Assembly: GCA_964430265.1 (NCBI GenBank) | Contig: CAYSEI010000003.1 | Coordinates: forward strand, 1,070-65,069 | Direction: 5' to 3' | Source of the DNA: an uncultured Pseudomonadales bacterium | GTDB lineage: Bacteria > Patescibacteriota > Microgenomatia > UBA1400 > CAYXSR01 | DNA length: 64,000 nucleotides | Shown here: positions 1 through 64,000 of the stretch, in pieces | Layout of the letters: every line of letters starts with the position of its first letter | Position numbering within the stretch: position 1 is the stretch's first letter | The notes under the pieces: generated by a model | The model's database searches: none | Told to the model about the DNA's origin: nothing | The model's input: only the letters and a program-made list of their open reading frames with translations | Translations under genes and position numbers: made by a program

Positions 1-159
1 GGCCGGGTTTAAATCTTTATTTACAACAATAACACTGTCCACATAAAGAAATATTTTCACTTGGTGTTTTTTGGCAATCGCCGCCTTGCTTAAATAATAT
101 AGTGTATCAATATCCTGATAAGTATAAGGCGGTTTGGTAACCATTAATCCTAACTTCAT
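1..159 (-). CDS. DsrE/DsrF/TusD-like sulfur-relay protein. Only the N-terminal 53 codons are present; the gene continues beyond the window start.
   Basis: Reverse-strand ATG at 159..157. Translation MKLGLMVTKPPYTYQDIDTLYYLSKAAIAKKHQVKIFLYVDSVIVVNKDLNPA is in frame to position 1. The pattern resembles the TusD/DsrE N-terminus, and the gene lies next to YeeE and TusA. Confidence 0.5.
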   Translation of the reverse strand, partial: MKLGLMVTKPPYTYQDIDTLYYLSKAAIAKKHQVKIFLYVDSVIVVNKDLNPA

Positions 160-165
160 AGTATA

Positions 166-1197
166 TTAAATTTCATTATTTCTAATAAATAAAAAGTAAG
201 CCATTGTCCAGTTGCCCAGAATTATAAAAATCCCAGCAACAAGACTAGAAACAGCTAGTTGAGGAACACCGCTTAAGATGTGTCCGATATTACAACCATT
301 AGCAATAACCGCACCCAATCCCATTAAAATTCCACCAAATAAAGATTGAACGGCAACTCTGGGTTTTGGATAACGAAACTTAAATTCTCCAGCAATTAAT
401 GAGCCAAAAAAAGCGCCCATTAACAAACCAATTACTTCAAATGATTCCCAAGTCAAAAAATTTTCTCCGTTTAAGATTGATTTTAGAATCGTTTCAAATC
501 CCATAGTAATGCCAAGCGGGTAATTCCTGCCCGAAAGCGCAGAAAAAACAAATGCTAAAATCCCGATCAATCCGATAACAAGTCCAGCTATTTGCCATTT
601 CCAGCCTTTCTTAAAGATAATTTTTATCAAGTTGCTGTGCTTATCTTTTTTATCAGAATTCTTTGTTTTGTTCCTTTTTTTTCCAAACAATAACCAAAAA
701 ATTATAAAGGAAAAAAAGCCGACCCAAATTATTTTCGGTACTCCGGTTATAGAATCTAAAGTTAATGGACCTAAATTAAAGTTTTGAATACCAGCAGTCA
801 ATCCCGATAAAATTCCGTCCTTAGCCAGAAAGGCAGCACCAACAAACCCGAATAAAGCCCACCAAGAACCTATCATTCCTTCCCCGACTCGATAAGCAGT
901 ACCGCTAGCACAACCCCCGGCTATTACCATCCCAAGACCGAAAATATAAGCGCCCAAGGGGACAGCAATCCAATAGAACGACTTTGGATTATATTCTATT
1001 AATCCAAAAGTGTTTAAAAGATAGAACCCAATCAATTCAACCGCAACAGCCAGACCAACAGCTTTAAGCAATGTAAAATCTTTAAACACAAGCGGATCGC
1101 GGAATGCAGAGTTCATACAAAATCGCCCTCGCTGCAAAGCAAATCCGAAAAGAATCCCCACAATTAATCCAGTAATTATAGTCAAAATATCTAACAT
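166..1197 (-). CDS. YeeE/YedE family inner-membrane sulfur (thiosulfate) transporter, TsuA-like
   Basis: 343 aa, multi-TM, with two internal repeats that each carry a conserved Cys motif (GGCASG and NGCNIG). A TusA-like gene lies directly upstream. Confidence 0.75.
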   Translation of the reverse strand: MLDILTIITGLIVGILFGFALQRGRFCMNSAFRDPLVFKDFTLLKAVGLAVAVELIGFYLLNTFGLIEYNPKSFYWIAVPLGAYIFGLGMVIAGGCASGTAYRVGEGMIGSWWALFGFVGAAFLAKDGILSGLTAGIQNFNLGPLTLDSITGVPKIIWVGFFSFIIFWLLFGKKRNKTKNSDKKDKHSNLIKIIFKKGWKWQIAGLVIGLIGILAFVFSALSGRNYPLGITMGFETILKSILNGENFLTWESFEVIGLLMGAFFGSLIAGEFKFRYPKPRVAVQSLFGGILMGLGAVIANGCNIGHILSGVPQLAVSSLVAGIFIILGNWTMAYFLFIRNNEI

Positions 1198-1201
1198 CTT
1201 T

Positions 1202-1459
1202 TTAACTTTTAACTTGAATTATTATACGATGATCCGGACCATCCTTTATCTTTTCCACTTTAAGCACTTTGTGCCCTTCTTTTTCTGAGTTACGAGGAAT
1301 CCTTTCTAAGGATAAGGGATAATCTGTTAAGACTTCTAACACCTCTTCAGGATTCATTTCCTTTAATTTTTTCCTGGTTTTAATATCCGGATATGGACAA
1401 ATCTCACCCCGGACATCAATACTTGCTGTTATTTTAACATCCTTATTTTCCTCTAACAT
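1202..1459 (-). CDS. tusA: TusA-like sulfurtransferase
   Basis: 85 aa with the CPxP active-site motif (GEICPYPDIK). Typical partner of YeeE. Confidence 0.75.
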   Translation of the reverse strand: MLEENKDVKITASIDVRGEICPYPDIKTRKKLKEMNPEEVLEVLTDYPLSLERIPRNSEKEGHKVLKVEKIKDGPDHRIIIQVKS

Positions 1460-1507
1460 ATAAACTTCCTTTCTCTGTTATAAATTTATTATAAAATAAA
1501 TTTGTAA

Positions 1508-2035
1508 TTACAATTTCGATACTGGATTGATACAGCCGTGTTCAAGACAATTTTCAATCTTAATTTCCATGTCCGCTTTCATACTTTCATTAAAACCAAC
1601 TATCGGATTTAAATCGCCAATAAATGTAGTCGGCACTCCTTGAGCTTGAATACCGTATGCCTCAGCCATTTCCTGAAATAACTGGACATTATCCTTATTC
1701 TTCCAGGTTTCATACATTTTTACTTCTAGATCCGAATATTTTTGTTCCATCTCTTCCAAGAAGGGTTTTTGGACTTCACAATGCGGACAACCGTCTCCCC
1801 AGAAAAAATAAACAACTGTTTTGCCTGAGCCATCAACTTCATCCTCAGTTGACTCAGATTTACCAAGAGTATCTGAGTCAGATTGATCAACTTTTTTTTC
1901 AGTTAACTTAACTGTAGATTGATTCGGATTATCTTGCTGGTGTTTTTCACCAGAAAAAAATAATAAACCAACTCCTAAAATTAGCAAAACTACCAAACCG
2001 GAATATATTACTTTTTTATTCATTTCACTTACCAC
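1508..2035 (-). CDS. Secreted, membrane-anchored thioredoxin-fold protein (CPHC)
   Basis: N-terminal hydrophobic anchor, then FFWGDGCPHCEVQKPF. Paralogous to the N-terminal domain of the ORF at 2428..4131. Confidence 0.7.
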   Translation of the reverse strand: MVSEMNKKVIYSGLVVLLILGVGLLFFSGEKHQQDNPNQSTVKLTEKKVDQSDSDTLGKSESTEDEVDGSGKTVVYFFWGDGCPHCEVQKPFLEEMEQKYSDLEVKMYETWKNKDNVQLFQEMAEAYGIQAQGVPTTFIGDLNPIVGFNESMKADMEIKIENCLEHGCINPVSKL

Positions 2036-2435
2036 CTTTTTGCATGCCTTGGCTGATCCATTCTTCAGCCTGGCTTGAATCTAATAATTCTTCAGTTTCC
2101 TCCGGTTTTTCCAGCTTTACTGTTGCAATCCAGCCTTTTTCATAAGGATCTTTATTAATCACTGTCGGATTATCAAACAGCTCCTCATGCACCTCAATAA
2201 CTTCTCCGGAAACAGGACTGGATAAATGCCCGCTCCACTTCAATGCCTCTAAAGTAACATAAGTATCACCCCTGCTTAACTTTTGTCCTTTTTTTGGCAG
2301 CTTAATAAACACAAATTCTTTCACTTTATCAGCCGCCGGCTTAATTACTCCCAAAGTGGCGGTTTCACCTTCAACTCTTACCCAGCAATAATCTTTGTTA
2401 TAAAGCAAATCATCTGGCAAGTTGTTTTCAGCCAT
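2025..2435 (-). CDS. gcvH: Glycine-cleavage H-protein-like lipoyl-carrier protein (orphan GcvH/LbpA-like)
   Basis: 136 aa. The lipoyl-lysine region LEALKWSGHLSSPVSGEV matches the GcvH ESVKAAS...PVSGEV core. No gcvT or gcvP is present in the window. Confidence 0.7.
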   Translation of the reverse strand: MAENNLPDDLLYNKDYCWVRVEGETATLGVIKPAADKVKEFVFIKLPKKGQKLSRGDTYVTLEALKWSGHLSSPVSGEVIEVHEELFDNPTVINKDPYEKGWIATVKLEKPEETEELLDSSQAEEWISQGMQKGGK

Positions 2436-4131
2436 TGTTTTCTCCTTCCTTTTTATCTTTTAAATTATCTTGATCCTTCTCATCTTCTTTTGTACCAATT
2501 TCTATACCGTATTTTGGCAGCACTTTGGTAAAAATAAAGTTTATAATTAATGCCGCAGCAATTGCTCCGCCAAAAACATAAAACATCCCGGAAATTCTAT
2601 TCATCAACTCCGGTTTTACTAACCAAACCCCGGATAAGGTCAGCATAATTATGCCTCCAATTAATTTAAGCATCCGCCCTTGAGTCTCTTCAAACTTACT
2701 TGCTTTAAGCGTAAACACAACCCCGGCAAAAACAACAAACTCATCAATAAAATATATCAACATATATAGGCCAAATAACAACGCGAAAAGGCTTTTTGAT
2801 ACACCTTGTTCAGCAAGTATGCTCGTCCAGATAACCGGGAAGCCAGCCGTACAAATCAACTCAACAAAAGTCACTCCAAAAGCCATAACTATTGTTGCCA
2901 GAATCATCGCAATGATTGATTCCTTTTTCATAATGCCCCTGATGTTTTTAAATATTTGCGGTTTAAATCTGTCAGGAATAGTAAAAGAAATACCCTTTTT
3001 ATACCAAAAATAATCCTTAATATTTACTGCTCCAAAAATAAAGGCAACTGTAGCTACTGCCAATTTAATCCAGTTCATATAACCGATTACCGTAAAGGTG
3101 TTAAAAAGTCCGAGGATAAACAAAGCATATACTAGCGTAGCAATACTAATAAAAGTAAGTCCGACCGCAAAGGTTTTTTTCCTGGAACCGGAATGAACAA
3201 CAATCCCCAATAGAAAAGTAATCACCCACAAAGAACAGGGGTTAAAACCGTCAACAAAGGCAACCAGCAAAGTCATGGCAAAAAGCGGCATATTAGAAAC
3301 ATTGACCTGACCGATTAAAGGAATATTAATTTTATACTCTTCCTCCGCAGTAACATCCCCGCTTTTAGGCAGAGACGGCGTGTAACCCTGTATATTTTTT
3401 GCCGGGCAAACACAATTTTCTTCCTGGCAAAGAACAATTTCACTTTCTAAATGGTCTCTTATTGCTGACTCACCGATAAAATAGCGTTCGCCAATAAAAA
3501 CAATCGGATAAGCACCACCGCCCACACCGTAGTTTTCCTTAAAATCCTCGTATAAACCCGCTTGCTTTTCAACATCATGACGATTGATATTAATATTGTA
3601 TTCTTTTTCTAAATTGCTTAAAAAGCCTTCAATATTTTGGCACTGGTTACAATCTTCCCGGTAAAAAAAGTGCAAACAAACGCTTTCTGCCTGTTCAGCA
3701 TTTTTTTTGTCACTAATACCTCCTGCTTTCTCACCCGGATCAATACAACCGTCTTCCAAACAACTAACAATTTTTTCTTCAATATCATCAGCCATGTTAT
3801 CAGAATAACCAACAATCGGAGCATAATTACCAATAAAAGTTGTTGGCACCCCACGGGCTTGAATGTCATAAGCAGCCGCTATTTTTTGAAATAATTTTTG
3901 ATTTTCCTGGTTATTCCAGGTTTCAAAGCTTTTTACCTCTAGCTCGGGATATTTATCCTCCATTTTTTCAAGAAAAGGTTTTTCCTCGGCACAATGCGGA
4001 CAGCCTTCACCCCAGAAAAAATAGACTGTAGTCGGCTCAGCCGCCCTAGCCACATTAGCTTTTAATACATTTAACCCTAGTATTAAAAAAATTAGACTGA
4101 CAATAAACAAAATTATTTTCTTTATATTCAT
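2428..4131 (-). CDS. Fusion protein: two N-terminal thioredoxin/glutaredoxin-like domains plus a C-terminal DsbD/CcdA transmembrane electron-transfer domain
   Basis: N-terminal anchor. Trx domain 1 carries CPHC. Domain 2 carries CNQC (FFYREDCNQCQNIEGF). The C-terminal multi-TM region carries the DsbD-beta/CcdA-type Cys (FVDGFNPCSLWV) and further TM helices. Confidence 0.75.
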   Translation of the reverse strand: MNIKKIILFIVSLIFLILGLNVLKANVARAAEPTTVYFFWGEGCPHCAEEKPFLEKMEDKYPELEVKSFETWNNQENQKLFQKIAAAYDIQARGVPTTFIGNYAPIVGYSDNMADDIEEKIVSCLEDGCIDPGEKAGGISDKKNAEQAESVCLHFFYREDCNQCQNIEGFLSNLEKEYNININRHDVEKQAGLYEDFKENYGVGGGAYPIVFIGERYFIGESAIRDHLESEIVLCQEENCVCPAKNIQGYTPSLPKSGDVTAEEEYKINIPLIGQVNVSNMPLFAMTLLVAFVDGFNPCSLWVITFLLGIVVHSGSRKKTFAVGLTFISIATLVYALFILGLFNTFTVIGYMNWIKLAVATVAFIFGAVNIKDYFWYKKGISFTIPDRFKPQIFKNIRGIMKKESIIAMILATIVMAFGVTFVELICTAGFPVIWTSILAEQGVSKSLFALLFGLYMLIYFIDEFVVFAGVVFTLKASKFEETQGRMLKLIGGIIMLTLSGVWLVKPELMNRISGMFYVFGGAIAAALIINFIFTKVLPKYGIEIGTKEDEKDQDNLKDKKEGENNG

Positions 4132-4793
4132 TTTATATACTTTCCTTTCATACCTTCTTTTAATAACAAAGCCAACCCTTCTGCATTTTTGTCACACTTA
4201 TCCGGACAATATATAGTCGGTCTTCTTGATAATTTAACTCTTTCACCATTATTCTCAAAAACATGAACAATACTTGCCTTGGTATAGTCGGTATTTTCCC
4301 AAGAAGTAATTACTATCCCTTTATCCAAATACTGATAAACATTATTAACCTGCTCAACATTTTCTATTGCAAAAGCATTTTTAACCGTTTCAATATCTAA
4401 ATCAGTAAAAATAGTGTAATCTTTTAATTGACCGCGGTAAACAATGCTTTCTTTATTGCTTAAAAAAGAATATCCGTCTTCTATTAAAATATACTCCATT
4501 TGCTGTTCAGTCGGTTTTAGTGTTCTCCCGGCCAAAATCATGTCTACTTTTTTGTTTTCTAAAAGAGCTAAACTCTCAGCAGTAGAACCAGTTTTAATAA
4601 TTTCATATTTTTCAGCATCAATTGTTTTAACCATTTCAAAACACGTCGGACAAGCAGCAATCTTTAATTTTTCCTTTTTCACAAACTGGCTGCTGTTAAC
4701 CTGCCCCGGCTTTTTTCCTTTTACAAAACTTAAACCTATTCCAGCAAAAACAGCTATTAAAACAGAGATAACAACTAATTTTTTGTTTATCAT
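4128..4793 (-). CDS. Hypothetical secreted or anchored protein with CxxC and CxxxC pairs
   Basis: 221 aa, N-terminal TM or signal sequence, CPTC near the N-terminus and CPDKC near the C-terminus. No family recognised. Embedded in the redox operon. Confidence 0.3.
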   Translation of the reverse strand: MINKKLVVISVLIAVFAGIGLSFVKGKKPGQVNSSQFVKKEKLKIAACPTCFEMVKTIDAEKYEIIKTGSTAESLALLENKKVDMILAGRTLKPTEQQMEYILIEDGYSFLSNKESIVYRGQLKDYTIFTDLDIETVKNAFAIENVEQVNNVYQYLDKGIVITSWENTDYTKASIVHVFENNGERVKLSRRPTIYCPDKCDKNAEGLALLLKEGMKGKYIK

Positions 4794-4800
4794 TTATATT

Positions 4801-5511
4801 TTAAAAAACCAACCTTAATAAAAACTGAGAATAATAAACACCTGTTACTAGAAAAATTATGGCGACTATTTTCCTGCTTACTTTTTCAATCTTCTGAACA
4901 ACAGCAAATGCCTGCCCTACCTTCTGCATAGAAAAAGCAATTATAAAAGAAAAAATTATTACCGGTAAACCTGTACCTAAAGCAAATATTGGAGGCAGCA
5001 AAAGTGCTTCTGTTGATTTAAGCACCATTGGGATAAGAACACCAAAAAACAATACACCGCTGTAAGGGCAAAATGCCAAAGCAAAAAGACTGCCTAATAA
5101 AAACGAACCCAAATAACCTTTAGTAGACAGTTTGCTTTTTAAATGCTCAATTTTTTTATTTTTAGTTTTTAAATTTAGTTTAATAACATCAAGCATAATT
5201 AAACCCAGAATAATTAAAACCGGCCCCAAAACCTTCTCCCCCCAGCCTTGAAATATTTTGGCTATTTGAAAGGAAGACAAACCAAAATATATTAAAGTTG
5301 CCAGAAGCGTATAGCTTAAACCCCTTCCCAAAGTATAAAAAACTCCGTTTAACAAAGTCTGCTTGGTTGATTTTAACTCTTTGGAAATATATGCAATTGC
5401 CGTAATATTGGTTGCCAAAGGACAAGGGCTGATTGAGGTAAGCACTCCTGTTAAAAAAGCAGTCAAAAGCGGAATGTTATAAGTATCAATCAAGTAGTTA
5501 ATAAACTGCAT
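4801..5511 (-). CDS. ccdA: CcdA-like cytochrome-c-biogenesis / DsbD-family thiol-disulfide transporter (transmembrane electron transfer)
   Basis: 236 aa, about 6 TM, with conserved Cys in TM1 (SISPCPLA) and TM4 (AFCPYSG). Confidence 0.7.
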   Translation of the reverse strand: MQFINYLIDTYNIPLLTAFLTGVLTSISPCPLATNITAIAYISKELKSTKQTLLNGVFYTLGRGLSYTLLATLIYFGLSSFQIAKIFQGWGEKVLGPVLIILGLIMLDVIKLNLKTKNKKIEHLKSKLSTKGYLGSFLLGSLFALAFCPYSGVLFFGVLIPMVLKSTEALLLPPIFALGTGLPVIIFSFIIAFSMQKVGQAFAVVQKIEKVSRKIVAIIFLVTGVYYSQFLLRLVF

Positions 5512-5512
5512 T

Positions 5513-6016
5513 TTATTTTCCCAATAGACTTCTTAATCTTGCTTCAAAATAATCAATAAATTGAGCTTCATTATTAACCAACCGCCACACTTTAACATCT
5601 TCACTAATATTATCTTGACCGTTCCTTATTGCATTAATAAATAAAGAGGATCCCCGGGCACGATATTTAGCAACTATTTCCTGATTCTCTTTTAACTCCC
5701 CATTGATATCTTTATAGATAATCTTGCCTGAAGCATATTCTTCCGGAAATTCTTCCTTAATGGTTTTTAACGCATATTCACCAACAGTTATACACGACCA
5801 GCATTGGTTTGTACCGTGAAAATGCACAATGACTATCTTATCCGCGGGCTGAGGCGTCGGGCTTGGAGAAACATGAGACGCTTTTTTACTTGAATTGCCT
5901 TCCCCTAGCACTTGATTATTACTTTGTGTTGTTCTATTACGGTATATTCCAAATCCAATTATTGCAATTACTACCACGGTAATAATTAAAGTTATTTTTT
6001 TATCCATATTCTCCAA
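5513..6016 (-). CDS. Membrane-anchored CxxC (CWSC) protein, possibly thioredoxin-fold
   Basis: N-terminal TM, Pro-rich linker, then VHFHGTNQCWSCITVGEY. Family not recognised. Confidence 0.35.
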   Translation of the reverse strand: MENMDKKITLIITVVVIAIIGFGIYRNRTTQSNNQVLGEGNSSKKASHVSPSPTPQPADKIVIVHFHGTNQCWSCITVGEYALKTIKEEFPEEYASGKIIYKDINGELKENQEIVAKYRARGSSLFINAIRNGQDNISEDVKVWRLVNNEAQFIDYFEARLRSLLGK

Positions 6017-6017
6017 A

Positions 6018-7175
6018 TTAAATTATTAACCCATACATAAATCCGGCAAGGGTTGTTAAAACCGTAATCGAAACTGCATAAACAAATGTCTTTTTTGTGC
6101 CAATAAGCTTACTGATTACCAAAAGCCCCTGAAGAGATAAAACCGGATCAGATAATAAATAAGCCATTAATGGTCCTTTATGCATACCCAATTCCATAAA
6201 ATTCTCTGCAATCGGTACTTCTACTAAAGCAGGAAAATAAGCAATTGCGCCAAACAAAACAGCAACAAAATTAGTTAAAATATTATTATTACTAGCTAAA
6301 GCCTGAAACTGTTTTTCAGGAATTATTTCAGTCAATGCTGAAGCAAAAAATACCCCGATTAAAAGCAAAGGAATAATTTGGGTAACAAATTTTATTGTTT
6401 CATTCCACCAAGCTTGTCTTCTTGAAGAGGAAAGCCAGCCAAAGGTCATTATTACCTGGATTAGAATCAAAGGCAGAACTAATCCATACCTTAAACCACT
6501 ACTAATCGGGGCAGTGCCGACTATTAAGATTGCTATCAATGTGCCCCAAAAAAAGCCTGTTTTCTTGCCTTGCAAGCGGTCCAAATCCTCTTTAATTATT
6601 TGTGTCTCTCCGTCTTCATGTCCATTGCCAAAAACAACCTCCATAATTATTCCGGTTAAAACTGCAAATGCTACTGAAAAAATAAACCGGATCAAGCTAA
6701 AACCCCAACCCAATCTCTGCCCGGTCAGAACTAAAGTAACAAGATTAAACGCCGGCCCGGCATAAAGAAGAGTAACCGCAACTCCCAAACCAGCACCCTT
6801 TTTCCAAATACCGGCAAAAAGGGGTAGAATCGTGCAAGAGCAAACTTGAACAAGAAAACCACTAGTAACAGCAATTACGTAAGCTAAGCCTTTTTTTGTT
6901 TTGCCGGATAAATATTTTAAAACCTGGCTGGAATCAACTAAACTATTAATTGCTCCAGCAATAAAGAAAGCCGGGATTAAACAAAAAAGAACATGTGCGG
7001 AAAGATAATCAACCAGCCCAAGCCAGCCTTGATAAACTGCCTGGCCAATTAACTCCTGAACTGTTTCTTGGGCAAGAAAACCGCCAATCTGATCCTGCCA
7101 CAGATAAATAATCAAATAGGCACCAGACAATAAGCCAATAACCCAGTTTTTTTTAATAATTTTAAATATTTTCAT
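6018..7175 (-). CDS. DUF318/ArsP-like permease
   Basis: 385 aa multi-TM with an intramembrane CSC motif (VQVCSCTILP). Genomic association with Thioredoxin_3 and ArsR genes. Confidence 0.6.
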   Translation of the reverse strand: MKIFKIIKKNWVIGLLSGAYLIIYLWQDQIGGFLAQETVQELIGQAVYQGWLGLVDYLSAHVLFCLIPAFFIAGAINSLVDSSQVLKYLSGKTKKGLAYVIAVTSGFLVQVCSCTILPLFAGIWKKGAGLGVAVTLLYAGPAFNLVTLVLTGQRLGWGFSLIRFIFSVAFAVLTGIIMEVVFGNGHEDGETQIIKEDLDRLQGKKTGFFWGTLIAILIVGTAPISSGLRYGLVLPLILIQVIMTFGWLSSSRRQAWWNETIKFVTQIIPLLLIGVFFASALTEIIPEKQFQALASNNNILTNFVAVLFGAIAYFPALVEVPIAENFMELGMHKGPLMAYLLSDPVLSLQGLLVISKLIGTKKTFVYAVSITVLTTLAGFMYGLII

Positions 7176-7178
7176 AAT

Positions 7179-7430
7179 TTATTCTTCGTTCTCAGTAATC
7201 AACTTTTTAATTTTTTCAACATCATTAACTAGACCAGTTAAAACCGGCTCATCATCAATAGTTAAAACCGGGCTGGACATTACACCCAATTCCATAATTT
7301 TCTGAATGCCTTCCTGACCGGAAACATATTCAACCTTCTGGTCTATTTGTATTTCTTCAACCGCTTTTTTTGTTAGCTCAAACAGCTTTTTACAAGTAGG
7401 GCATCCCGAACCTAAGATTTGGATTTTCAT
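7179..7430 (-). CDS. Thioredoxin_3 family small redox-active disulfide protein (redox-active disulfide protein 2)
   Basis: 83 aa, MKIQILGSGCPTCKKL with CxxC near the N-terminus. Typical partner of the DUF318 permease. Confidence 0.7.
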   Translation of the reverse strand: MKIQILGSGCPTCKKLFELTKKAVEEIQIDQKVEYVSGQEGIQKIMELGVMSSPVLTIDDEPVLTGLVNDVEKIKKLITENEE

Positions 7431-7750
7431 TTTTCCTCCTTTAATAAATTAAAAATTAAATCACTAACTTGTTTTCCCTTTGGGGTTAGAAAATAATATT
7501 TGCGTCTTCCTTCACGACGGCTGTCAACCAATTTTTCTTGCTTCAAGTCACTTAAATGATGGGAGGTTAAACTCTGGCTCATGTCAAAATAATCTTTCAT
7601 TTCACAGACACAGCATTCCCCCTGCCTTAAAACACAAATTAATTTTAGCCTGCTTTTCTCACTTAAGAGTTTTAATAAAGCAGAGATATCTTCAATTTTC
7701 TCTGCTTCTTTTTTTTCTGGTTGGCAACATTTATATGAACGCACATTCAT
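7427..7750 (-). CDS. ArsR/SmtB-family metalloregulatory transcriptional repressor
   Basis: 107 aa. Metal/metalloid-binding Cys cluster (ECCVCEM) precedes a helix-turn-helix region. First gene of the minus-strand operon. Confidence 0.7.
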   Translation of the reverse strand: MNVRSYKCCQPEKKEAEKIEDISALLKLLSEKSRLKLICVLRQGECCVCEMKDYFDMSQSLTSHHLSDLKQEKLVDSRREGRRKYYFLTPKGKQVSDLIFNLLKEEK

Positions 7751-7996
7751 ATATTACAACTTGCTATTTTGTTTGTCAAACAACTGTTTAGGCGTTTTGT
7801 AACTATTTCATTTTTTGCAGAAAACTTTTTTCTAGCGATTGTATATATTTCCTGTACCTATAGAAGTAACAATTAATAAATTAGATTAAATATTTATTAT
7901 TTTAACTATATTTTTTTATAAATTTTTACAAAATAACAACTTATATATATTACTATCTGATTATCTTACGAAAGGAGTCTCGCACTTTTAAATTTC

Positions 7997-8371
7997 CTAC
8001 TTTTGCTTTTCTTTTAAAATATCTTTTAATTCTGCTATTTCCTTTTCTAGATCCTTTAGTTTTTTTGCAACTGAAAGATCGATTTTGTAGTCTTTGATTG
8101 CCCGCTGGCGGTCGCTTTCCTGCTCAATTTTAGTACGGATAAGAATGAGGATTGACAGAATAATTGCTTCCAAAGAAACCCAAAAAGTCAATAAATCATA
8201 ATACAGTCCTATCAACAACCAGAATGCAAAAAAAAGAAGGTGTAAAACCAAAAAAGTCCAGGAACTAAAAAAATTAATTAAATGATTTCCAAATTTTTCT
8301 AAGGGAGTATTTTTTATTTGCTTGCTAAATTCGTCTTCCTTAGGAAGAATTGGTTTTTGTTTGTTATTCAT
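7997..8371 (-). CDS. DUF1003-like small membrane protein
   Basis: 124 aa with two TM helices followed by a charged coiled-coil tail. Confidence 0.4.
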   Translation of the reverse strand: MNNKQKPILPKEDEFSKQIKNTPLEKFGNHLINFFSSWTFLVLHLLFFAFWLLIGLYYDLLTFWVSLEAIILSILILIRTKIEQESDRQRAIKDYKIDLSVAKKLKDLEKEIAELKDILKEKQK

Positions 8372-8432
8372 TTATATACATTTTAAATTATTCTTTTTTC
8401 TTTTACAAACTCTTGATATAATCATGGTTGTT

Positions 8433-8951
8433 ATGAAAATTATAGATAAAGTAACTACTAAAACAGATGTTTTTTCCCGGACAAATACATACTTAATCGG
8501 ATTGCTTGTACTTTTAATTGTTCCGCCTTTCTTTATAAACAACCAATTCATTACTGGACCCTTAGTAAATGCAATTCTTTTAAGCTCAGCTGTAATTGGC
8601 AGTAATTCTGTGGGAACAATATATGGTATGCTACCCAGTACGATTGCTTTAACCAGCGGGTTACTGCCGCTTCCTTTAGCACCAATGATCCCCTTTATAA
8701 TGTTGGCTAATGCAATTTATGTTCTGACTTTTAAAAGTTTATATAACAAAAATCTCTTTATGGGAATATTTGCTGGCTCTTTGGCAAAATTTATATTTTT
8801 AAATGCTTGTGTTTCTTTTATTTTACCCAATTTATTAAAAGTACAGTTTTTAAGTAAAATAGCAGTAATGATGAGCTGGCCCCAGCTGGTAACAGCAATT
8901 GTTGGCGGTGTTATTGCTTTAGGTATTATTGAAAAATTCCAGCAAAATTAA
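8433..8951 (+). CDS. Hypothetical polytopic membrane protein (about 5 TM), possibly a transporter substrate-capture component
   Basis: The ORF at 8322 overlaps the upstream gene, and the internal ATG at 8433 (MKIIDKV) is the more likely start. Hydrophobic throughout. Confidence 0.35.
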   Translation: MKIIDKVTTKTDVFSRTNTYLIGLLVLLIVPPFFINNQFITGPLVNAILLSSAVIGSNSVGTIYGMLPSTIALTSGLLPLPLAPMIPFIMLANAIYVLTFKSLYNKNLFMGIFAGSLAKFIFLNACVSFILPNLLKVQFLSKIAVMMSWPQLVTAIVGGVIALGIIEKFQQN

Positions 8952-8986
8952 CCAGTATTATATATTTTTTGCTTTTTTAAATTATT

Positions 8987-9997
8987 ATGGACAAAGATTT
9001 ATTATTGGAAAAAATTAAGCAAGCAGGAATTGTCGGACGCGGCGGCGGTGGTTTTCCCTCTCATTTAAAGTGGAAAAGAATTTTAGATCATCAAGCAGAT
9101 AAAAAAGTGCTTGTTTGTAATGCTTCCGAAGGTGAACCCGGTGTTTTTAAAGATTTTTACATCTTAAAAAATTACCCGGAAAAGGTATTTAAAGGCATAC
9201 GTATAGCTTTGGACTTTTTAGATTCTAAAGATGCATATATTAATTTTAATAAAGCCTATTACCATCAATTAAGGGATAAAATTGATCCTTTAGTACAGAA
9301 TTACAAGGATAAAGGTTGTGACATTCGTATTTTTATTGAAGAGCCCAGCTACATCGGAGGGGAAACCGGAGCACTTTTAAATGCAATTGAAGGAAAAAGA
9401 ACTGAGCCACGACTCAAACCGCCCTCTCCTTCTTTAGCAGGAATTCGTGGAAATCCTTGTTTAGTCCATAATGTTGAAACACTTTATGATGTCTGCTTGG
9501 TTGTTGATGGAAAATTTAAGGAAAAAAGATATTACAGTATCTCTGGTGAGGTTAGAAACTCTGGTGTTTATCATTTAAACAGGGATTTAAACATGGAAGA
9601 AGTTTTGAAAAAAACAAATAACTGGCCGGACATGGATTTTTTTGTACAGGCTGGCGGAGGAGCAAGCGGCCCTTGCTTTAATAAAGAACAGTTAAAAAAA
9701 GAAAAAACTCCGGGAAGCGGATCTATTGAGGTGTATCCAGCTGATACACATCCTAGAGAAATGTTTAAAAAATGGTTTACTTTTTATAAAAAGGAAAGCT
9801 GTGGCAAATGCGGGCCCTGTAGACAGGGAACTTATCAATTGTATAAAATGATTAACCAACGTGAACAAATCCCTTGGAAAGATATGGGAGAAATAATTGA
9901 AGCAATGGAAAAAACAGCTTTTTGTGCTTTGGGAACTTCCATTGCTATTCCCTATAAAAGCTATTTAACTAATGTATTAAAAAAGTGTGTATTATAA
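8987..9997 (+). CDS. NuoF-like NAD(P)H-binding FMN / 4Fe-4S flavoprotein (hydrogenase diaphorase HydB-like subunit)
   Basis: GRGGGGFPSHLKW and CNASEGEPGVFKD (NADH and FMN sites of the 51-kDa family). The C-terminus carries ESCGKCGPCRQG plus a distal Cys, matching the N3-type 4Fe-4S site. The stop overlaps the hydA start. Confidence 0.8.
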   Translation: MDKDLLLEKIKQAGIVGRGGGGFPSHLKWKRILDHQADKKVLVCNASEGEPGVFKDFYILKNYPEKVFKGIRIALDFLDSKDAYINFNKAYYHQLRDKIDPLVQNYKDKGCDIRIFIEEPSYIGGETGALLNAIEGKRTEPRLKPPSPSLAGIRGNPCLVHNVETLYDVCLVVDGKFKEKRYYSISGEVRNSGVYHLNRDLNMEEVLKKTNNWPDMDFFVQAGGGASGPCFNKEQLKKEKTPGSGSIEVYPADTHPREMFKKWFTFYKKESCGKCGPCRQGTYQLYKMINQREQIPWKDMGEIIEAMEKTAFCALGTSIAIPYKSYLTNVLKKCVL

Positions 9998-11702
9998 CAT
10001 GAAGAAAAAAAACACAGTATATATTGACAATAAACCATATTTTTTTGAACAAGGTGACACTATTTTAGATGTTGCCAGAAAAAATGACATTGATATTCCC
10101 CACCTTTGTTATCATCCCGACTTGCCCAAAGTGGCAAACTGCAGAACCTGTCTGGTTGAAAACCTGAACAAGGAGGAAATAACCACATCCTGTACCCTAG
10201 TTTGCAAAGACGGCATGAAAGTTAACACTAAAAGTGAGGAAATAAACAGATTAAGAAAAACTAATCTGGAACTGGTTTTGGCACAGCATACACAAAATTG
10301 TAATTTGTGCCAGAGCGGACTGCAGTGTGATACTGCAGACTTAATGAAAAAATATGGAGTTACCGGATACAAATATAGCAAAGAAAAGGTAGATGCTAAA
10401 AAACCCAAAATCGGTTCCTTAATAGAAATTGATCCTAAATTGTGCATTGGCTGTAGAAAATGTACTGAGGCCTGCAAAAAACAAGGTATTGGATATTTAG
10501 AACTGGATAAAAGAGGTCAGGAAATACATGTTAAACCAACTGAAAACAAGCATATTGATTGTATCTTTTGCGGACAATGCACTTTAAAATGTCCTGTCAA
10601 TGCAATCCGAGAACAAAATCAGGTAGAAGACGTAGAAAGAAAATTAAATGCTCCTGATAAAATTGTTATTGCCCAGATGGCTCCTTCTGTAAGAACTAGC
10701 ATCGGTGAAGAGTTTGGATTTCCAATCGGTACCAATCTGAGCAAAAAAATGTATACGGCATTTAGAAAATTGGGCTTTGAAAAGGTTTTTGATGTAAATA
10801 TGGGTGCAGACATTACCACCATGGTAGAAGCAGAAGAACTAATTGAAAGGATTGAAGAAAACGAAGGTTTGCCAATGTTTACTTCTTGCTGTCCTTCCTG
10901 GGTAAAATTTATTGAATTTTATTACCCAGAATTTATCCCCAATTTAACTACCTGCCGTTCACCCCAAATTCATTCCGGTGCTGCATACAAAACCTGGTGG
11001 GCCCAAAAAAAAGGAATTGACCCCAAAAATATTGTAGTGGTTTCTATTATGCCTTGTACTTCCAAAAAATTTGAGGCACAATTGGAAAAACTGAAAGTCA
11101 ACGGCCATTATCCAGTTGACCATGTTTTGACTACCAGAGAAACCGCTGACCTATTAAAAAAACACAATATCGACCCGCATGATCTAAAAGATTCAGACGT
11201 TGACAAATACGGAGAATATACTGGTGCCGCAGCAATATACGGGGCTTCCGGCGGAGTAATGGAGTCAGCACTTAGAACTGCTGCTTATCAAATGACTGGA
11301 AAAGACTTGGAAAAACTGGAATTTGAACAGGTAAGAGGAACTAAAGGAATTAAAAAAACAACCGTCACTATTGATGGCAAGGAATTACGTTTAGCCGTAG
11401 TTTCTAATACAAAAAATGCCCGCATTATTTTACAAGAGATTAAAAAGAAACCAAAAGCTTACCACTATATTGAATTTATGACCTGTCCGGGCGGATGTTT
11501 GGGCGGCGGCGGCCAGCCGCTTTCTTCCACTGAAGAAACTGTCAAAGAAAGGATTAAGAGCTTGTATAAAATAGATACAGAATCAAAAATAAGAAAGGCA
11601 CACGAAAACCCGATTGTTAAAGAATTTTTTGATTACCTAGACACTTTGCCTGAAGAAAAAAGAAAACAAATTCTTTATACCAACTACCAGAAAAGAAGTT
11701 GA
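9987..11702 (+). CDS. hydA: [FeFe]-hydrogenase catalytic subunit (group A, M3-like). Domains are an N-terminal 2Fe-2S ferredoxin, 2x[4Fe-4S] and the H-cluster.
   Basis: H-cluster motifs are L1 FTSCCPSWV, L2 MPCTSKKFEA and L3 EFMTCPGGCLGGGGQP. Two CxxCxxCxxxCP ferredoxin motifs and an N-terminal Cys pattern CYHPDLPKVANCRTC are also present. Confidence 0.9.
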   Translation: MYYNMKKKNTVYIDNKPYFFEQGDTILDVARKNDIDIPHLCYHPDLPKVANCRTCLVENLNKEEITTSCTLVCKDGMKVNTKSEEINRLRKTNLELVLAQHTQNCNLCQSGLQCDTADLMKKYGVTGYKYSKEKVDAKKPKIGSLIEIDPKLCIGCRKCTEACKKQGIGYLELDKRGQEIHVKPTENKHIDCIFCGQCTLKCPVNAIREQNQVEDVERKLNAPDKIVIAQMAPSVRTSIGEEFGFPIGTNLSKKMYTAFRKLGFEKVFDVNMGADITTMVEAEELIERIEENEGLPMFTSCCPSWVKFIEFYYPEFIPNLTTCRSPQIHSGAAYKTWWAQKKGIDPKNIVVVSIMPCTSKKFEAQLEKLKVNGHYPVDHVLTTRETADLLKKHNIDPHDLKDSDVDKYGEYTGAAAIYGASGGVMESALRTAAYQMTGKDLEKLEFEQVRGTKGIKKTTVTIDGKELRLAVVSNTKNARIILQEIKKKPKAYHYIEFMTCPGGCLGGGGQPLSSTEETVKERIKSLYKIDTESKIRKAHENPIVKEFFDYLDTLPEEKRKQILYTNYQKRS

Positions 11703-11706
11703 ATGC

Positions 11707-12471
11707 TTGCTGGTATTAAAACAATTGTATTATTCTCTAAAATATAATTTCTGTATATTTATGAAAGCAACTGAAAATCTAATCAATCAGCAACAGATTA
11801 AGTTTTTAACTATGCACTATTATTACCGTATAGAGAAATTTGTCAAAAAAGTTGCTTCTAAATATGATAAAAAAAACTTAAAGGTTTTAGACATTGGTGC
11901 CGGCAAATGCTCATATAAAAAACTTTTTAACAAAGCTTCTTATTATTCCACCGATATTCGCCAAAATAAAGACAATAGCATTAATTACGTAACTGATTTT
12001 AATTATGGATTAAAAGACCTTGAAAACAATTCTTTTGATTATATTTTATGTATTCAGGTTTTAGAACACCTTAAATTTCCCCATAAAGCTTTTAAGGAAA
12101 TGAATAGATTATTAAAACCTGGGGGTAAATTATTTCTATCGACAAACTTTATCGCTCATATGCATATGATTCCCAATGACTATTTCCGCTTCACTAAGTA
12201 TGGGTTAAAACTATTAGGTGAAGAAAACGGTTTTGAAGTAGAACATCTAGCAGAACACGGGGGCATTTTTCATGTTTTGAGTTATACATTAAGCACCCTG
12301 CCTCTAAGAATAATATTCTGCAAAGTAAATTTTTGGTACACTCTTTATTTATTGATTTTCAGCCTACCAATTATATGCTTAAACTTATTAGCAATACTCT
12401 TGGATAACTTTGATAAAGAAAAAAGAATGACGATAAATTACGAAGTCATTTATAAAAAAACATCTTCTTAA
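11707..12471 (+). CDS. Class I SAM-dependent methyltransferase (type 11-like)
   Basis: VLDIGAGKC glycine loop, then FDYILCIQVLEHL. Hydrophobic C-terminus. The start may be the internal Met MKATENL. Confidence 0.65.
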   Translation: MLVLKQLYYSLKYNFCIFMKATENLINQQQIKFLTMHYYYRIEKFVKKVASKYDKKNLKVLDIGAGKCSYKKLFNKASYYSTDIRQNKDNSINYVTDFNYGLKDLENNSFDYILCIQVLEHLKFPHKAFKEMNRLLKPGGKLFLSTNFIAHMHMIPNDYFRFTKYGLKLLGEENGFEVEHLAEHGGIFHVLSYTLSTLPLRIIFCKVNFWYTLYLLIFSLPIICLNLLAILLDNFDKEKRMTINYEVIYKKTSS

Positions 12472-12491
12472 TCTCCCCTATCCTTATCAAT

Positions 12492-13946
12492 TTACCTAAA
12501 ATCAAGCTGTTTGCTAAAGTAACGCTTAACAAAACGCAAATAATATTTAAAAACATCCCAATTGGTTAAAGCATATTGTATTTTCATCAGCATCCACTGG
12601 GGCGTAAAAACCAGACTGTAAAATTTACGGATGTATTCTTTTAATTCTTTGTTTTTTAAATCCGTTTTTACAATTGGCTGGCGCATGTCATATTTTCCCC
12701 AATCTTTTGTTTTTAGCCAGTTTTTTTCATTGGCTTCTTTAAAAAGAGGTGTTCCCGGATAAGGGATTACAATAGTAGTCTGCCAGCTGTCAATTAATTT
12801 TTTTTGTACTAGATCTTTAAAAAATTGGTAAGTGTTTTCAATATCTTTTTCTTCTTCCCAGGGATAGCCAATCATTACTGTTACATGCGGATTTAAGCCT
12901 GCTTTTTTTGCATTTTTTAAATTGGGTTCAATCTGTTCCACTTTTAAACCTTTGTTTATTTTATCCAGAGTTTTCTGGTTAGCTGATTCAAGTCCATAAA
13001 GTAAGAAGCGGAAGCCGGCTTTGCGCATCATTTGGTAGTCTTTTTTTGTTAGGTTGCTGTTAAAACGCATATTGCAATTTATCCTGACTTTTTTATTTAA
13101 TCCTTTTTTAATCATTTTTTCACAAAACTCATTTAGCCAGTTACCAACAGGAAAAGTTCCTGAATCATCCATGATTTCTTTTATTGAGTATTTTTTAACT
13201 AATTCCTCCACTTCTTTTATTGCCTTATCAACAGAAATAGTTCTGCACTGGGGGTATAAGTTTGCCGGCCAGCTGCAAAAAGTACACTTCCCCCACCAGC
13301 AGTCGCGTGAAAACATAGTATATGTACCCGGCAAGCTGCGGTAATTTGAGTTTTTATATGCATAAGTCTTCCAGTTTGTTAGCTCCCTGTCTATTAAAGG
13401 AAGATTGCTTAAATCTTTTTTAAGCTGGAATTTTCCTGTATTTAATATTTTTCTATTTTTCTTGTACCATATACCTGGTTTAAGCTTTTTTCCTTTTTCT
13501 ATATGCTTAACAACACTTAAAAGCAGATAATCATAGTCTCCTCCGGTGAGAATATAGTCGGCCTGTGAGTTATTCAAAGTTTCTTTTGGTCTAGCTGTTA
13601 CATGATCTCCTGCTAAAATAATTGTTAATTGCTTGTTTATTTTTTTTAATTTCTCAATTATTTGCCAGTGTTTTTTAATTACTGGTGTTTTTGTTTCTAA
13701 AAAAAGAATATCCGGATTAAAATCAAATAATTTGCTCTCCCATTTTTTGTATTGCATCTGCTTGTTTATTCCGTCCAACCATAAAATCTCGTATCCAGCA
13801 TTTTTAAGCATTGTAGCTGCATAAGCAGGAATTATCGGATAGGCTGTCCAAGGGGTTTTTGCCCATTGAAACTGCCTGTTTTGGGCAAGCAGGGCTGTTC
13901 CTTTTTTTGATTCTAATTGAGGATAGCCAATTGCTATTTTCATCAT
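12492..13946 (-). CDS. B12-binding-domain radical SAM protein (class B radical SAM family)
   Basis: The N-terminal cobalamin-binding-like domain begins MKIAIGYPQ. The radical SAM CxxxCxxC is CWWGKCTFC. The ORF could start at 13967, but that leaves only 18 bp to the divergent GT gene. Confidence 0.75.
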   Translation of the reverse strand: MMKIAIGYPQLESKKGTALLAQNRQFQWAKTPWTAYPIIPAYAATMLKNAGYEILWLDGINKQMQYKKWESKLFDFNPDILFLETKTPVIKKHWQIIEKLKKINKQLTIILAGDHVTARPKETLNNSQADYILTGGDYDYLLLSVVKHIEKGKKLKPGIWYKKNRKILNTGKFQLKKDLSNLPLIDRELTNWKTYAYKNSNYRSLPGTYTMFSRDCWWGKCTFCSWPANLYPQCRTISVDKAIKEVEELVKKYSIKEIMDDSGTFPVGNWLNEFCEKMIKKGLNKKVRINCNMRFNSNLTKKDYQMMRKAGFRFLLYGLESANQKTLDKINKGLKVEQIEPNLKNAKKAGLNPHVTVMIGYPWEEEKDIENTYQFFKDLVQKKLIDSWQTTIVIPYPGTPLFKEANEKNWLKTKDWGKYDMRQPIVKTDLKNKELKEYIRKFYSLVFTPQWMLMKIQYALTNWDVFKYYLRFVKRYFSKQLDFR

Positions 13947-13985
13947 TTTTAGTATACCATTAGCCAAATATTGTAAAATAGGGGT

Positions 13986-14972
13986 ATGAAATCTGTAAGT
14001 GTAATTTTAGCTACCTTAAACAGCGGTGATATTTTAGATAAGTGCTTGTCCTCTGTGCGCAGTCAAGAATATAACCAAGATAAAATTGAGATTATTGCTG
14101 CAGACGGCGGGTCCACTGACGCAACTTTGGACATCTTAAAAAAATACAAAGCGCAAATTATTCCGGAAAATACGGGGAATCCAGAAGCTGCAAAACTTCT
14201 GGCACTTAAAAAAGCAAAAAACGAAATTATTCTGCATATTGACGATGATACTGTCCTTCCCAACAACAAATGGCTGAAAAACATGCTTGATTGTTTTGCA
14301 AAAGAACCAGAAGCTGTTGCCTGCTACCCTTGGCGATATACGTATAGGAAAAAAGATAAATTTTTAAATAGGTATTTTGCACTTTTTGGAGTTAATGATC
14401 CTCTTGCATATTTTCTAAAAAAAGCAGACAGACAGGATTACCTGCCTCCCAAAGACAAGTACAAATTAAAAGGAAAAGCTACTGACAAGGGAAAATATTT
14501 TTTGGTCGAGTTTAATAAAAATAATCTGCCGACTGTAGGTGCAAACGGATTTTTAATTAAAAGAAAAATCTTAAACAAAGTTTTGCAAAATAAAAAACAC
14601 TTTTTTCATATTGATGCAAATTTAAAATTAGTTAAAAAGGTTTTTAACAAATACATTGTAGTTAAAAATAATGTTTTACATTTAAGCGGTGGTTCACTTT
14701 TAAAGTATCTTAAAAAAAGATCCCGCTATTTAAATATTGTTAACTTGGAGCAAAAACAAAACCGCATATATTATACTGCTGATGTTAACAAAGACTTTTT
14801 TATGCTTGTCTTGTTTGCTATCTATGCAAACACTTATATAGGTCCTCTTTTAGTCTCTTTTAAAGGCTTTTTATCTAAAAAAGACCCGGCTTGGTTTTTG
14901 CATCCGATTATTAATTTTTTGATTGCCTGGATATATTTTATTAACGTATTAAAATCATGGCTGAAAAAATAA
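13986..14972 (+). CDS. Glycosyltransferase family 2 (1 of 5 tandem paralogs)
   Basis: VSVILATLN...IIAADGGSTD. GT-A fold N-terminal signature. Confidence 0.75.
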   Translation: MKSVSVILATLNSGDILDKCLSSVRSQEYNQDKIEIIAADGGSTDATLDILKKYKAQIIPENTGNPEAAKLLALKKAKNEIILHIDDDTVLPNNKWLKNMLDCFAKEPEAVACYPWRYTYRKKDKFLNRYFALFGVNDPLAYFLKKADRQDYLPPKDKYKLKGKATDKGKYFLVEFNKNNLPTVGANGFLIKRKILNKVLQNKKHFFHIDANLKLVKKVFNKYIVVKNNVLHLSGGSLLKYLKKRSRYLNIVNLEQKQNRIYYTADVNKDFFMLVLFAIYANTYIGPLLVSFKGFLSKKDPAWFLHPIINFLIAWIYFINVLKSWLKK

Positions 14973-15925
14973 CACCGCAAATTTCTATTGTCATCTGTAC
15001 CTTTAACCGTGCTGAGAGTCTAAAAAATTGCTTACAATCATTGACCAAGCAAACTTTTTCTGATTTTGAAGTAATAATTGTTGACGGCGGATCGCAAGAC
15101 AAAACACCACAGATAATTGAAAATTACAAAAACAAATTAAATATAAAAGTAGTTATTAATAAATCGAAAAATATTGCTAAACTAAGAGACTGTGGATGGA
15201 GGCAAGCTGAAGGAAGATATATTTCCTGGATTGACGATGATGTGGTTGCCTCACCAAACTGGGCGGAAACTGTTTTTAATGTGCTTAAAAACAACAAAAA
15301 CATCACGGGTGTGACTGGTCCGACATTGATTCCCAAAGAAATTCTGCAAAATCGTGACGTATTCTTTTTTCATAATAAAAAAGACTTGCTTGCAAAGTTT
15401 TGGCAAAACTTTGTTTTAGAAGGAAAAGAAAAGGACCCAGGACAAATTTTAAAAAATGGATTTTGGACGCCGGGATCCAATTTTTCCGAATCCACAAAAC
15501 TAGAAAAATCTGTTGAGGTTGATTTTTTGGAGGCTTGTAACATGACTTTTAAAAAAAGTCTGGTGGAAAAAGTGAACGGTTTTAACCCGGATTTTTTTAA
15601 AGAATGGTCTGAGGCGGATCTGTCGCAAAGAATTAAAAAACTTGGATACAAGTTGCTTTTCCATCCCAAAGCAGTTGTTGAGCACCACATTTCCAAAAAA
15701 GGCGCTTTTCACGGACGGACAACAGCAAAAGAAAGAATGCAGGATTTTTTTAACTTTTATTTTAAACATGCCTATAAGTTTAAATATTTATGGAGGTTTT
15801 TAATTTTGGTGTTTATACAAAATCTTTACTATACATACAAAGCAATAAAAGACAAAAATATTTCTTGGCTGGGCAGCTGGTTGGGAACAATTAAAGGATT
15901 TAAATATATATGCAAAAAGAATTAA
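14957..15925 (+). CDS. Glycosyltransferase family 2 (2 of 5)
   Basis: ISIVICTFNRAESL, VIIVDGGSQD, WIDDDV (DxD). Confidence 0.75.
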   Translation: MAEKITPQISIVICTFNRAESLKNCLQSLTKQTFSDFEVIIVDGGSQDKTPQIIENYKNKLNIKVVINKSKNIAKLRDCGWRQAEGRYISWIDDDVVASPNWAETVFNVLKNNKNITGVTGPTLIPKEILQNRDVFFFHNKKDLLAKFWQNFVLEGKEKDPGQILKNGFWTPGSNFSESTKLEKSVEVDFLEACNMTFKKSLVEKVNGFNPDFFKEWSEADLSQRIKKLGYKLLFHPKAVVEHHISKKGAFHGRTTAKERMQDFFNFYFKHAYKFKYLWRFLILVFIQNLYYTYKAIKDKNISWLGSWLGTIKGFKYICKKN

Positions 15926-16929
15926 GCTCTATCATCATTCCCACACACGGATATACCCAAGAATTAAAAGATTGCTTGCTTTCAATTAAAAAAAATACCC
16001 AGGCTGATTATGAGTTGATTGTTGTAGCAACCGAAGAACCGCCTCAGAAATTCTTTAATAATCTGGGTGTAAAATTAATCAAAACCAAAGAGTTCGGCCC
16101 GGCAAAAAAAAGAAATATTGCTGTAAAAAAATCCATTGGAAAATATTTAATATTTTTGGATTCAGATACTGTGGTTGATAAAAATTGGCTTAACCCTGTA
16201 GTTGGTTATCTAAACAAAAATCCAAATGTTGGTGGCGGACAGTTTAAATTATTAAAATATTCGGACAAAAATGTTTTTGATTCTGCAGGAGAAAAAATTA
16301 CACCCTGGGGGTTCTTGGTAGAACGTGCACGCAGCAGCAAAGACAAATTACAATTTGACAAGGTAGAAAAAATATTTAGTATTAAGGGTGCTGCCATGAT
16401 TTTTAAACGTAAAGTGTTTGAAAAAGCAGGCGGCTTTGACCCTAATTACTTTATTTTTTGGGAAGAACCAGACATATGCTGGAGAATTTGGAAAACAGGC
16501 AAGGAAATTGTTTTTCTATACATGGGAAAAGTCTGGCACAAAAAAGAAAAACAAAACAAAAGCTCATATAAAAAAAAGCGCAGCAAAATTACTTATTGGG
16601 GCTGCAGAAACCAGATCATGACTGTTTATAAAAACAGCGTCGGCATAAACAGAATAAGAATGCTTTTTTGTGTTAACCTTGCCTGGCTTTCCTTTTTAAT
16701 ACTTTTCTCTTTAAAAGGGCAGTTTGAACAAAGCAAAGCAATTATTAATGCTTATAAATATATTTTCCCCAATTTTACATCCTTAAAACAAAAAAGAAAC
16801 AAACTAAAGCAAGACCTTGGCAAGAATTTTTATTCGGATAAAAAATGGCTGCCTAAAGTTACAATTAAAAGAGGTTTAAAATGGTATTGGGGTAAAGGAT
16901 CTAGTTATTTATTAAATAAGCCTTTTTAA
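15910..16929 (+). CDS. Glycosyltransferase family 2 (3 of 5)
   Basis: SIIIPTHGY...FLDSDT. C-terminal TM segment. Confidence 0.7.
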   Translation: MQKELSSIIIPTHGYTQELKDCLLSIKKNTQADYELIVVATEEPPQKFFNNLGVKLIKTKEFGPAKKRNIAVKKSIGKYLIFLDSDTVVDKNWLNPVVGYLNKNPNVGGGQFKLLKYSDKNVFDSAGEKITPWGFLVERARSSKDKLQFDKVEKIFSIKGAAMIFKRKVFEKAGGFDPNYFIFWEEPDICWRIWKTGKEIVFLYMGKVWHKKEKQNKSSYKKKRSKITYWGCRNQIMTVYKNSVGINRIRMLFCVNLAWLSFLILFSLKGQFEQSKAIINAYKYIFPNFTSLKQKRNKLKQDLGKNFYSDKKWLPKVTIKRGLKWYWGKGSSYLLNKPF

Positions 16930-16930
16930 A

Positions 16931-17905
16931 ATGATTTCTGTAATAATTGTTAATTACAACGGAGCAAAATATATTAAAGACTGTATTAAATCTTTACAGT
17001 CTTCAATCTACAAAAATTTTGAAATAATTTTTGTGGATGATTGTTCAACTGATCAATCATTTAAAATAATTAAAAAATTTAAAAATGTTAAATTAATTCA
17101 AAACAAAAAAAACTTGGGAGCATCGTTATCCAGAAATAAAGGTGCAAAAAGAGCTAAAGGTAACCTTCTATTTTTCCTTGATGTTGACACTAAAACTATT
17201 CCAAGTGCATTAGATAATCTTGCCAAGGAGTTTAACAAAAATGAAACAATGGGAGCAGCACAAGTGCAATTAATTAAAGCAGATAAAAATGTCTTGGATT
17301 CCAGCGGCCACTATTTATCACCTTTTGGCTTCCCTTATGAAACTGGGACAAACAAAAATCCGGACAAATATCAAGAAAAAAGAAAAATATTGGGAGGTAA
17401 ATCCGCCGGATTAATCGTCAGAAAAAATGTGTTTGAAAAAATAAATGGTTTTGATTCGGACTATTTTATTTACGGTGAAGATACTGATCTTTGCTGGCAT
17501 GTTTGGCTATCAGGATTTGAAGTATTTTATTTACCTTCTGTAAAAATATTTCATTTTCAAAAAAGCAGTATTAACAAAAATACAAAAAAAAGAGTTTTTT
17601 ATCAGGGCACTAAAAACAATCTTAATTATTTATTAAAAAACCTTGAGTTGAAAAAGTTCTTTTGGATTATTCCTCTGCATGTTCTGGGATGGATGCTGCT
17701 ATTTTTTAAAAAAGTTTTAACTGGAGAGTTTAAGTTTGCTCTAGCAATTATAAACGGGCTTTTTTGGAATCTTATTAATCTACCCAAAATAATGCAAAAA
17801 AGGGGGATAATAAAAAGTAAAAACATAGACAGAAAAATATTGTTTGGTGAAATAAAAATTGGTAGCCTTTTTAATAAAGGTTTAAGGTGGTTTAAAAATG
17901 TCTGA
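16931..17905 (+). CDS. Glycosyltransferase family 2 (4 of 5)
   Basis: ISVIIVNYNGAKYIKDC, FVDDCSTD, FLDVDT. Confidence 0.75.
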   Translation: MISVIIVNYNGAKYIKDCIKSLQSSIYKNFEIIFVDDCSTDQSFKIIKKFKNVKLIQNKKNLGASLSRNKGAKRAKGNLLFFLDVDTKTIPSALDNLAKEFNKNETMGAAQVQLIKADKNVLDSSGHYLSPFGFPYETGTNKNPDKYQEKRKILGGKSAGLIVRKNVFEKINGFDSDYFIYGEDTDLCWHVWLSGFEVFYLPSVKIFHFQKSSINKNTKKRVFYQGTKNNLNYLLKNLELKKFFWIIPLHVLGWMLLFFKKVLTGEFKFALAIINGLFWNLINLPKIMQKRGIIKSKNIDRKILFGEIKIGSLFNKGLRWFKNV

Positions 17906-18743
17906 ACCACCCTCTGTTTCTATTATTATAGTTAACTACAACGGCAAAAATATTATTACAGACTGCCTGAATACTGTTATTAAAACAGACTACCCTAGTT
18001 TTGAAATTGTGGTGGTTGATAATAATTCAAATGACGGCAGCCAAAGAATTTTAAAAGAAAAATATAAAAAACAAATCAAGTTGGTTTGTACAGATAAAAA
18101 CTTGTATTTTACCGGCGGATCAAATTTGGGAGCATTAAAAGCAAACAACCAGATACTTGTTTTTTTAAACAGTGACACCGAAGTTGAGCCTGACTGGCTA
18201 AAAAAGCTTGTCGCCTGTCATCTAAAAAACGGCAGAAACTCACTGATTCAGCCTAAAATTCTTTTATACAAGAATAAAAAAACAATTGACAATATCGGCG
18301 GCAAATACATTTTTCCTGGTTTTGGCAAGGGCATGCGAAAAGTGGGAAAAATTGATTATGTAAATGGAACTTGTTTTTTAATTGACAAAGACTTCTTTTT
18401 TGAACTGGGAGGATTTGATGACTGGTTTAAAATGCATTATGAAGACGTTGATCTCAACCTCCGAGCCCAAAAACAATCAAGTAGTGTGCATTATTGTCCG
18501 GAAAGCATAATTTATCATAAAGGATCCTTAACCGTTAAAACCAAAATCAGCAAACAAGAACTCATATATCACATTCGTAAAAATCGATTAAAAACAGTAT
18601 TTAAAAACTTTCAGGGATTGAATAGAATCCTGCGTCTTCTTTGTCTTGCTCCTTTTTATCTTTATTGGACAGTTGTACAACCAATCACAATAAAGTCTAT
18701 TATTTCCTTTTTCAGAAGTTTAAAAAGACAACCACCTGCTTAA
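17898..18743 (+). CDS. Glycosyltransferase family 2 (5 of 5)
   Basis: VSIIIVNYNGKNIITDC, VVVDNNSNDGS, FLNSDT. Confidence 0.75.
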   Translation: MSEPPSVSIIIVNYNGKNIITDCLNTVIKTDYPSFEIVVVDNNSNDGSQRILKEKYKKQIKLVCTDKNLYFTGGSNLGALKANNQILVFLNSDTEVEPDWLKKLVACHLKNGRNSLIQPKILLYKNKKTIDNIGGKYIFPGFGKGMRKVGKIDYVNGTCFLIDKDFFFELGGFDDWFKMHYEDVDLNLRAQKQSSSVHYCPESIIYHKGSLTVKTKISKQELIYHIRKNRLKTVFKNFQGLNRILRLLCLAPFYLYWTVVQPITIKSIISFFRSLKRQPPA

Positions 18744-19661
18744 ATCCTTATTAATCAAGCTTACCATTTTTTCAACATCCTTATGATAGTAATTAATTAA
18801 CTTAATTCGTGTTTCTTTCTGCATTTTTGGATAGCCAGTTGCTTTTGTTTTGGGAAATGTAATTATTTTTTGATAAATCTTGTATAATCTTTTTTTTTCA
18901 AAAAGCCAATCAATAAAATCTGGCAGCAGTGTATTTTTTCTATCCGACATCCACTTGGCAATTTTATATAAAAAGCTTTTAATTTTAGGATGCTGTATTT
19001 GTTTTGAAGGATTTACTTTTTTATGAATAACTGAAGGCACAAAATTAGTATCTATTTTTAAAAACTCATACATTTCCCTGACTACTTTTTTTGGTTTGTT
19101 CTTTATATCGTCAAAAAAAACTATATAAATGTTTTTCTGGGGAAAAATATCAAAAGCGTTTTTCAAGTGTTTGTAATATTTTCCTTTTTTTGCATTTAAT
19201 TTTTTCCATTCATCATTTTTAACTGCTTGATTAAATTCATAATCCACTCTAACCCTGACTGATTGTTTACGATACCAGTATAAAGAGTAAAGCATGTCAA
19301 TCGGATTCCTGATAGCTATAATTATTTTGGCATCGGGAAAATGCTTTTTTATTCTTTTTAAAGCTTTTTTGCTGCGAATATATCCTGGAGAAAATTCACC
19401 TCTAATTTTCTTTTTTTGTGCTGCTGGAAATTGTTTTAAATACCAATCAATTCCTTTATTATAGTTTGATTCTTTTTCCCAGTTTGCAGCAATATTTCTT
19501 TTTATTCTTTTTTTTGTGTTTTTTTCACTAAAAAAAGCTATTTCTTTACGGGTTTTTTGTGCGGAAAAAAGTACCTGCGGGTGTTTTTGCAAGCATTTGC
19601 TGATCCATGTAGATCCACATTTTTCAAAACCTATTCCGATAAAATCAATTTTGTTTTCCAT
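18720..19661 (-). CDS. PAPS-dependent sulfotransferase family protein
   Basis: 5'-PSB-like loop IGFEKCGSTWIS and 3'-PB-like RNPIDMLYSLYWY. The likely start is the internal Met MENKIDF. The longer ORF reaching 19709 would overlap the flippase gene by 65 nt. Confidence 0.7.
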   Translation of the reverse strand: MENKIDFIGIGFEKCGSTWISKCLQKHPQVLFSAQKTRKEIAFFSEKNTKKRIKRNIAANWEKESNYNKGIDWYLKQFPAAQKKKIRGEFSPGYIRSKKALKRIKKHFPDAKIIIAIRNPIDMLYSLYWYRKQSVRVRVDYEFNQAVKNDEWKKLNAKKGKYYKHLKNAFDIFPQKNIYIVFFDDIKNKPKKVVREMYEFLKIDTNFVPSVIHKKVNPSKQIQHPKIKSFLYKIAKWMSDRKNTLLPDFIDWLFEKKRLYKIYQKIITFPKTKATGYPKMQKETRIKLINYYHKDVEKMVSLINKDLSRWLSF

Positions 19662-20910
19662 TTTTAACCAATTTAAAAATAATCCAGAAAACAGATAATA
19701 AAACTCCAACTAACAATGAAAAAATTGAGTTTCTGATTATCGCATTAATACTATTATGATTAAAATATATTAATGCTAATTGCATAAATGCAGTTATTGC
19801 AGCAATAAATCCAATAACTTTTTCTTCTAATGCTAATAAAAAGCGTGTCATCAAATTAAAAATCGCCAGTAGCCCCGTAAAAACAGCAAAGGAAAACATA
19901 TATTTAACTGCTTCTTTATATTGATTGCCATAAAGGGCAGTAATAAAAAAATCAGGAAACAAACGAAACCCAACAATTCCTAAAATTGTTATTGAAAAAA
20001 CAAACCCTATCGATAATAACAAAGTTTGTTTTAAGCGCTTTTTATTTTTCTGATATTTAATAAAAAGTGGATAAGAAACCATTAAGATTGCGGAAGCGCC
20101 AAAGAAAATAATTTTACCTAATACAGAAAGCGCTGAATAAAGCCCTGATTGTCTTTCAGAAAAAAAATGGCGTACCAGTAAAATGTCAGATGAATAAAGT
20201 GATGTTAAGGAGAAATTACTAATCAATGCAAGTCCAGAAAATTTCCAGAAACTTTTTTTTATTTTTATTTTTTCAGTTTTCTGATCACCCCATATTTTTT
20301 GCACAAAAATATAGTTTATCAATAATGAAACAACTGCTAAAACTATCCATCCAGATAAAGCTGTTGTTTCTTTTCCCCCTAGTAAAAGTAAAATAAAAGT
20401 TATCAAAAGCTTAAGAAAAGTTGATAAAACACTGACCGCAGCACTATAAACAAACTTAAGCCTGCTTTGCAATGCTGCACCAAAAACCAAAGGTAAAAAA
20501 CTAAATCCCAGCCATAAAGCATAAGAATAAATCAGCATATTATTTTCTAAATAAAGAAATTTTTTAATAAAAGGAGATAAGAGAAAAAAAACTATTTCAA
20601 AAATTATAGTTATTTTTATTGCTAACTTTGATAAGGATTTAACTGCAGAAAGGGTTTTTTCTTTTTTAATTTCACCAATAAAGCTCACTACTGATAAACT
20701 AAATGCACCTGTAAATACAGAAATAAAATAATTAAGTGTAATTATACTTTCCAGCCTGCCGTATTCTGCTGGAGCCAAAAAACGGCCAGCAACAAAATGG
20801 TATAAATAATTTAAAAAAGCTGTTATTAAGTTAGCAACCAATATAATAAAGCTACCTTGAAGCAATTTATTTTTTAGTTTTGTTTTTACTTTATTTTCTA
20901 AATTAAGCAT
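19645..20910 (-). CDS. Wzx-like (MOP superfamily) polysaccharide / oligosaccharide-lipid flippase
   Basis: 421 aa with about 12 predicted TM helices, and a basic N-terminus typical of polysaccharide biosynthesis protein families. Confidence 0.6.
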   Translation of the reverse strand: MLNLENKVKTKLKNKLLQGSFIILVANLITAFLNYLYHFVAGRFLAPAEYGRLESIITLNYFISVFTGAFSLSVVSFIGEIKKEKTLSAVKSLSKLAIKITIIFEIVFFLLSPFIKKFLYLENNMLIYSYALWLGFSFLPLVFGAALQSRLKFVYSAAVSVLSTFLKLLITFILLLLGGKETTALSGWIVLAVVSLLINYIFVQKIWGDQKTEKIKIKKSFWKFSGLALISNFSLTSLYSSDILLVRHFFSERQSGLYSALSVLGKIIFFGASAILMVSYPLFIKYQKNKKRLKQTLLLSIGFVFSITILGIVGFRLFPDFFITALYGNQYKEAVKYMFSFAVFTGLLAIFNLMTRFLLALEEKVIGFIAAITAFMQLALIYFNHNSINAIIRNSIFSLLVGVLLSVFWIIFKLVKNGKQN

Positions 20911-20988
20911 AAATAACTAGAATTTCTTATTCTTAAAAATGATGATAAACTTAAAATTAAGTATAGCAAATTATTGTTTAATTAATTT

Positions 20989-22623
20989 ATGAAGATAAAG
21001 AATTTTAATTTTAAAAAGTGGTTGAAAAACAACAAACTTAACCTAGTAATTCTTTTTGTTCTGGTAATTGTCAGTTATGCAAATAGTCTAGACAACCAAT
21101 TTGTTTCTGACGATATTTACGGAATCGTCAATAAAGAAAATCTGGGACAGTTTAGCTATATCAGAAATAGGTTCCCTATGGTTATTAGACCAATTTTATA
21201 CACTATTGTGTTTAAAATATTTGGCTCCAACCCAGCTTTTTTCAGACTAATAAATGTTTTTTTTCATCTAGGAAATGTTTTTCTTGTCTATTTAATTGTT
21301 TCCCTTTTATACAACAATACTGCTGCATTAATCAGCAGCAGCTTAACAGCAGTACACCCTATTTTAATTGAAGCTGTTTCCTGGATTTCCGGGGGACCTT
21401 ATTCCACCTATACCTTTTTTGGCCTGGCTGCATTTCTCTTTTTTATTCTCTCGCAAAACAAGCAAAAATATTATTGGTTTTTTTTAGCTAGTTTGGTTTT
21501 TGCTTTTCTGACTTCTCCTATTTCTATAGTAATACCAATAATCCTGGCTGCATTTGCTTTGACTCACAAAAATTTTAAGTTTGATTGGAAAATGATTTTG
21601 CCACCTTTAATAATTGGCTTAATTGCTTTTATAATCTTTTTTCCCAGCATTTCAAAAAGAATGTATGCTTTACAAACTTCTTATTATCAAAAAACAACTT
21701 TTGTAAACCCTTTATTTCTTATTCCTACAGCAATAACTGGATATCTGGAACTGATCTTTTGTCCCAATAATTTAACTTTGTATCATTCAGAAATCAATAG
21801 CATTGGGCAAATTCAGTACACTTTAAGAATTATTTTTTTTCTTCTTTTTATTGGCTTGACTATTTATCTGTATTTTAAAAAAAGAAAAGATTCTTTTTGG
21901 TTGATGCTTTTTTTAATTGCTTTAGGCCCTTTTCTTACTCCTTTTGGAATTTCCTGGCTTTTGGCTGAACGCTATGCATATTTTTCTGCAATTGGTGTTT
22001 TTGTTTTTATCGGTATTCTTATAGATAAAATTAATAAAAAATTCAAATTAAAGGATGTGCCCATTTTTTTTGTATTAGGACTTGTTGTTCCTCTATTAAC
22101 AATAAAAACAATTGTTCGCAACAACGACTGGCAAAATCAGGACACATTGTGGATTGCGGCTGCCAAAACTTCTCCATCCAGTCCGCAAAACAACAATAAC
22201 CTGGGCGATTTGTATGCTAGAAAAGGTAATTTGCAAAGAGCTGAATACCATTTCAGTAAAGCACTTCAGCTTAAACCGGGATATGCAGATGCTCACCACA
22301 ATCTTGCCAATATTTATTGGAAGCAAGGTGAATTAAATAAAGCAATTGAAAACTATCAAAAAGCCTTAGAAATTAATCCCAATATTTGGCAGTCACACCA
22401 AAACTTGGCTGCAGTCTATATTCAAAAAGAGGACTACCCAAATGCTTTAAAACATTTGGAGTCAGGCTTAGAGATCAACCCTTCTTCTCCTAAACTTTTA
22501 TATAACGCTGCTATTTTATACAGCAAAATTGGAGAAGAAGAAAAAACAAAGAACATGCTTGAACAAATTCTACAAATAGATCCCAACAATTTAGAAGTAA
22601 GACAGCTTCTAAATCAGTTTTGA
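20989..22623 (+). CDS. GT-C type (PMT/GT39-like) membrane glycosyltransferase fused to C-terminal TPR repeats
   Basis: About 400 aa of polytopic membrane domain, then at least four TPR units (NNLGDLYARKGNLQRAEYHFSKALQLKPGYADAHHNLANIYWKQGELNKAIENYQKALEINPN...). Confidence 0.5.
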   Translation: MKIKNFNFKKWLKNNKLNLVILFVLVIVSYANSLDNQFVSDDIYGIVNKENLGQFSYIRNRFPMVIRPILYTIVFKIFGSNPAFFRLINVFFHLGNVFLVYLIVSLLYNNTAALISSSLTAVHPILIEAVSWISGGPYSTYTFFGLAAFLFFILSQNKQKYYWFFLASLVFAFLTSPISIVIPIILAAFALTHKNFKFDWKMILPPLIIGLIAFIIFFPSISKRMYALQTSYYQKTTFVNPLFLIPTAITGYLELIFCPNNLTLYHSEINSIGQIQYTLRIIFFLLFIGLTIYLYFKKRKDSFWLMLFLIALGPFLTPFGISWLLAERYAYFSAIGVFVFIGILIDKINKKFKLKDVPIFFVLGLVVPLLTIKTIVRNNDWQNQDTLWIAAAKTSPSSPQNNNNLGDLYARKGNLQRAEYHFSKALQLKPGYADAHHNLANIYWKQGELNKAIENYQKALEINPNIWQSHQNLAAVYIQKEDYPNALKHLESGLEINPSSPKLLYNAAILYSKIGEEEKTKNMLEQILQIDPNNLEVRQLLNQF

Positions 22624-23591
22624 ACTTTTTTAAAAAAGAACCCTTGTAAGAATTTAATTCCGTAAACAATATGTGTCAAAAAAATTGCCGGAATGGTTAA
22701 TAAACCGATCAAAATATTTTTACTATTTCTCCATACTTGAATAAAAGTTAAAACCAACAACACAACATACACTAACAAAACCAAAGAATAGACAAAAAAC
22801 AAGGGCGGGTAAATAAAATAGGTTATTCCTCCGCCAAAAAAACCGATGGTGAAGAATACAGGAACCCAATATCCTAACCTATTTGATGTTTTAGGAAAGA
22901 TTTTGGCAAAATATCCTCTTTGCCTCCCATAGCTAGAAATTTGTTTTAAATGCGGTGCAAATATTTTTCTACGGTGGTGATAAACAACAACTTCAGGATC
23001 ATAAGCTATTTTTTTGTTTAGGCTATAAACTAGTTCGCAGCAAAGTTTGGTATCTTCACCAGGCCAATATTTGGAATCAAATCCTCCAAGTTTTGCAAAA
23101 TCCTTTTTTCTAATAAACAAGTTAAATGTAGGATAGTCATCAACAAAACATTTTTTAGTAGGATGACAACGGTAAATTCCTGCACCGCCTGCGCCTAAAG
23201 GCGTTTTCCATACCCATCCAGAAACTTTCTCTCCAATATCATCATCTTCAGGTGTTAGCCCCGGACCGCAAATTCCTGCAATTGATTGATCAGAAAAATT
23301 TTCAAGTGCTTTTTCCAGCCAGTCTTTTTGAGGATAAGCATCATCGTCAATAAAAGCAAGAATTTTACCTTCTGCTTTTTTTGCAGCCAGATCTCTTTTT
23401 TCTGCCGGACCTTTGTTCTTCCCCGAAGCAAGCACCTTTATCCATTCAGGATAATCATTTTCATCTTTTTTATCGGGGATAATGATTACTTCAAAATCTT
23501 TGTAAGTTTGTTTTTTCAAAGCAGGTAGAGTCTTTTGCAAAAAGTATTTGCTTGGATTTTTAAAAGGAACAATAACCGATACTTTAGTCAT
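22614..23591 (-). CDS. Glycosyltransferase family 2 with C-terminal membrane anchor
   Basis: VSVIVPFKNPSKYF...AFIDDDAY, then a TM tail. Confidence 0.7.
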   Translation of the reverse strand: MTKVSVIVPFKNPSKYFLQKTLPALKKQTYKDFEVIIIPDKKDENDYPEWIKVLASGKNKGPAEKRDLAAKKAEGKILAFIDDDAYPQKDWLEKALENFSDQSIAGICGPGLTPEDDDIGEKVSGWVWKTPLGAGGAGIYRCHPTKKCFVDDYPTFNLFIRKKDFAKLGGFDSKYWPGEDTKLCCELVYSLNKKIAYDPEVVVYHHRRKIFAPHLKQISSYGRQRGYFAKIFPKTSNRLGYWVPVFFTIGFFGGGITYFIYPPLFFVYSLVLLVYVVLLVLTFIQVWRNSKNILIGLLTIPAIFLTHIVYGIKFLQGFFFKKVQN

Positions 23592-24321
23592 AATATTTTA
23601 AAATGTTTAAACGGTAGAAAACTGCAATCGTATCATAAAGCATAGACCAGATTGTTCCAAATTTAACACTGGAATAGCCAATTTTTCCAGCATCCATTTC
23701 CACCGGACCGTCATGGATTTTTTTATAACCTAATCTGTGAGCAACCGCCAGCATTTCAATATCAAAAGCATATTTTTTTACCACCAACTTGGGCAAAACC
23801 TTCTCCAAAACTTGTCTCTTAAAAATTTTTATTCCTCTTTGACAATCAGTAACCTTTAAACCAAACAGAAACCTGGTTAATGTGTGGTATCCCCAACTTA
23901 ATATTTTCCTTATCAAGGGATATCCTTTTACTTTGGAAGCAGAATGCCTTATTGATCCTACAATCACGTCAGAATTGTACCAAAGCATATGTTCCAGCAA
24001 AAGTCTCAGTCCTAAAGGATCTATTTCCATTCCAGCATCCAAAAATGCAACTAAATCACCTTTGGTTTTTTTCATGCCATAGCGCACTGCATGCCCTTTT
24101 CCTCTATTTTTGGAATATCCGTGTATTTTTATTTTTTTGTTTGCCAGCTTTTGTGCTTTTTCAAATGTTTTATCCACTTTTCCGTCAACAATACAAATAA
24201 TTTCATAGTCATATTTTATTTTGTCCAAAGTTTTTTTTATCTTTTTCAAGTCACGGACAATAGTTTTTTCTTGACGATAAGCAGGGATTACTACAGAAAG
24301 GAGTTTATTATTTTTTGACAT
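23584..24321 (-). CDS. Polyprenyl-phosphate glycosyltransferase (DPM1/GtrB-like GT2)
   Basis: LSVVIPAYRQEKTI...GYSKNRGKGHAVRYG...FLDAGME. Compact 245-aa DPM1-like architecture. Confidence 0.7.
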   Translation of the reverse strand: MSKNNKLLSVVIPAYRQEKTIVRDLKKIKKTLDKIKYDYEIICIVDGKVDKTFEKAQKLANKKIKIHGYSKNRGKGHAVRYGMKKTKGDLVAFLDAGMEIDPLGLRLLLEHMLWYNSDVIVGSIRHSASKVKGYPLIRKILSWGYHTLTRFLFGLKVTDCQRGIKIFKRQVLEKVLPKLVVKKYAFDIEMLAVAHRLGYKKIHDGPVEMDAGKIGYSSVKFGTIWSMLYDTIAVFYRLNILKYYD

Positions 24322-24389
24322 GCTCCTATTTTATCAAATTTATGGCTAAAATTTACATTTTACTCAATTCCATACTCTTCTTGAACAAT

Positions 24390-24420
24390 AAAAAAACTCC
24401 CGGACAACAATATCCGGGAG
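24390..24420 (-). terminator. Rho-independent terminator downstream of the 24439..25389 gene
   Basis: Plus strand reads A7-ctcccgga-caacaata-tccgggag. On the minus strand this gives an 8-bp GC-rich stem followed by U7. Confidence 0.55.
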
Positions 24421-24438
24421 AAAAATTATATTTTCTTT

Positions 24439-25389
24439 TTATTTAAAGTTTTGCGAATCACAAAACTCTTCATTAGGACAACCTTGCTGCATCCAATTGT
24501 AAAACAACTCAGGATCACCGTTAATTGCAAAAGCAACCTCACTGATTCCAGTATTGTGTTTTACTGTCTCTTCAATCTGATTATAAAAGTCCTTTGAACT
24601 GCAACTTGAATTGGCCCCCGGAATAATATTCCTGATATCTGCAAGATTAATAAATGCAGTATCTCTTTGTATGTTAACAGAAATCAATGCATCTTCTGTC
24701 TCTTGCGAAAAAATGGATATAAATCCCAGTTCTTGTTCTGCAGCTGTTGGTCCCTGAAAAAGTTCATTCAGAACCAAACTCAACCTTTGTTCTTGATCTG
24801 CAGCTGTGATTGCATTTCTTTCTACACCATAAACAAACCCACACTCCGTTGGCTCGTCAGGAATATTGTTAGGATTGTTAAAATATATAACTACTTCACT
24901 TGCTGGTGCTTTTTTAACTTCTCCCTTACATACAATTTCATTAATCAACCATTGATCATTCTCTTGTATAAGTTCCACTTCAATTTGTTTTTCCATAGAG
25001 GGAAACTTCAATTTTACACTAACCCTCGCTTTTGTTTCTCTCACATCTATTAAGCTTGTGCTTAAATTGTCCGGCTTATCTTGAGCACAAATAATTGGGT
25101 CTGCACCGCCTTTATCCATGTTATCAAGCTCCTGATCAATTTTTTCCACCAATGTCGGCGACAACTCTTCACTCATTTTATAAGCTCCGCTTGAAAGAGG
25201 ATTTCCTTCGTACTCCAGATACCAGCTGTAAAAACTCTCCACTGTTTCCTGGGGATCGGCTTTTAACACATTAGACTGTTGTTTAGACTTACTCCCAAAC
25301 ATACTTTCTTTATTTAATGTTGTTAAACCAAAAATAGCCAATACTCCAATCATCAGCAAAATAAATACAATTTGTAAGTATTTTTTCAT
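24439..25389 (-). CDS. Secreted protein, possibly GerMN-domain-like
   Basis: Signal peptide or anchor. The C-terminal half weakly resembles GerMN (LVLNELFQGPTAAEQELGFISIF...). Assignment by eye only. Confidence 0.3.
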   Translation of the reverse strand: MKKYLQIVFILLMIGVLAIFGLTTLNKESMFGSKSKQQSNVLKADPQETVESFYSWYLEYEGNPLSSGAYKMSEELSPTLVEKIDQELDNMDKGGADPIICAQDKPDNLSTSLIDVRETKARVSVKLKFPSMEKQIEVELIQENDQWLINEIVCKGEVKKAPASEVVIYFNNPNNIPDEPTECGFVYGVERNAITAADQEQRLSLVLNELFQGPTAAEQELGFISIFSQETEDALISVNIQRDTAFINLADIRNIIPGANSSCSSKDFYNQIEETVKHNTGISEVAFAINGDPELFYNWMQQGCPNEEFCDSQNFK

Positions 25390-25471
25390 TTTTTCACCTC
25401 CTTTTTATGTTTTAACTTAATAACTAATTTTCATAATAATATATTTTTTTTTGAATCAATTTGACTCAAAA

Positions 25472-26665
25472 TCAATCATTTACTTTAAAAGTTTTTGATT
25501 CAAAAATTATCGGTTCTTTAGCAAACTTTTCTTCAGCCTTTTGATTGATAATACGCACAGCATCATAAATCTTACGCCAGTGTTTTTTAACCTCCAGGGA
25601 TTCGCTTTTACCAATCACAACTTCAATTAGTTGATCATATTCCCAGCGTCTGTCCTTTTGGGAAAAAAGCGCTTTACAAACATAATATTGGTTTGAATCA
25701 TAGGGAATTTCTAAAAATTCGTTTCCGTAATAAAGTCTACTGTTCTCAGCATCAAAAGAAAAATGTTTGTCTTTGTTTTGATCATCATTATTATTTTCTT
25801 TTTGCTTTTTTTTAGATTTATCCAATTTTTTATTTTGCAAAAAAAAGTTTTTTAATAAAATTGCAAGTCTTGTACTTGCGCTTAAAACAATTAATCCAAA
25901 ACTTACTATCAACAATGCATTATCAGAAAGGTTTTTCCCTATTATCAACAATCCAAATATTCTCTCCTCTGTTTCAAGCGGAAAAGTTTTCAAAAAGTAA
26001 AAATCGGGGGGAGTATTAATAAATTCATAGCGTTGCTCTAAATATTTAGAAACATAACTAGAATCAATAAAGGTAGGAACTCTTCCTTCTAATAAAAGAG
26101 ATTGATTGTTTTTATTAGTAATTTGATAGTTAATTTTGGAAGAAATATTCCTTTGTTCTAAATTAATTATTTTAATTTCATTGTCTTCAACAGTCACTGA
26201 TTGCATAATTTTTTCTAGAGATTGCTCGAGTAAAAGATCATTATTCAGCTGATTGCCTGTTTCCGGCTGCCTATATCCAACAAGTACAGCTCCTTTAATA
26301 ATAGAGTTCTTCTCAATTGTTTTTGACAACAAACGCCATCTTTCTCCGGTAGCAGAAACTATTGTTTGCGGTTTTTTAAAGGAAGAATTAAAGCGGTAGT
26401 CTGAATAATCTAAAAATCCCTTAATTGTATTATTTCTTTCAATTACAAACCCGTCTTGATTGAATATGTATACAATATCATTGCTAAATCTTTCTCTTTC
26501 ATTAACATAAGGCGTAACATCCCATTTTCCGTTGTTATATTCAAGATCTTCAATAATCCGAGCTGCTGTTTTTTGTAAATCCGCATTCAGTTTATAAATA
26601 GAATAAAAAAGCAGTAAAAAAGAAAAAATTAAAAGAAACCAGATAAATTTTTTAATGTTTTGCAT
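25472..26665 (-). CDS. Two-TM membrane protein with an extracytoplasmic domain and a possible C-terminal OmpR/PhoB-type winged-helix domain
   Basis: TM at aa 7-27 and around aa 235-255. The C-terminal region ENSRLYYGNEFLEIPYDSNQYYVCKALFSQKDRRWEYDQLIEVVIGKSESLEVKKHWRKIYDAVRIINQK aligns by eye to the Trans_reg_C consensus. Confidence 0.3.
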   Translation of the reverse strand: MQNIKKFIWFLLIFSFLLLFYSIYKLNADLQKTAARIIEDLEYNNGKWDVTPYVNERERFSNDIVYIFNQDGFVIERNNTIKGFLDYSDYRFNSSFKKPQTIVSATGERWRLLSKTIEKNSIIKGAVLVGYRQPETGNQLNNDLLLEQSLEKIMQSVTVEDNEIKIINLEQRNISSKINYQITNKNNQSLLLEGRVPTFIDSSYVSKYLEQRYEFINTPPDFYFLKTFPLETEERIFGLLIIGKNLSDNALLIVSFGLIVLSASTRLAILLKNFFLQNKKLDKSKKKQKENNNDDQNKDKHFSFDAENSRLYYGNEFLEIPYDSNQYYVCKALFSQKDRRWEYDQLIEVVIGKSESLEVKKHWRKIYDAVRIINQKAEEKFAKEPIIFESKTFKVND

Positions 26666-26713
26666 ATTAAAATTATAGCATTAATTTAAATCTTTTTAAT
26701 TGAATTACTTATA

Positions 26714-26751
26714 GGAAAAAAACCCTATTCCACAATAAATATGGAATAGGG
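26714..26751 (-). terminator. Rho-independent terminator downstream of the pilin gene 26776..27240
   Basis: ccctattcca (26723-26732), a 9-nt loop, tggaataggg (26742-26751), and A7 on the plus strand (26716-26722), which is U7 on the minus strand. Confidence 0.7.
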
Positions 26752-26775
26752 CAGATTTTTAAAATACTTTTAAAT

Positions 26776-27240
26776 TTATCTTGTAACAGTAATTGAGTCT
26801 ACTAATTCTCCAGAAGCAGAAGCAACAATCCTACCATTAGCATCTTCATAAATTGTATATTGTGTATTTGCCTGAGTTCCGCTGACCGGATCTGCTGGCA
26901 TTTCAGCAATATAAGTCGGCACAATGGTTTCTGTTCCTGCTTCGTTCGTTGCTGCAGCTAAATTAAAACAAGGAGCTGCTGTACCAATGCAAGTCGGTGA
27001 ATCCGGGAAGTTGCTGGTACTATCATCAGCATCAGTATCTGGCAAATTACCATTGTGTTCAGCTGAAAACTGATAAACAGCGTTGGTAATTGAATACAGG
27101 TCGCTGCGACGCTGTGTGTCTCTGGCATTAGCAAATTGTCTTCCCGGGTTAACCGCGACTAAAACAATTGCTGCCAAAATAGCAATAACACCAATAACAA
27201 CCAAAAGCTCAATTAAGGTAAAACCTTTTTTTAGTTTCAT
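26776..27240 (-). CDS. Type IV pilin / pseudopilin (prepilin-type N-terminal cleavage and methylation domain)
   Basis: MKLKKG|FTLIELLVVIGVIAIL, with Glu at +5 and a hydrophobic alpha1 helix. Confidence 0.85.
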   Translation of the reverse strand: MKLKKGFTLIELLVVIGVIAILAAIVLVAVNPGRQFANARDTQRRSDLYSITNAVYQFSAEHNGNLPDTDADDSTSNFPDSPTCIGTAAPCFNLAAATNEAGTETIVPTYIAEMPADPVSGTQANTQYTIYEDANGRIVASASGELVDSITVTR

Positions 27241-27306
27241 ACGTTTTCACCTCCTTTCATTTCTCTTAGTTTAATATTAACAAGCCGGCTATTTTTGTCA
27301 AATAGA

Positions 27307-27729
27307 TCAGCGTACAACTTCGATTGTCCCTGTTCCAACTTCGCTTTCTGCTCTTACTACAATTCTTCCTTCAGAATTTTGATAAATATCATATCCCGTG
27401 TCTTCTGCCGTCCCTGTACTTGGATCTTGAGGAACTTCAGTTATATACGTGGGAACAATTATTGATCCCAAATCATAACAGGAAGCTCCGGTTCCAATAC
27501 AAGTAGATGTTTCCGGAAAGTTAGTTGGGAAAATTCCTTTATTTTCTGTTACGTATTCATAAACAGCATTAGTTATAGAATACAAATCACTGCGTCGCTG
27601 TGTATCTCTGGCATTGGCAAATTGTCTACCGGGGTTAACTGCAACCAAGACAATGGCAACCAATATAGCAATGGTTCCAATAACTACCATGAGTTCTACC
27701 ATGGTAAAGCCTTTGTTATTTTTATTCAT
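27307..27729 (-). CDS. Type IV pilin paralog
   Basis: MNKNNKG|FTMVELMVVIGTIAIL. The first 60 mature residues are near-identical to the neighbouring pilin (AVNPGRQFANARDTQRRSDLYSITNAVY), and the C-terminus diverges. The likely start is the internal Met at 27729 rather than the ORF start at 27753. Confidence 0.85.
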   Translation of the reverse strand: MNKNNKGFTMVELMVVIGTIAILVAIVLVAVNPGRQFANARDTQRRSDLYSITNAVYEYVTENKGIFPTNFPETSTCIGTGASCYDLGSIIVPTYITEVPQDPSTGTAEDTGYDIYQNSEGRIVVRAESEVGTGTIEVVR

Positions 27730-28105
27730 TATCTCCTCCTTGTGTGTTTTCATTTATTGCAGATCCTGTTGCTTGTTTGTTTTCTTCTGCTTTTTTATCT
27801 TCTTGTTCTGTTTCATTTTCTTTGTTATTTTGGTCATTTTGTTCTTCATTATTTTCAACTTCATTTATCAGCTGTTTTATTTTTTCTTTCTCAATCCCAC
27901 TATTTTCAAAGGAATTTATAGTTGTAACCGCCTGGTCCACTTTATTTTTATTTAAAACCGGGTTTTTTTGCTGAACTATTTGTTCATTAATATTTTGTGA
28001 TGTTTGCCAGCTATTTATTATTGTATACCCAGAAAAGATAAATAAAAAGCCCAAGGCAAATATAAAAACAATACTGATAATAAATGTTTCACTAATTTTT
28101 TTCAT
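27722..28105 (-). CDS. Small membrane-anchored protein with an acidic, low-complexity tail
   Basis: 127 aa with one N-terminal TM, then a Glu/Asn/Lys-rich region. Sits between the pilin and pilO-like genes. Confidence 0.3.
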   Translation of the reverse strand: MKKISETFIISIVFIFALGFLFIFSGYTIINSWQTSQNINEQIVQQKNPVLNKNKVDQAVTTINSFENSGIEKEKIKQLINEVENNEEQNDQNNKENETEQEDKKAEENKQATGSAINENTQGGDNE

Positions 28106-28664
28106 TTAATTCCTCAAAATCCTGATCAACATAAATAAATAAATTGAATTCTGCTCGAACTTCTTTATCTTCAATATCCGGAGAAGTCAGGGTAAATTTC
28201 TGCGATCGGAAAAAGTAGGGTGATTTCTGTAACAAATTCAAGCTGTTTAATATTTTTGGCCAACTATCTTCGATTACTAATGTTAAAGGAAGATATGCAT
28301 TGCCATTAGCATCTTTCAAAGGCATATCTGAATCAAATGTAAAAATCTTTAAATCCGCTGATTTCTCAATTTTATTTATTAGATCAATAAAATCAACTAT
28401 TGATTCCGCATTGGGGAAACTTTTTTCAATTATTTCTTTTTTTGTTTGAATGTTTTCTAAATCTACCATAGTTTTCTGATAATTTTGCTGACTGATCTTC
28501 TGTGCCATTAATTCAGAAGAAACTTTTTGGATATTTTCCGCTTTTAAAGGTAAAAAATATAAAACAGCTATATTGGCAATTAACAATATAACGTCAACTC
28601 CGATTATTATTTTTAAAAATGAACTTAGAAATGGTTCTTTTTTCTGCTGTTTAATTTTTTTCAT
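28092..28664 (-). CDS. PilO-like type IV pilus assembly protein
   Basis: 190 aa with a short cytoplasmic N-terminus, one TM, a coiled coil and a periplasmic domain. Lies immediately downstream of pilMN. Confidence 0.5.
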   Translation of the reverse strand: MKKIKQQKKEPFLSSFLKIIIGVDVILLIANIAVLYFLPLKAENIQKVSSELMAQKISQQNYQKTMVDLENIQTKKEIIEKSFPNAESIVDFIDLINKIEKSADLKIFTFDSDMPLKDANGNAYLPLTLVIEDSWPKILNSLNLLQKSPYFFRSQKFTLTSPDIEDKEVRAEFNLFIYVDQDFEELNEKN

Positions 28665-30090
28665 TATTTATTATCTTAAAAGACAAACTGAAATTTAAAT
28701 TTTTCTCTTTTTCAAGATTGGAAATTGGTATTATTACACCTTTAAATTTTTCCTCCTCAACTAATTTTCTTTTTAAATTCAATAAATCTTCTCTGTCAGA
28801 AGCTGTTCCCGCCAAAATTACTTGCCCTGTTTGCATATCATATTCAAGATCAGTCAAACTAATATTTTCCGGTGAGAGTTCAATAATTTGAAAAACAATT
28901 TCTTGAGGAAAATTACGTGAGTTTGCAAGGTTTAAAACTTTTTGGCTCTGCTGATTAATTGCTCTTATATTACTTGCTTTTGCAGCAGTTAAAGAAAGAT
29001 TCATACTTTGCATTTGTTTTTTCTTGTTCAAAGAATTAATTCTGTTATAAAAAAACAAATAGGTTCCAATACTTGCAAGAGAGGTTGTAATAATAGCAAT
29101 TGTTGAAATCATAATCCAACGTTTAAGTGTTTTTCTACGTTTTTTTCTGTCATATTTTTTTTGAATTTGGGGAGGCAAAAGATTTATTGTTGTTTCATCT
29201 CTAGGTGCAGCAACTTTTCTCTGACAAAGAGAAATTGTTGTAATAAACCTGTTTAAAGCTTCTTTTTTAAGCCCGCCTATCTGTAAATTACACAATTGTG
29301 ATTTTTTTTCCAAACTACTCTCTACTTTTTGTTGCAGTTCTTTTCCTGCTTCTTGTCCGCATAAGTGAATTTCTTTAATTTCCTCTTGATACTTATCTTC
29401 ATAAAAATTACTCATTCTTTTTAAAGTCTGCAGAAAATATGCCTCGCCTACGCCATTTTCTTTGCCTGTTAGGGAGACAACTGAGCTTGCCATGATTTCT
29501 GCACCTTTACAAAGGGTTAAAGTAGCAGCTTGAGGCTGGACTTCAGCTACAATGGTTAACTCTTTTTTATCTTCTACCAATCGCGCCAAAGATATTGAAG
29601 TTGTTTCAAATGAAAGTGGATGTAGACCGGCTTTTTTAAAAGCTTTGACATATCCATTTACAATTTTTTTTGGAATTGAGACTGCTAAAACCGTATGCCC
29701 CGATGAATTGTCAGACTTAATAATACGCCAGTCTAAATAACTTTCTTCAATAGGAGTCGGCAAAAAAGTTTTTGCCTGCCAACGAACAGCTTCATCAATC
29801 TCATTTAACTTAATATCCGGAAAAGTTATCACTTTAGTAAAAACCTTTTCCTCCGGAATACCAACAATTACTTTTTCCTGCTTGATACTGTTTTTTTGCA
29901 AAATCTGGGTAATCAAAGAAGCAAGCTTGTCAATATCAACAACTTCACTTACATTAATAATTTCCGGGGATATCTGTTGTTCAATAGCTTTAAGAACTTT
30001 GTTTCCTTTACTGTTTAAAACCACTAACTGCAGTTTATGGGAAAGAATTGCTAAGCTAAAATAATCTTTCTGGCTATTTAAAATACTCAT
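28651..30090 (-). CDS. PilM-PilN fusion (actin-like ATPase-fold PilM plus TM and periplasmic PilN domain)
   Basis: 479 aa. The first roughly 330 aa are PilM-like (two RNaseH-like subdomains). A basic stretch and TM helix (WIMISTIAIITTSLASIGTYLFFY) follow, then a PilN-like domain. Confidence 0.7.
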   Translation of the reverse strand: MSILNSQKDYFSLAILSHKLQLVVLNSKGNKVLKAIEQQISPEIINVSEVVDIDKLASLITQILQKNSIKQEKVIVGIPEEKVFTKVITFPDIKLNEIDEAVRWQAKTFLPTPIEESYLDWRIIKSDNSSGHTVLAVSIPKKIVNGYVKAFKKAGLHPLSFETTSISLARLVEDKKELTIVAEVQPQAATLTLCKGAEIMASSVVSLTGKENGVGEAYFLQTLKRMSNFYEDKYQEEIKEIHLCGQEAGKELQQKVESSLEKKSQLCNLQIGGLKKEALNRFITTISLCQRKVAAPRDETTINLLPPQIQKKYDRKKRRKTLKRWIMISTIAIITTSLASIGTYLFFYNRINSLNKKKQMQSMNLSLTAAKASNIRAINQQSQKVLNLANSRNFPQEIVFQIIELSPENISLTDLEYDMQTGQVILAGTASDREDLLNLKRKLVEEEKFKGVIIPISNLEKEKNLNFSLSFKIINNEKN

Positions 30091-30198
30091 TTGGGCAGAT
30101 TAACTCTATAACTTAAGTATAGTAATAAATTATGCGCTTGTCCATTATTTGCTCTCATTATATCAGAAGGTTTGAAAATTGCTGCAGAATGCGTTTTA

Positions 30199-31530
30199 AT
30201 GAAGCTAATGCCCAATTCCAAAAAAGGTCAAATTTTAATTGAGATTATTATAGCAGTTGCACTCTTAGGAATCTTATTTCACGCAGTTTTTACTTTACTT
30301 AATGGTGCATTTCAAACAGTGGGTGAAGTCCGCGTCAGACAGACTGCCAAACACTTAGCACAATCAAAAATAGAAGAGATCCATAATCTTCCCTATGATC
30401 AGATCGGTACTATCAATGGAATTCCTTCAGGAAGCATAGCTCAGTACGAAAACAAGAAAATGAACGGAATAAGCTACAATATTTTTACTACTGTTATTTA
30501 TGTTGATGACCCTTTTGACCAATTTGCTCCTAATGATACCCTTCCTACAGATTACAAAAGAATCCGCGTAGAAGTAAACTGGAAAGGTCTTTTCCCTTCT
30601 AAAAGACCAATTACTTTAATTACTGACATTGCACCGCAAGGGATGGAAGAAGCAGAAGACGGAGGAACAATCCTTATCCAGGTTGCCGATGCCAATGTAA
30701 ACCCTATACCAAATGCAGAGGTGCAATTAGTTAATGATTCAGTCAATCCGGAGATTAACCTTAATCTTAAAACTAACGATCAAGGAAAGTTATTGATTCC
30801 GGGTGCACCTGCTTGTGCCACTTGTTATTTTGTTTCGGTAACCAAAAACGGTTATACTACCAGTAGAACTTATTCAAATCAAGAAATTGCCAATCCAACC
30901 AAAGCTTATCTAACAGTTGAAGAAGGTGGTTTAACAGATCCTACTTTTTTTATTGATAAAACTTCAACTATAACAATTAAAAGCTATGGCAGCCGGTTAA
31001 ATGGTTTTCCTCCTTTAGGCAATATTACTTTTCATTTACAGGGCACTAAAAAGATCGGCACTGACACTTCAGAAAATCCGGTTTATAAAATAGGCCAGGA
31101 TTACACAACCAACACTAACGGAGAGATAATCTTGGAAGATTTTGAATGGGATAATTATACTTTTACACTTACGGATGATTCCCTTGACCTGGCAGGAAAC
31201 AATCCTTTTGAATTAAATTTACTACCAGACAGTAACCTTGTTTTTCATTTTGCTACTAAAGAGCATGAAAATAACAGCTTGTTAATTCAAATTATGAACA
31301 ACGCTGATGAGCCAATTGGTTCTGCCAGTGCTGAATTGAGTAGAGAAGAATTTAATGAAGCAACTACCAGCGGCAAGATTGATCAGCCAAACTTTGGACA
31401 AGTGTTTTTCAGTCCTCTTGACTCGGGAGAACATGAATTATTTATAAAAGCTGACGGTTATGAAGACACTCAGAATACAATAGATGTATCCGGACAGTCA
31501 ATTGAAAAAATTATTTTACAAGAACAATGA
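30199..31530 (+). CDS. Large minor-pilin-like protein with a divergent prepilin N-terminus
   Basis: KKG|QILIEIIIAVALLGIL has Glu at +5 but Q instead of F at +1. The remaining roughly 400 aa of extracellular region are probably beta-rich. The start was chosen at an internal Met. Confidence 0.45.
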   Translation: MKLMPNSKKGQILIEIIIAVALLGILFHAVFTLLNGAFQTVGEVRVRQTAKHLAQSKIEEIHNLPYDQIGTINGIPSGSIAQYENKKMNGISYNIFTTVIYVDDPFDQFAPNDTLPTDYKRIRVEVNWKGLFPSKRPITLITDIAPQGMEEAEDGGTILIQVADANVNPIPNAEVQLVNDSVNPEINLNLKTNDQGKLLIPGAPACATCYFVSVTKNGYTTSRTYSNQEIANPTKAYLTVEEGGLTDPTFFIDKTSTITIKSYGSRLNGFPPLGNITFHLQGTKKIGTDTSENPVYKIGQDYTTNTNGEIILEDFEWDNYTFTLTDDSLDLAGNNPFELNLLPDSNLVFHFATKEHENNSLLIQIMNNADEPIGSASAELSREEFNEATTSGKIDQPNFGQVFFSPLDSGEHELFIKADGYEDTQNTIDVSGQSIEKIILQEQ

Positions 31531-32147
31531 AACATAAAAAAAGACTTGCCTCACAAAAAGGGTTTACACTAATTGAGCTTTTAGTAGGCATGACCATAGC
31601 AGTTAGTTTGGTTGGTCTGATTATTCTTTTACAAGTTCATTTATCCGAAGACCAGCTGTTCTTATTAAAAAAAAGCTTATCCAACCAAGGAGCAAATGAA
31701 AGTTTAACCCAAATAAAAAAAGAATTACGAAATGTTCAACCAGGAGAAAATGGTGATTACCCATTATTTATTGCCCAAGACTATCAAATCGGGTTTTATA
31801 CGGATGTTGATTTTGACTCAGAAATTGAAAGAGTCCGCTATTTTCTGCAAAACGGTGTCCTGTCAAAAGGAACAATTGAACCTAATGAAAGCTATCAATA
31901 TTTAGAAGAAAACGAAATAATTAAAATTATTAATGAAGACGTTAGAAATACTGATCAACCGCTTTTCTCTTTTTACAACGGAAATTGGCCTGATGATCAA
32001 GAAAATAATCCGCTTGAAACACCAGCACCTTTTGATGAGATTAAGCTGATTAAAATATATTTACAAATTAATACTGAATATGATCCAAACAGTGATTTTA
32101 TATCCGAGTCTTTTGTCAGTCCTAGAATTTTAAAGGAAAACCTATGA
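31527..32147 (+). CDS. Minor pilin (prepilin-type N-terminal cleavage and methylation domain)
   Basis: QKG|FTLIELLVGMTIAVSLVGL. Confidence 0.7.
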   Translation: MKHKKRLASQKGFTLIELLVGMTIAVSLVGLIILLQVHLSEDQLFLLKKSLSNQGANESLTQIKKELRNVQPGENGDYPLFIAQDYQIGFYTDVDFDSEIERVRYFLQNGVLSKGTIEPNESYQYLEENEIIKIINEDVRNTDQPLFSFYNGNWPDDQENNPLETPAPFDEIKLIKIYLQINTEYDPNSDFISESFVSPRILKENL

Positions 32148-33520
32148 AAAAAAATAAAAGAGGCTCTTTAACCATTTCTCTTTTAACCATCAGCGCTTCC
32201 TTTATAATCATTATTTTAGCTTTGTTAATGCTTTTAACAAACCAATTTGACTATACAATGCGTCAGGAAGCACATCAGCAAGCATTAAATATTGCTGAAG
32301 CAGGAATTAACTATTACCGTTGGCACTTAGCTCACGATCAAAATGATTTTCAGGACGGAACTGATAATACCGGTCCATATATTCATGATTATCATGATCC
32401 ACAGGGTAAACAAATTGGCCAATACTCTTTAGAAATTATTCCGCCAGATGAAGGATCCACAGTAGTTACCATAAAATCAACTGGATGGCATAATGAATAT
32501 CCAAATATTAAAAGAACTATAACTGCAAAATTGGGTTTACCTTCTATTACTCAATACTCATCTTTAAATAATACCAGTTTGTGGTTTGGTTCAGGCATAA
32601 CCGTTCATGGTTTGATCCACAGTAATAATGGTATTCGCATGGATGGTGTAAATACTTCAATAGTTAGCAGTGCCAGAGAAACATATACCTGTGGTACAGA
32701 AACAGGTTGTTCTCCTTCTCAGGAAAGACCCGGCGTATGGGGAAGCGGACCTGGCGGAGATCAGGGATTGTGGGAGTTTCCTGTTGCTAATTATGATTTT
32801 GAAGGAATTAACCTTGACTTTCTTAAGATGCGTCAAGCAGCACAAGACAATGGATTATATCTTCAAGATTCACAAGCACAGGGATATCATTTAATTTTTT
32901 CCGGTCAATATTTGAATGTACGTAGAGTAACGGATACTGACTATACTTGGGGATATAGCAGTGAACAAGGCTGTGAAAGACTTTATCAATACATAGATTC
33001 TGAAGAGACTGTTGGAAACTATGATTTATCAGAAACCCCCATTGTTTTTGCTGAAGATAATCTTTGGGTAGAAGGAACCGTTGAAGGAAGAGTTACGGTA
33101 ATTGCTACACGTTTTCCTTTGGATAATAATAATATGAATATTTGGATTGATGATAATTTGCAATACGAATCACACGATGATCACAATCGCTTGGGATTAA
33201 TTGCACAAAATGATATATATTTCTCCCGTAATATTCCTAATGATTTTGTAGTTGAAGGCGCTCTAATGGCAGTTAAGGGACATATTATCAGACACGGATA
33301 TTTTTGGTGGTGCGGCTGGTACAATAATGCAGTCAGAAATTCATTAACAGTCTACGGAACTCTTATTTCTAACCTAAAACCATACTGGAACTACGGAACC
33401 TCACCAACTTCAGGATTTGAAACTAGAACCCATACTTATGATTCTTCTTTACTTTATAATCCTCCTCCTTATTTTCCCACTCAAGGAGAATATAATCTTA
33501 TTTATTGGAAAGAAGATTAA
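32144..33520 (+). CDS. PilX-like minor pilin / tip-associated protein
   Basis: N-terminal TM, then NIAEAGINYYRWHLAH, which resembles the PilX_N motif. Large extracellular domain. Confidence 0.45.
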   Translation: MKKNKRGSLTISLLTISASFIIIILALLMLLTNQFDYTMRQEAHQQALNIAEAGINYYRWHLAHDQNDFQDGTDNTGPYIHDYHDPQGKQIGQYSLEIIPPDEGSTVVTIKSTGWHNEYPNIKRTITAKLGLPSITQYSSLNNTSLWFGSGITVHGLIHSNNGIRMDGVNTSIVSSARETYTCGTETGCSPSQERPGVWGSGPGGDQGLWEFPVANYDFEGINLDFLKMRQAAQDNGLYLQDSQAQGYHLIFSGQYLNVRRVTDTDYTWGYSSEQGCERLYQYIDSEETVGNYDLSETPIVFAEDNLWVEGTVEGRVTVIATRFPLDNNNMNIWIDDNLQYESHDDHNRLGLIAQNDIYFSRNIPNDFVVEGALMAVKGHIIRHGYFWWCGWYNNAVRNSLTVYGTLISNLKPYWNYGTSPTSGFETRTHTYDSSLLYNPPPYFPTQGEYNLIYWKED

Positions 33521-34179
33521 TCAAGCATTTCACTGCAAACAGTTTCTGAGACAACAAAGTTTTCTTTGCCTTTCTCCGGTTCTTCAAAGTTACAACGAAA
33601 TGGCTTCTGACTGGCACTGGGTTCATCAGAAGGTGAAGGATACAACGGCTCCGGACTGTAGTTACTACTTGGTTCGGGTTCGGAAATGTATGTTTCCGGA
33701 ACCACAGGCGCAGACTCTTCAGGTAAAACAGGACTGGGTGAAGGCATTATTGAATTTTCATCACTGCTTTCTTCCAAAATCCGAACAATTTCTTCAAACT
33801 CTTGTAGATTAATAATATCTTCGGAAATATATGCCAAATCTTTTATATTGTCCAAATCAATTATTATGTTTCCCATTTCGTCAGAAAATCTGTCTGCATC
33901 TAGTTGGGACAATTTAGCAAACAATTGATCAATTTTATTTTTATCCCAATATTGCATAATTGTTCTGTCCGGGGTTTTGATGGTTACTTGACCGCTACGA
34001 TTTACTGTTACCGAACTTCCCTTTTTTTTGAATTCCACTTGCTCAATAGTCTTGGATTTGTTACCACTTCCTGTACCAGCAGAAGGATTAACAATAAGAT
34101 AAATTCCTAATCCCAAAAACGTAAAAGCAACTAAAATCCCCAAAACTATTTTTGTAGACTTACTAATTTTTGTTTCCAT
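33517..34179 (-). CDS. Hypothetical membrane-anchored protein with a Pro/Ser/Glu-rich C-terminus
   Basis: 220 aa with one TM. Downstream of pilC in the same operon. Confidence 0.3.
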   Translation of the reverse strand: METKISKSTKIVLGILVAFTFLGLGIYLIVNPSAGTGSGNKSKTIEQVEFKKKGSSVTVNRSGQVTIKTPDRTIMQYWDKNKIDQLFAKLSQLDADRFSDEMGNIIIDLDNIKDLAYISEDIINLQEFEEIVRILEESSDENSIMPSPSPVLPEESAPVVPETYISEPEPSSNYSPEPLYPSPSDEPSASQKPFRCNFEEPEKGKENFVVSETVCSEMLD

Positions 34180-35402
34180 TATAAACTGGATCCTGCTTGT
34201 CCTTGTAAATTACCAACCACACTATAGATCGGTCCGATAATTGAAATCACCATTGCTCCTACTGCAACTCCGATTATCAACATTAAAGCCGGTTCCAATA
34301 AGCTAACAAACTTTTTCAGTGATGTTTCCACCTCTTCTTCATAAAAAGTTGCCAAGTCCATTAAAATCTCATCTAAAGTCCCGCTTTCTTCTCCTGCTTT
34401 TATTGTCTGCATCATTATGGGAGGAAAAACTTTTTCCTCTTCTAGGATAATTGACAAAGAGGTGCCTTTTTTGATCTTTTTGTTAAAATGCTCAGAAAAT
34501 TTATCAAATTTGTTTTGTGAAAGCGTAAGCGCAGAAACATTCAAAGCTTTAATAATCGGAACACCCGTTGCTAAAAGCAAAGATAAAGTCCGGGAAAAAC
34601 GTGCTAAATCCAAATGTTCCATTAATCTATTAATTATTGGCATTTTGGATAAAAAATTCATAATTGCTCTTCTTGTGGAGGAGACTTTCATCAGAACTAC
34701 AAAGCCCACGATTGAAAGCACAAAACCTCCAACAACAAAAAGTGCATGGTTCCCCAACCATTTACTTACTGACAATAAAATTTGCGTTGGCAGAGGTATA
34801 TTAATATTCATACTAATAAAAACATTACCAATCTTTGGCAAAACAAAAGTCATCATAGCTATTCCTACAGCCACCATGGCAGTTAAAACCACAATTGGAT
34901 AAGCCAATGCTCCTTTTACTTTTTGTGTCAACTGATGCTGAGACATTAACTGAGTCGCCAAATAATCAAACGTTTCTTCCATTTTTCCTGATTCTTCACC
35001 AGCCTCAATCATGGTAATAAAAACTTTATCAAAAACATTGGGAAAGCGGGAAAATCCGTCTGAAAGTGATTCTCCTTTTTTAATTCCGTAATAAACATCC
35101 TCTAATATTGCCCGCATTCTCTTGTTTTCTGTTTCAGAAATAAATATTTCAAAAGCTTCATTAATCGGCAAGGCTGCTTTAAGCATAATTGACAAGTGAC
35201 GGCAGAGAGTAGCTTTTTCAATAACAGGAATTGTTAAAAAATTATCAAACAAAGAAGCTTCTTTGTTGCGTTTTTTAATTGATAAAACTTTATAGCCTTT
35301 TTCCTGCAATAATTGGGCAGCATCTTCTTCATTAACAGCAGTGATTCCGTCAGATATAATTTTACCGTTTTTGTTTTCCGCTTTATATTGGAAAAGAGGC
35401 AT
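34179..35402 (-). CDS. pilC: Type IV pilus inner-membrane platform protein PilC (GspF/T2SS-F family)
   Basis: 407 aa with two T2SSF repeats and 3 TM. Adjacent to pilB. Confidence 0.85.
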   Translation of the reverse strand: MPLFQYKAENKNGKIISDGITAVNEEDAAQLLQEKGYKVLSIKKRNKEASLFDNFLTIPVIEKATLCRHLSIMLKAALPINEAFEIFISETENKRMRAILEDVYYGIKKGESLSDGFSRFPNVFDKVFITMIEAGEESGKMEETFDYLATQLMSQHQLTQKVKGALAYPIVVLTAMVAVGIAMMTFVLPKIGNVFISMNINIPLPTQILLSVSKWLGNHALFVVGGFVLSIVGFVVLMKVSSTRRAIMNFLSKMPIINRLMEHLDLARFSRTLSLLLATGVPIIKALNVSALTLSQNKFDKFSEHFNKKIKKGTSLSIILEEEKVFPPIMMQTIKAGEESGTLDEILMDLATFYEEEVETSLKKFVSLLEPALMLIIGVAVGAMVISIIGPIYSVVGNLQGQAGSSL

Positions 35403-35403
35403 T

Positions 35404-37083
35404 TTAGTCCTTTAAAACTCTTAATACTTCATCAATAGTTGTCAATCCTGCAGCTACTTTATTTAACCCGTCTTCCATCAAAGTAACCATCCCTTTTTGT
35501 CTGGCAACTTTTTTAATCTTGTCACTGGATGATTTGGCAATAGTCAATTCCCTAATTTCTTCGTCAAAAGGTAAAATTTCAAATACACCAATTCTGCCTC
35601 TATAGCCCGTATTACGACACTCCTCACACCCTTTTCCCCTATAAAATTTTTGTTTTGTTACTTTTTCTCCCAGTTCTTTTGAAAATAAATCAAGAGTTTT
35701 CTGCTCCGGTTGGTATTCTTCTATGCAACTCCGACAGATTTTTCTTACCAATCTCTGAGCAATTACTGAATTAATTGTTGAAGCAACTAAGTATCCTTCC
35801 GCTCCCATGTCCAAAAAACGGGGGATTGCACCGGCCGCATCATTGGTATGCAAAGTTGATAGAACTAAGTGACCTGTCAAAGAAGAATGAATTGATATTT
35901 CTGCAGTTTCTTCATCCCTGATCTCTCCAACCATGATAATATCCGGATCATGTCTTAATAAGGACCGCAGCCCGGCTGCAAAAGTTAAACCTGCTTTAGG
36001 ATTAACTTGTGTTTGTGTAATCTGCTGCATACCATATTCAATCGGATCCTCAATAGTACAAATTTTTACTTTAATTGTGTTGAGGATGTTCAAAATACTA
36101 TATAAAGTTGTTGTTTTACCTGATCCTGTTGGACCGGTAACCAGAATCATTCCGTGTGGTTTTTCAATGCTATTTCTGATTAATTCCAAGTTCTTGTTTC
36201 TTAGTCCTAATTCTGAAAGTCCCAAAGGACGCGCACTTTCAGTTAACAAACGCATTACCACATTTTCGCCGTAAAATCCGGGAATTACGGAAACACGCAA
36301 AGCAACTGATTCATTGTCTATTTCAAATTTAAACCTCCCGTCTTGCGGAACACGATGTTCATCTATCTTCAAAGAAGCCAAAATCTTTATTCTTGCTACT
36401 AATGCTCCTTGTATTTCTTTGGGTAGATTAATAATATCCTGCAAAACTCCGTCTATACGAAAACGCACTATTACTTGCCCTTCAAAGCTTTCTAAATGAA
36501 TATCAGAAGCTCTTTCTGCTGCAGCAAATTCAATTAAAGTGTCTAAAAGTTTAATAACTGGTATTTCTTCTGCCGCTTCATTTGGCTCTTTTTTCCCTTT
36601 TTGTGCTTCTTCAATGTTTTCCAAAATATTTTCTTTAAACACTTTTTTAAAACTTTTTTTGTATTGCCCTAAACTTTTACTTAAATCATCTTCCATTATT
36701 AAGTAAGGAACAATACGTTTCCCTGTTTTCCGTTTGGCAAATTCCAAAACTTCAAAATCTTTTGGGTCTTCCATTGCTAGATGCAGATTATCTTTTTCAA
36801 CTTTAAATGGCAAAATACGATAATTCCGTGCCAAACGCTCAGGAATCAAGTTTAGAACATTTTCAGGTATTACAGTACCACTTAAAGAGATAAAGGGGAC
36901 ATTAAGATGTTCTGCAACTAATTGACCCAAAGCTTTTTCTGTTATTAAACCTCGAAAAATCAAAACATCTTCCAGGCTTTTTTTCATTTCTTTGGCTGTA
37001 CTTACAGCTTTTTTAAGTTCTTTTTCATCAACAAACCCTGATTTGAGCAGGATTTCTTTCAGAGTTTCTTGTTTTAATTTCAT
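35404..37083 (-). CDS. pilB: Type IV pilus assembly ATPase PilB (GspE family)
   Basis: Walker A GPTGSGKTTTLYS. N-terminal GspE_N domain. A C-terminal tetracysteine CxxC...CxxC (CRSC...CEEC) is present. Confidence 0.9.
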   Translation of the reverse strand: MKLKQETLKEILLKSGFVDEKELKKAVSTAKEMKKSLEDVLIFRGLITEKALGQLVAEHLNVPFISLSGTVIPENVLNLIPERLARNYRILPFKVEKDNLHLAMEDPKDFEVLEFAKRKTGKRIVPYLIMEDDLSKSLGQYKKSFKKVFKENILENIEEAQKGKKEPNEAAEEIPVIKLLDTLIEFAAAERASDIHLESFEGQVIVRFRIDGVLQDIINLPKEIQGALVARIKILASLKIDEHRVPQDGRFKFEIDNESVALRVSVIPGFYGENVVMRLLTESARPLGLSELGLRNKNLELIRNSIEKPHGMILVTGPTGSGKTTTLYSILNILNTIKVKICTIEDPIEYGMQQITQTQVNPKAGLTFAAGLRSLLRHDPDIIMVGEIRDEETAEISIHSSLTGHLVLSTLHTNDAAGAIPRFLDMGAEGYLVASTINSVIAQRLVRKICRSCIEEYQPEQKTLDLFSKELGEKVTKQKFYRGKGCEECRNTGYRGRIGVFEILPFDEEIRELTIAKSSSDKIKKVARQKGMVTLMEDGLNKVAAGLTTIDEVLRVLKD

Positions 37084-37466
37084 GGCAGTGAATTGTTATC
37101 TACGTCTTTAAGATGTGGCTTAATTTTTTCTACAACTTGATTAGGTGTTAAGTTTGCTTTTACTAAATACTCTTTAACGCCCATTTTTTGAGCAGCATTT
37201 CTTTTTTCCGGATCAGAAAGATTGGAAAGAATTACAACCGGAACACTTTCACCTCCGGGTAAAGAACGGATTTTTTTAAGTGCATCCAAACCCGACAGTT
37301 TAGGAAGCATAATATCAAGAAGAACAAAGTCCGGATTTTCTTTTTCAAAAAATTCCACAGCTGCCTCACCTTCTGCAACAATACTAGTCTCTATACCCAA
37401 ATTCTTTAATTTTGTTGCATACATTCCAGCAATCAAAGAATCATCTTCTGCTATTAAAACTTTCAT
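37080..37466 (-). CDS. Stand-alone response-regulator receiver (CheY-like) protein
   Basis: MKVLIAEDD...LLDIMLP, with the phospho-acceptor Asp and conserved Lys. 128 aa and no output domain. Confidence 0.8.
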   Translation of the reverse strand: MKVLIAEDDSLIAGMYATKLKNLGIETSIVAEGEAAVEFFEKENPDFVLLDIMLPKLSGLDALKKIRSLPGGESVPVVILSNLSDPEKRNAAQKMGVKEYLVKANLTPNQVVEKIKPHLKDVDNNSLP

Positions 37467-37485
37467 AAAATCATCTTAACATTTA

Positions 37486-39621
37486 TCAGGTGTCAGCTGC
37501 AACTGACGGAAGAGTAAAGTAAAAAGTGGCTCCTTTTTTTGGCTCAGAATTAACACCTATTTTTCCACCCATACGTTCAATAAAAAGTTTGGAAATATAC
37601 AAGCCTAATCCTGTCCCGCTTTTTTTATCATCTTCCGAGGTTTCCAAACGCGAGAATTTTTTAAATAATTTACTTTGTGCTTCTTTATTAATACCCGGAC
37701 CTGTATCTTCCACTTCCACCTTGACTTTATTTTTCTTTTTAAAACAGCAGACAATAACTTTGCCTTTATCAGTATATTTAATTGCGTTACTTACTAGATT
37801 AATTATTACCTCCTTAATTTTGTCCAAATCAGCTTCAACTATACACTCGTTTTTATTACCGTTAGTATATTTTAATTCCAAATCTTTTTGTTTGGCTTCT
37901 ATTTGAAAACGATCAACAATTTCTTTACAGACTTCTTCCAAATTAAATTTAGAAACCTCTAAATCCAACCGTCCTGATTCAATCCGGGAAACGTTAAGCA
38001 TGTTATTAACCAGTCTAATCATTCTTTGTGCCCCCTGGGAAGCATCATCAATCAGTTTCTCTGCTTGCTCTGGCAAATCACCTGCATCACCATCTGCTAA
38101 CATGGATAAATATCCATTAATAATGGTTAAAGGTGAACGCAGTTCGTGTGAGGCCATGGAAACAAAATCATCCTTAAGTTGTGAAACTTGTTTAAGCTTT
38201 TTATTTGCTTTCTGTAATTCTTGTGTTGCTTCATTTACTTCTTTTTCTAAAGTTTGGCTAAACTTTTTAATCTCCTCAAAAGATAATGCGTTTTGTACAG
38301 CAACAGCAATTTCCGGAACCATAATCATCAAAGCTTCTATATCCTTTTCAAAATATATATCTCCTGACAATTTATGGTCTAAAATCAAAAGCCCCACATT
38401 GTTTTTTTCAACTCTAAGAGGGAAAATAAAGCCGGCATTGTGTTTACGCATCCACTCTTTTAATTTACTTTCTTCCATTTCATCAAATATAAAAGGACCT
38501 TTTCTTTTAAGAAACTGCAAAATTTGAGAATATTTAAGGTTATTGAAGCTCATTTTATTTTTATATACATGTTTTATTTCTCCCTTTTTAACCACCACAA
38601 TTGCACCTTCTTTTATCTTCATCTCTTTTAAAATAGTTTCCAAGGCTTTGGGAGCAATTTTATTTAGATCCAAGGAAGAACTTAAATAACCACCGACCTT
38701 GTTTAATAATTTTTCCGTCTCATAGCGATCTTTGAAAAATATGTCGTCTGTAATTCCCTCAAGATAACGTCGTAAAGGTTGAAAAGTTAGTGCAATTAAA
38801 AAAGCTAAACCTCCATTAATCAGCATTTGTTGTGTTCGTACAATTTCACCCGTCAGAAAATAACTGATACCAAAGATCACTACAATATAGAATGCTTCTA
38901 ATGTAGTTAAAAGCAGTGCCCAAGAAACAGTTTTTGCAACAACTAATCTAATATCAAAAAGACGGTGTTTAATAATTGCATAAGTAACAAAACCAACCAA
39001 AACCAAAGAAAAAGTGGGACCTAAAAACATAAATCTGGATGTCTGTAAAAGAAACAAAAACACGAAATTAGTTAAAGCACCAAAAAGAAAAGTTGCTATT
39101 ATTCCGGCAATAAAAAACTTAAGCTGTGTTTTTTTTAATCCCCTTGCTTGCAAAAATCGTTTGATTAAAACAATACAAGCTGCAATAAAATAACCGATTA
39201 AAGTAATTGCGTATAAGACTATCGCTGGCCCTGGACTAGGTTGAATATTTCCAGACTGAAAAGAAACTGAAAAAAACATAAAAGGAGTAAATGTTGAAAT
39301 AGCTGTTAAGAAGGTTAAGAAACTTAATATAAAAGTCCAAGATTTTCTAAGTTCTAATTTGTCCTCGGGGAAAGTTTCTGCAAGAAACAAAAGCAAAAGT
39401 CCTGCCGGCGAAGTAACAAACATCACCATTCTGATCCAAAAAAGAGTTTGTTCTGGGGTCTGTGAAAAAAGAGAAAAATAGTTTGCTATTGACCAACTTC
39501 CAAAACAAACAGTAAGTGCAGATAATAATCTATGGGAGGCACCTTTGGGATTTTTTAAAAATACAAAAATACCTAAAATAAAATTAAAAAAGGCAGTTAA
39601 TAAAGAAATAACAAGTTCCAT
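37486..39621 (-). CDS. Sensor histidine kinase with a polytopic N-terminal membrane domain
   Basis: About 6 TM at the N-terminus. H-box MASHELRSPLTIINGY. N, G1 and G2 boxes include DTGPGI and GTGLGL. Confidence 0.8.
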   Translation of the reverse strand: MELVISLLTAFFNFILGIFVFLKNPKGASHRLLSALTVCFGSWSIANYFSLFSQTPEQTLFWIRMVMFVTSPAGLLLLFLAETFPEDKLELRKSWTFILSFLTFLTAISTFTPFMFFSVSFQSGNIQPSPGPAIVLYAITLIGYFIAACIVLIKRFLQARGLKKTQLKFFIAGIIATFLFGALTNFVFLFLLQTSRFMFLGPTFSLVLVGFVTYAIIKHRLFDIRLVVAKTVSWALLLTTLEAFYIVVIFGISYFLTGEIVRTQQMLINGGLAFLIALTFQPLRRYLEGITDDIFFKDRYETEKLLNKVGGYLSSSLDLNKIAPKALETILKEMKIKEGAIVVVKKGEIKHVYKNKMSFNNLKYSQILQFLKRKGPFIFDEMEESKLKEWMRKHNAGFIFPLRVEKNNVGLLILDHKLSGDIYFEKDIEALMIMVPEIAVAVQNALSFEEIKKFSQTLEKEVNEATQELQKANKKLKQVSQLKDDFVSMASHELRSPLTIINGYLSMLADGDAGDLPEQAEKLIDDASQGAQRMIRLVNNMLNVSRIESGRLDLEVSKFNLEEVCKEIVDRFQIEAKQKDLELKYTNGNKNECIVEADLDKIKEVIINLVSNAIKYTDKGKVIVCCFKKKNKVKVEVEDTGPGINKEAQSKLFKKFSRLETSEDDKKSGTGLGLYISKLFIERMGGKIGVNSEPKKGATFYFTLPSVAADT

Positions 39622-39662
39622 TATTTCTAGTCTATCATATTCAATAATAAAAAAAATACTTT

Positions 39663-40859
39663 TTAAGATAGTGCTGTCAAAACTGCTTCACCGATGTTCG
39701 GAGGAAAAAAATTTTTAACAAATTCTTGAACTTCTTTTCTTGAAGCTGACGATTCTAAGGGAGTAATTATAGCTCTTTCCGGAACCTTTTTATTTAAAAT
39801 ACATCTTTTTAAAAAGGCTGCTTCTGCTCCACTGGTAACACCTACAACTGAGCGCATCTGTGCAAAACTGCAAATTTCGCCTTTCATTTGCATTTCCAAA
39901 GACCTTAATAGTGAAGATGAAACATTTTCAATTCCCACACCTGCTGCAATAATAACAGGTAAAAGCGATTGTTGTTTTTCTTTGTCTTTTGACAACTCCA
40001 TCATTCTTTCCCTATTAAATCTTCCCAGTATTTTTTCTAGTCTACCGTGAAATACAGGCAAGTCTTGGTTTAAAGAAAATCTCTCAATATCAACAATTGC
40101 CCCTTGACCTTCCAAATTGGTTCCCATAACCACATCTTTGCCAAGCTCCCTAGAAATAACTCTTAGCCAAAGTTTTGTCAATCCATTATCACAAGCATCA
40201 ACAATATATTCTGCATTGTTAATAGCTTTTTCCATGTCTTCCGGCCTGAGATATTGTGCAAAAGGATGAATATTGGCTTCAGGAAAGATTTCCCAAGCTC
40301 TTTGTGCTGCAACAACAGCTTTTTCTTTTCCCTTATCTGCATTAGTAAAAACAGAACATCTGCCCAGATTTGAAGCCGCTACTTTATCTCCATCCCAAAT
40401 TTCTAAGCTTCCTTCCAGACCAATTCCAATTCCTTCCCTTACCAAACAATCCATAACTTCACTTCCCGTACTTGCACCCACTATAAGTACTTTTGCCGAT
40501 CCCAATTCTTGAACTTGCTCCCTGTTTGTCACTCCTTCATGGCGTGAAAGAACTAACCGCGCGTGTTCATTTCTTGGTAACAAATGATAAATTTCTTTTT
40601 TCCAAGGCAAATAAACCCATCTACCGATTTTTTCAGGACTTGTTCCGTTTTCCTGTGTAAACGCTTGCATTTCATCACGAGTCAAACACTCATCCAACTC
40701 TTTCAAATCCTGCTCCACGGTATCAAATACTTCAATCCTTGTTTTTTTTAAAAGTTCCGGTCTAAATTCAAGATCAGCAGCTTGCCTTATTATCGGTTTT
40801 TGATCCTCTAAACTTGTGTGTTCATGATTGATTACACCAGTTTGTTTTTCAGGACTCAT
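39663..40859 (-). CDS. ThiF/MoeB/E1-like adenylyltransferase with unusual N- and C-terminal extensions
   Basis: Rossmann region KVLIVGASTGSEVMDCLVREGIG with a non-canonical glycine loop. DGDKVAASNLGRC matches DxDxVxxSNLNR. DKGKEKAVVAAQR is present. DACDN is the E1 DxxDN-like motif. No Zn tetracysteine. The ATGA start/stop overlaps the upstream ORF. Confidence 0.65.
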   Translation of the reverse strand: MSPEKQTGVINHEHTSLEDQKPIIRQAADLEFRPELLKKTRIEVFDTVEQDLKELDECLTRDEMQAFTQENGTSPEKIGRWVYLPWKKEIYHLLPRNEHARLVLSRHEGVTNREQVQELGSAKVLIVGASTGSEVMDCLVREGIGIGLEGSLEIWDGDKVAASNLGRCSVFTNADKGKEKAVVAAQRAWEIFPEANIHPFAQYLRPEDMEKAINNAEYIVDACDNGLTKLWLRVISRELGKDVVMGTNLEGQGAIVDIERFSLNQDLPVFHGRLEKILGRFNRERMMELSKDKEKQQSLLPVIIAAGVGIENVSSSLLRSLEMQMKGEICSFAQMRSVVGVTSGAEAAFLKRCILNKKVPERAIITPLESSASRKEVQEFVKNFFPPNIGEAVLTALS

Positions 40860-41557
40860 TTCTCTCCTTTAAAAACGTATAATTCAGGCTTACCCATAAT
40901 AAATTTTTTCCAGTATCCGGGAAAATTATCAAACAAAGTTTTCGCTTTAGGATCCTCTTCTTTTAAAAACATATTTTCTACTTTTTCTATTCTTACTCCC
41001 GAACTATCCACAAAAGCCGCTACTCCCGAAGGCATAATTGCATAAAGCATTTTAATTCCCTGTCTTTCTGCTATTTTTTCAGTTGCTCGATAAAGCATTA
41101 ATGTCATTTTTTGCTTAGTTTCCCTTGGAGTCCCCGGATCAAAAGCAAACTTGCCCAATTCTCCTATTTGACTGACATCTAATCCTTTTCTTTCATGCGG
41201 CCAGTTTCCTTGCACTCCTACCCAGTTTTGTGCGTCTATAGCTTGCCATTCTTCATTTCCTTTTGAACCCATAATCAGTCTTAGAGTCGCCTTTGTTTCA
41301 CCCCAAAAATTAGCAACTACTGTATGTGTTAATCCTTTTTGGTTGTAATAATCTTCACAAAGATAATTTTCAATTTCTTCTCTGCTTAGTTCTTTCCCTG
41401 TATAAGCAGAGTAGCCTGTAATTACCAGCTCCTGAACAGCACAATTTCTTTTTCCATTTTCAACACAGGCAGTGATAATTGGCTGGCCTTCCGGAGAAGT
41501 CCTGCTAATTTCAAAATATTCGTTGTGTCCTGGATTATGAAGTCTTTCCATCTTCAA
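40856..41557 (-). CDS. Hypothetical protein translationally coupled to the E1-like gene. A GNAT-fold acyltransferase is one possibility but is unverified.
   Basis: 233 aa with no family recognised. Its stop overlaps the E1-like start by 4 nt (ATGA). Confidence 0.3.
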   Translation of the reverse strand: MKMERLHNPGHNEYFEISRTSPEGQPIITACVENGKRNCAVQELVITGYSAYTGKELSREEIENYLCEDYYNQKGLTHTVVANFWGETKATLRLIMGSKGNEEWQAIDAQNWVGVQGNWPHERKGLDVSQIGELGKFAFDPGTPRETKQKMTLMLYRATEKIAERQGIKMLYAIMPSGVAAFVDSSGVRIEKVENMFLKEEDPKAKTLFDNFPGYWKKFIMGKPELYVFKGEK

Positions 41558-41652
41558 TAGGTTAACAAAAAAAATCCCGAAAATCTAGAGTTATTAGATA
41601 TATTCTAAAAGTAAAGCTTTCCCAGTTTAATAATCTTCTGATATAATAAGAA

Positions 41653-44339
<2,687 letters not shown>

Positions 44340-44342
44340 TTT

Positions 44343-44918
44343 TTAATCAAAATACTCGATTTTATGGAAGTCTATGCCAATGATTTCACAAGCATCCTGA
44401 TCGTGAACACTGTCACCCAGCATTAAATACTTGTCTTTGTTTGTTTTCGGATCATAGATAAGCTTAAAACCTTCAGGATTAGGTTTAATAAACTTGACAT
44501 TAGTACGGGTAACCAAAAATTCGAACTTATCAAAAAGATTATGATCCTTTAAAATTTGGGTTATTGTTGGTTGTGTATTTGATGACCAAATATACAATTG
44601 CTTCTTGTTTAATTTGACAATCATGTTTATTAATTCCGGATTTTTGTAATACCCTCTAAGTTTTTCTTGTTCAAAACGGGTGTTATTTTTTATAAACAAA
44701 TTTTTTGCAGCATCGCCAAATTCTTTAACATAATTATTTATTACAAGGCTTAAACGCATTTCCTTGTCAATATATTTTTTGTAGTATTTGGGGTTCCATT
44801 CAATAAGCTGTTTTTTTATTGGCTCTAACACTATATCCCAAGGTAAATCCAAATGAAAAAGTGTTTTGTCAAAATCAATAATCAAATGTGTTTTATTTGG
44901 ATATAAATCAATCAGCAT
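44343..44918 (-). CDS. HAD-superfamily hydrolase
   Basis: Motif I DFDKTLF (DxDxT). Motif IV GDSVHDQD. Confidence 0.5.
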   Translation of the reverse strand: MLIDLYPNKTHLIIDFDKTLFHLDLPWDIVLEPIKKQLIEWNPKYYKKYIDKEMRLSLVINNYVKEFGDAAKNLFIKNNTRFEQEKLRGYYKNPELINMIVKLNKKQLYIWSSNTQPTITQILKDHNLFDKFEFLVTRTNVKFIKPNPEGFKLIYDPKTNKDKYLMLGDSVHDQDACEIIGIDFHKIEYFD

Positions 44919-44933
44919 ACTTTATATTTTAAC

Positions 44934-44976
44934 AAAAAAAGAGCGGACATAGATACATAAAGTTTCTAGTCCGCCC
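44934..44976 (-). terminator. Putative rho-independent terminator downstream of the RRM gene
   Basis: Minus-strand RNA reads GGGCGGAC, a 20-nt loop, GUCCGCUC (8 bp including one G-U pair), then U7. The long loop lowers confidence. Confidence 0.45.
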
Positions 44977-44989
44977 TATTTTCTAATTT

Positions 44990-45244
44990 TTATCTTTTCT
45001 TGGGTCTAGCTTCATTAACAACTAATTCTCTTCCTTCAAAATCTTTGCCGTTCAATTCATCAATTGCTTTTTGTGCTTCTTCATCTGAAGACATTTCAAC
45101 AAAACCAAATCCGCGTGAGCGACCGGTTTGTCTGTCTGTTATGACATTAGCACTTACCACACTGCCGAATTGAGCAAATAACTCTTCTAACTTGTCATTG
45201 GTTATTCCCCAATCAAGGTTTCCGATGTATAATTTTTTATTCAC
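44990..45244 (-). CDS. RRM-type (RNP-1/RNP-2) RNA-binding protein
   Basis: RNP-2 LYIGNL. RNP-1 RGFGFVEM. 84 aa. Strong RBS (GGAGGTG) upstream. Confidence 0.8.
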   Translation of the reverse strand: MNKKLYIGNLDWGITNDKLEELFAQFGSVVSANVITDRQTGRSRGFGFVEMSSDEEAQKAIDELNGKDFEGRELVVNEARPKKR

Positions 45245-45372
45245 TTAATTCACCTCCCTTATATTTTTGGAAAATCTTCTCTGAAGTACTGTTTTTCGAG
45301 GTTCAAAAGAAAAATTTATCCTAACTTAATTAACACCTGAATTATAACACTATCTACAGGGAAATAACAACA

Positions 45373-46500
45373 TCAATTAAAAATATACAAAATTGGGATC
45401 AGATCTGCAGTTACAAGAGTATATGTATTAATTAGTCCGGTAAATATCTGATATACAATCCCAATAACTATACTCATAAGCAAAAAGCTGGTTTTTTCTT
45501 TTGGCAGACTAACAGAAGTTAAAATCGCCAGTCCTGGCAAAGCCGGTAAAATATATCGCATTTGCGCAGAACCGCCTTGGACATGAAAAAAAGTCAACCC
45601 TATAAAAAAACTCAAATTCCAAATAATTATGCTTAAATACTTTTTTTTATTAATTTTTTTTAAGTTTAATATAAACAGATAGGATAATGGAGATAATAAA
45701 AGTGTTTGCGTAAAATAAAAGTAAAAGGGTCTATTGGCTGCCTTTTTAACAAAAGGAAACATTTCCTGGACAATCTTTCTGGTGTGGGTATTAGGAAAAA
45801 ATTGTCCGGTTTTACTCATATAATATAAAAACCAAAAAATAATCAAGGAAATTAAAAACATAAAGAGTAATATTTTAAAAATCTTTTGCTTGATTACTTT
45901 GTTACTCTGCCAAATATTAACTAAAATAGCCGGTAAAATAAATACAGCCGGTAATTTGGTAAATAAACTTAATAAAGAAAATAAACCACTTAAGAGTAAA
46001 AATTTGTATTCTTCTGATTTTAAAGAAAAATAAAAAGAAAGCGTAATTAAAAATGTTAAAAATGAATCAATCCACAGTTTACTTGAAACAAATAAATTAA
46101 CCGGACATATAGCCATAAAAAGCATTGCAAATAATGAATTATTTTTATTGGTTAATCGCTTGCTTATCTTAAAAACCAAGTATACTGTAGCTAAGGATGA
46201 AACAACAGGAACTAACATTAAGAATCTTTCTCCCCATATTTGATAAATTATTTTACCCAAATAAACAAAAAGAGGGGGGTGATGAAAAACAGAGTAATCA
46301 TATACAATTGCCGGTAATTTTTCTAAAATTACTGTATTTTGCAGGCTATATTTCTCTAATTGAAATTGATCCTTTTTTATTAGGGTAGTATAAATGACTT
46401 CATCGTTTTCAATATGGGAAGTAAAAAAGGTAGAAAGCCTAAAAATAAAGGAAATCAATAAAACCAGAAAGACAACAATCCGTATCTGTTTATTATTCAC
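45373..46500 (-). CDS. GT-C fold membrane glycosyltransferase (ArnT/PMT, GT39/GT83-like)
   Basis: 375 aa polytopic protein. Acidic DE motif in the first extracytoplasmic loop (HIENDEVIY). Confidence 0.5.
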   Translation of the reverse strand: MNNKQIRIVVFLVLLISFIFRLSTFFTSHIENDEVIYTTLIKKDQFQLEKYSLQNTVILEKLPAIVYDYSVFHHPPLFVYLGKIIYQIWGERFLMLVPVVSSLATVYLVFKISKRLTNKNNSLFAMLFMAICPVNLFVSSKLWIDSFLTFLITLSFYFSLKSEEYKFLLLSGLFSLLSLFTKLPAVFILPAILVNIWQSNKVIKQKIFKILLFMFLISLIIFWFLYYMSKTGQFFPNTHTRKIVQEMFPFVKKAANRPFYFYFTQTLLLSPLSYLFILNLKKINKKKYLSIIIWNLSFFIGLTFFHVQGGSAQMRYILPALPGLAILTSVSLPKEKTSFLLMSIVIGIVYQIFTGLINTYTLVTADLIPILYIFN

Positions 46501-46604
46501 TTTATAATCTTAACATATCTTTTATTTATTATTTAAGTGATATTTGACAATCCTTTTTTTTCTATTTATATTAATATTAATATTAATTGGTTTATAAGGA
46601 AAAA

Positions 46605-46955
46605 ATGTCAGAAGAAAAGAAAAAGTCGTCTTTAAATTTAGATTCAAATATTGCTGGAGCTTTAAGTTATGCTTTGGGACCAGTCACCGGAATTATTTTT
46701 TATATTTTGGAAGAAAAAGATAAATTTGTACGCTTTCATGCTTTACAATCAACCATTACTTTTGGCAGCCTTTTTGTTCTAAGGTTTGTTTTGCACGCTT
46801 TATCCTATCCATTCTGGGGAATAATGTCTTTATTACTTTCTGCCATAAACCTTGCCGGTTTGGTTCTTTGGGTAGTATTAATGGTCAAAGCATTTCAGAA
46901 TGAGAAATACAAACTTCCAGTTATTGGAGATCTAGCAGAAAAAAACATTAAATAA
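46605..46955 (+). CDS. DUF4870-like small membrane protein
   Basis: ALSYALGPVTGIIFYILEEKDKFVRFHALQS followed by two further TM helices. Confidence 0.5.
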   Translation: MSEEKKKSSLNLDSNIAGALSYALGPVTGIIFYILEEKDKFVRFHALQSTITFGSLFVLRFVLHALSYPFWGIMSLLLSAINLAGLVLWVVLMVKAFQNEKYKLPVIGDLAEKNIK

Positions 46956-46957
46956 AT

Positions 46958-48145
46958 TTATTTTTCTTGTAAAGCTTTAATTCCTGGCAAAGTGCCTTTC
47001 TCAATATATTCAAGCATTGCCCCTCCACCAGTTGAAACATGATCTATAACGTCTAAATATTTTTTCTTTCTCAAGCAAGCCAGCGTGTCTCCGCCCCCGA
47101 CAATACTCATTGATTCGGGATTTTGGGCAATTGCATAATAAATAAATTCTGTTCCCTTGCTAAATTTTTCTTTTTCAAAAACACCCATCGGTCCGTTCCA
47201 AATAATTGTTCCAGCCTTGGAAATAATATTGCCAAATTCCGCTTGGGTTTTGGGTCCAATATCCAAAGCCTGCCAATCTTCTGGAATTTTATCTGAAGCA
47301 ACAACTCCGTCTTCCTTTTCTTTTTCCAAATCACCAAGAACAACATCCGTAGGTAGCATCATTGCTGTATTTCCCCTGGCAGCCTTCCAAAAAAGCATTT
47401 TAGCAGTTTCTTCCATTTCCCTATTTACCAATGACTTTCCTATCTCATAACCCCAGGCTTTTAAAAATGTATTAGCAACTCCACCGCCAACAAGACAATA
47501 ATCTGCTTTTTCCAAAAGTTTACCAATCAAAGTAATTTTTGTTTCGGCCTTAGCACCACCAATAATTGCTACCAAAGGCAGTTTTGGCTCATTAATTGCC
47601 CTATCAATTATTTTAATTTCTTTTTCCATTAACAAACCTGCCACACTGGGAAGAAAATGGTTTATACCTACAACTGAAGCATGCACACGATGAGAAACTC
47701 CAAAAGCGTCATTTACAAAAACCTCTGCAATTTGTGATAACTGTTTTGCAAATTCTTCTTTGTTTGCTCTTTCACCGAGATAAAAACGTACATTTTCCAT
47801 TAAAACTATACTCCCTGGTTTGTATTCTTTCAGTTTTTTTAGATTATCCTTTTTTGTATAATCTTCTGCAAAAAAATCAACTTTTTTATCCAATATCTTT
47901 TCCAAATGCTTTGCCACCGGCTCTAAAGTGTATTTAATATTTCTTTTCCCCTGCGGCCTACCAAAATGGGAGATTAAAAAGATTGTACAGTTCTGGTCAA
48001 GCAAATATTTAATTGTAGGTAGTGTTTGCTTTATCCGAAAATCATCAGCAATTTTCAGACCTTCTTCCATTGAAACATTATAGTCAACTCTTACTAGAAC
48101 TCTTTTATTTTTCAAATCGATGTTTTTAATGCTTTTTTTTGTCAT
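46958..48145 (-). CDS. pgk: Phosphoglycerate kinase
   Basis: N-terminal KRVLVRVDYNV. 395 aa. A C-terminal GGGA motif is present. Confidence 0.9.
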   Translation of the reverse strand: MTKKSIKNIDLKNKRVLVRVDYNVSMEEGLKIADDFRIKQTLPTIKYLLDQNCTIFLISHFGRPQGKRNIKYTLEPVAKHLEKILDKKVDFFAEDYTKKDNLKKLKEYKPGSIVLMENVRFYLGERANKEEFAKQLSQIAEVFVNDAFGVSHRVHASVVGINHFLPSVAGLLMEKEIKIIDRAINEPKLPLVAIIGGAKAETKITLIGKLLEKADYCLVGGGVANTFLKAWGYEIGKSLVNREMEETAKMLFWKAARGNTAMMLPTDVVLGDLEKEKEDGVVASDKIPEDWQALDIGPKTQAEFGNIISKAGTIIWNGPMGVFEKEKFSKGTEFIYYAIAQNPESMSIVGGGDTLACLRKKKYLDVIDHVSTGGGAMLEYIEKGTLPGIKALQEK

Positions 48146-48154
48146 ATAATCCTT

Positions 48155-49474
48155 TTAATCGGCTAACCCTTTATCATTTTCTAGTTTAACATCTTCTACT
48201 AAAATTTTCTCTTTCTTAATGTTTTGCGGACAAACAACATCCTCAATTAGATCGCGAGTGTTAAATACATTAAGCTGCTTAAACATGAATGTAAATCTTT
48301 TTTCCAAGGATTTTCTGATTTCTCTTTTTATTTCTTCATTAATTGACCAACTTTCTTTTTTAAACTCACCCCAAACTTTTTTACGCAGTTTATAATGAAA
48401 CTGCTCCTCAGTCTGATCTTTTTTTCTTTCGTCTGACTTGTTTTTATCCAACCACTTATACATACTTTTCAAAAGCTTTTCTGGAAATAGAGGATGATCC
48501 ATAATAATATTTTGGAAACCTGTTGCCAAATGCACTTCAATTGCCTCAGCCTGAGGAAACTGCGCAAAATAATCGTCTGGTAAAGTTGAGGCTCCGTGCT
48601 GCACTGTTCCACCCATTCCCAATTCACGACTTACCTGTGCTAGTTTTTTTAAGGTATCAAAATCAACATCCACATCTGCCAAACTACCGTCTGGGAGAAC
48701 AATTCCTCCATGATGCGTCCCTGTTTGAATGGAGACCTTTGACAAACCAATATGTTTATTTTTCAAGTTCTCTTCAAATCCCCGTATATATGCACGTAAC
48801 TCTTCTTCGGTTGAATTCTTGCCACCAATATGACCAATCTCGCCGCCAAGAGAAATTGTAATTCCTTTTGGTCCAAGCTCTCGGCAATAATTCGCCAGTT
48901 CTGCAGAAACCAAATAATTTTCTTGCTGCTGTTTTTTAATTTCATCATAAGAATAATCAACTAGCGTTGAGGCATCAATATCAATGTTGTAAAAGCCCGC
49001 ATCTATTGCTTCTTTTATAAGCTTTTTAATTTCCTTTAGTTCACTTTGCTTGGTTTTGCCTTTTTTTGCTACTTTTAATTGAAAATGGTCCCCTTGAATA
49101 AATAGAGGTCCTGTAAATCCTTCTCTTACTGCAGCAGCGATTACCACTCCTGCATATTCATGCGGCGGCTGTCCTGTATATCCCATCTCTGATCGCGCCA
49201 GTTCCAAAATTAATGCACCGACTTGATTTTTGACAGCTGCTTTAAAAACTGCTCTTGCCATATCATAAGCCATTCCCCTTAAGTTAATTGCCGGAACAGT
49301 AAAATTAAGCGGTAGTTCTTCTTTTCCTCTAGCTAAATAAAAGTCATTTATTGACGCTGGTTTAACCCCAACTTCTTGGGCTTTATTCCAGATTTCCAAA
49401 AAAGCTTGTTCTTTTTTTTTGCCTTTATTAAATGCCAAATCCCATGCTAATTGGTCCATTTTATCTTTTATCAT
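48155..49474 (-). CDS. Class II (metal-dependent) ketose-bisphosphate aldolase family protein, long form
   Basis: Block order PAIN...FIQGDH...GGEIGHIGG...QTGTHHG...VQHGAST matches class II FBA metal- and substrate-binding blocks. 439 aa. Confidence 0.6.
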   Translation of the reverse strand: MIKDKMDQLAWDLAFNKGKKKEQAFLEIWNKAQEVGVKPASINDFYLARGKEELPLNFTVPAINLRGMAYDMARAVFKAAVKNQVGALILELARSEMGYTGQPPHEYAGVVIAAAVREGFTGPLFIQGDHFQLKVAKKGKTKQSELKEIKKLIKEAIDAGFYNIDIDASTLVDYSYDEIKKQQQENYLVSAELANYCRELGPKGITISLGGEIGHIGGKNSTEEELRAYIRGFEENLKNKHIGLSKVSIQTGTHHGGIVLPDGSLADVDVDFDTLKKLAQVSRELGMGGTVQHGASTLPDDYFAQFPQAEAIEVHLATGFQNIIMDHPLFPEKLLKSMYKWLDKNKSDERKKDQTEEQFHYKLRKKVWGEFKKESWSINEEIKREIRKSLEKRFTFMFKQLNVFNTRDLIEDVVCPQNIKKEKILVEDVKLENDKGLAD

Positions 49475-49510
49475 TTTCCCTCCTAATTAAAATTATTCTT
49501 TATATAGATA

Positions 49511-50473
49511 TTATAATTGATATTCAATTTTATTTTTGTCAAAAACATGAGTTGTATCTATTAAACGGATTTTATTGGAAACCGTATTCATCACTAAAGA
49601 ATTTGTCCTAGCACCACCACCAAAAAAACGCACGCCTTTTAATATATCCCCATCTGTTACTCCGGATGCACAAAATATTATGTTTTCACCTGAAGCTAGT
49701 TCCTCAGTTTTATAAACTTTTTCCGGATCTCCTCCCATTTTTTTTAACCTTTCTTCTTCCTCTTTATTTTTAGGCCAAAAACGGGCTTGAATTTCACCTT
49801 TAATACAGCGCAGTCCAGCTGCAGTGATCACTCCTTCCGGAGCAGCACCAATACCCATAACTGCGTGGATTCCTGAACCCCGCATTGCAGCAGCAATACC
49901 AGGCAATAAATCACCGTCTGGAATTAACTTAACCCGTGCTCCTGCTGCACGAATATCTTTAATAAGCTCTTCATGTCTATCCCTGTCCAAAACTACAACA
50001 ACTAAATCCTTAATATTCCTTTCAAGTGATTCCGCTAAAATTAACAGATTCTCCTTAACTGATGCATCAAGATTAACTTTTCCAGCAGCTTCAGGTCCAA
50101 CTATTAACTTTGCCATATACATATCTGGAGCATGAAAAAGTCCGCCTCTTTCTGCTGCTGCTAAAACCGCAATTGCGCGCGGACCTAAAGATGCAGTAGC
50201 ATTAGTATTTTCTAAAGGATCAACTGCAATATCAATTTCCTTTCCTTTTTTAGTCCCTAGCTCTTCACCAATAAAAAGCATTGGTGCTTCATCCTTCTCT
50301 CCTTCACCAATAACCACTTTTCCGTCAAATTCCACAGTATTAAAATACTTCCGCATTGCTTTAACAGCAGCTGCATCAGCACGATTTTTGTTGCCAAAAC
50401 CTGCAGCACGCGCTGCAGCAATTGCTGCTAATTCTGTTGAATGTGCCAATTGTAATGCAAGATCATTTTCCAT
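49511..50473 (-). CDS. glpX: Fructose-1,6-bisphosphatase class II
   Basis: ELAAIAAARAAG...IAVDPLENT...GIGAAPEGV. Characteristic of GlpX. Confidence 0.85.
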   Translation of the reverse strand: MENDLALQLAHSTELAAIAAARAAGFGNKNRADAAAVKAMRKYFNTVEFDGKVVIGEGEKDEAPMLFIGEELGTKKGKEIDIAVDPLENTNATASLGPRAIAVLAAAERGGLFHAPDMYMAKLIVGPEAAGKVNLDASVKENLLILAESLERNIKDLVVVVLDRDRHEELIKDIRAAGARVKLIPDGDLLPGIAAAMRGSGIHAVMGIGAAPEGVITAAGLRCIKGEIQARFWPKNKEEEERLKKMGGDPEKVYKTEELASGENIIFCASGVTDGDILKGVRFFGGGARTNSLVMNTVSNKIRLIDTTHVFDKNKIEYQL

Positions 50474-50572
50474 TTTTGTTCCCTTCTTTAATGATTATTC
50501 AATGCATATTTAATATGAATGTAATTTATGGTTTAAAAAAAAAGCGTTTACTTTTTTATAAGAGTTTTTTGA

Positions 50573-51535
50573 TCAGCAGCCACCTTGTGCAGCTTCTACT
50601 TCGCCTGCTCCTTCTAATGTTTCATTACAAGCTTCTGGTTTTTCACTAAAACCTGAGCAAATTGCGTTTTTAAAGTTTTCCGGACTTCTTTGACCTTGAT
50701 ATTTAACTCCGTTTATTAAAAGTGTTGGTGAACCAGTTACATTATATTCACTGTTTAAAGCAGTATCTTCTTCAGCATATGCCAAATAATTTTGTTCATA
50801 ACAGTTTTTAACTGAAGCTGTATTTACTCCAGCCTCTTGAGCAGCTGTTTCCCAACATGTTTCTACATCACTAGCTGTACAGTCAGTATTAACCTGGCTT
50901 ACAAAGTTCCAGAATTTATCGTTTTGGTTTTCATAAACACAACGTTCACGAATATTTTGCTTTAGCTCGTCAACTCCGTGCATAGAACAATATTTACTTT
51001 CTTCATCAATACAATATTCTTCTCCACCGCCTTGATAATTTTCGTACAAAACATAACGAGGCTTAATCTCTATTGCATCTCCAAGTAGCTCTGCAACCGG
51101 TTTCATAATGTCTTCTGCTTGATTTCCATAAGGACAAAATGATTGGGTAAACAATATAACTTCAGGATTTTCCTGCTGCGGGATTTCTTGTGGTTCAGTA
51201 TTTTGTGTATCTGCCTGTTGCTCCTGCTGTTCTTGTTCATTCATTGGGTAGGCACTGGGGAAAAATTGAGTAAGTTCTTTATTTACATAGGAGATTATTT
51301 CCTGTCCTTCAATATCAACTGTCAGTTTATATAGGCCTTCCTCTTCTTTAATTTCCTTTATTTCAAATTCTCTTTGTCCTTGAACCAGCTTTTCATCAAT
51401 AAACTTACTTGTGCTTTCTTTGGCTTGTGCAAGGCTTTTATCTTTATTTAAAGATATTTCTGTAAAACCCTTAGTATAAATTGAAGCTACTAATGCTGCT
51501 ACTAATGCTAATATCGGAAGAATCTTTTTTGCCAT
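50573..51535 (-). CDS. Secreted Cys-rich protein with a C-terminal DsbA-like thioredoxin-fold domain whose active site is degenerate (CPYG)
   Basis: Signal peptide. An acidic, Gln-rich linker. FTQSFCPYGNQ. A cis-Pro loop region (VTGSPTLLING). Ten further Cys. Confidence 0.4.
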   Translation of the reverse strand: MAKKILPILALVAALVASIYTKGFTEISLNKDKSLAQAKESTSKFIDEKLVQGQREFEIKEIKEEEGLYKLTVDIEGQEIISYVNKELTQFFPSAYPMNEQEQQEQQADTQNTEPQEIPQQENPEVILFTQSFCPYGNQAEDIMKPVAELLGDAIEIKPRYVLYENYQGGGEEYCIDEESKYCSMHGVDELKQNIRERCVYENQNDKFWNFVSQVNTDCTASDVETCWETAAQEAGVNTASVKNCYEQNYLAYAEEDTALNSEYNVTGSPTLLINGVKYQGQRSPENFKNAICSGFSEKPEACNETLEGAGEVEAAQGGC

Positions 51536-51621
51536 AACGAATTAAGTTTAGCATAACGATTTTTTTTTGCAAGTGCAGTTTTTTATTATTTATTAAAACT
51601 GGTATAATCGAATTTGTTTAA

Positions 51622-53868
51622 ATGAAATTCATAAAAAATCCCACTAATATCTTAAATAATTTGTTCCGGCGTTTGAAAAAAATACGCTTACGCTGGAAAA
51701 TTCTTTTAGGATTATTTTTCAGTATTATATTAATAGTCACTATTCTATTTTTAACTCTTTTAAAAGACCTTCCTTCTCCAACGACTTTAAAAAAACCCAA
51801 CTACCCGGTAGCAACTAAGCTTTTTGATCGTAACGGAAAGTTACTATATGAAATATATGCTGAACAAAAACGCACCCCGATTAAACTTGAAAATGTTCCG
51901 AAACACGTAATTCAAGCAAGTATTGCAATTGAAGACAAAAACTTTTATCGACATACAGGCTTGGATTTAACAGGAATCAGCAGAGCTTTTTTCAAAACAA
52001 TTTTTAAAAAAGACCTGCAAGGTGGATCAACTATTACTCAACAACTGGTTAAAAATGCACTTTTAAGTCCGGAAAGAACCTTACGCAGAAAAATACGCGA
52101 AGCACTTTTAGCATTTACAACTGAAGTTATATATTCTAAAGACCAAATCTTGGAAATGTATTTTAATTATGTACCTTATGGCGGCACTGCTTACGGAATT
52201 GAGGAGGCTTCCCAGCTTTATTTGAAAAAAAGTATTAAGGACGTAAATTTAGCAGAGGCCGCCTTTTTAGCCGGACTACCTGCTTCTCCATCACGCTATT
52301 CTCCTTTTGGCGCTAATCCAGAACTAGCAAAAAAAAGACAAAAACAGGTTTTAAAAAGAATGCTGGAAGAAAAATATATTTCTGAAGAAGAGATTAATAA
52401 AGCACTGGAATACAAGCTAACTTTTTCTCAACCCGAACAGGATATAAAAGCACCACATTTTGTAATGTATGTTAAAGATCTCTTAGTGGAAGAGTACGGT
52501 CAGAGGATGGTTGAACAAGGAGGACTGAGAGTTACCACTTCACTTGATTTGGATATTCAAGAATTTACCCAAGCTACAATTGCTAGCCAAGTAGCGGAAT
52601 TAGAAAACATGAGGGTTTCTAATGGAGCTGCTTTGGTAACCAAACCTCCCACAGGTGAAATTTTAGCAATGGTTGGTTCCCGTGACTATTTTAACGAAGA
52701 GATTGACGGAAATGTAAACCTTACTACTAGTTTACGTCAACCCGGTTCTTCAATTAAACCCATAAATTATGCAGTCGGACTTTTAAAGGGGTTTACTCCT
52801 GCAAATTTGTTTTTAGATATCCCAACGTGTTTTGCTGTTCCTGGACAACCATTATATTGTCCACGCAACTACGACGGAAGCTTCCACGGACCAGTACAAA
52901 TGCGCTTTGCTTTAGGAAGTTCGTATAATATACCTGCTGTAAAAATGCTGGCTATGAATGGAATCGATGCCATGATGGCTACCGCCTCTGCAATGGGTAT
53001 TTCCACCTGGAATGAACCCAGCAGATACGGCTTATCACTAACCCTCGGCGGAGGAGAAGTTAAAATGACTGAAATGGCTACTGCTTTTGGGGTTTTTGCT
53101 AACCAAGGAAAAAAAATTGAACTAAACCCGATTTTAAAGGTTTCCACTTATGAAGGAAAGCTTTTACAAGAACAAGATTTTGAGAAACATCCTCCGTCAG
53201 GAGAAAAAGTTTTACCTCCGGAAGTAACTTATTTAACCTCCCATATGCTTTTAGACAATAATGCACGAACACCTGCTTTTGGAGCTAACTCGGAATTAGT
53301 AATTCCCAATCATTCAGTATCTGTAAAAACCGGAACTACTGATGATTTAAAAGACAACTGGACAATCGGCTACACCCCTTCTTATCTTACTGCCACCTGG
53401 GTGGGGAACAATGACAGCTCGCCAATGCATCCTTATCTAGTCTCCGGTGTCACCGGTGCAGCCCCTATCTGGAATGACATCATGAGTTATGTTTTAAAAG
53501 ATCAACCTGATGAATGGCCAAAAAAACCGGAAAACATTATTGGCAGAAACGTCTGCACTTCCGCTGCCAACGAAGGAGAAAAATGCAATGGACGATTTGA
53601 ATATTTTATTAAAGGCACTGAAGACAACATGTTAAACGGAGAAATGGAAAAAAAAGAGATTTGGATTGACAAAACCACCAATCTACCTCCAGAACCCGGA
53701 CAAACAGAAAACCTTGAATTAAGAGAACACTTTGTAGTTTCCGACTATTTTGTTAAAGATTACTGTGTTTCCTGTCCACAGGAGGATAAGGAGCCGGTAA
53801 TAATTAATTATCCTTTTACAAAACCAACACAAGCATCTCAGCCGGTCAAAGAATCAAATAACAATTAA
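51622..53868 (+). CDS. Class A penicillin-binding protein (bifunctional GT51 transglycosylase / transpeptidase)
   Basis: GT51 motifs IAIEDKNFYRHTGLD and GGSTITQQLVKN. Transpeptidase motifs SxxK (RQPGSSIKP), SxN and KTG (KTGTTDD). Confidence 0.85.
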   Translation: MKFIKNPTNILNNLFRRLKKIRLRWKILLGLFFSIILIVTILFLTLLKDLPSPTTLKKPNYPVATKLFDRNGKLLYEIYAEQKRTPIKLENVPKHVIQASIAIEDKNFYRHTGLDLTGISRAFFKTIFKKDLQGGSTITQQLVKNALLSPERTLRRKIREALLAFTTEVIYSKDQILEMYFNYVPYGGTAYGIEEASQLYLKKSIKDVNLAEAAFLAGLPASPSRYSPFGANPELAKKRQKQVLKRMLEEKYISEEEINKALEYKLTFSQPEQDIKAPHFVMYVKDLLVEEYGQRMVEQGGLRVTTSLDLDIQEFTQATIASQVAELENMRVSNGAALVTKPPTGEILAMVGSRDYFNEEIDGNVNLTTSLRQPGSSIKPINYAVGLLKGFTPANLFLDIPTCFAVPGQPLYCPRNYDGSFHGPVQMRFALGSSYNIPAVKMLAMNGIDAMMATASAMGISTWNEPSRYGLSLTLGGGEVKMTEMATAFGVFANQGKKIELNPILKVSTYEGKLLQEQDFEKHPPSGEKVLPPEVTYLTSHMLLDNNARTPAFGANSELVIPNHSVSVKTGTTDDLKDNWTIGYTPSYLTATWVGNNDSSPMHPYLVSGVTGAAPIWNDIMSYVLKDQPDEWPKKPENIIGRNVCTSAANEGEKCNGRFEYFIKGTEDNMLNGEMEKKEIWIDKTTNLPPEPGQTENLELREHFVVSDYFVKDYCVSCPQEDKEPVIINYPFTKPTQASQPVKESNNN

Positions 53869-53933
53869 TCTACTTTAGATATTTAAATTTTTTCCTCTTT
53901 TAAATATTTTTTTCTCCTGTTAAAATATATTTA

Positions 53934-56297
53934 ATGGAGCAAAAATGGACAGGTTATTTAACCAACCTATTAAACCAGCTATTTAAAGCAATTTTTTTCA
54001 TTCTTCAAATTATCGGACGTTTAACATATAAGTCCTTTTTCCACTTTATCTATTTAAATTACCTTTTATTGTCCTTAATTTTTGTTTCCATAAAAAAAAT
54101 CTACAAAGAAACAACTTCTTTTTTCAAAAATACTAAAACTTTTATCAGAAGCATTGAAAAAAGAATAAAAGAAATTAAATTCCCTAAAATTAAAAAGCCG
54201 AACCTAAAAATACCCAAACTAGAAGTAGTTCTACCCAAAATCAATATCCCAAAACTTCAACTGCCAAAACTTAAAATTACTTTTTTAAAGTTAAATATTT
54301 TAATTATCCTTTTTTTGTCTGCTTTTGGTTCCTTTTTTTACTTTTACATTTTAAAAGGCCTTCCCAACCCACAAAGACTTTCAACCCGGAAACAAATTCT
54401 CTCAACCAAAATATATGACCGAAACAATAAGCTATTGTATACGGTTTTTGACGGCAATCATAATCGCTCCTTAGTAAAATTGGAAGATATTCCTCAAGAT
54501 GTAATTAATGCAACCATTACTATTGAAGACAATAATTTCTATAACCATCCCGGCTTTTCCCCGCGGGCAATTGTACGTGCAGCTTGGAATAACAGCCACG
54601 AAAAAGATCATTTACAAGGCGGCTCCACTATTACTCAGCAACTGGTTAAGAACGCTTTTCTAAGTCCAGAACAAACTTTTAAAAGGAAAATTAAAGAACT
54701 AGTTCTTAGTATACAGGTTGATCTTTTGTACAACAAAGATGAAATTTTGGAAATGTATTTTAATGAGGTCCCTTATGGTGGAACCGCCTATGGTATTGAA
54801 GAAGCTGCACAACTGTACCTGGACAAAAGCATCACAGATGTTAATTTAGCAGAAGCAGCTTTATTAGCCGGTTTACCTGCAGCTCCAACACATTTTTCAC
54901 CTTTTGGAGCCAATCCTCAACTGGCTGCCGTCAGACAAAGGACAGTACTTAATAAAATGTTAGAGCATAAATATATTACACGACAAGAATATGAAAATGC
55001 TAAAAAACAAAAAATTAAACTTGCCTCACAAAGAAGTGATATTAAAGCCCCGCACTTTGTAATGTATGTTAAAGACCAGCTTGTTAAAAAATACGGACAA
55101 AGAATGGTTGAGCAAGGAGGCTTAAAAGTTACCACTTCTTTAGACTTGGATGTTCAAGAATTTGCCCAAGCAGTAGTAGCTTCTGAAGTCGCTAAATTAA
55201 AACAAATGAATGTCAGCAACGGCGCCTCAATAGTTACCAATCCTAAAACAGGAGAAATACTGGCCATGGTCGGTTCCCGTAACTATTTTGACAAACAAAT
55301 TGACGGCAATGTGAACTTAACCACAAGTCAACGCCAGCCCGGAAGTGCAATAAAACCAGTCAATTATGCAGTTGCTTTGGAAAACGGATTTAATCCCGCA
55401 ACAAGAATTTCTGACACTCCAATAACTTATCACATTCCCGGTTCTGAGCCTTATTCACCGGTTAACTATGACCATAAATTCCACGGACCTGTCTCCTTGC
55501 GTACAGCTTTAGGAAGTTCATATAATGTACCAGCTGTAAAAACTTTATCCATTTTTGGCGTAGATAAAATGATTGATATGGGAGAAAAAATGGGTATAAC
55601 AACTTGGAAAGACCGTTCACGCTTTGGCCTTTCATTAACCCTAGGTGGCGGAGAAGTTAAAATGACTGATATGGCTGTAGTTTACGGAACCTTGGCAAAT
55701 CAAGGAAAAAAAATTGACCTTCACCCTATTTTGGAAGTTAAAAATAACCAGGGAAAAACATTGGAAAAAACAAATATTATGAATCTCGAGAAAAAAAGCG
55801 TTCTTGATCCCGGAGTGGCTTATCTTTTAAACAATATTTTATCAGACAATCAAGCTAGAAGCCCTGCATTTGGTCCGTCCAGTTATTTGGTAATTCCCAA
55901 ACATGAAGTAGCCGTTAAAACCGGAACCACCAATGACAAAAGAGACAACTGGACAATTGGCTATACAGAAAATGCATTAGTTGCTGTTTGGGTGGGTAAT
56001 AATGACAATTCACCAATGAGTGCTGTTGCTTCCGGTGTTACCGGCGCCTCCCCAATCTGGCATAAAACAATCAAAAAATTGTTAAAAGAAACCCCTTCTC
56101 ATCAATTTACAGTTCCCAATAATGTTAAAAAAATTAAAGTTTGTGCATATAATGGATTACTACCTTGTGAAGGCTGCCCGACAATCAACGAATACTATTT
56201 AGAACAAAACATCCCAAAATACCATTGCAGCAGCGAAAAAATCAAAGAAGCAAAAAAAGAAAATCCTATTTTGGAAGGAATTTCTACTCGCCGATAA
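53934..56297 (+). CDS. Class A penicillin-binding protein, second paralog
   Basis: ITIEDNNFYNHPGFS, GGSTITQQLVKN, RQPGSAIKP, KTGTTND. Long Lys-rich N-terminal cytoplasmic and TM region. Confidence 0.85.
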   Translation: MEQKWTGYLTNLLNQLFKAIFFILQIIGRLTYKSFFHFIYLNYLLLSLIFVSIKKIYKETTSFFKNTKTFIRSIEKRIKEIKFPKIKKPNLKIPKLEVVLPKINIPKLQLPKLKITFLKLNILIILFLSAFGSFFYFYILKGLPNPQRLSTRKQILSTKIYDRNNKLLYTVFDGNHNRSLVKLEDIPQDVINATITIEDNNFYNHPGFSPRAIVRAAWNNSHEKDHLQGGSTITQQLVKNAFLSPEQTFKRKIKELVLSIQVDLLYNKDEILEMYFNEVPYGGTAYGIEEAAQLYLDKSITDVNLAEAALLAGLPAAPTHFSPFGANPQLAAVRQRTVLNKMLEHKYITRQEYENAKKQKIKLASQRSDIKAPHFVMYVKDQLVKKYGQRMVEQGGLKVTTSLDLDVQEFAQAVVASEVAKLKQMNVSNGASIVTNPKTGEILAMVGSRNYFDKQIDGNVNLTTSQRQPGSAIKPVNYAVALENGFNPATRISDTPITYHIPGSEPYSPVNYDHKFHGPVSLRTALGSSYNVPAVKTLSIFGVDKMIDMGEKMGITTWKDRSRFGLSLTLGGGEVKMTDMAVVYGTLANQGKKIDLHPILEVKNNQGKTLEKTNIMNLEKKSVLDPGVAYLLNNILSDNQARSPAFGPSSYLVIPKHEVAVKTGTTNDKRDNWTIGYTENALVAVWVGNNDNSPMSAVASGVTGASPIWHKTIKKLLKETPSHQFTVPNNVKKIKVCAYNGLLPCEGCPTINEYYLEQNIPKYHCSSEKIKEAKKENPILEGISTRR

Positions 56298-56357
56298 GTA
56301 TGTTAATATTAATTTAACAACAAATTTTTGATTTTATATCAAAAAAAGGAGGTTTTT

Positions 56358-57119
56358 ATGTTTAATTTAAAAGGTAAAAAAGCCCTGGTTACGGGTGCTT
56401 CCCGCGGAATCGGGAAAGGCATTGCCCTGGCTTTAGCAGAACAAGGTGCAGATGTAGTTGTTAATTATCATTCCAGTGAAAATGAAGCAAATCAAGTAGT
56501 TGAAGAAATTAGAAAAATGGGGTGTGAAGCTTTTGCTATACAAGCAGATGTTTCTCATAAAGAAGATGTTGATGCTATGTTTAGTAAAATAAAACAAGAA
56601 TGGGGTGGATTAGATATACTGGTAAACAATGCAGGGATTGTTAATTTTAAACCTTTTGAACAAATGACTGAAAAAGACTGGGATCAGGTAATGGATGTCA
56701 ATCTTAAGGGACAATTTTTGTGTGCAAAAGCATCTATTCCCTTGCTAAAAGATTCTGATAAAGGAAGAATTATTAATTTGGCATCAATTGCTTCCGGCGG
56801 AGTTGGTGTTGGTTTTTTAAATCTGGCTCATTATTGTGCATCAAAAGGAGGAGTAGTTGCTTTTACTGAAGAACTAGCTCTAGAATTGGGTCCAGATATT
56901 ACAGTTAATGCTATTGCTCCTGGAGTAATTGATACTGACATGGTCGACAACATAAAAAATGACCCGGCAACTCTAAAGGGCATCCTTGCTAGAGTTCCTA
57001 AAAATAGACTGGGAACTCCAAAAGAAATTGGTGCTATGGCTGCTTTTTTAGCATCAGATGAAGCAGATTACTGTACAGGAGCTGCTTTTTACGTTGACGG
57101 AGGCTGGTTGGCAAGCTGA
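56358..57119 (+). CDS. SDR-family oxidoreductase (FabG-like 3-oxoacyl reductase)
   Basis: TGASRGIGKGIA glycine loop, NNAG, and a YxxxK catalytic pair (YCASK). Strong RBS AAGGAGG before ATG 56358. Confidence 0.8.
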   Translation: MFNLKGKKALVTGASRGIGKGIALALAEQGADVVVNYHSSENEANQVVEEIRKMGCEAFAIQADVSHKEDVDAMFSKIKQEWGGLDILVNNAGIVNFKPFEQMTEKDWDQVMDVNLKGQFLCAKASIPLLKDSDKGRIINLASIASGGVGVGFLNLAHYCASKGGVVAFTEELALELGPDITVNAIAPGVIDTDMVDNIKNDPATLKGILARVPKNRLGTPKEIGAMAAFLASDEADYCTGAAFYVDGGWLAS

Positions 57120-57125
57120 AGATAG

Positions 57126-57704
57126 CTAATTTTCTAGCTTTTTGAGCTTTTTCCACCAAACATTAATAAAATCATTCTCTTGAACGATTAAGTTCAATAA
57201 TTGTTTGGCAGAATCTGTATTTAATGCTTTTTTGACGTTTTTAATCCATTGTATCTGACCTTGATAACCTCTTTCCAAATATTCCTTGGCAGTAATTGCT
57301 GCTTCCAGCCAATCAGCGTCTTTGGCAACAATTGCTTCTTTTGTTTTTCTCCGGTTAAATTCATTAAAAAGTTGCGTAATCCTTTGCGATAGTTTATCAG
57401 GTAGGTTTTTAACCTGCTCCTTAAACGCTTTTTCTTCTGCTTTTTCAATATTAAAATATCTTTTTGCTACCTTGTGTTGGTCTCCAACACGTATTTCACC
57501 ATTGTCGTGAAAAAGAATCATTGCTGCTGTTTTTTCCGGGTCTGCCCCTTCCAAAAAAGCCAGAATATATCCGATTTGTGCTGCTCTATAAACATGCTCT
57601 GCAACATTTTCCGAATTTTTTACACCAGAAACTTTAGGACCCGAACGCTGCAGCCTCCGGCTAACACCTAGCTCTGATAAGAATTTAACAATGTTTTTGC
57701 TCAT
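57126..57704 (-). CDS. HD-domain phosphohydrolase (YfbR-like 5'-nucleotidase family)
   Basis: H...HD...D metal-ligand pattern (AEHVYRAA...LFHDNGEIRVGD). Confidence 0.6.
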   Translation of the reverse strand: MSKNIVKFLSELGVSRRLQRSGPKVSGVKNSENVAEHVYRAAQIGYILAFLEGADPEKTAAMILFHDNGEIRVGDQHKVAKRYFNIEKAEEKAFKEQVKNLPDKLSQRITQLFNEFNRRKTKEAIVAKDADWLEAAITAKEYLERGYQGQIQWIKNVKKALNTDSAKQLLNLIVQENDFINVWWKKLKKLEN

Positions 57705-57790
57705 AATGTGTCAATTATAGCAGATATTTATACTTGACAATCTATTTGAAAAGTTTAAAATATAGATAGTTAGAAAGTTGGAAAATTAAA

Positions 57791-58054
57791 ATGCGTGCAG
57801 ATCAAACAGTTCAAGTTGATTGGCTTAAGGTCTTAAATAAGGGCCTAATAACTATTCCTAAAAAATGGCGGGAAAACCTTGGAATTAAACCAGGAGAAAT
57901 AATTAAGGCTGAAAAAAAAGATAACCAAATAGTGCTCAAGCCTAGAAAAATTTCCGCTCCCTATCGAATCTACAGCCAGAAAGAACTTAATGAATTTGTT
58001 GTAAAAGATCAGCTTCCGAAAGACTTAAAAAAGAAGTTAGATAACAATGCATAA
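57791..58054 (+). CDS. AbrB/MazE/SpoVT-type antitoxin
   Basis: Swapped-hairpin motif GLITIPKKWRENLGIKPGE. 87 aa. Overlaps the downstream PIN gene by 8 nt. Confidence 0.65.
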   Translation: MRADQTVQVDWLKVLNKGLITIPKKWRENLGIKPGEIIKAEKKDNQIVLKPRKISAPYRIYSQKELNEFVVKDQLPKDLKKKLDNNA

Positions 58055-58475
58055 GATTTTTTTTGATGCCTCAGTAATTTTTTCTGCTTTATATTCAAAA
58101 ACCGGCGGTTCACGCTACATTTTTAAATTAAGCAAAAAAGGCAATATACAAGCTGCAACAAGTGAAACTGTTATTCAAGAAGTAGAAAAAAACTTAAAAA
58201 AGCTTGACCAATTCAACAAAGATAATTTTCAGAACTTTCTTTTAAAATATCCGCTTATAATACGAGAAACTATTACAAAAAAAGAAATAAAGCCCTATTT
58301 AAACAAGGTTTATAAAAAAGACGCCCACGTTATTGCCGGAACAATTCTACTTAAATGTAAGTTTTTAATAACCCTAGATAAAAAACACCTTAATAATCCA
58401 AGAATCAAGAAAAAATTCAAAGAAATAGAAATTACATCTCCCAGAGATTTCCTGCAAAATATACTAGTTAAATAA
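58047..58475 (+). CDS. PIN-domain toxin (VapC-like)
   Basis: N-terminal FFDASVIFSAL acidic motif. Size and position 3' of the AbrB-like gene. Confidence 0.55.
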   Translation: MHKIFFDASVIFSALYSKTGGSRYIFKLSKKGNIQAATSETVIQEVEKNLKKLDQFNKDNFQNFLLKYPLIIRETITKKEIKPYLNKVYKKDAHVIAGTILLKCKFLITLDKKHLNNPRIKKKFKEIEITSPRDFLQNILVK

Positions 58476-58487
58476 TCATCGCTTGCT

Positions 58488-59051
58488 TTATATCTTCCCC
58501 ACCAATTCTTCACCTGGTTTTAGTGTTTTTTCACCTGGCTTCCAGTTTGCCGGACAAGCTTGGTCTCCGTGTTCAGCAACATATTTAGCAGCCTGCAGTT
58601 TTCTAAGAATTTCTTTACTGCTCCTGCCTATACTATTGTCATGCTTTTCAATTGATTTAAGTTTTCCTTCCGGGTCAATAATAAATGTTGCACGTAGAGA
58701 AACTCCCTCTTTATCAATATATGTGCCAAAAGCACGTGATATCATTCCTGTCGGATCTGCACCCATTGGATATTTGACTTTACCCACTGCTTTTGACTGC
58801 TCGTGCCAAGCTAAATGTACGTATGCTGTATCAGTGCTAAAACTGATTATTTCTGCATCAGAATCCTTGAACTTGTCATAGTTTTTTGCTGCATCCTCTA
58901 ATTCAGTTGGACAAACAAAAGTAAAGTCAGCCGGATAAAATAAAAGCACCAGCCATTTGCCGCTAAAATCAGACAGCTTTTTTTTGCTAATTTTTCCTTT
59001 GTAAAAAACCTCAAATTCAAAATCCGGAATCTTTTCATTTATTTTTACCAT
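58488..59051 (-). CDS. Typical 2-Cys peroxiredoxin (AhpC/TSA family)
   Basis: FTFVCPTE peroxidatic Cys. C-terminal resolving Cys in ACPANW. Confidence 0.9.
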   Translation of the reverse strand: MVKINEKIPDFEFEVFYKGKISKKKLSDFSGKWLVLLFYPADFTFVCPTELEDAAKNYDKFKDSDAEIISFSTDTAYVHLAWHEQSKAVGKVKYPMGADPTGMISRAFGTYIDKEGVSLRATFIIDPEGKLKSIEKHDNSIGRSSKEILRKLQAAKYVAEHGDQACPANWKPGEKTLKPGEELVGKI

Positions 59052-59065
59052 TTTTTACCTCCCCT

Positions 59066-59569
59066 TTAGTATTGATTTAAATGTATTTTTTCTTTTTCAA
59101 AGTCAGCTTCGGAATGCTCTGGCTTTTCATTGTCCGGATAACCAATCGGCATTAAACACAGTACCCGAACATTTTCTGGAATGCTTAGTGTTTGCCTAAC
59201 GTGTTGTTCGTGTTTTGTTGTGTCATTATGCCTTACTTGTATAAAACAGGTTCCTAATTCTTGGTTGGTTGCTTCCAAGTAAATGTTTTCACTTGCAATA
59301 CTGCAGTCTTCTATCCAATTATGATGCTTTTTACTTGAAGCAATTACTATAATTACTGGTGCATGTTCAGCAAAACTTGCCCAGGAAGTTGTTTGTGAAA
59401 GCTTGTCTTTTAGTTTTTTATCTTTAACAACAATAAATTCCCAAGGCCGGCAGTGGTTTGAAGAAGGCGCAAACTGAGCTGCTTTTAAAACCTTTTCTAG
59501 TTTTTCCTCTTCTATTTCTTGATGCTTGTAATTACGATAACTGCGTCTTTTTTTAATTGCATCCAACAT
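59066..59569 (-). CDS. Nitroreductase-family protein
   Basis: N-terminal RRSYRNY FMN-binding motif. 167 aa. Confidence 0.75.
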   Translation of the reverse strand: MLDAIKKRRSYRNYKHQEIEEEKLEKVLKAAQFAPSSNHCRPWEFIVVKDKKLKDKLSQTTSWASFAEHAPVIIVIASSKKHHNWIEDCSIASENIYLEATNQELGTCFIQVRHNDTTKHEQHVRQTLSIPENVRVLCLMPIGYPDNEKPEHSEADFEKEKIHLNQY

Positions 59570-59580
59570 AAATACCTCCT

Positions 59581-60135
59581 TTATTTAAAATAACTTTTAA
59601 AATAAGGAATGTGCCATAAAGCATGAAAAAAACTAACCATAATAAAAAGTATACCGATATTAATATGGATCAAACTTAAAGTACGGTTAAAGTAGCCAAG
59701 TAAATATAAGAAACTGCTTACAGCAGTAATTAAAAAGCTGACTGTTAAAACTAGGTTCCAAATTTTTCTGTGATGAATTAATTTCAACTTTTTAAGTTTA
59801 ACAAAGCCAAAAGATAAAAAATATAAAAAAAGTGTCAACAAAATTGTTACTGGCAAGTAGTAATTTGTTTTATCTGTCTGTTTATTATTTTGTTCCTGCG
59901 AGCTTGCTTTGGAGTTCACTGTCGTTTCTTTTTCTACTGCAGCCAAACGCTCTTCTGGATCCGGTTGGGAATGGTCACAAATACTGTCATTATCCATATC
60001 AATAAAACGCGGACATTTTCCTGGAGCTGGATCATTTACCTCTCCAAAGGGACAATCTTCCCAAGCCATTAAATCAGTAGGAAAGACAAGGAAAAAAATA
60101 AAGATAATCAAAAAGATGGTTTTTTTTGCTTTCAT
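59581..60135 (-). CDS. Membrane protein with an N-terminal extracytoplasmic Cys-rich module
   Basis: Signal or TM, then CPFGEVNDPAPGKCPRFIDMDNDSICDHSQ, an acidic linker and 3 TM helices. Confidence 0.3.
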   Translation of the reverse strand: MKAKKTIFLIIFIFFLVFPTDLMAWEDCPFGEVNDPAPGKCPRFIDMDNDSICDHSQPDPEERLAAVEKETTVNSKASSQEQNNKQTDKTNYYLPVTILLTLFLYFLSFGFVKLKKLKLIHHRKIWNLVLTVSFLITAVSSFLYLLGYFNRTLSLIHINIGILFIMVSFFHALWHIPYFKSYFK

Positions 60136-60244
60136 TATAATATCTTTTATTATACAGTTATTATACAGTAATCTTAAAAACTTAAATTAAGCTGAGAACC
60201 CATTGTTGTTACAACAATATTAGTAAAATAAATATAATTTAATT

Positions 60245-60841
60245 ATGGAAATAATAAGTTTAGAGATTGGCGAGCTGAGTACAAATTGTTATATACTAAT
60301 TTGTACTCAAACGGATCAATGCCTGATAATAGACCCGGGTGACAATGCAAACTATATCAGTGAAAAAATCTTGTATCAGGACCTAAAACCTAAAACAATA
60401 ATTGCCACACACGGACATTATGACCACAATCTTGCCAGCAGTGAGTTACAAATGGCTTTTGAAATTCCTTTTCTTATTCATAAAAAAGATGAAAACCTTT
60501 TAAAAAGGTTGAAAAAATCTGCTGAATACTGGACTAAAAGAAATATCTACCAAATACCACCAAAAATTGATTCTTATCTTAAAGATGATGAAAAAATCCT
60601 TTTTGGCAAGGAATTTTTAAAAGTCATGCATGCACCCGGACACACACCCGGAGGAATAGTTTTATACAATACCAATGAAAAAATTCTTTTATCCGGAGAT
60701 ACTATTTTTGCCAATGGCATAGGAAGAACCGATTTTAGCTACAGTGAGCCTGAAAAAATGAAAAAAACATTAAAAAAAATTAAAAAGAAATTCAAAGGAT
60801 ACACTGTTTATCCAGGACATGGAAACGAATTTATCCTTTAA
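60245..60841 (+). CDS. MBL-fold metallo-hydrolase (glyoxalase II-like)
   Basis: THGHYDH metal motif, HAPGHTPG and GDTIF. Confidence 0.8.
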   Translation: MEIISLEIGELSTNCYILICTQTDQCLIIDPGDNANYISEKILYQDLKPKTIIATHGHYDHNLASSELQMAFEIPFLIHKKDENLLKRLKKSAEYWTKRNIYQIPPKIDSYLKDDEKILFGKEFLKVMHAPGHTPGGIVLYNTNEKILLSGDTIFANGIGRTDFSYSEPEKMKKTLKKIKKKFKGYTVYPGHGNEFIL

Positions 60842-60871
60842 ATAGGTATATTTTTAGAATAAAATATTAAT

Positions 60872-61198
60872 ATGTATAAAAAACACAACACACCATTTGG
60901 AAAATATTTTCGCAGACTAGATAAAATTGACAAAGGTATTAAACAAGAAGAATATGGTTCAATATTAATCCTTACCTTAGTAGAGGAAGTGGGTGAAATG
61001 GCACGAGCTTATTTAGCCCACCACGGAAGAAAAAAACTTAATGTGGCTGCACAAAAAGACGAAACATATGAACAGGAGTTGGGGGATATCTTAGTAGCAA
61101 TACTGCGTTTTGCCCGAATTAAAGATATTAATCTGGACAAAAGAATCAAATACTCTTTGAAGAAAATAGAGAAACGCAAACAAAAACCTAAAAAATAA
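60872..61198 (+). CDS. MazG-like nucleotide pyrophosphohydrolase (small all-alpha NTP-PPase)
   Basis: EEVGEMARAY (EExxE) and ELGDILV motifs. 108 aa. The stop overlaps the next gene's start. Confidence 0.55.
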   Translation: MYKKHNTPFGKYFRRLDKIDKGIKQEEYGSILILTLVEEVGEMARAYLAHHGRKKLNVAAQKDETYEQELGDILVAILRFARIKDINLDKRIKYSLKKIEKRKQKPKK

Positions 61199-62103
61199 TG
61201 GAACAACCACCACCAGAAGAAATATCAATATCTTTAGAAAAAGAAACGGAAACATTTGAAGCAGATACACATCCTTTTGATACAAAAGAATTAAAAGAGT
61301 TTTTTCAAAAACATTTCCCCGAATACGCTGATTTAATTACCCAATGTAAAAGACCCGGATTAAGCGAGAATCCCGACGAAATGGAAAAATGGGAAGCGCA
61401 AAGAATTAGAAAACGTAAACAACGCTTTAAAGATGAAACTTTAACCGGCTGGTTAAACAGAGTTTTATATGAAGAAACTTTTCTTGTTGATCCTTTTCCA
61501 GGAAGGACTGATATTGATTTAAAACAAGGCATCCCCGGCTTTACGCCCGGCGGTTTAATTTCCCATCATTATATTTTGGGATCAAGTAATGGTCGGACTA
61601 TAGAAGACGTTCTTGCTCTTTCTACAGAAGAAAGTTTAGAAGAACAATTACTCAGTCTGCCGGATCGGAGAGAACAACTGAATTTTCTAGACGTAATTTC
61701 CAACTCCACTTATAGACGCAATTCTGATTCAATTCCATTTTTACCTCTGGTATTAAGAAGTATTCAAGAAAACAAGAGCTTTCCTCAGGAATTAAATTCA
61801 ATTGGATATCGTCTGCTTCGCATTTTGCAGGCAAGAAGAGATGATTTTTATAGTTCTGTAAAAGATCCCAAATTAAAAGAATGTGTTAAAATTTCGGACA
61901 AAAAAATAACCAAGATTGTTCTTTTATATTCTGCCTGGTCAAGATTTCAAAGCCTTTTAACCAAACAAGGCGGAATTAGATCTTTAATGTCTGAAAAACT
62001 TAAATCAGACTTAAAAGATTTTCTTTTTTTCAGAACGCACCCGGAAACACAAATATTTTATGAATATCTTTCCCCATCAGGTTTTTTAAATGAGCAGCGC
62101 TGA
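61198..62103 (+). CDS. Hypothetical protein, coupled to the MazG-like gene
   Basis: 301 aa with no recognisable motif. Acidic N-terminus. Confidence 0.3.
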   Translation: MEQPPPEEISISLEKETETFEADTHPFDTKELKEFFQKHFPEYADLITQCKRPGLSENPDEMEKWEAQRIRKRKQRFKDETLTGWLNRVLYEETFLVDPFPGRTDIDLKQGIPGFTPGGLISHHYILGSSNGRTIEDVLALSTEESLEEQLLSLPDRREQLNFLDVISNSTYRRNSDSIPFLPLVLRSIQENKSFPQELNSIGYRLLRILQARRDDFYSSVKDPKLKECVKISDKKITKIVLLYSAWSRFQSLLTKQGGIRSLMSEKLKSDLKDFLFFRTHPETQIFYEYLSPSGFLNEQR

Positions 62104-62104
62104 A

Positions 62105-64000
62105 TCAGCCTGCACCACCACCGCCGCCGCCGCCACCGCCACCACCGCCGCCCGAAGCACCACCAGAAGAACCCACTCCTGATGCCCCATAGCTTGACTG
62201 GGCTGACGAGGAAAGAGAAGAAATTGCGCTATTTAAAGAATTTAAACTGGTTGAGAAATCCGTAAAATCACTTGTAGAACTCATACCCCAGTAACTGGCA
62301 ATTGCTTTTTGGTCTTGTGGACTGAATTTAACCGGCAATTGGGAAAGGGTTTTTGTCGATACACCCAATACAGTACCATACACTAAATATTTTTCCCATA
62401 TAATGACTGAGTCAATCGGGTCTTTTTTAGTTTTTTTATATTCTTCCATGTGTTTTTTAAAAGCTTTCCATTTAGCTGCTTCTTCAGAACCCTTAGGTGT
62501 TCTTTTTTCCGCAAACCCCTGTTCAACAATAATAATGATTGTAAAAAGAACTGACATAAAGATCCCTAATACACCTGATAGAATCAGAAAACCATTAAAT
62601 GTAATTATTCCAAGAACAAAGGCAATAAAAACTTGAACAAAAAGGCTCAATATAAAAACCGCAACCGAGTAACCAAACTTTTTTTTGAATTGGTGCGATT
62701 CCTTGTTAAAATAGTTCTCCTCCAGATTTTCTTCAAGTGCCTTATCTTCAAGAGATTGAAAAAATTTATAGGCTGCTTCACGATGTTTTTTACACCAAGC
62801 TTGTATTTTTTTAAAGGCCAGAAGATTTTGCTCTCTGCTATTTAATTTTTGTTTTTTAAACCCGATTTTGTTAAGAAAGTCAATAACTTTCCTTTCTATA
62901 CCAGACAGATTTTCATTTCCTAGCTTTTCCGGTTTTAAATAATAACGATAGTCTTTAAAAATAAGTCCTTTTTTCTGATTACTCCGCTGAATGCTAAAAA
63001 ATTTTTTGTGCACTAAAGACAAAACGGTTGCTGTAAAACTTTTGGGCGAAAGCTTTTTTGTTCCGGATATCAATTGCTCTACCTGTGCCGGATCAATATC
63101 ACTTGGAGGCTCCCATAGCCTTCCGGATAAGTTTATTTCCGGAAGTGGAGCATCTTTGCCATACTTAAAAAACTTTTTTTGCTGCCTGATAAAATACCAG
63201 ATTAAAAATAGATTGAGTAGTATTGATACTCCGAGCAAGGTATTTCCTAAAATTTTTTGTCTTTGTCTTTTTTGTTCGGTTTTTTGAATAAATTCTTCCT
63301 CTTGGGAAACAATTTCTTGTTTGCTTAAAGTGCCTTTTACTCCATTAGTAAAAATGTTTTTCGGCATAATAAAGCGCGCTTCAAAAAATTCACCTTCAGT
63401 AATTTTAGGAACTTGATAAACAACTTTTTCAGCAGTTGGGATGGAAACTATTCCTGACAAAGGCCCGTGTGCCCAGGCCTGAACTTCTTCACCTGGTATA
63501 TTCTCAGGCAGATTAAATACTGCTTCTACATTATTTTGTGCTACCTCCCATTCTGCTCCAATTATTTTCCAATAAACCTCCGCAACTTCTCCTTGTAGAG
63601 TAACAGCATTTTTAACTTGATATGATAGAGTAAATAGCTTATCTTCATTGTTTGCTCGGTAAAACCATTTAATATAGTAACGATCCTTTTCTTCTCTGAC
63701 ATAAAAGGTATTTGGGGGACGATTATTATCCGCTTGAGAAATTTCTTTATCAGTTAATTGTTTGTAACAAGTTTCCTGATCACAGATATTAAAATTGGAA
63801 AGTATATACTCATCTCTTCTTCCAGGATTAGTTGCTGAATCGCCAAGTTTATTTATGTACTGATATGCAAAAGTAAAGCTACCGTCAAAATCATAAGTTC
63901 TTTGCTCTTCAATTTGCATTGAACCATTTTTGTTTACACTTGCATTAATGTTTACTTTATCTATCGAGTATTCTTTTGCTAAAACCGGTTGAAAGGAAAA
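62105..64000 (-). CDS. DUF2207-type membrane protein with a poly-Gly/Ser C-terminal tail. The N-terminus lies beyond the window end.
   Basis: Large extracytoplasmic N-domain, 2-3 TM, a cytoplasmic region and a terminal SGGASGGGGGGGGGGGGGAG. The reading frame stays open upstream of the annotated Met out to position 64000. Confidence 0.55.
   Translation of the reverse strand, partial: FSFQPVLAKEYSIDKVNINASVNKNGSMQIEEQRTYDFDGSFTFAYQYINKLGDSATNPGRRDEYILSNFNICDQETCYKQLTDKEISQADNNRPPNTFYVREEKDRYYIKWFYRANNEDKLFTLSYQVKNAVTLQGEVAEVYWKIIGAEWEVAQNNVEAVFNLPENIPGEEVQAWAHGPLSGIVSIPTAEKVVYQVPKITEGEFFEARFIMPKNIFTNGVKGTLSKQEIVSQEEEFIQKTEQKRQRQKILGNTLLGVSILLNLFLIWYFIRQQKKFFKYGKDAPLPEINLSGRLWEPPSDIDPAQVEQLISGTKKLSPKSFTATVLSLVHKKFFSIQRSNQKKGLIFKDYRYYLKPEKLGNENLSGIERKVIDFLNKIGFKKQKLNSREQNLLAFKKIQAWCKKHREAAYKFFQSLEDKALEENLEENYFNKESHQFKKKFGYSVAVFILSLFVQVFIAFVLGIITFNGFLILSGVLGIFMSVLFTIIIIVEQGFAEKRTPKGSEEAAKWKAFKKHMEEYKKTKKDPIDSVIIWEKYLVYGTVLGVSTKTLSQLPVKFSPQDQKAIASYWGMSSTSDFTDFSTSLNSLNSAISSLSSSAQSSYGASGVGSSGGASGGGGGGGGGGGGGAG
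62108..62170. repeat. GC-rich simple-sequence tract (GGN Gly codons) in an AT-rich background
   Basis: ccaccaccgccgccgccgccaccgccaccaccgccgcc encodes the poly-Gly tail of the DUF2207 protein. Confidence 0.6.

Follow-up and report, generated by a model that had tools for sequence, protein, structure and literature searches.

Gene content and layout

The window, that is the whole 64,000-nucleotide stretch of DNA analysed, begins with an unbroken row of 12 co-directional genes on the complementary strand (7750 to 1, ORF list); eleven had been counted in the preliminary description. The junctions from ArsR to DsrE measured -4, +3, +1, +1, +7, -4, -8, -11, +48, +4 and +6 nt, all of them tight or overlapping within a range of -11 to +48 nt. 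We interpret the row as one operon with an ArsR-type repressor gene at its head; its last gene, DsrE, is truncated at the window edge. Three modules make up this mosaic operon: Ars-type (7750-4801, -), core (4793-1508, -) and sulfur (1459-1, -).

7783-7769 (-): candidate operator, palindrome TTGTTTGaCAAACAA, overlapping the -35 box
7779-7751 (-): candidate promoter, TTGACA-17-TAATAT
7427-7750 (-): ArsR/SmtB-family regulator, 107 aa; PF01022 (HTH_5) E 9e-14; NF033788 84.9 bits (cut-off 55)
7179-7430 (-): small cytoplasmic Thioredoxin_3 protein (MTH895/ArsE family), 83 aa, CPTC site; PF13192 E 5e-20
6018-7175 (-): ArsP_1 (DUF318) permease, 385 aa; PF03773 E 2.5e-63
5513-6016 (-): ArsF-family thioredoxin-like protein, 167 aa, CWSC site; NF040494 87.1 bits (cut-off 60)
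4801-5511 (-): ArsG-family CcdA-like (DsbD_2) membrane protein, 236 aa; PF13386 E 3e-21; NF040495 298.9 bits (cut-off 200)
4128-4793 (-): g221, orphan exported protein, 221 aa, TM-anchored, ACPTC motif
2428-4131 (-): Trx-Grx-membrane fusion, 567 aa; Thioredoxin and Glutaredoxin Pfam matches in the N-terminal half only
2025-2435 (-): GcvH-like lipoyl carrier, 136 aa; PF01597 (GCV_H) E 5.5e-35; NF002270 122.8 bits (cut-off 117)
1508-2035 (-): anchored exported thioredoxin, 175 aa, CPHC at 1778-1789; Thioredoxin_2 and Thioredoxin Pfam matches
1202-1459 (-): TusA/YeeD/YedF-like sulfur carrier, 85 aa; PF01206 E 2.4e-21
166-1197 (-): YeeE/TsuA-like sulfur-compound transporter, 343 aa; PF04143 (Sulf_transp) E 6.8e-89
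1-159 (-): DsrE/TusD-like gene, first 53 codons; PF02635 E 2e-8 on the fragment; TusD model 31 bits, partial

The gene content and tight co-directional arrangement described previously were borne out. Profile searches likewise upheld the earlier family calls, including YeeE, TusA and DsrE at the Pfam level, with the sole exception of the "DsbD" label given to the fusion protein. The promoter scan as a whole revealed no enrichment over shuffled sequences (30 sites found, 30.2 expected), and the promoter is therefore regarded as a candidate only. Because its -10 box abuts the annotated ArsR ATG, ArsR may in fact start at another codon. At 246 nt upstream of ArsR lies a DUF1003 gene (7997-8371) of the same orientation, which is not conserved in the related loci compared.

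Ars-type module

The regulator carries a Cys8-Cys9 pair near its N-terminus and, at the alpha3 position, an ECCVCE motif (Cys46, 47 and 49); the CVCE motif was common to most ArsRs in related loci. Judged by sequence, the two elements together form a classical thiophilic metal(loid) site, with which the earlier suggestion of control by a metalloregulator is reasonable. The Thioredoxin_3 gene shares its first 4 nt with the end of ArsR, and its product scored 74.5 bits against TIGR00412 (cut-off 62). The permease contains a VCSCT motif (Cys112/114) and fell below the cut-offs of the SO_0444 Cu/Zn efflux and SaoE equivalogs of NCBIfam. The ArsF-family protein, in which the profile search detected no Pfam domain, is predicted to be extracytoplasmic and membrane-anchored through an N-terminal hydrophobic anchor read from the sequence, while ArsG has one cysteine per half, in SPCP (Cys30) and FCPY (Cys148).

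These last two, ArsF and ArsG, had been described as a "CxxC protein" and a "CcdA", respectively, and grouped apart from the ArsR set. Since they pass the NCBIfam ArsF and ArsG cut-offs, they belong with ArsR, Thioredoxin_3 and the permease, and the earlier partition was wrong. A set of ArsR, Thioredoxin_3, ArsP, ArsF and ArsG was noted earlier in ars operons (PMC2963123; for ArsEFG, as cited in PMC9144182). A module of known type thus accounts for nearly half of the operon, and the thiosulfate and sulfur-carrier set is known as well. No description was found in the literature of the core to which they are joined, a membrane thiol-disulfide protein with a lipoyl carrier.

Fusion protein and lipoyl carrier

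The fusion protein, which has a signal peptide, contains the following elements:

3991-4002 (-): CPHC of the Trx domain following the signal peptide
3640-3651 (-): CNQC of the Grx-like domain
2497-3300 (-): seven-helix membrane domain
3235-3237 (-): invariant Cys299 in DGFNPC (alignment columns)
2851-2853 (-): invariant Cys427 in ELxCTAGFP (alignment columns)

Both the Trx and Grx domains thus sit behind the signal peptide. The membrane domain is built of 3+3(+1) helices, and each half carries one invariant cysteine at a helix break. The family comprises 776 clusters at E<=1e-30, of which a few members weakly match the LysE-clan model PF11139. No Pfam or NCBIfam model matched the membrane domain, and hhalign against the ArsG family gave a probability of 0.2%; by Pfam and hhalign it has no detectable sequence homology to DsbD/CcdA. 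The label "DsbD" is therefore a structural analogy. AF2 models of the fusion reached pLDDT values of 81 and 79.5, and the best PDB TM-score of the membrane domain was to CcdA 5VKV (0.46/0.53; <=0.25 for the others among the matches listed), at a Foldseek E-value of only 2.9. By its predicted fold and two invariant cysteines, the domain looks like a CcdA-like thiol-disulfide transporter.

The start of GcvH overlaps the fusion stop by 8 nt. Its lipoyl-lysine, Lys66 (2238-2240), lies in the motif LEALKWSGHLSSPVSGE and was kept in all 35 neighbourhood homologues, which share a distinctive KWSGH motif (EAxKWSGH for the subtype). Linkage was examined across 132 related loci, whose record titles include Woesearchaeota, Pacearchaeota, Nanoarchaeia, Falkowbacteria, Moranbacteria and Patescibacteria. 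With both searches pooled, 57 of the 61 loci that could be tested had GcvH as the next gene 3' of the fusion, the loci not being independent (duplicates L001/L002, L035/L092, L089/L132, L093/L094 and L125/L126). The fusion-seeded search placed GcvH directly after the fusion in about 34 of about 40 CPR/DPANN-type loci and beside none of the Chloroflexota- or Bipolaricaulota-labelled fusion homologues. In the reverse search, which started from the GcvH motif (E[AS]xKW[ST]G), 28 of the 31 loci open to the test had the fusion gene immediately upstream. Among the 39 loci having at least 5 kb of downstream sequence, LipA followed in 29 and LplA in 33; the matches in L003 reached 406 bits for LipA (cut-off 203) and 79 bits for LplB (cut-off 65). 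As the window ends inside DsrE, LipA and LplA can be proposed for this operon only from its relatives, in which LipA and LplA/LplB lie just past the position of the window edge.

In CPR bacteria and DPANN archaea, the fusion is thus almost always found beside a lipoyl carrier and lipoate-attaching enzymes. GcvH had been recognized earlier as one item among several, whereas the fusion and lipoyl-GcvH pair is the conserved centre of the operon.

The remaining core genes encode exported proteins. The anchored thioredoxin and the fusion's first Trx domain are paralogous, with tblastn cross-matches to the fusion gene in most loci, and a separate copy of the thioredoxin occurs downstream of GcvH in many loci. 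Profile searches gave no Pfam or NCBIfam match for g221. All its 92 homologues are annotated as hypothetical, the named ones all being from Patescibacteria-group (CPR) bacteria; Cys48 is the sole invariant cysteine of the family, and the gene adjoins the fusion in 11-14 related loci.

Sulfur module and genomic neighbourhood

The TusA-like protein has a single cysteine, Cys21 in CPYP, corresponding to CPxP, the active-site motif of the TusA-like family (PMC11073785). Its best NCBIfam match was YedF (70.1 bits, below the cut-off of 79), and the TsuB/YeeD model gave 22.4 (cut-off 147.5). YeeE scored 305.7 bits against the spirochaete-type TsuA model, below the cut-off of 400, and has exactly three cysteines (27, 96 and 302), whose placement resembles that of C22, C91 and C293 in the S. 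thermophila protein. In L003 and L007, the DsrE position opens a TusD-TusC-TusB-like trio, after which come LipA, LplA and LplB. The slot held TusA-YeeE-DsrE in 7 of the 39 loci with enough downstream sequence and a CoADR/CoA-persulfide-reductase/Nox-type flavoprotein in 26; both were present in one locus, L023. YeeE-TusA-DsrE is thus a minority accessory, usually replaced by the flavoprotein.

All three modules occurred together in five other loci (L003, L007, L015, L016 and L017), with the ars-type module still linked in L015 and L016, downstream instead of upstream. Absence of conserved co-occurrence, which would have spoken against the composite, was therefore not what was found. Two further genes lie near the operon:

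8987-9997: NuoF-like flavoprotein, 1.2 kb from the operon
From 9987: [FeFe] hydrogenase, 2.2 kb from the operon

The hydrogenase had been placed at 1.3 kb earlier, close to the distance of the NuoF-like gene. Neither neighbour was present in any of the 132 related loci, and the suggested link to H2-linked sulfur reduction finds no support.

Proposed thiol-disulfide relay

The core is best read as an exported thiol-disulfide relay, of a kind characteristic of CPR bacteria and DPANN archaea. From gene context, we put at roughly 45% the probability that the whole operon encodes a transmembrane thiol-disulfide relay linked to lipoyl-GcvH, to which sulfur and metalloid functions are added. The analysis establishes the family of each gene, the conservation of the cysteines and of the lysine, and a conserved neighbourhood; we infer every electron- and sulfur-transfer step and its direction, as follows. 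GcvH, LipA and LplA have no signal peptide, and the cytoplasmic GcvH-like protein would carry lipoate made and attached by LipA and LplA/LplB, whose genes in relatives follow a few positions downstream. The lipoyl dithiol/disulfide would swap electrons with the two invariant cysteines of the CcdA-like domain; the partner of DsbD/CcdA is a cytoplasmic thioredoxin, whereas here lipoyl-GcvH would take that part. The membrane cysteines would then exchange with the exported Grx-like (CxQC) and Trx-like (CPHC) domains of the fusion, and the relay would continue to the anchored CPHC thioredoxin and probably also to the one-cysteine g221.

Electron flow from the cytoplasm to the outside is the likelier direction. 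With a potential near -290 mV, lipoamide has enough reducing power for cysteine pairs of the DsbD type; reductant transfer from cytoplasm to envelope, as suggested earlier, probably still holds. The CPHC active site, which is the motif of the oxidase DsbA, hints at the opposite direction. GcvH, LipA and LplA/LplB could also simply be the genome's lipoate-assembly operon for other enzymes. In the sHdr-LbpA system, sulfur metabolism uses lipoyl proteins as redox partners (PMC6067878, PMC11094781), and in S. aureus GcvH-L is reported to promote resistance to oxidative stress (PMC12440151).

No reductase for the lipoyl group was found within the window itself. The NAD(P)H flavoprotein of the relatives could serve to charge the lipoyl group, to reduce sulfane sulfur or to supply LipA with electrons; a role serving LipA and not GcvH would match that proposed for LipT in sHdr clusters (PMC11094781). 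In the sulfur module, YeeE would bring in thiosulfate or a related sulfur anion, whose sulfur would then be bound as persulfide by TusA and DsrEFH-like carriers. Dihydrolipoyl-GcvH, the obvious nearby dithiol, could reduce this carrier persulfide to sulfide. Thioredoxin_3, ArsG and exported ArsF would form a second, parallel relay, alongside which ArsP_1 may act as a permease for a thiophilic substrate.

Gene organization of the operon

The composite operon at the start of the window is real and conserved, and about half of it is composed of modules already described. At its core, a conserved pairing joins the gene of a CcdA-like thiol-disulfide membrane protein to that of a dedicated lipoyl carrier with lipoate-assembly genes of its own; no published account of this pairing was found. 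Twelve ORFs were distributed on the minus strand in an unbroken row from position 7750 to 1, with the last one clipped at the window edge. The junctions between them were, in order, -4, +3, +1, +1, +7, -4, -8, -11, +48, +4, and +6 nt. The ORF row and the profile searches agree with the preliminary description, which had proposed a co-directional operon of about 7.7 kb containing these gene families.

Genes of the operon (coordinates in the window, strand, product, supporting match)
7427-7750, minus: ArsR; NF033788 84.9 bits, cut-off 55
7179-7430, minus: Thioredoxin_3 / ArsE family; TIGR00412 74.5, cut-off 62
6018-7175, minus: ArsP_1 permease with VCSCT motif; PF03773 E 2.5e-63
5513-6016, minus: anchored CWSC protein, ArsF family; NF040494 87.1, cut-off 60
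4801-5511, minus: DsbD_2 / CcdA-like protein, ArsG family; NF040495 298.9, cut-off 200
4128-4793, minus: anchored g221 with ACPTC motif; no family
2428-4131, minus: 567-aa fusion protein; Trx/Grx matches confined to the N-terminal half
2025-2435, minus: GcvH; PF01597 E 5.5e-35
1508-2035, minus: anchored CPHC thioredoxin; Thioredoxin_2, Thioredoxin
1202-1459, minus: TusA-like protein with CPYP motif; PF01206 E 2.4e-21
166-1197, minus: YeeE; PF04143 E 6.8e-89
1-159, minus: DsrE N-terminus; PF02635 E 2e-8

The orphan exported protein g221 received no family match in Pfam, NCBIfam, and per-member scans, and an Rfam scan of the entire 64-kb window revealed no RNA element. The promoter consensus scan returned 30 sites against 30.2 expected, and the terminator scan returned 10 against 7.8; as these values lie at background, the scans for internal promoters and terminators are uninformative either way. 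Exact look-ups of the YeeE and fusion proteins gave no match, and neither did a 60-nt exact DNA search of metagenome contigs. By analogy with the related loci L003 and L007, the operon most likely runs on past position 1 into the remainder of DsrE, followed by a DsrF-like gene, DsrH, LipA, LplA, and LplB. The window has a G+C content of about 34%, and the presence of class A penicillin-binding proteins and type IV pilus genes marks it as bacterial; beyond these markers, its placement draws on the names and record titles of homologues.

The fusion protein and its membrane domain

The N-terminal half of the fusion protein consisted of a signal peptide, a Trx domain (CPHC), and a Grx-like domain (CNQC). 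The C-terminal part of about 290 residues (280-567) received no Pfam match even at E≤10 and no NCBIfam match. None of the 41 fusion family members matched a DsbD model, the hhalign comparison of the membrane domain with an ArsG/CcdA alignment gave a probability of 0.2% with no profile-profile similarity, and a PDB sequence search with the membrane domain returned no match. Assignment of the domain to the DsbD family by sequence (PF02683, PF13386) was rejected owing to this lack of Pfam, hhalign, and PDB sequence support, and the label "DsbD", which the fusion had carried in the preliminary description, fails in the profile searches. A few fusion family members produced weak matches to PF11139, a family of the LysE clan.

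Alignment of 41 homologues revealed two invariant cysteines, Cys299 (DGFNPC) and Cys427 (ELxCTAGFP), which are placed by AF2 models at helix breaks, one in each half of the helical bundle (pLDDT 81 for the full length and 79.5 for the membrane domain alone). This agrees with the design of DsbD/CcdA transporters, which have two essential cysteines beside prolines, one in the first helix of each of two three-helix repeats. The membrane domain was modelled separately because a fold search with the full-length model yielded thioredoxin-fold matches only. The CcdA NMR structure 5VKV was the sole PDB chain with a substantial TM-score (0.46/0.53), at a weak Foldseek E of 2.9, while the other listed fold matches reached a TM-score of at most 0.25. 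The models suggest a membrane domain that is CcdA-like in design, as distinct from a demonstrated member of the DsbD family. It represents a sizeable family for which Pfam has no model, with 776 clusters of 50% identity at E≤1e-30 and 2,244 at E≤1e-10, and nearly all of these clusters carry an N-terminal extension of 130-470 residues.

Several features are shared with the DsbD and CcdA systems (E. coli DsbD; CcdA with ResA/StoA/Etrx-type proteins), namely one essential cysteine per pseudo-symmetric half, thioredoxin-fold domains on the outer face that are fused or separately anchored, and a small cytoplasmic dithiol protein encoded alongside. In contrast, the membrane domain of the fusion has no match to PF02683 or PF13386 and constitutes a separate family, its Trx/Grx domains are N-terminal, and its conserved cytoplasmic neighbour is not a thioredoxin but a lipoylated GcvH-like protein together with LipA and LplA/LplB. 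By this analogy, the fusion-GcvH core may be a variant of the DsbD/CcdA-type relay with the mechanism proposed below.

The GcvH-like protein and lipoate assembly

The lipoyl-lysine was present in all 35 GcvH homologues within the distinctive motif LEA[VL]KWSGHLSSPVSGE (KWSGH subtype), and Lys66 of the window protein aligns with the lipoyl-lysine of E. coli GcvH. The GCV_H fold and the lipoyl-lysine were both found, with a score of 122.8 bits on the subfamily model NF002270 (cut-off 117), whereas the equivalog TIGR00527 gave 106 against a cut-off of 116. Genes for GcvT, GcvP, or Lpd could not be found in the operon (1-7750), among its neighbours up to 11702, or among ten further large ORFs of the window; likewise, the annotated neighbourhoods of the relatives contained no GcvT, GcvP, E2, or Lpd.

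Lipoate-binding proteins occurring with TusA, DsrE, a ligase, and a synthase define the sHdr-LbpA type of sulfur oxidation, which is present in Hyphomicrobium, Aquifex, and others (PMC6067878, PMC11094781, PMC10332631). A GcvH-like lipoate-binding protein is common to both systems, as is its clustering with TusA and DsrE carriers, a dedicated lipoate-protein ligase, lipoyl synthase, and, in some organisms, a YeeE-like importer; in L003 and L007, GcvH is followed by TusA, two DsrE genes, DsrH, LipA, LplA, and LplB. However, the synthase is a classical LipA and not LipS1/LipS2 (40 bits on the LipS2 model, cut-off 270), the partner of the window GcvH is a membrane thiol-disulfide protein, and the hosts are fermentative ultra-small organisms and not sulfur oxidisers. 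No sHdr (HdrA/B/C-like) Pfam family was found in the window operon, L001, L003, or L007.

Lipoyl-protein redox relays outside classical metabolism include that of S. aureus GcvH-L (PMC12440151). The mycobacterial Lpd-SucB-AhpD-AhpC system is another. The lipoyl dithiol serves in both relays as a carrier of reductant and not of acyl or aminomethyl groups, as is proposed here; both relays are cytoplasmic, and neither is known to pass electrons to a membrane thiol-disulfide transporter.

Distribution and conservation of the gene neighbourhood

The named homologues of the fusion protein belonged mostly to Patescibacteria (CPR) and DPANN (Woesearchaeota, Nanoarchaeota, Pacearchaeota, and Aenigmatarchaeota), and the nearest relatives of the window carry CPR labels. 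More distant fusion homologues carry Chloroflexota or Bipolaricaulota labels, and with these GcvH was lacking. A set of 132 related loci was compared, comprising 80 genome loci seeded with the fusion, 3 obtained by exact protein look-up, and 49 metagenome loci obtained with the GcvH motif E[AS]xKW[ST]G, onto which the proteins of the window, L001, and L003 were mapped by tblastn.

Where a locus had this type of GcvH and 1.8 kb or more of upstream sequence, the fusion gene lay directly upstream of GcvH on the same strand in 57 of 61 cases. LipA and LplA were present in 29 and 33, respectively, of the 39 loci that extend 5 kb or more downstream. Duplicates among the loci make these counts look somewhat more independent than they are. 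A search seeded with GcvH also brings back the fusion gene. In L003, LipA scored 406 bits (cut-off 203) and 358 on TIGR00510 (cut-off 310), and LplB scored 79 (cut-off 65). All three modules of the window, ars-type, core, and sulfur, occurred together in L003, L007, L015, L016, and L017, with fusion identities to the window of 76%, 53%, 43%, 44%, and 57%, respectively. Among these, L007 is the closest full analogue of the window operon, and in L015 and L016 the ars-type module is located downstream instead of upstream. In the Falkowbacteria loci L092 and L035, one tight row contained ArsR, Thioredoxin_3, ArsP_1, ArsF, ArsG, the fusion, GcvH, the CPHC thioredoxin, a flavoprotein, LipA, LplA, and LplB. 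No description of a fusion-GcvH-LipA-LplA cluster in CPR or DPANN was found in the literature, the coverage of which was incomplete, so that this is absence of evidence only.

A membrane-anchored protein of 150-161 aa with a conserved CTSGCGGVYPGPY motif and no family was observed in L001 (13653-14138) and L003 (15723-16175), and several loci have it between LipA and LplA. The record titles of L035 and L042 and the sample name of L002 (T1Sed10, CSSed11, ML8) hint at sediments of soda-lake or alkaline saline type. Under such conditions, polysulfides and thioarsenates are stable compounds, and a soda-lake-type origin may bear on the combination of sulfur and ars genes.

The sulfur module and the variable slot

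The slot between GcvH/thioredoxin and LipA was variable in the 39 loci compared, where it held a flavoprotein in 26, the genes TusA-YeeE-DsrE-DsrE-DsrH in 7, and neither in 7; L023 was the single locus with both the flavoprotein and the TusA-YeeE-DsrE block. Three of the seven loci with neither hold a DUF169 gene instead, and DUF169 may be a third alternative partner in this slot. A DUF169 gene (PF02596) could be seen directly after GcvH in L001 (12049-12822), L005, L022, L028, L091, L096-L098, and L117, and in L001, L002, and L022 it was present while the flavoprotein and the TusA-YeeE-DsrE block were both missing.

The slot flavoprotein, which is absent from the 64-kb window, belongs to the family of CoA-disulfide/CoA-persulfide reductases and NADH oxidases, with 301 bits on TIGR03385 (cut-off 579) and 6PFZ and 8A56 as its best PDB matches. 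It represents a distinct subfamily with the active-site motif YSPCALPY, under all NCBIfam equivalog cut-offs, and was observed in L092 (8922-10250), L008, L013, L021, L029, L089, L093, L121, and others.

Thiosulfate uptake by the YeeE/YeeD (TsuA/TsuB) pair is well documented; the transporter has three conserved cysteines, and its partner has one cysteine in a CPxP motif (PMC11073785). The only cysteines of the window YeeE are Cys27, Cys96, and Cys302, at positions comparable to those of the S. thermophila protein, and the TusA-like protein has Cys21 in CPYP, its gene lying 4 nt upstream of YeeE. A TusD/C/B-like trio, as in TusBCD/DsrEFH, is present in the relatives of the window. However, YeeE scored 305.7 (cut-off 400) and 228.1 (cut-off 645) on the TsuA models, and the TusA-like protein scored 22.4 on TsuB (cut-off 147.5). 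The TsuA/TsuB-type pair claimed in the preliminary description holds as to families and adjacency, and the expected cysteines are present; every equivalog cut-off was missed. Further differences from YeeE/YeeD and TusBCD/DsrEFH are that the window block sits within a lipoate/thiol-relay operon, and no TusE/DsrC or MnmA acceptor was found near the sulfur block.

Since YeeE received 306 and 228 bits on the thiosulfate transporter models against 107 and 50 on the YedE selenium models, thiosulfate or sulfane sulfur is preferred as the substrate. The selenium reading is kept because the best NCBIfam match of the TusA-like protein is YedF, with 70.1 against a cut-off of 79. In L007 (12276-13687), LplB is followed by genes for a DUF362 protein with a 4Fe-4S insert and for a 2-thiouracil desulfurase (PF04463), the latter a further sulfur-handling enzyme.

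The ars-type module and possible control by ArsR

That ars operons can contain CcdA, a thioredoxin, "redox-active disulfide protein 2" (Thioredoxin_3), and ArsP together was already reported in 2010 (Castillo & Saier, PMC2963123). The names ArsE, ArsF, and ArsG come from a Shewanella study on roxarsone and nitarsone (Chen, Zhang & Rosen 2019), as cited in PMC9144182. The same set occupies 7750-4801 of the window (ArsR, Thioredoxin_3/ArsE, ArsP_1, ArsF, ArsG), with the ArsE-, ArsF-, and ArsG-family genes within 2.6 kb under an ArsR and above all three cut-offs; all four curated family models with a cut-off were passed by the ars-type genes. Unlike the described set, the copy in the window is joined to a much longer operon, and neither ArsC and Acr3/ArsB nor further core genes for arsenic accompany it in the stretches that were inspected. 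Among the 31 loci with both flanks, ArsR was present in 14, Thioredoxin_3 in 10, ArsP_1 in 8, and ArsG in 5.

The ArsR protein had a winged-helix HTH_5 domain with a thiolate site, ECCVCE (CVC in alpha3), and an N-terminal CC pair. Because this is a classical thiophilic site, control of the operon by As(III)-like or soft-metal species through ArsR is plausible from the sequence. The region upstream of ArsR is AT-rich and contains a TTGACA-17-TAATAT match with a 15-nt palindrome (7769-7783) across the -35 box; as the promoter scan was at background, this promoter and palindrome are candidates only.

Proposed mechanism and alternative explanations

The Trx/Grx domains are predicted to be exported, while GcvH, LipA, and LplA/LplB are predicted to be cytoplasmic. 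In the proposed relay, the lipoyl dithiol/disulfide of GcvH would exchange with the membrane cysteine pair of the fusion, from which electrons would pass to the exported CxxC domains and on to the anchored CPHC thioredoxin, and perhaps to g221. Textbook redox potentials and the analogy with DsbD/CcdA favour the direction from the cytoplasm to the outside. For the flavoprotein found in most relatives, three roles are conceivable: NAD(P)H-dependent reduction of lipoyl-GcvH, reduction of sulfane sulfur, and electron supply to LipA. The last is what has been suggested for LipT, with the lipoyl synthases in sHdr clusters as recipients (PMC11094781). The sulfur block of the window (YeeE-TusA-DsrEFH) probably serves in thiosulfate import and persulfide sulfur carriage, with dihydrolipoyl-GcvH as the nearest plausible reductant of this sulfur, or it might supply sulfur to the cluster of LipA. 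CPR and DPANN organisms may rely on a dedicated lipoylated GcvH-like protein, and not on thioredoxin, as the redox partner that serves a CcdA-like membrane protein of a hitherto unclassified kind from the cytoplasmic side. Lipoate would drive this transmembrane thiol-disulfide relay; the lipoyl group would be reduced by an NAD(P)H flavoprotein (CoA-persulfide-reductase type), or YeeE-TusA-DsrEFH would couple it to thiosulfate/persulfide taken up by the cell. We give this reading, tentatively, a probability of about 0.35.

A possible though doubtful explanation is a stress island without functional coupling, in which three independent units are strung together in small genomes: ars-type metalloid/organoarsenical resistance, Trx/CcdA-type maintenance fed by normal thioredoxin, and housekeeping lipoate assembly with thiosulfate assimilation, GcvH being only a lipoyl scaffold or carrier for other enzymes. 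In many loci each module is found without the others, the ars-type set has been described on its own (PMC2963123), and YeeE/YeeD is a self-sufficient uptake pair (PMC11073785); the GcvH also passes the NCBIfam GcvH subfamily cut-off (122.8 vs 117), and the flavoprotein adjoining LipA could be the electron donor of LipA, comparable to LipT (PMC11094781). Against this explanation, the adjacency of fusion and GcvH (57/61) persists across bacterial and archaeal titles and across rearrangements, with overlapping genes in the window. The GcvH is moreover of a separate subtype (KWSGH), and searches seeded with it lead back to the fusion gene; the annotated neighbourhoods contain no GcvT, GcvP, E2, or Lpd. 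To our knowledge, CPR and DPANN genomes are usually devoid of lipoate-dependent dehydrogenase complexes, which also counts against uncoupled units. The relay could instead run inward, with the exported CPHC domains acting like DsbA to oxidise secreted proteins and the membrane domain passing electrons to oxidised lipoyl-GcvH, which would be re-oxidised by the flavoprotein (NAD+) or by sulfane sulfur/thiosulfate on TusA/DsrEFH. CPHC is the active site of DsbA, and it is the family consensus in both the first Trx domain and the anchored thioredoxin; it is on account of this motif that quinone-free disulfide formation stays a rival. As far as we know, CPR and DPANN lack quinones, so that DsbB or VKOR cannot operate and another acceptor would be needed, and the flavoprotein and the sulfur relay, as alternative electron sinks, share one slot. 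This direction is nevertheless improbable, since, on textbook potentials, electrons leaving a DsbA-like site at about -120 mV would have to climb steeply to reach lipoamide (about -290 mV), NAD+ (-320 mV), or thiosulfate (about -400 mV), and DsbD/CcdA-type domains are known as exporters of reductant.

The whole operon might also be read as an extended organoarsenical or thio-arsenic detoxification system. In it, ArsR would respond to As(III)-type species, aromatic arsenicals would be reduced by ArsE/ArsF and exported by ArsG and ArsP, and As-S compounds would be handled by the additional thiol relay, the sulfur carriers, and the lipoyl dithiol, which is a classical target and chelator of As(III). 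The ArsE, ArsF, and ArsG models above their curated cut-offs, the CVC site and N-terminal CC pair of ArsR, the ArsP_1 permease, and the uninterrupted row of ars-type and core genes in L092/L035 agree with such a system, and some MAG names suggest soda-lake sediments, as a lead only. We regard it as unlikely because most fusion-GcvH loci lack ars-type genes (with flanks on both sides, ArsP1 8/31 and ArsG 5/31), no ArsC, Acr3/ArsB, ArsM, or ArsH was found in the Pfam-annotated neighbourhoods or the gene row of the window, and the NCBIfam names were propagated from one Shewanella study. A far weaker case could be made for the operon as the sulfur-reducing end of an H2-linked energy metabolism, a speculative link of the preliminary description. 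A NuoF-like gene (8987-9997, plus strand) and a group A [FeFe] hydrogenase (9987-11702, plus strand) are located 1.2 and 2.2 kb from the operon on the other strand. However, neither gene occurred in the fetched flanks of any of the 132 related loci, and the link was rejected on this ground; the genes are also divergent with two unrelated ORFs between them, and no polysulfide, thiosulfate, or sulfite reductase is present, leaving the idea very improbable.

If the lipoate-coupled relay is true, it would explain the lipoate synthesis genes of organisms without lipoate-dependent dehydrogenases and give a role to the "glycine cleavage H" annotations in ultra-small symbionts thought to be without glycine cleavage and 2-oxoacid dehydrogenases. 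It would also add a third kind of cytoplasmic electron partner for transmembrane thiol redox export (or import), tie the relay to sulfane-sulfur handling and metalloid sensing, and make redox control of surface proteins without quinones or respiratory chains directly testable. Annotation pipelines now in use would file the GcvH under "glycine cleavage system protein" and would take the CcdA-like gene for an "aromatic arsenical efflux permease"; either name may mislead metabolic reconstructions.

Other genes of the window

A DUF1003 membrane protein gene (7997-8371, minus strand) lies 246 nt upstream of ArsR in the same direction, and its 5' end is overlapped by an ORF for a multi-pass membrane protein of 209 aa without a family (8322-8951, plus strand). 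Neither of the two is kept near the operon in related loci. The NuoF-like and [FeFe] hydrogenase genes overlap by 11 nt, and no NuoE-like subunit was noticed between them; the hydrogenase reached 668 bits on NF040763, the model for the NADH-dependent A6 type, which is short of its cut-off of 765. Further along the window, a B12-binding radical SAM enzyme (12492-13967, minus strand), type IV pilus genes including a PilM-like gene and a PilB-type ATPase (28651-37083, minus strand), and two class A penicillin-binding proteins in tandem (51622-56297, plus strand) could be identified.

Follow-up and report, generated by a model that had tools for sequence, protein, structure and literature searches.

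The GcvH proteins of the clade described here have most likely left glycine cleavage and most likely serve as electron carriers for a thiol pathway that crosses the membrane. Genomic context suggests that the lipoylated protein may be the dithiol/disulfide carrier with which a DsbD-like transmembrane thiol relay exchanges electrons on the cytoplasmic side, a reading to which we assign a probability of about 0.5. The evidence comes from a 64,000-nucleotide stretch of DNA, referred to below as the window, and from related loci.

Organization of the operon around gcvH

The gcvH gene of the window belongs to a series of minus-strand genes that follows a promoter-like site (TTGACA-17-TAATAT, positions 7779-7751) and in which every downstream gap between genes measures at most 48 nt. 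In coordinate order, these genes are:

1..159, minus strand: DsrE/TusD-like gene, first 53 codons, running off the window (similarity to locus L007)
166..1197, minus strand: YeeE/TsuA-type sulfur (thiosulfate) transporter (Pfam Sulf_transp, E 6.8e-89)
1202..1459, minus strand: TusA/YedF-type sulfur carrier with a CPYP motif (Pfam TusA, E 2.4e-21)
1508..2035, minus strand: membrane-anchored or secreted thioredoxin (CPHC), a paralog of Trx1 of the 567-aa protein (Pfam Thioredoxin_2 and Thioredoxin)
2025..2435, minus strand: GcvH-family lipoyl carrier of the 'KWSGH' clade, 136 aa (Pfam GCV_H, NCBIfam, clade motif)
2428..4131, minus strand: 567-aa protein with signal anchor, Trx1 (CPHC), Trx2 (CNQC), CxxxxCxC linker and 7-TM domain (Pfam, alignments, AF2)
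4128..4793, minus strand: U220, membrane-anchored extracytoplasmic protein with an invariant Cys48-Pro49 (PBP type-2 fold by AF2/Foldseek)
4801..5511, minus strand: DsbD_2/ArsG-like membrane protein with two membrane cysteines (Pfam DsbD_2, E 3.3e-21)
5513..6016, minus strand: ArsF-like membrane-anchored protein with a CWSC motif (NCBIfam ArsF subfamily, 87.1 bits, cut-off 60)
6018..7175, minus strand: ArsP_1-family permease (Pfam ArsP_1, E 2.5e-63)
7179..7430, minus strand: small cytoplasmic thioredoxin of the Thioredoxin_3/MTH895-ArsE family, CPTC (Pfam Thioredoxin_3, E 4.9e-20)
7427..7750, minus strand: ArsR/HTH_5 regulator with a C-V-C motif (homologs in L001 and L007 called HTH_5)

The open reading frame of gcvH starts with an ATG that lies inside the final codons of the 567-aa gene (AATGGCTGA, an overlap of 8 nt), with a Shine-Dalgarno-like GGAGA 5′ of it. 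The downstream thioredoxin gene begins either with an ATG 1 nt past the gcvH stop codon or with a GTG that overlaps the end of gcvH by 11 nt; the ATG at 2023 is the likely start. The genes on either side of gcvH both encode thioredoxin-fold domains with CPHC motifs. The first-pass annotation had described an H-protein homolog of a CPR-like organism that sits between thioredoxin genes, overlaps the end of a 'Trx-Trx-DsbD' gene and shares an operon with sulfur genes. The organism, the overlap, the thioredoxin-type genes on both sides, to which gcvH is translationally coupled, and the common operon with TusA, the YeeE/TsuA-type transporter and a truncated DsrE gene of which the window holds the start were all borne out. 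As to the name of the overlapping gene, its thioredoxin domains were found, whereas DsbD has no backing from Pfam or NCBIfam and derives from motifs.

The TusA-type protein scores 70.1 bits against the NCBIfam YedF model, below the cut-off of 79, and the YeeE/TsuA-type protein scores 305.7 and 228.1 bits against the TsuA models, both under cut-off. The start of the DsrE gene is identical in 47 of 53 residues to the product of L007 positions 9362-9706 (Pfam DsrE, E 1.2e-22), and by synteny with this locus DsrF, DsrH, LipA, LplA and LplA-C would be expected next beyond window position 1. At the other end of the operon, the DsbD_2/ArsG-like protein is possibly a second thiol-disulfide transporter and reaches 298.9 bits with the ArsG model of NCBIfam (cut-off 200), its ArsF-like neighbor matches no Pfam family, and the small thioredoxin lies above the TIGR00412 cut-off (74.5 against 62 bits). 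The ArsR/HTH_5 protein is likely the regulator of the operon; its CVC motif is invariant in the seven regulators that adjoin the cassette. The linkage of such an ArsR protein and of ArsP-type genes to the cassette points to other possible roles as well. A separate DsbA-like protein is encoded in the window at 50573-51535.

A GcvH clade with its own lipoyl hairpin

The window protein matches Pfam GCV_H over profile positions 1-120 of 122 (E 5.5e-35) as well as Biotin_lipoyl (E 1.8e-05), its closest PDB relatives are H-proteins without exception, and it has no signal peptide. Its score against the NCBIfam GcvH subfamily model PRK01202 lies above the cut-off (122.8 against 117 bits), while the score against the gcvH equivalog TIGR00527 lies below it (106.2 against 115.85 bits). 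Residue K66 lines up with the lysine that carries the lipoyl group in the pea (1HPC) and E. coli (3AB9) H-proteins. It is the predicted lipoyl lysine, and this lysine is invariant across 125 aligned sequences.

A scan of genome contigs returned at least seven loci of the same clade together with canonical gcvH loci, which served as controls; the synteny counts given below refer to 15 clade loci and a comparison set of 73 canonical gcvH loci. In a neighbor-joining tree, the window GcvH does not fall within the canonical cluster, where a conventional H-protein would have been placed, but in a clade of its own that is split from canonical GcvH with 90 of 100 bootstrap replicates. Members of this clade are 60% identical among each other and 39% identical to canonical GcvH, and those with a name belong to the Patescibacteria or the DPANN archaea only. 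Their hairpin reads LEAxKWSGH, in contrast to the canonical E-S/A-V-K-A/T-V-S-D, which the window protein does not match; W, S, G and H at positions +1 to +4 after the lipoyl lysine occur in 0-1% of 68 canonical sequences. The clade shares fold, length and the place of the lipoyl-lysine hairpin with the pea (1HPC) and E. coli (3A7A/3AB9) proteins at 35-45% identity, and LplA/LipA-type enzymes lipoylate canonical GcvH as we propose for the KWSGH clade. It differs in having K-W-S-G-H instead of K-A-V-S-D and in its constant neighbors, namely a thioredoxin, the two lipoylation enzymes LipA and LplA, and the membrane thioredoxin protein.

No T- or P-protein genes found near clade gcvH

The description of the gene as an orphan in the window holds up. 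With 148 GcvP and GcvT proteins from canonical loci as queries, tblastn matched nothing in a total of 296 kb, made up of the window and 17 related loci, and a Pfam scan of 50 window ORFs, which include all the larger ones, gave no GCV_T or GDC-P. For comparison, 58 of the 73 canonical gcvH genes (~79%) have GDC-P no more than 5 kb away, and 46 of them (~63%) have GCV_T close by. The strong GCV_H match and the PRK01202 score would also suit an ordinary H-protein that works with T, P and L partners from other parts of the genome, and some bacteria do keep gcvH unlinked from gcvT and gcvP, as the 15 of 73 canonical loci with no P-protein within 5 kb illustrate. We nonetheless regard this as extremely improbable, since the protein belongs to a separate clade with four altered residues directly after the lipoyl lysine, scores under the equivalog cut-off and has thiol-redox genes as its conserved neighbors, with no T or P match anywhere in the clade loci searched.

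A thioredoxin-membrane protein as constant partner

In the 567-aa protein, thioredoxin and glutaredoxin Pfam matches are confined to the N-terminal half. Its membrane domain matched no DsbD_TM, DsbD_2 or CcdA model of Pfam even at E <= 1 and none of NCBIfam; PDB sequence and Foldseek searches returned no match for this domain either, Foldseek finding thioredoxins only. When the protein was compared by hhalign to four DsbD_2/DsbD_TM sequences, the FNPC and SPC motifs aligned, though with P = 0.17, and an internal-repeat signal was not found in it. The family carries two membrane cysteines, C299 (DGFNPCS) and C427 (ELxCTAGFP), which are invariant in 55 sequences, and the AF2 model (pLDDT 82.4) has TM1 and TM4 broken at these cysteines. 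From such motifs, we propose that the protein is a DsbD/CcdA-like thiol-disulfide transporter. The loop charges are positive-inside and compatible with an N-out topology, for which the Trx domains are predicted to lie outside; the homologs in the clade loci possess one or two extracytoplasmic thioredoxin domains. In all, there are about 2,200 homologs at E <= 1e-10. Electrostatic docking of the window GcvH (net charge -8) on the cytoplasmic TM3-4 loop (+6) was considered and dismissed, as the charge of clade GcvH proteins ranges from -12 to +7.

With DsbD, CcdA and ScsB (e.g. PMC3322552) the protein has in common a cysteine within each of TM1 and TM4 and thioredoxin-fold domains, fused or as partners, outside the membrane, and some sources label its homologs CcdA. 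Unlike them, it has seven predicted TM helices and a membrane domain that the DsbD_TM and DsbD_2 models leave unmatched. The electron donor of those systems is a cytoplasmic thioredoxin, and no lipoyl-protein donor has been reported for them.

Two further genes flank this core. The thioredoxin at 1508..2035 is 65-69% identical to Trx1 of the 567-aa protein and to the homolog in L002. U220 matches neither Pfam nor NCBIfam and has 92 homologs; with its AF2 model (pLDDT 90.6), Foldseek gave matches to PstS-like folds and to the regulatory domain of OxyR at E 5e-10. The U220 gene lies 5′ of the membrane-protein gene in the window, L001, L002, L003, L007, L012 and L089.

Conserved linkage across the clade loci

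LipA, LplA and the Trx-membrane protein make up the near-invariant set of cassette partners of clade GcvH. The sequence upstream of gcvH is readable in 15 clade loci, and in 14 of these it encodes a homolog of the 567-aa protein immediately next to gcvH, mostly with an overlap or at most 30 nt between the genes; the exception, L013, has an IS200-like transposase at this place. Among the 17 best GcvH matches on contigs of at least 5 kb, 14 are paired with an equal-sized contig that carries a listed homolog of the membrane protein, which is a proxy for co-occurrence. More distant homologs of the membrane protein come without GcvH nearby (L087) or, in L095, with ArsP_1 and a small cytoplasmic Thioredoxin_3 directly downstream. 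The presence of Thioredoxin_3 in place of GcvH at L095 fits the idea that GcvH stands in for a cytoplasmic thioredoxin.

On the 3′ side of gcvH, the clade loci encode lipoyl synthase and a two-part LplA, with either a flavoprotein or the TusA-YeeE-DsrEFH module in between. The lipoate enzymes that the first-pass annotation had deemed worth a search were thus located in the related loci, namely LipA and, beside it, the large and small subunits of LplA, and not inside the window. LipA scores 356.4 bits against TIGR00510 (cut-off 310.25) and only 40.1 bits against the LipS2 model. The TusA-YeeE-DsrEFH module is present in 4 of the 15 clade loci (the window, L007, L008 and L009), and a flavoprotein fills its position in most of the others. 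The CPYP motif of TusA is kept in all four, and bacterial and archaeal copies are 75-84% identical, which indicates that the module travels with the cassette.

The flavoprotein, which adjoins in eight loci, is of the CoADR/Nox type and has a single conserved cysteine (YxxCxxPY, 8/8); it scores 313.5 bits against TIGR03385, below the cut-off of 578.8. An assignment as Lpd was rejected because of the single cysteine, the lack of a CxxxxC motif and top matches to CoADR and NADH oxidase models. Sometimes it is accompanied by a DUF169 protein or an AhpD-like CxxC protein; the AhpD-like protein occurs only in L091 and L092, where this CMD protein (CxxCxxxH) separates GcvH from the flavoprotein. A tblastn search of the window with the flavoprotein of L002 as query gave no match at E 1e-3, and L007-L009 likewise have no flavoprotein nearby. 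Candidates for a terminal substrate, such as Msr or a peroxiredoxin, were not obvious in any clade locus. In the openly accessible full texts searched, we found neither a description of this GcvH cassette nor a paper with both GcvH and DsbD.

Proposed relay and alternative explanations

It is from gene order that we infer lipoylation, each electron-transfer step, the direction of transfer and the final substrate. The bipartite LplA would ligate octanoate or lipoate onto K66, after which LipA would insert the sulfurs; in this genome, the LipA and LplA genes presumably lie just past window position 1. The lipoyl disulfide would then be reduced, for which the adjacent single-Cys CoADR/Nox-type NAD(P)H flavoprotein is the candidate in most related loci. 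Dihydrolipoyl-GcvH could in turn reduce the C299/C427 pair of the 7-TM domain from the cytoplasmic side, and electrons may pass on to the two outward-facing Trx domains, the anchored thioredoxin (1508-2035) and possibly U220, ending at disulfide, sulfenate, persulfide or thiophilic-metalloid targets in the envelope or outside the cell. In the window variant, TusA-YeeE-DsrEFH may feed sulfur to LipA or may use the same dithiol on imported thiosulfate or sulfane sulfur. With published midpoint potentials of -320 mV for NADH, -290 mV for lipoamide and about -230 to -250 mV for DsbD domains, the reductive direction would be downhill.

The AhpD-like protein between GcvH and the flavoprotein in L091 and L092 recalls the chain of Lpd, lipoyl-DlaT, AhpD and AhpC that Bryk et al. 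reportedly described in M. tuberculosis in 2002. In both cases, a protein-bound lipoyl group would shuttle electrons from an NAD(P)H flavoprotein to a CxxC thiol oxidoreductase. The carrier here is a free GcvH instead of an E2 lipoyl domain, the flavoprotein is of the single-Cys CoADR/Nox type instead of Lpd, and the proposed acceptor is a membrane protein, with no AhpC seen in the clade loci.

The first-pass annotation had likened the protein to LbpA of the sHdr system (Cao et al. 2018, PMC6067878; Tanabe et al. 2024, PMC11094781), which is also a GcvH-like lipoyl protein with a role outside glycine metabolism and which, like the clade, has dedicated lipoylation genes and, like the window variant, TusA and DsrE-type sulfurtransferase neighbors. 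The lipoyl arm would then take sulfane sulfur from TusA/DsrE in a cytoplasmic sulfur-oxidizing or trafficking pathway to which the thioredoxins are accessory. In four loci, the genes for TusA, YeeE/TsuA and DsrE(FH) come right after the GcvH-Trx pair, and they accompany the cassette across domains; this speaks for such a function, which we still consider unlikely. Two cysteines, close to the N-terminus and the C-terminus respectively, are strictly conserved in LbpA (PMC6067878) but missing in the KWSGH clade, where no cysteine is conserved and the single Cys17 of the window protein is replaced by serine in 91% of the members. Neither the scanned window ORFs nor the called genes of the related loci include an sHdr/Hdr-like gene, maturation would employ canonical LipA and two-part LplA rather than the LipS1/S2 and single-domain ligase of LbpA, and the constant partner is the membrane thioredoxin protein. 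Hence, the LbpA-type identity did not withstand the comparison, and the partnership with TusA/DsrE, although present in the window, proved too narrow for a clade in which only 4 of 15 loci have the module; the more general claim, a lipoyl dithiol carrier outside glycine cleavage, continues to be the best reading. GcvH-L, a GcvH paralog able to buffer lipoate and pass it on during oxidative stress (PMC12440151), offers a precedent for a different role, in which GcvH would relay or store octanoate or lipoate for E2 subunits elsewhere, comparable to B. subtilis GcvH and S. aureus GcvH-L. The GcvH-L/LplA2/SirTM/macrodomain operon of S. aureus and streptococci (PMC4518038, PMC12440151) likewise contains a GcvH paralog outside glycine cleavage, is tied to redox stress and has its own ligase, and LplA and LipA adjoin GcvH in the loci related to the window. 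Yet a SirTM or macrodomain protein is absent from the window and the related loci, no locus has an E2 or a LipL/LipM-type second transferase, and clade and hosts are different; a relay or store, which would also leave unexplained why gcvH is so closely coupled to the gene of a membrane thioredoxin protein, is highly improbable.

Handling of thiophilic metalloids (arsenite or organoarsenicals), with control by an As(III)-type ArsR and with dihydrolipoyl-GcvH and the thioredoxins binding or reducing arsenicals handled by ArsP, ArsG and ArsF-like proteins, appears quite unlikely. The operon does open with an ArsR protein of the invariant C-V-C type, genes for ArsP_1, ArsG-like and ArsF-like proteins are linked in the window, L001, L003, L007, L008 and L093, and As(III) is tightly bound by dihydrolipoate and other vicinal dithiols. 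But ArsR/SmtB regulators with a CVC motif govern many operons unrelated to arsenic, the ArsE/F/G names are based on single NCBIfam models, no gene for ArsC, ArsB/Acr3, ArsA, ArsD or ArsM was seen, and the cassettes of L002, L010, L011, L089 and L091 have no adjoining ArsP-type gene. The components of the proposed relay might also operate in the oxidative direction, so that the outward Trx domains oxidize secreted proteins in a DsbA-like manner and electrons flow inward to lipoyl-GcvH and, via the flavoprotein, to NAD+ or O2. According to the literature, CPR and DPANN organisms lack the quinones required by DsbB and VKOR; moreover, E3-type flavoproteins usually work toward dihydrolipoyl oxidation, and the families nearest to the adjacent flavoprotein are CoADR and the H2O-forming NADH oxidases. 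We judge this direction very unlikely all the same, because transfer from DsbA-type couples (about -120 mV) to lipoamide (-290 mV) would be uphill and the window has its separate DsbA-like protein; the CPHC motif of the Trx domains is DsbA-like, yet alone cannot settle the direction.

Implications for CPR and DPANN biology

Lipoate is seen as the cofactor of a few complexes of central metabolism, with LbpA and GcvH-L as known exceptions. Since CPR and DPANN organisms mostly lack those complexes, a conserved GcvH-LipA-LplA cassette in their tiny genomes needs explaining. We tentatively suggest, at clearly less than even odds, that both groups may share a self-contained 'lipoyl-redoxin' system by inter-domain transfer, with its own LplA/LipA and recharging by a CoADR-like flavoprotein, in which a dedicated GcvH replaces thioredoxin as the cytoplasmic electron donor of a previously unrecognized family of transmembrane thiol-disulfide transporters, and which would be their sole use of lipoate and a main route of reducing power to the cell surface.

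If the proposed relay is correct, the KWSGH-clade GcvH would be the first lipoyl protein known to feed a transmembrane thiol relay, and its partner would represent a new family of membrane electron transporters with about 2,200 homologs, whose membrane domain is not covered by any Pfam model. With only 4-6 genes, the system is small enough for its reconstitution in E. coli to be feasible. The relay would also make it possible to test how episymbionts that have no respiratory chain maintain their surface proteins in a reduced state, or how they cope with oxidants, sulfur species or metalloids where they meet their hosts.

GcvH gene, operon setting and absence of glycine cleavage partners

The GcvH open reading frame was confirmed and encodes a protein without a signal peptide. 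It matches Pfam GCV_H with an E-value of 5.5e-35 over 120 of the 122 profile positions, all 13 of its relatives in the PDB are H-proteins, and K66 aligns to their lipoyl lysine. The protein scores above the loose GcvH subfamily model of NCBIfam (122.8 bits versus a cut-off of 117) and below the gcvH equivalog model (106.2 bits versus 115.85). The parts of the operon treated here are:

1-159: first 159 bases of the window, DsrE residues 1-53
1202-1459: TusA
2025..2435, minus strand: GcvH, 136 aa
2428..4131, minus strand: 567-aa membrane protein with thioredoxin domains
4128-4793, minus strand: U220, a membrane-anchored protein of 221 aa
4801-6016, minus strand: DsbD_2/ArsG-like protein (exceeds the NCBIfam cut-off) and, adjoining it, an ArsF-like anchored CxxC protein
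7427-7750, minus strand: ArsR/HTH_5 regulator

As the first-pass annotation had claimed, the GcvH start overlaps the end of the thioredoxin-membrane protein gene: its start codon is contained in the last codons of that gene, the overlap amounts to 8 nt, and a GGAGA ribosome-binding site can be read 5′ of it. On the 3′ side follows a membrane-anchored thioredoxin gene with a possible start 1 nt past the GcvH stop. Since twelve minus-strand genes run from the ArsR gene (7750) to window position 1 with gaps of at most 48 nt, and the sole good promoter-like site on this strand lies directly 5′ of arsR, the stretch is most simply read as one operon.

For comparison, we clustered the flanking ORFs of 73 canonical gcvH loci from a genome scan. 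The top two neighbour families, confirmed by Pfam as P-protein and T-protein, occurred in 58 and 46 of these loci, respectively. A tblastn search with 148 canonical P- and T-proteins against the window and 17 related loci (296 kb) gave 0 matches, and no GCV_T, GDC-P, E1/E2/E3 or Hdr-like domain turned up when 50 ORFs of the window, among them every larger one, were scanned with Pfam. Hence, the proposed absence of T- and P-protein from the window held in both searches.

The GcvH protein belongs to a distinct clade

The homologues that share 50-84% identity with the window protein stem from Patescibacteria and from DPANN archaea (Woese-, Pace-, Aenigm- and Nanoarchaeota, Nanobdellota). The hairpin LEAxKWSGH is present in 57 of 57 clade sequences, while the hairpin of 68 canonical sequences reads (V/I)E(S/A)VK(A/T)VSD; in the four positions after the lysine (+1 to +4), W, S, G and H each occur in canonical proteins at a frequency of 0-1%. 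In a distance-based neighbour-joining tree, computed without sequences of LbpA (the lipoate-binding protein of sHdr sulfur oxidation) or GcvH-L (the GcvH paralogue of the SirTM/macrodomain operon), the clade forms one bipartition with a bootstrap of 90/100, and identity is 60% inside the clade versus 39% to canonical GcvH. Clustering with canonical GcvH, which the first-pass annotation had named as one half of the evidence against its proposal, was not what we found. Since the hairpin changes cluster on the surface bearing the swinging arm, they suggest that the protein partners have changed. One sequence outside the clade, from a locus among L014-L086, has the hairpin VETGKWMGKL with the K-W common to the clade, and might be an intermediate form.

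A conserved cassette surrounds the clade gcvH

We compared 15 independent clade loci (the window and the related loci L001, L002, L003, L006-L013, L089, L091/92 and L093/94). A homologue of the 567-aa protein is encoded directly 5′ of gcvH in 14 of them; the exception, L013, begins 700 bp 5′ of gcvH and there carries an IS200/IS605-type transposase-like ORF (HVHMFV motif; 1-700, minus strand, contig start). As an independent proxy, 14 of the 17 best GcvH matches on contigs of at least 5 kb lie on a contig of the same length as that of one of the 120 listed membrane-protein homologues. Both genes overlap or nearly touch in loci other than L003, where 1.2 kb without a called gene (8767-10001) separates them.

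Every locus with enough sequence encodes a lipoate ligase 3′ of gcvH, namely the LplA large subunit, in most cases with the small C-terminal subunit encoded after it. Lipoyl synthase is also present 3′ at such loci (TIGR00510, 356 bits versus a cut-off of 310; CX4CX5C motif), with the one exception of L091/92, where no LipA lies nearby. The genes between GcvH and these maturation genes vary.

Genes between gcvH and the lipoate maturation genes
Variant A (L002, L003, L010, L011, L013): thioredoxin and 415-449-aa flavoprotein
Variant A′ (L089, L093): as A, plus DUF169
L006: DUF169 alone
Variant D (L091/92): AhpD-like CMD protein (CxxCxxxH) and flavoprotein
Variant B (L007, L008, L009 and likewise the window, which ends within DsrE): thioredoxin, TusA, YeeE, DsrE, DsrF, DsrH

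In the archaeal lineage of variant D, the 113-aa CMD/AhpD-family protein (CKYCIGFH; L091 9409-9750, L092 8340-8681) follows GcvH and precedes a CoADR-like flavoprotein and LplA. In variant B, further TusA copies lie at L007 8086-8340, L008 11221-11463 and L009 10845-11081. Bacterial and archaeal cassette copies share 75-84% identity in TusA and 61-69% in YeeE, which points to the module having recently moved between the two domains (CPR bacteria, DPANN archaea).

The search for lipoate ligases suggested by the first-pass annotation was successful in the related loci, while neither LplA nor LipA is contained inside the window. Since the DsrE start at the window edge matches L007 (47 of 53 residues identical), both would be expected just past that edge in this genome.

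The window contains no copy of this flavoprotein. That of the related loci scores best with the NCBIfam models for CoA-disulfide reductase and H2O-forming NADH oxidase, in each case below the cut-off. Lipoamide dehydrogenase was rejected, as only one cysteine is conserved and CxxxxC is absent. Seven of the 8 loci have this cysteine, part of a YxxCxxPY motif, at position 42-45; in L013, whose ORF call is N-terminally extended, it is at 66.

The membrane protein encoded next to GcvH

According to an AF2 model (pLDDT 82.4) and to alignments of 11 and 55 homologues, the protein runs from an N-terminal signal anchor through Trx1 (CPHC), Trx2 (CxxC) and a C-x4-C-x-C linker to seven TM helices. Foldseek confirmed the thioredoxin folds; Trx1 is missing from some family members and the linker is invariant among the aligned homologues. 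Two further cysteines, C299 (DGFNPCS, TM1) and C427 (ELxCTAGFP, TM4), are invariant, each at a helix break. Every other loop is positively charged (+3, +6 and +1) and the remaining ones are at about 0, which fits thioredoxin domains outside and a C-terminus inside. Some JGI and NCBI records name homologues CcdA. Since neither curated models nor profile comparison support DsbD/CcdA membership, we would say that the protein works like, not that it is, a DsbD/CcdA protein.

The family is large (2,234 matches at E <= 1e-10). GcvH is absent alongside the distant homologues at L087 8001-10037 (labelled Alphaproteobacteria, 46% identity) and L095 8001-11734 (an unlabelled ENA contig, 39%). The L087 gene has a rhodanese and a 286-aa thioredoxin protein 5′, and L095 encodes ArsP_1 and a small cytoplasmic Thioredoxin_3 directly 3′ in place of GcvH.

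Further operon members and other loci of the window

U220 has no Pfam match. Among its 92 homologues, the sole name given is "hypothetical protein", and the few with a taxon name come from Patescibacteria-group MAGs. In the AF2 model (pLDDT 90.6), U220 folds like a type-2 periplasmic-binding protein; its best Foldseek matches are the OxyR regulatory domain and PstS-like proteins. Cys48-Pro49 is invariant at the first helix. As modelled, U220 may act outside the cell as an acceptor that binds a ligand or senses redox state. The DsbD_2/ArsG-like protein is a possible second membrane thiol transporter.

Beyond the arsR end, at about 1.2 kb, a NuoF-like FMN/4Fe-4S protein (336 aa) overlaps the start of a [FeFe]-hydrogenase large subunit (571 aa; Fe_hyd_lg_C, Fer2_4, Fe_hyd_SSU; 8987-11702, plus strand); together they could make up a hydrogenase linked to NAD(P)H that supplies or consumes reductant. 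At 50573-51535 (minus strand), a 320-aa protein matches DSBA-like and Thioredoxin_4 in its C-terminal half, has no family match in its N-terminal 170 residues, and may act in a disulfide-forming pathway of its own. The region 12492-24321, with a B12-binding radical-SAM protein, eight family-2 glycosyltransferases, a sulfotransferase, a polysaccharide flippase-like protein and a TPR-PMT_2 protein, is a putative large surface-glycan cluster, after which type IV pilus genes lie at about 28-37 kb.

Discussion

The window protein shares fold and lipoyl lysine with canonical GcvH, but differs from it in equivalog score, hairpin consensus and T/P context. Of the four features tested for the LbpA identity considered by the first-pass annotation, it fails three (PMC6067878): the cysteines, a setting among sHdr genes, and maturation by LipS together with a single-domain ligase. 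Nor does it have the partners typical of GcvH-L, SirTM and a macrodomain protein (PMC12440151). A metalloid-related role of the cassette is a less probable rival to the reading favoured below: the C-V-C motif, an As(III)-type site of ArsR, is invariant in 7 of 7 regulators beside the cassette (window, L001, L002, L003, L006, L007, L088), which is often accompanied by ArsP_1, Thioredoxin_3, ArsF-like and DsbD_2/ArsG-like genes. At L006, the regulator is encoded directly 5′ of the thioredoxin-membrane gene.

From sequence and gene order, we favour the reading that this GcvH paralogue has been taken over as a carrier in redox reactions. DsbD takes electrons from thioredoxin, and lipoyl-DlaT serves AhpD in M. 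tuberculosis; here, GcvH would take the place of the thioredoxin and act as lipoyl-DlaT does. Since ligase and synthase are cytoplasmic, GcvH lacks an export signal and is translationally coupled to the membrane protein gene, and most loci encode an NAD(P)H disulfide-reductase-type flavoprotein 3′ of it (one lineage an AhpD-like CxxC protein), electrons would, most simply, pass from NAD(P)H via the flavoprotein to lipoyl-GcvH, the membrane cysteine pair, the outward thioredoxins and putative envelope targets. According to published potentials, the direction from NAD(P)H to outward thioredoxin is downhill. In the window variant, TusA-YeeE-DsrEFH may either supply sulfur to LipA or use the dithiol on imported thiosulfate or sulfane sulfur.

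Searches of a full-text literature collection, which leaves most subscription journals outside, found neither a GcvH linked with a DsbD-like protein nor a lipoate system in CPR/DPANN, and "GcvH" and "DsbD" occur together in none of its papers. Taken as a whole, the cassette could possibly represent a novel kind of system for moving reducing power across the membrane.

What the first reader, a model, noticed from the sequence alone, without database searches (positions are those of the whole stretch)
8987..11702. [FeFe]-hydrogenase HydA with a compact NuoF-like partner, but no NuoE-like subunit or HydE/F/G maturases in the window
All three H-cluster motifs are intact, so the enzyme is probably catalytically competent. 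The 336-aa NuoF-like protein is unusually short and is translationally coupled, with an 11-nt overlap. Bifurcating hydrogenases are normally HydABC trimers. A dimeric flavoprotein-HydA enzyme would be NAD(P)H-linked but non-bifurcating. The SAM methyltransferase immediately downstream, with a 5-bp gap, may be co-transcribed.
Basis: partly seen in the sequence, partly recalled or inferred. Interest (0 to 1): 0.55.

Follow-up and report, generated by a model that had tools for sequence, protein, structure and literature searches.

The report
NuoE-less flavoprotein–[FeFe] hydrogenase with membrane partner
This candidate-phyla-radiation bacterium carries a conserved three-gene cassette (a small membrane protein, a stripped-down NADH-binding flavoprotein and an [FeFe] hydrogenase) that probably exchanges electrons directly between NAD(P)H and H2 without the parts needed for electron bifurcation, although current classifiers would label it bifurcating.

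Summary
Window 8987-9997 encodes a 336-aa NuoF-like flavoprotein. It is tightly coupled to an M3-type HydA with all H-cluster and accessory-cluster ligands.

The short length is not an artefact. Hundreds of relatives are 322-352 aa and all lack the ~35-45-residue N-terminal domain of ordinary NuoF. They keep the FMN/NADH site, an SLBB-like domain and one [4Fe-4S] site.

A validated NuoE profile found NuoE next to 0 of 19 short-family genes but 58 of 61 ordinary NuoF genes (p≈1e-15). Sequence signatures and cofactor content match non-bifurcating enzymes.

It encodes a ~170-aa ECF-S-component-like membrane protein (the "HymD"/"hyd6TM" type), adjacent in 18 of 20 loci.

The downstream methyltransferase is not conserved and belongs to a glycan cluster. 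The "11-nt overlap" depends on a GTG start; ATG 9999 is more likely.

Maturases and a distant NuoE cannot be excluded genome-wide.

Verdict: a new variant of a known kind, a NuoE-less minimal NAD(P)H-linked [FeFe] hydrogenase cassette widespread in CPR bacteria. Interest is moderate.

The parts
8424..8951 (+). Gene for a 175-aa six-helix membrane protein of the ECF-transporter S-component fold (the 'HymD'/'hyd6TM' type). An alternative start is ATG 8433. Invariant motifs: TGPLVN (8553-8570), PST..GLLP..AP..PFI (8634-8699), MMSWPQ (8868-8885).
   Evidence: It is homologous to genes adjacent to the short-NuoF/HydA pair in 18 of 20 non-redundant loci. It is 50% identical to the membrane gene of a Dehalococcoidales hymABCD-type cluster. 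The family weakly matches PF12822 over the profile's full length. The AF2 model has pLDDT 92, and its only meaningful PDB neighbours are RibU and ThiT S components.
8987..9997 (+). Gene for a 336-aa minimal NuoF-like flavoprotein. Sites: FMN loop GRGGGGFP (9035-9058); NAD(P)H/FMN site NASEGEPGVFKD (9119-9154); SYIGGETGAL (9347-9400); SLBB-like region (~9500-9760); N3-type [4Fe-4S] ligands ESCGKCGPCRQG (9794-9829) and FCALG (9920-9934).
   Evidence: Pfam and NCBIfam matches. Alignment to Aquifex NuoF: query 6-317 equals NuoF 53-396. AF2 pLDDT 88, with TM 0.85-0.89 to NuoF, HydB and HoxF cores. Family invariants include C272, C275, C278, C313, Y122 and K55.
9999..11702 (+). hydA: a 567-aa M3-type [FeFe] hydrogenase (571 aa if started at GTG 9987). 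Sites: [2Fe-2S] ligands (10107-10193), His-ligated [4Fe-4S] (10287-10328), two [4Fe-4S] (10443-10475, 10560-10592), H-cluster motifs L1 (10881-10901), L2 (11049-11075) and L3 (11472-11519).
   Evidence: Pfam domains. The best NCBIfam match is NF040763 'NADH-dependent [FeFe] hydrogenase, group A6', at 668 bits, below its 765-bit cut-off. The best solved relatives are A. woodii HydA1 (473 bits) and T. kivui HydA1 (449 bits), ahead of CpI (~427 bits), with all ligands aligned.
11707..12471 (+). NOT part of the cassette: a class I SAM methyltransferase with a C-terminal hydrophobic tail. The first ATG is at 11761.
   Evidence: Methyltransf_23/11 domains. It has no homologue in any of the related loci. 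It is followed by a B12-radical-SAM gene, five tandem GT2 glycosyltransferases, a sulfotransferase and a flippase.

Best explanation
The window carries a three-gene cassette that is conserved across CPR/Patescibacteria and is also present in a TM6 genome.

Core enzyme (inferred from cofactor sites and homology). HydA and the minimal NuoF-like protein form a two-subunit, non-bifurcating NAD(P)H:H+ oxidoreductase.
- NAD(P)H gives a hydride to FMN.
- Single electrons pass to the flavoprotein's one N3-type [4Fe-4S] cluster.
- They then move to HydA's N-terminal [2Fe-2S] and [4Fe-4S] chain and on to the H-cluster.
- This is the same wiring as NuoF to NuoG in complex I.
- The NuoE subunit and its off-pathway cluster are absent. 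So is the N-terminal NuoF domain that ordinary, NuoE-partnered NuoFs all retain.
- Without the HydB accessory clusters and the HydC cluster, the enzyme cannot couple ferredoxin oxidation to NADH oxidation.
- H2 evolution from NADH would therefore run only at very low H2 pressure. That would tie these fermentative episymbionts to H2-consuming neighbours. At high H2 the enzyme could run in reverse to make NAD(P)H.

Membrane protein (weaker inference). The third gene encodes a solitary ECF-S-component-like membrane protein. Its invariant residues appear to lie in the outer half of the membrane, as in a substrate pocket. Most likely it binds or imports a small molecule the enzyme needs. Flavin is the leading guess and a metal is the alternative. 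It may also tether the enzyme to the membrane.
For: - Domain content and ligands.
- Confident NuoF-core fold without the N-terminal domain.
- NuoE is absent next to the short family (0/19) but present next to ordinary NuoF genes (58/61). This used a NuoE profile whose sensitivity is shown by the controls (Fisher p=1.3e-15).
- Non-bifurcating signatures from Losey et al. 2020 (PMC7311640) are met: invariant Lys55, invariant Tyr122, and GG(S/G)ASG in place of GGPSG.
- Bifurcation needs the HydB accessory clusters and HydC (PMC9304861; PMC9499530). Neither is present here.
[quoted passage not shown] They produce H2 only to about 2-40 Pa (PMC7311640; PMC13556243).
- HydA is closest to the HydA subunits of multimeric NAD-linked enzymes.
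- The genes are tightly coupled, with 1-nt spacing here and 4-nt overlaps in L001 and L002.
- HydA adjacency is conserved in 19 of 20 loci.
- Membrane protein: adjacent in 18 of 20 short-family loci but only 1 of 11 ordinary HydA-linked loci. It keeps adjacency even when gene order changes (L002: downstream). It has the S-component fold.
- Its invariant residues fall in loop 1/TM2 start, TM3-loop 3-TM4 and loop 5/TM6 start.
Against: - No biochemistry exists for any family member.
- A NuoE-like gene elsewhere in the genome cannot be excluded. Only 64 kb of this genome and ±10 kb of the relatives were visible.
- No HydE/F/G was seen in about 355 kb around family members, so in vivo maturation is unexplained.
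- HydA keeps the surface clusters that ferredoxin uses in CpI, so ferredoxin may also be a partner.
- No complex model could be computed.
- One family variant (L019) pairs the short NuoF with a 500-aa HydA that lacks the [2Fe-2S] domain expected to receive electrons from N3.
- For the membrane protein:
  - No FMN riboswitch was found.
  - Complete Peribacteria genomes were reported to make riboflavin themselves (PMC4736985), although whether those particular genomes carry the cassette was not checked. This weakens the flavin-import idea.
  - No EcfA/T genes or conserved AxxxA docking motif were found.
  - The outer-leaflet placement of invariant residues is inferred from predicted helices and the positive-inside rule, not from coordinates.
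Confidence: 0.6

Rival explanations
1. It is an ordinary trimeric (possibly bifurcating) HydABC-type enzyme. Its NuoE-like subunit, and the maturases, are simply encoded elsewhere in the genome.
For: Only 64 kb of this genome and ±10 kb around relatives could be read. hydEFG genes are often unlinked to hydA in bacteria. HydDB's rule would call such enzymes group A3, and it lists a Peregrinibacteria enzyme as bifurcating (PMC5037454).
Against: NuoE is adjacent or fused in 58 of 61 ordinary NuoF loci but in 0 of 19 short-family loci. The short family has also lost the N-terminal NuoF domain and has none of the extra HydB clusters or bifurcation signatures. A report on five complete Peribacteria genomes found no other hydrogenase subunits (PMC4736985).
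Confidence: 0.08
2. HydA is primarily a ferredoxin-dependent fermentative hydrogenase, like CpI. The short NuoF-like protein adds an uncoupled second entry or exit for electrons. This would amount to NAD(P)H:ferredoxin exchange through HydA's cluster chain, rather than a dedicated NAD(P)H hydrogenase.
For: HydA has the full M3 cluster set of CpI and scores nearly as well against CpI (~427 bits) as against the multimeric enzymes (449-473 bits). A small Fer2 ferredoxin gene lies near the cassette in L020. CPR bacteria typically have PFOR and ferredoxin (PMC4736985).
Against: The strict adjacency and translational coupling of the NuoF-like gene with hydA (19 of 20 loci) argue for an obligate partner. 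The best NCBIfam match is the NADH-dependent class, not the clostridial ferredoxin hydrogenase (668 against 548 bits). The fungal Hyd+NuoEF system does not use ferredoxin (PMC13556243).
Confidence: 0.17
3. The membrane protein is a structural anchor or subunit that holds the hydrogenase at the membrane. It might stabilise the flavoprotein in place of NuoE. It would not be a transporter.
For: Its gene overlaps the NuoF-like gene in several loci. It is strongly enriched with the NuoE-less form (18/20 against 1/11). There are no Ecf energising genes, no conserved AxxxA motif and no riboswitch.
Against: It coexists with NuoE in Dehalococcoidales. No fusions to hydrogenase subunits occur among the best 150 of 1,260 relatives. 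Invariant residues map to the predicted outer-leaflet half rather than the cytoplasmic face (inference). At least one family member lies away from any hydrogenase (L021).
Confidence: 0.25
4. The hydrogenase is not matured in vivo (there are no HydEFG genes), and the cassette serves another redox or sensory role.
For: No HydE/F/G-like gene was seen in the window or in about 355 kb around relatives.
Against: All H-cluster ligands and motifs are strictly conserved across a large, diverse family. This indicates selection for catalysis. Most archaea with active [FeFe] hydrogenases also lack HydEFG, and an alternative maturation route has been proposed (PMC11216029).
Confidence: 0.05

Closest known systems
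[quoted passage not shown]
   Same: An M3-type HydA is partnered with a NuoF-type flavoprotein that has FMN and only the N3-type cluster. The β-subunit signatures are the same (Lys, Tyr, no GGPSG). The predicted chemistry is ferredoxin-independent NADH to H2, feasible only at low H2 pressure (PMC7311640, PMC13556243).
   Different: All characterised members retain a NuoE module, either as a separate γ subunit or fused to HydB (the S. aciditrophicus HydB is 66 kDa). Here there is none, the flavoprotein is 336 aa and lacks the NuoF N-terminal domain, and an S-component-like membrane protein is part of the cassette.
hymABCD-type [FeFe] hydrogenase clusters (annotated in Dehalococcoides and Heliobacterium; example here: Dehalococcoidales locus L017)
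   Same: The HydA type is the same (41% identity) and so is the small ECF-S-like membrane protein (50% identity). The flavoprotein has no extra Fe-S domains.
   Different: The HymA (NuoE-like, PF01257) gene is absent. The flavoprotein is only 29% identical and about 70 residues shorter. The usual gene order is membrane gene first rather than last.
Electron-bifurcating HydABC / Bfu family ([FeFe] group A3; T. maritima, A. woodii, T. kivui)
   Same: The HydA is the closest solved relative (A. woodii HydA1, 473 bits). The NuoF-core fold superposes on HydB with TM ~0.86-0.89. HydDB's neighbour-gene rule would give the A3 label.
   Different: It lacks the HydB N-terminal [2Fe-2S] and C-terminal 2x[4Fe-4S] domains, HydC, the HydA C-terminal bridge domain, and the bifurcation signature residues.
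'hyd6TM' of archaeal group A [FeFe] hydrogenase clusters (Cell 2024, PMC11216029)
   Same: Both are small 4-6-helix membrane proteins encoded next to group A [FeFe] hydrogenases, with function uncharacterised.
   Different: It is mentioned only in figure legends for archaea. Its ECF-S-component fold and its tight link to NuoE-less bacterial cassettes are shown here.
ECF transporter S components RibU and ThiT
   Same: Six-helix fold (Foldseek probability ~1.0, TM 0.5-0.6). There are weak full-length PF12822 matches. The conserved residues appear to cluster where S components bind substrate.
   Different: Sequence identity is 11-18%. The window protein scores below the Pfam threshold. There is no conserved AxxxA motif, no neighbouring EcfA/EcfT genes and no riboswitch. 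The substrate is unknown.

Membership tests
Electron-bifurcating HydABC/Bfu ([FeFe] group A3) | HydA with an H-cluster and N-terminal Fe-S chain | tested here: met
   All ligands and the L1-L3 motifs are present and aligned to A. woodii and T. kivui HydA.
Electron-bifurcating HydABC/Bfu ([FeFe] group A3) | HydB/BfuB carrying extra clusters (N-terminal [2Fe-2S], C-terminal 2x[4Fe-4S]; IPR017896) | tested here: not met
   Only Complex1_51K and NADH_4Fe-4S domains are found. Only four Cys are invariant in the family, and the protein is 336 aa against ~600 aa. The requirement comes from PMC9304861 and PMC9499530.
Electron-bifurcating HydABC/Bfu ([FeFe] group A3) | HydC/BfuC NuoE-like subunit (PF01257) in the cluster | tested here: not met
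   None is found in the 64-kb window or in the flanks (up to 10 kb each side, where the contigs allowed) of the 19 short-family loci. The same profile finds it in 58 of 61 control loci. Genome-wide absence could not be tested.
Electron-bifurcating HydABC/Bfu ([FeFe] group A3) | β-subunit signatures Ala/Glu232, Met234, Phe367 and GGPSG (T. maritima numbering) | tested here: not met
   The window and family have Val/Leu, Lys (invariant), Tyr (invariant) and GG(S/G)ASG.
Non-bifurcating NADH-dependent multimeric [FeFe] hydrogenases | Flavoprotein with an FMN/NADH site and a single N3-type [4Fe-4S] | tested here: met
   GRGG loop, NASEGE..FKD, SYIGGE, and CxxCxxC...C are all invariant.
Non-bifurcating NADH-dependent multimeric [FeFe] hydrogenases | Non-bifurcating signature residues (Thr/Ser232; Lys/Ser/Ala234; Tyr367; no GGPSG) | tested here: met
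   Three of four are met: Lys55, Tyr122 and no GGPSG. Position '232' is Val/Leu, which matches neither class.
Non-bifurcating NADH-dependent multimeric [FeFe] hydrogenases | NuoE-like module, separate or fused | tested here: not met
   0 of 19 loci. There is no N-terminal extension, and GRGG sits at residue 14-35.
Non-bifurcating NADH-dependent multimeric [FeFe] hydrogenases | Ferredoxin-independent NADH-dependent H2 production | not testable with these tools
   This needs enzyme assays.
hymABCD-type cluster | Small HymD-type membrane protein encoded with HydA and a NuoF-like gene | tested here: met
   50% identity to the membrane gene of the Dehalococcoidales NuoE/NuoF/HydA/membrane-gene cluster. 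NCBI names family members 'iron hydrogenase'. The 'HymD subunit' label appears in PMC8516407 and PMC2887804.
hymABCD-type cluster | HymA (NuoE-like) gene | tested here: not met
   See the NuoE tests.
ECF transporter S component (PF12822) | Six-helix S-component fold | tested here: met
   AF2 pLDDT 92. The top 8 PDB matches are RibU, ThiT and other S components, with probability 0.94-1.0 and TM 0.44-0.60.
ECF transporter S component (PF12822) | Pfam gathering score | tested here: inconclusive
   The window protein scores 13.2 bits, below the 30.7 threshold. Relatives score 24-40 bits, and P0221 passes. All matches span the whole profile.
ECF transporter S component (PF12822) | AxxxA motif in helix 1 for EcfT docking (criterion recalled from the ThiT literature) | tested here: not met
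   Present in 9 of 47 members at inconsistent positions, and absent in the window protein.
ECF transporter S component (PF12822) | EcfA/A'/T energising module encoded nearby or in the genome | tested here: inconclusive
   None was found among the window ORFs scanned with Pfam (about 60 of 67) or in the annotated flanks of relatives. Group II modules are normally unlinked, so absence nearby is uninformative.
NuoF of respiratory complex I (TIGR01959) | Equivalog score cut-off | tested here: not met
   189 bits against a 558.65-bit cut-off. The alignment starts at model position 34.

The most novel reading that the evidence does not exclude
The cassette is a self-contained minimal hydrogenase module for genome-reduced episymbionts. 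The enzyme works without NuoE. The dedicated S-component-like membrane protein scavenges from the host or environment a cofactor or building block the cell cannot make. That could be flavin or, more radically, an iron or H-cluster precursor. Such scavenging would explain how organisms with no detectable HydEFG mature an [FeFe] hydrogenase.
Probability: 0.1. Interest if true: 0.85.

Novelty: new variant of a known kind. Interest (0 to 1): 0.55.

Why it matters
**Relabelling CPR hydrogen metabolism.** Surveys label CPR/Patescibacteria [FeFe] hydrogenases as group A3 "bifurcating" simply because a NuoF domain sits next door. HydDB's own benchmark does this for a Peregrinibacteria enzyme. If this family is instead a NuoE-less, non-bifurcating NAD(P)H hydrogenase, H2 evolution by these organisms is feasible only at very low H2 pressure. 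That would give a thermodynamic reason for their dependence on H2-consuming partners, and it would change community-level H2 budgets.

**A natural minimal diaphorase.** The family is a natural experiment on what NuoE and its N1a-type cluster are for. It offers a smaller diaphorase–hydrogenase pair for engineering NAD(P)H-driven H2 production.

**The membrane partner.** The conserved membrane partner has so far been mentioned only as "uncharacterized hyd6TM/HymD". Here it gains a fold assignment and a sharply defined genomic association that makes its function testable.

Tried and rejected
- **Truncation artefact: rejected.** The length and the N-terminal boundary are conserved in hundreds of relatives.
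- **Hidden NuoE among small Cys-containing ORFs: rejected.** These ORFs are thioredoxin/DsbA-type, nitroreductase or ArsR. A NuoE-patterned ORF in L009 matches nothing.
- **Methyltransferase as a cassette member: rejected.** It is not conserved, and it borders a glycan cluster.
- **Radical-SAM genes near relatives as HydE/HydG: rejected.** One is a PFL activase. Two are generic ~290-300-aa radical-SAM proteins with no family-level match.
- **FMN riboswitch upstream of the membrane gene: not found** in the window or in 8 loci.
- **Fusions of the membrane protein to hydrogenase subunits: none** among the best 150 of 1,260 relatives.
- **S. aciditrophicus 'dimeric HydAB' as an exact precedent: rejected.** Its HydB is a NuoE-NuoF fusion.
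- **Literature:** searches for a description of this CPR cassette, or of CPR maturases, found nothing specific.
- **The paper on the NADH/NADPH-discriminating Glu of NuoF** was not available.
- **Promoter and terminator scans** were at chance level.


Full report
**1. The observation.** ORFs at 8987-9997 (336 aa) and 9987-11702 (571 aa) exist on the + strand. The first carries Pfam Complex1_51K (residues 10-169) and NADH_4Fe-4S (259-329). The second carries Fer2_4, the NuoG-type His-ligated cluster motif, two ferredoxin-type [4Fe-4S] motifs, Fe_hyd_lg_C and Fe_hyd_SSU. HydA's best NCBIfam match is NF040763, 'NADH-dependent [FeFe] hydrogenase, group A6'. It scores 668 bits, below the 765-bit cut-off, and ahead of the clostridial ferredoxin hydrogenase model at 548 bits. 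Against solved structures it scores best with the HydA subunits of the multimeric A. woodii (473 bits) and T. kivui (449 bits) enzymes. CpI follows at about 427 bits. All accessory-cluster ligands and the three H-cluster motifs align.

**2. Junctions.**
- The NuoF-like stop codon is TAA at 9995-9997.
- An in-frame ATG at 9999 gives a 567-aa HydA. That is the length of the homologues in L001 and L002, which overlap their NuoF-like genes by 4 nt.
- The genes are tightly coupled either way.
- The methyltransferase's 5-bp gap depends on a TTG start; its first ATG is at 11761.

**3. The short flavoprotein is a real, large family.**
- A search of 5.8 billion proteins returned 3,524 hits. The best 120 are all 323-390 aa (most about 333 aa) at 50-68% identity. 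The few with names come from Patescibacteria or Candidatus lineages.
- Alignment to Aquifex NuoF pairs query residues 6-317 with NuoF 53-396.
- The flavin-loop GRGG motif sits at residue 14-36 across the family, but at residue 51 or later in ordinary NuoF-type proteins with intact N-termini.
- What is missing is therefore the N-terminal NuoF domain plus several loops.
- The middle SLBB-like region is retained. A few relatives even hit PF10531.
- The AF2 model (pLDDT 88) superposes on NuoF, HydB, HoxF and FdsB cores with TM 0.85-0.89.
- Family invariants cover the FMN/NADH site and exactly four cysteines, the N3-type cluster.

**4. No NuoE, with a positive control.**
- The window's Cys-containing small ORFs are thioredoxin/DsbA-type, nitroreductase or ArsR.
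- I obtained a genuine NuoE-type reference from a Dehalococcoidales locus, L017. That locus encodes NuoE-like (155 aa, PF01257), NuoF-like (408 aa), HydA (572 aa) and a small membrane protein.
- A tblastn search with that reference found nothing in the window or in the 16 related loci then held.
- A metagenome scan returned about 75 loci of ordinary NuoF genes and three more loci of the short family.
- An iterated NuoE profile seeded with the L017 protein found a separate or fused NuoE next to 58 of 61 ordinary NuoF genes with at least 600 nt of upstream sequence.
- It found NuoE next to 0 of 19 short-family genes (Fisher p=1.3e-15).
- These loci are not phylogenetically independent, but the contrast is clear. 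It coincides exactly with loss of the N-terminal domain.
- From recollection of the complex I structures, that domain packs against NuoE. I did not test this here.

**5. Bifurcating or not.**
- Losey et al. 2020 list β-subunit features that separate bifurcating from non-bifurcating enzymes.
- The family has invariant Lys at the '234' position, invariant Tyr at '367', and GG(S/G)ASG instead of GGPSG. All three are the non-bifurcating pattern.
- Position '232' is Val/Leu, which fits neither pattern.
- The Bfu-family analysis and the T. maritima cryo-EM study hold that bifurcation needs the extra HydB clusters and probably the HydC cluster. The NuoE-equivalent N1a cluster is off the main path in complex I.
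- None of these parts is present here.
- The inference is therefore a simple NAD(P)H-FMN-N3-HydA chain.
- Characterised non-bifurcating enzymes support the chemistry but all keep a NuoE module: S. wolfei Hyd1ABC, S. aciditrophicus HydAB and fungal Hyd+NuoEF. The 'dimeric' S. aciditrophicus HydB is a 66-kDa NuoE-NuoF fusion.
- That enzyme sustains only about 2-40 Pa H2 from NADH. This sets the expected physiological limit.

**6. A possible specificity subtype.**
- The window protein and its closest relatives (13 of 45 aligned) read GGE(T/S)GAL where 31 of 45 read the canonical GGEETAL.
- From memory, the second Glu (E. coli NuoF E183) discriminates against NADPH. I could not retrieve the paper.
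- This subgroup may accept NADPH, but that is a lead, not a finding.

**7. The missed third gene.**
- The ORF directly upstream encodes a six-helix membrane protein. Its annotated-length start is at 8424, giving 175 aa.
- Homologues sit immediately upstream of the short NuoF gene, often overlapping it, in most loci. In L002/L003 they sit immediately downstream of hydA.
- The tally is 18 of 20 non-redundant short-family loci, against 1 of 11 ordinary HydA-linked loci. That one is L017.
- Compared with L017, the membrane protein is the best conserved of the three: 50% identity, against 41% for HydA and 29% for the flavoprotein.
- Many relatives carry weak full-length matches to PF12822, the ECF-transporter S component family.
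- NCBI names some relatives 'iron hydrogenase'. This echoes the legacy 'HymD subunit' label.
- The AF2 model (pLDDT 92) matches only ECF S components in the PDB: RibU, ThiT and TmRibU, with probability ~1.0 and TM 0.5-0.6.
- Invariant residues (TGPxVN, PSTxA..GLLP..AP..PFI..N, K122, MMSWPQ..T..G) fall in loop 1/TM2, TM3-loop 3-TM4 and loop 5/TM6.
- With an N-in topology inferred from the positive-inside rule, this is the outer half of the membrane, where S components bind substrate. That favours ligand binding over a purely cytoplasmic docking role. This is an inference, not a measurement.
- Evidence against a canonical ECF role:
  - no conserved AxxxA helix-1 motif (9 of 47);
  - no EcfA/T genes among the scanned window ORFs or annotated flanks;
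  - no FMN riboswitch.
- Peribacteria genomes are reported to make riboflavin. I did not check whether those particular genomes carry the cassette.
- No fusions to hydrogenase subunits appear among the best 150 of the 1,260 relatives. One family member lies away from any hydrogenase (L021).

**8. Maturases.**
- No canonical radical-SAM or HydF-like ORF occurs in the window.
- The only radical-SAM gene in the window is a B12-binding HpnJ/BchE-like enzyme in the glycan cluster.
- Radical-SAM genes near relatives are a PFL activase and two generic enzymes.
- This says little, because hydEFG genes are often unlinked. The tools could not read whole genomes.
- The Cell 2024 study found that most archaea with [FeFe] hydrogenases, some of them shown to be active, lack HydEFG. 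The same question is open here.

**9. Context and organism.**
- The window has 29-38% GC.
- It encodes type IV pilus proteins, two class A PBPs, glycolytic and purine-salvage enzymes, many GT2 glycosyltransferases and a thiol-redox cluster. Together with the CPR affiliation of the cassette's relatives, this suggests a CPR bacterium; no taxonomic marker gene was tested.
- Cassette relatives come from Parcubacteria, Microgenomates, Pacebacteria, Peregrinibacteria/Peribacteraceae and one complete TM6 genome.
- The source record itself could not be retrieved or named.

**10. Comparison and novelty.**
- It fails a defining feature of each family: there is no NuoE module.
- It fails three of the four tested defining features of bifurcating HydABC, meeting only the HydA one.
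- HydDB assigns A3 when a NuoF domain is found in the protein immediately downstream of HydA. It lists a Peregrinibacteria enzyme as bifurcating.
- Here the NuoF-like gene is upstream, so HydDB would return A1 or A3 depending on which neighbour is supplied. Neither label fits.
- I found no paper describing this NuoE-less cassette.
- I rate it a new variant of a known kind, of moderate interest. It matters mainly for correcting functional labels in CPR hydrogen metabolism, as a natural minimal diaphorase-hydrogenase, and for the unexplained membrane partner.

Noticed in passing
window 166-7750 (- strand): A run of thiol/redox genes lies upstream: a Sulf_transp (YeeE-like) permease, a thioredoxin-like protein, a 567-aa multi-thioredoxin-domain protein with 12 Cys, DsbD_2, an ArsP_1 permease, a Thioredoxin_3 protein and an ArsR regulator. 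It is divergent from the hydrogenase cassette, with a DUF1003 gene in between.
   Followed up: partly
window 11707-25389: A large glycan-biosynthesis and modification cluster starts right after hydA. It contains a membrane-tailed SAM methyltransferase, a B12-binding radical-SAM enzyme (HpnJ/BchE-like, with CWWGKCTFC in place of CX3CX2C), five tandem GT2 glycosyltransferases, a sulfotransferase, a flippase, a PMT_2/TPR protein and two more GT2s.
   Followed up: partly
L019 5001-8358: A cassette variant pairs the membrane protein and short NuoF with a 500-aa HydA. That HydA lacks the N-terminal [2Fe-2S] and His-[4Fe-4S] domains expected to accept electrons from the flavoprotein. It is separated from the NuoF-like gene by ~300 nt and a small opposite-strand ORF.
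   Followed up: partly
L006 (CP011212.1, TM6 GW2011_GWF2_28_16) 9475-12746; L004; L005: A complete genome labelled TM6 (Dependentiae) carries the same cassette at 55-58% identity. It shares local synteny (a tRNA ~0.8 kb upstream) with a Parcubacteria locus and an unclassified locus. This suggests lateral transfer or a labelling issue.
   Followed up: no
window 9347-9400 (residues 121-138 of the flavoprotein): The nucleotide-site motif is GGETGAL instead of GGEETAL. 13 of 45 family members, including the window's closest relatives, share the Glu-to-Thr/Ser change. From memory this Glu disfavours NADPH in NuoF, so this subgroup may use NADPH.
   Followed up: partly
L004 4914-5816 (-); L006 3229-4101 (-): Generic ~290-300-aa radical-SAM proteins lie 5-6 kb upstream of the cassette in two loci. 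They reach no family-level NCBIfam assignment and are not HydE or HydG.
   Followed up: partly
L021 5001-5552: A member of the membrane-protein family has no hydrogenase within ±5 kb, so the association is strong but not absolute.
   Followed up: no
L016 9995-12545; L022: Two short-family loci have no detectable membrane-protein gene in the flanks. L016 is the most divergent member (38% identity; a 322-aa flavoprotein and a 538-aa HydA without an Fe_hyd_SSU match).
   Followed up: no
window 8414-8426: An extended -10-like sequence, TGATATAAT (8414-8422), ends 1 nt before the membrane gene's annotated ATG (8424). The second ATG (8433) might therefore be the true start, on a leaderless or short-leader transcript. 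The promoter scan overall was at chance level.
   Followed up: no
window 8649-8710 (- strand): A sub-threshold Rfam match to the twister-P3 ribozyme (26 bits against a gathering score of 39.9) lies inside the membrane-protein gene on the opposite strand. It is most likely chance.
   Followed up: no
window 51622-56297: Two class A penicillin-binding proteins (transglycosylase plus transpeptidase) are encoded in tandem.
   Followed up: no
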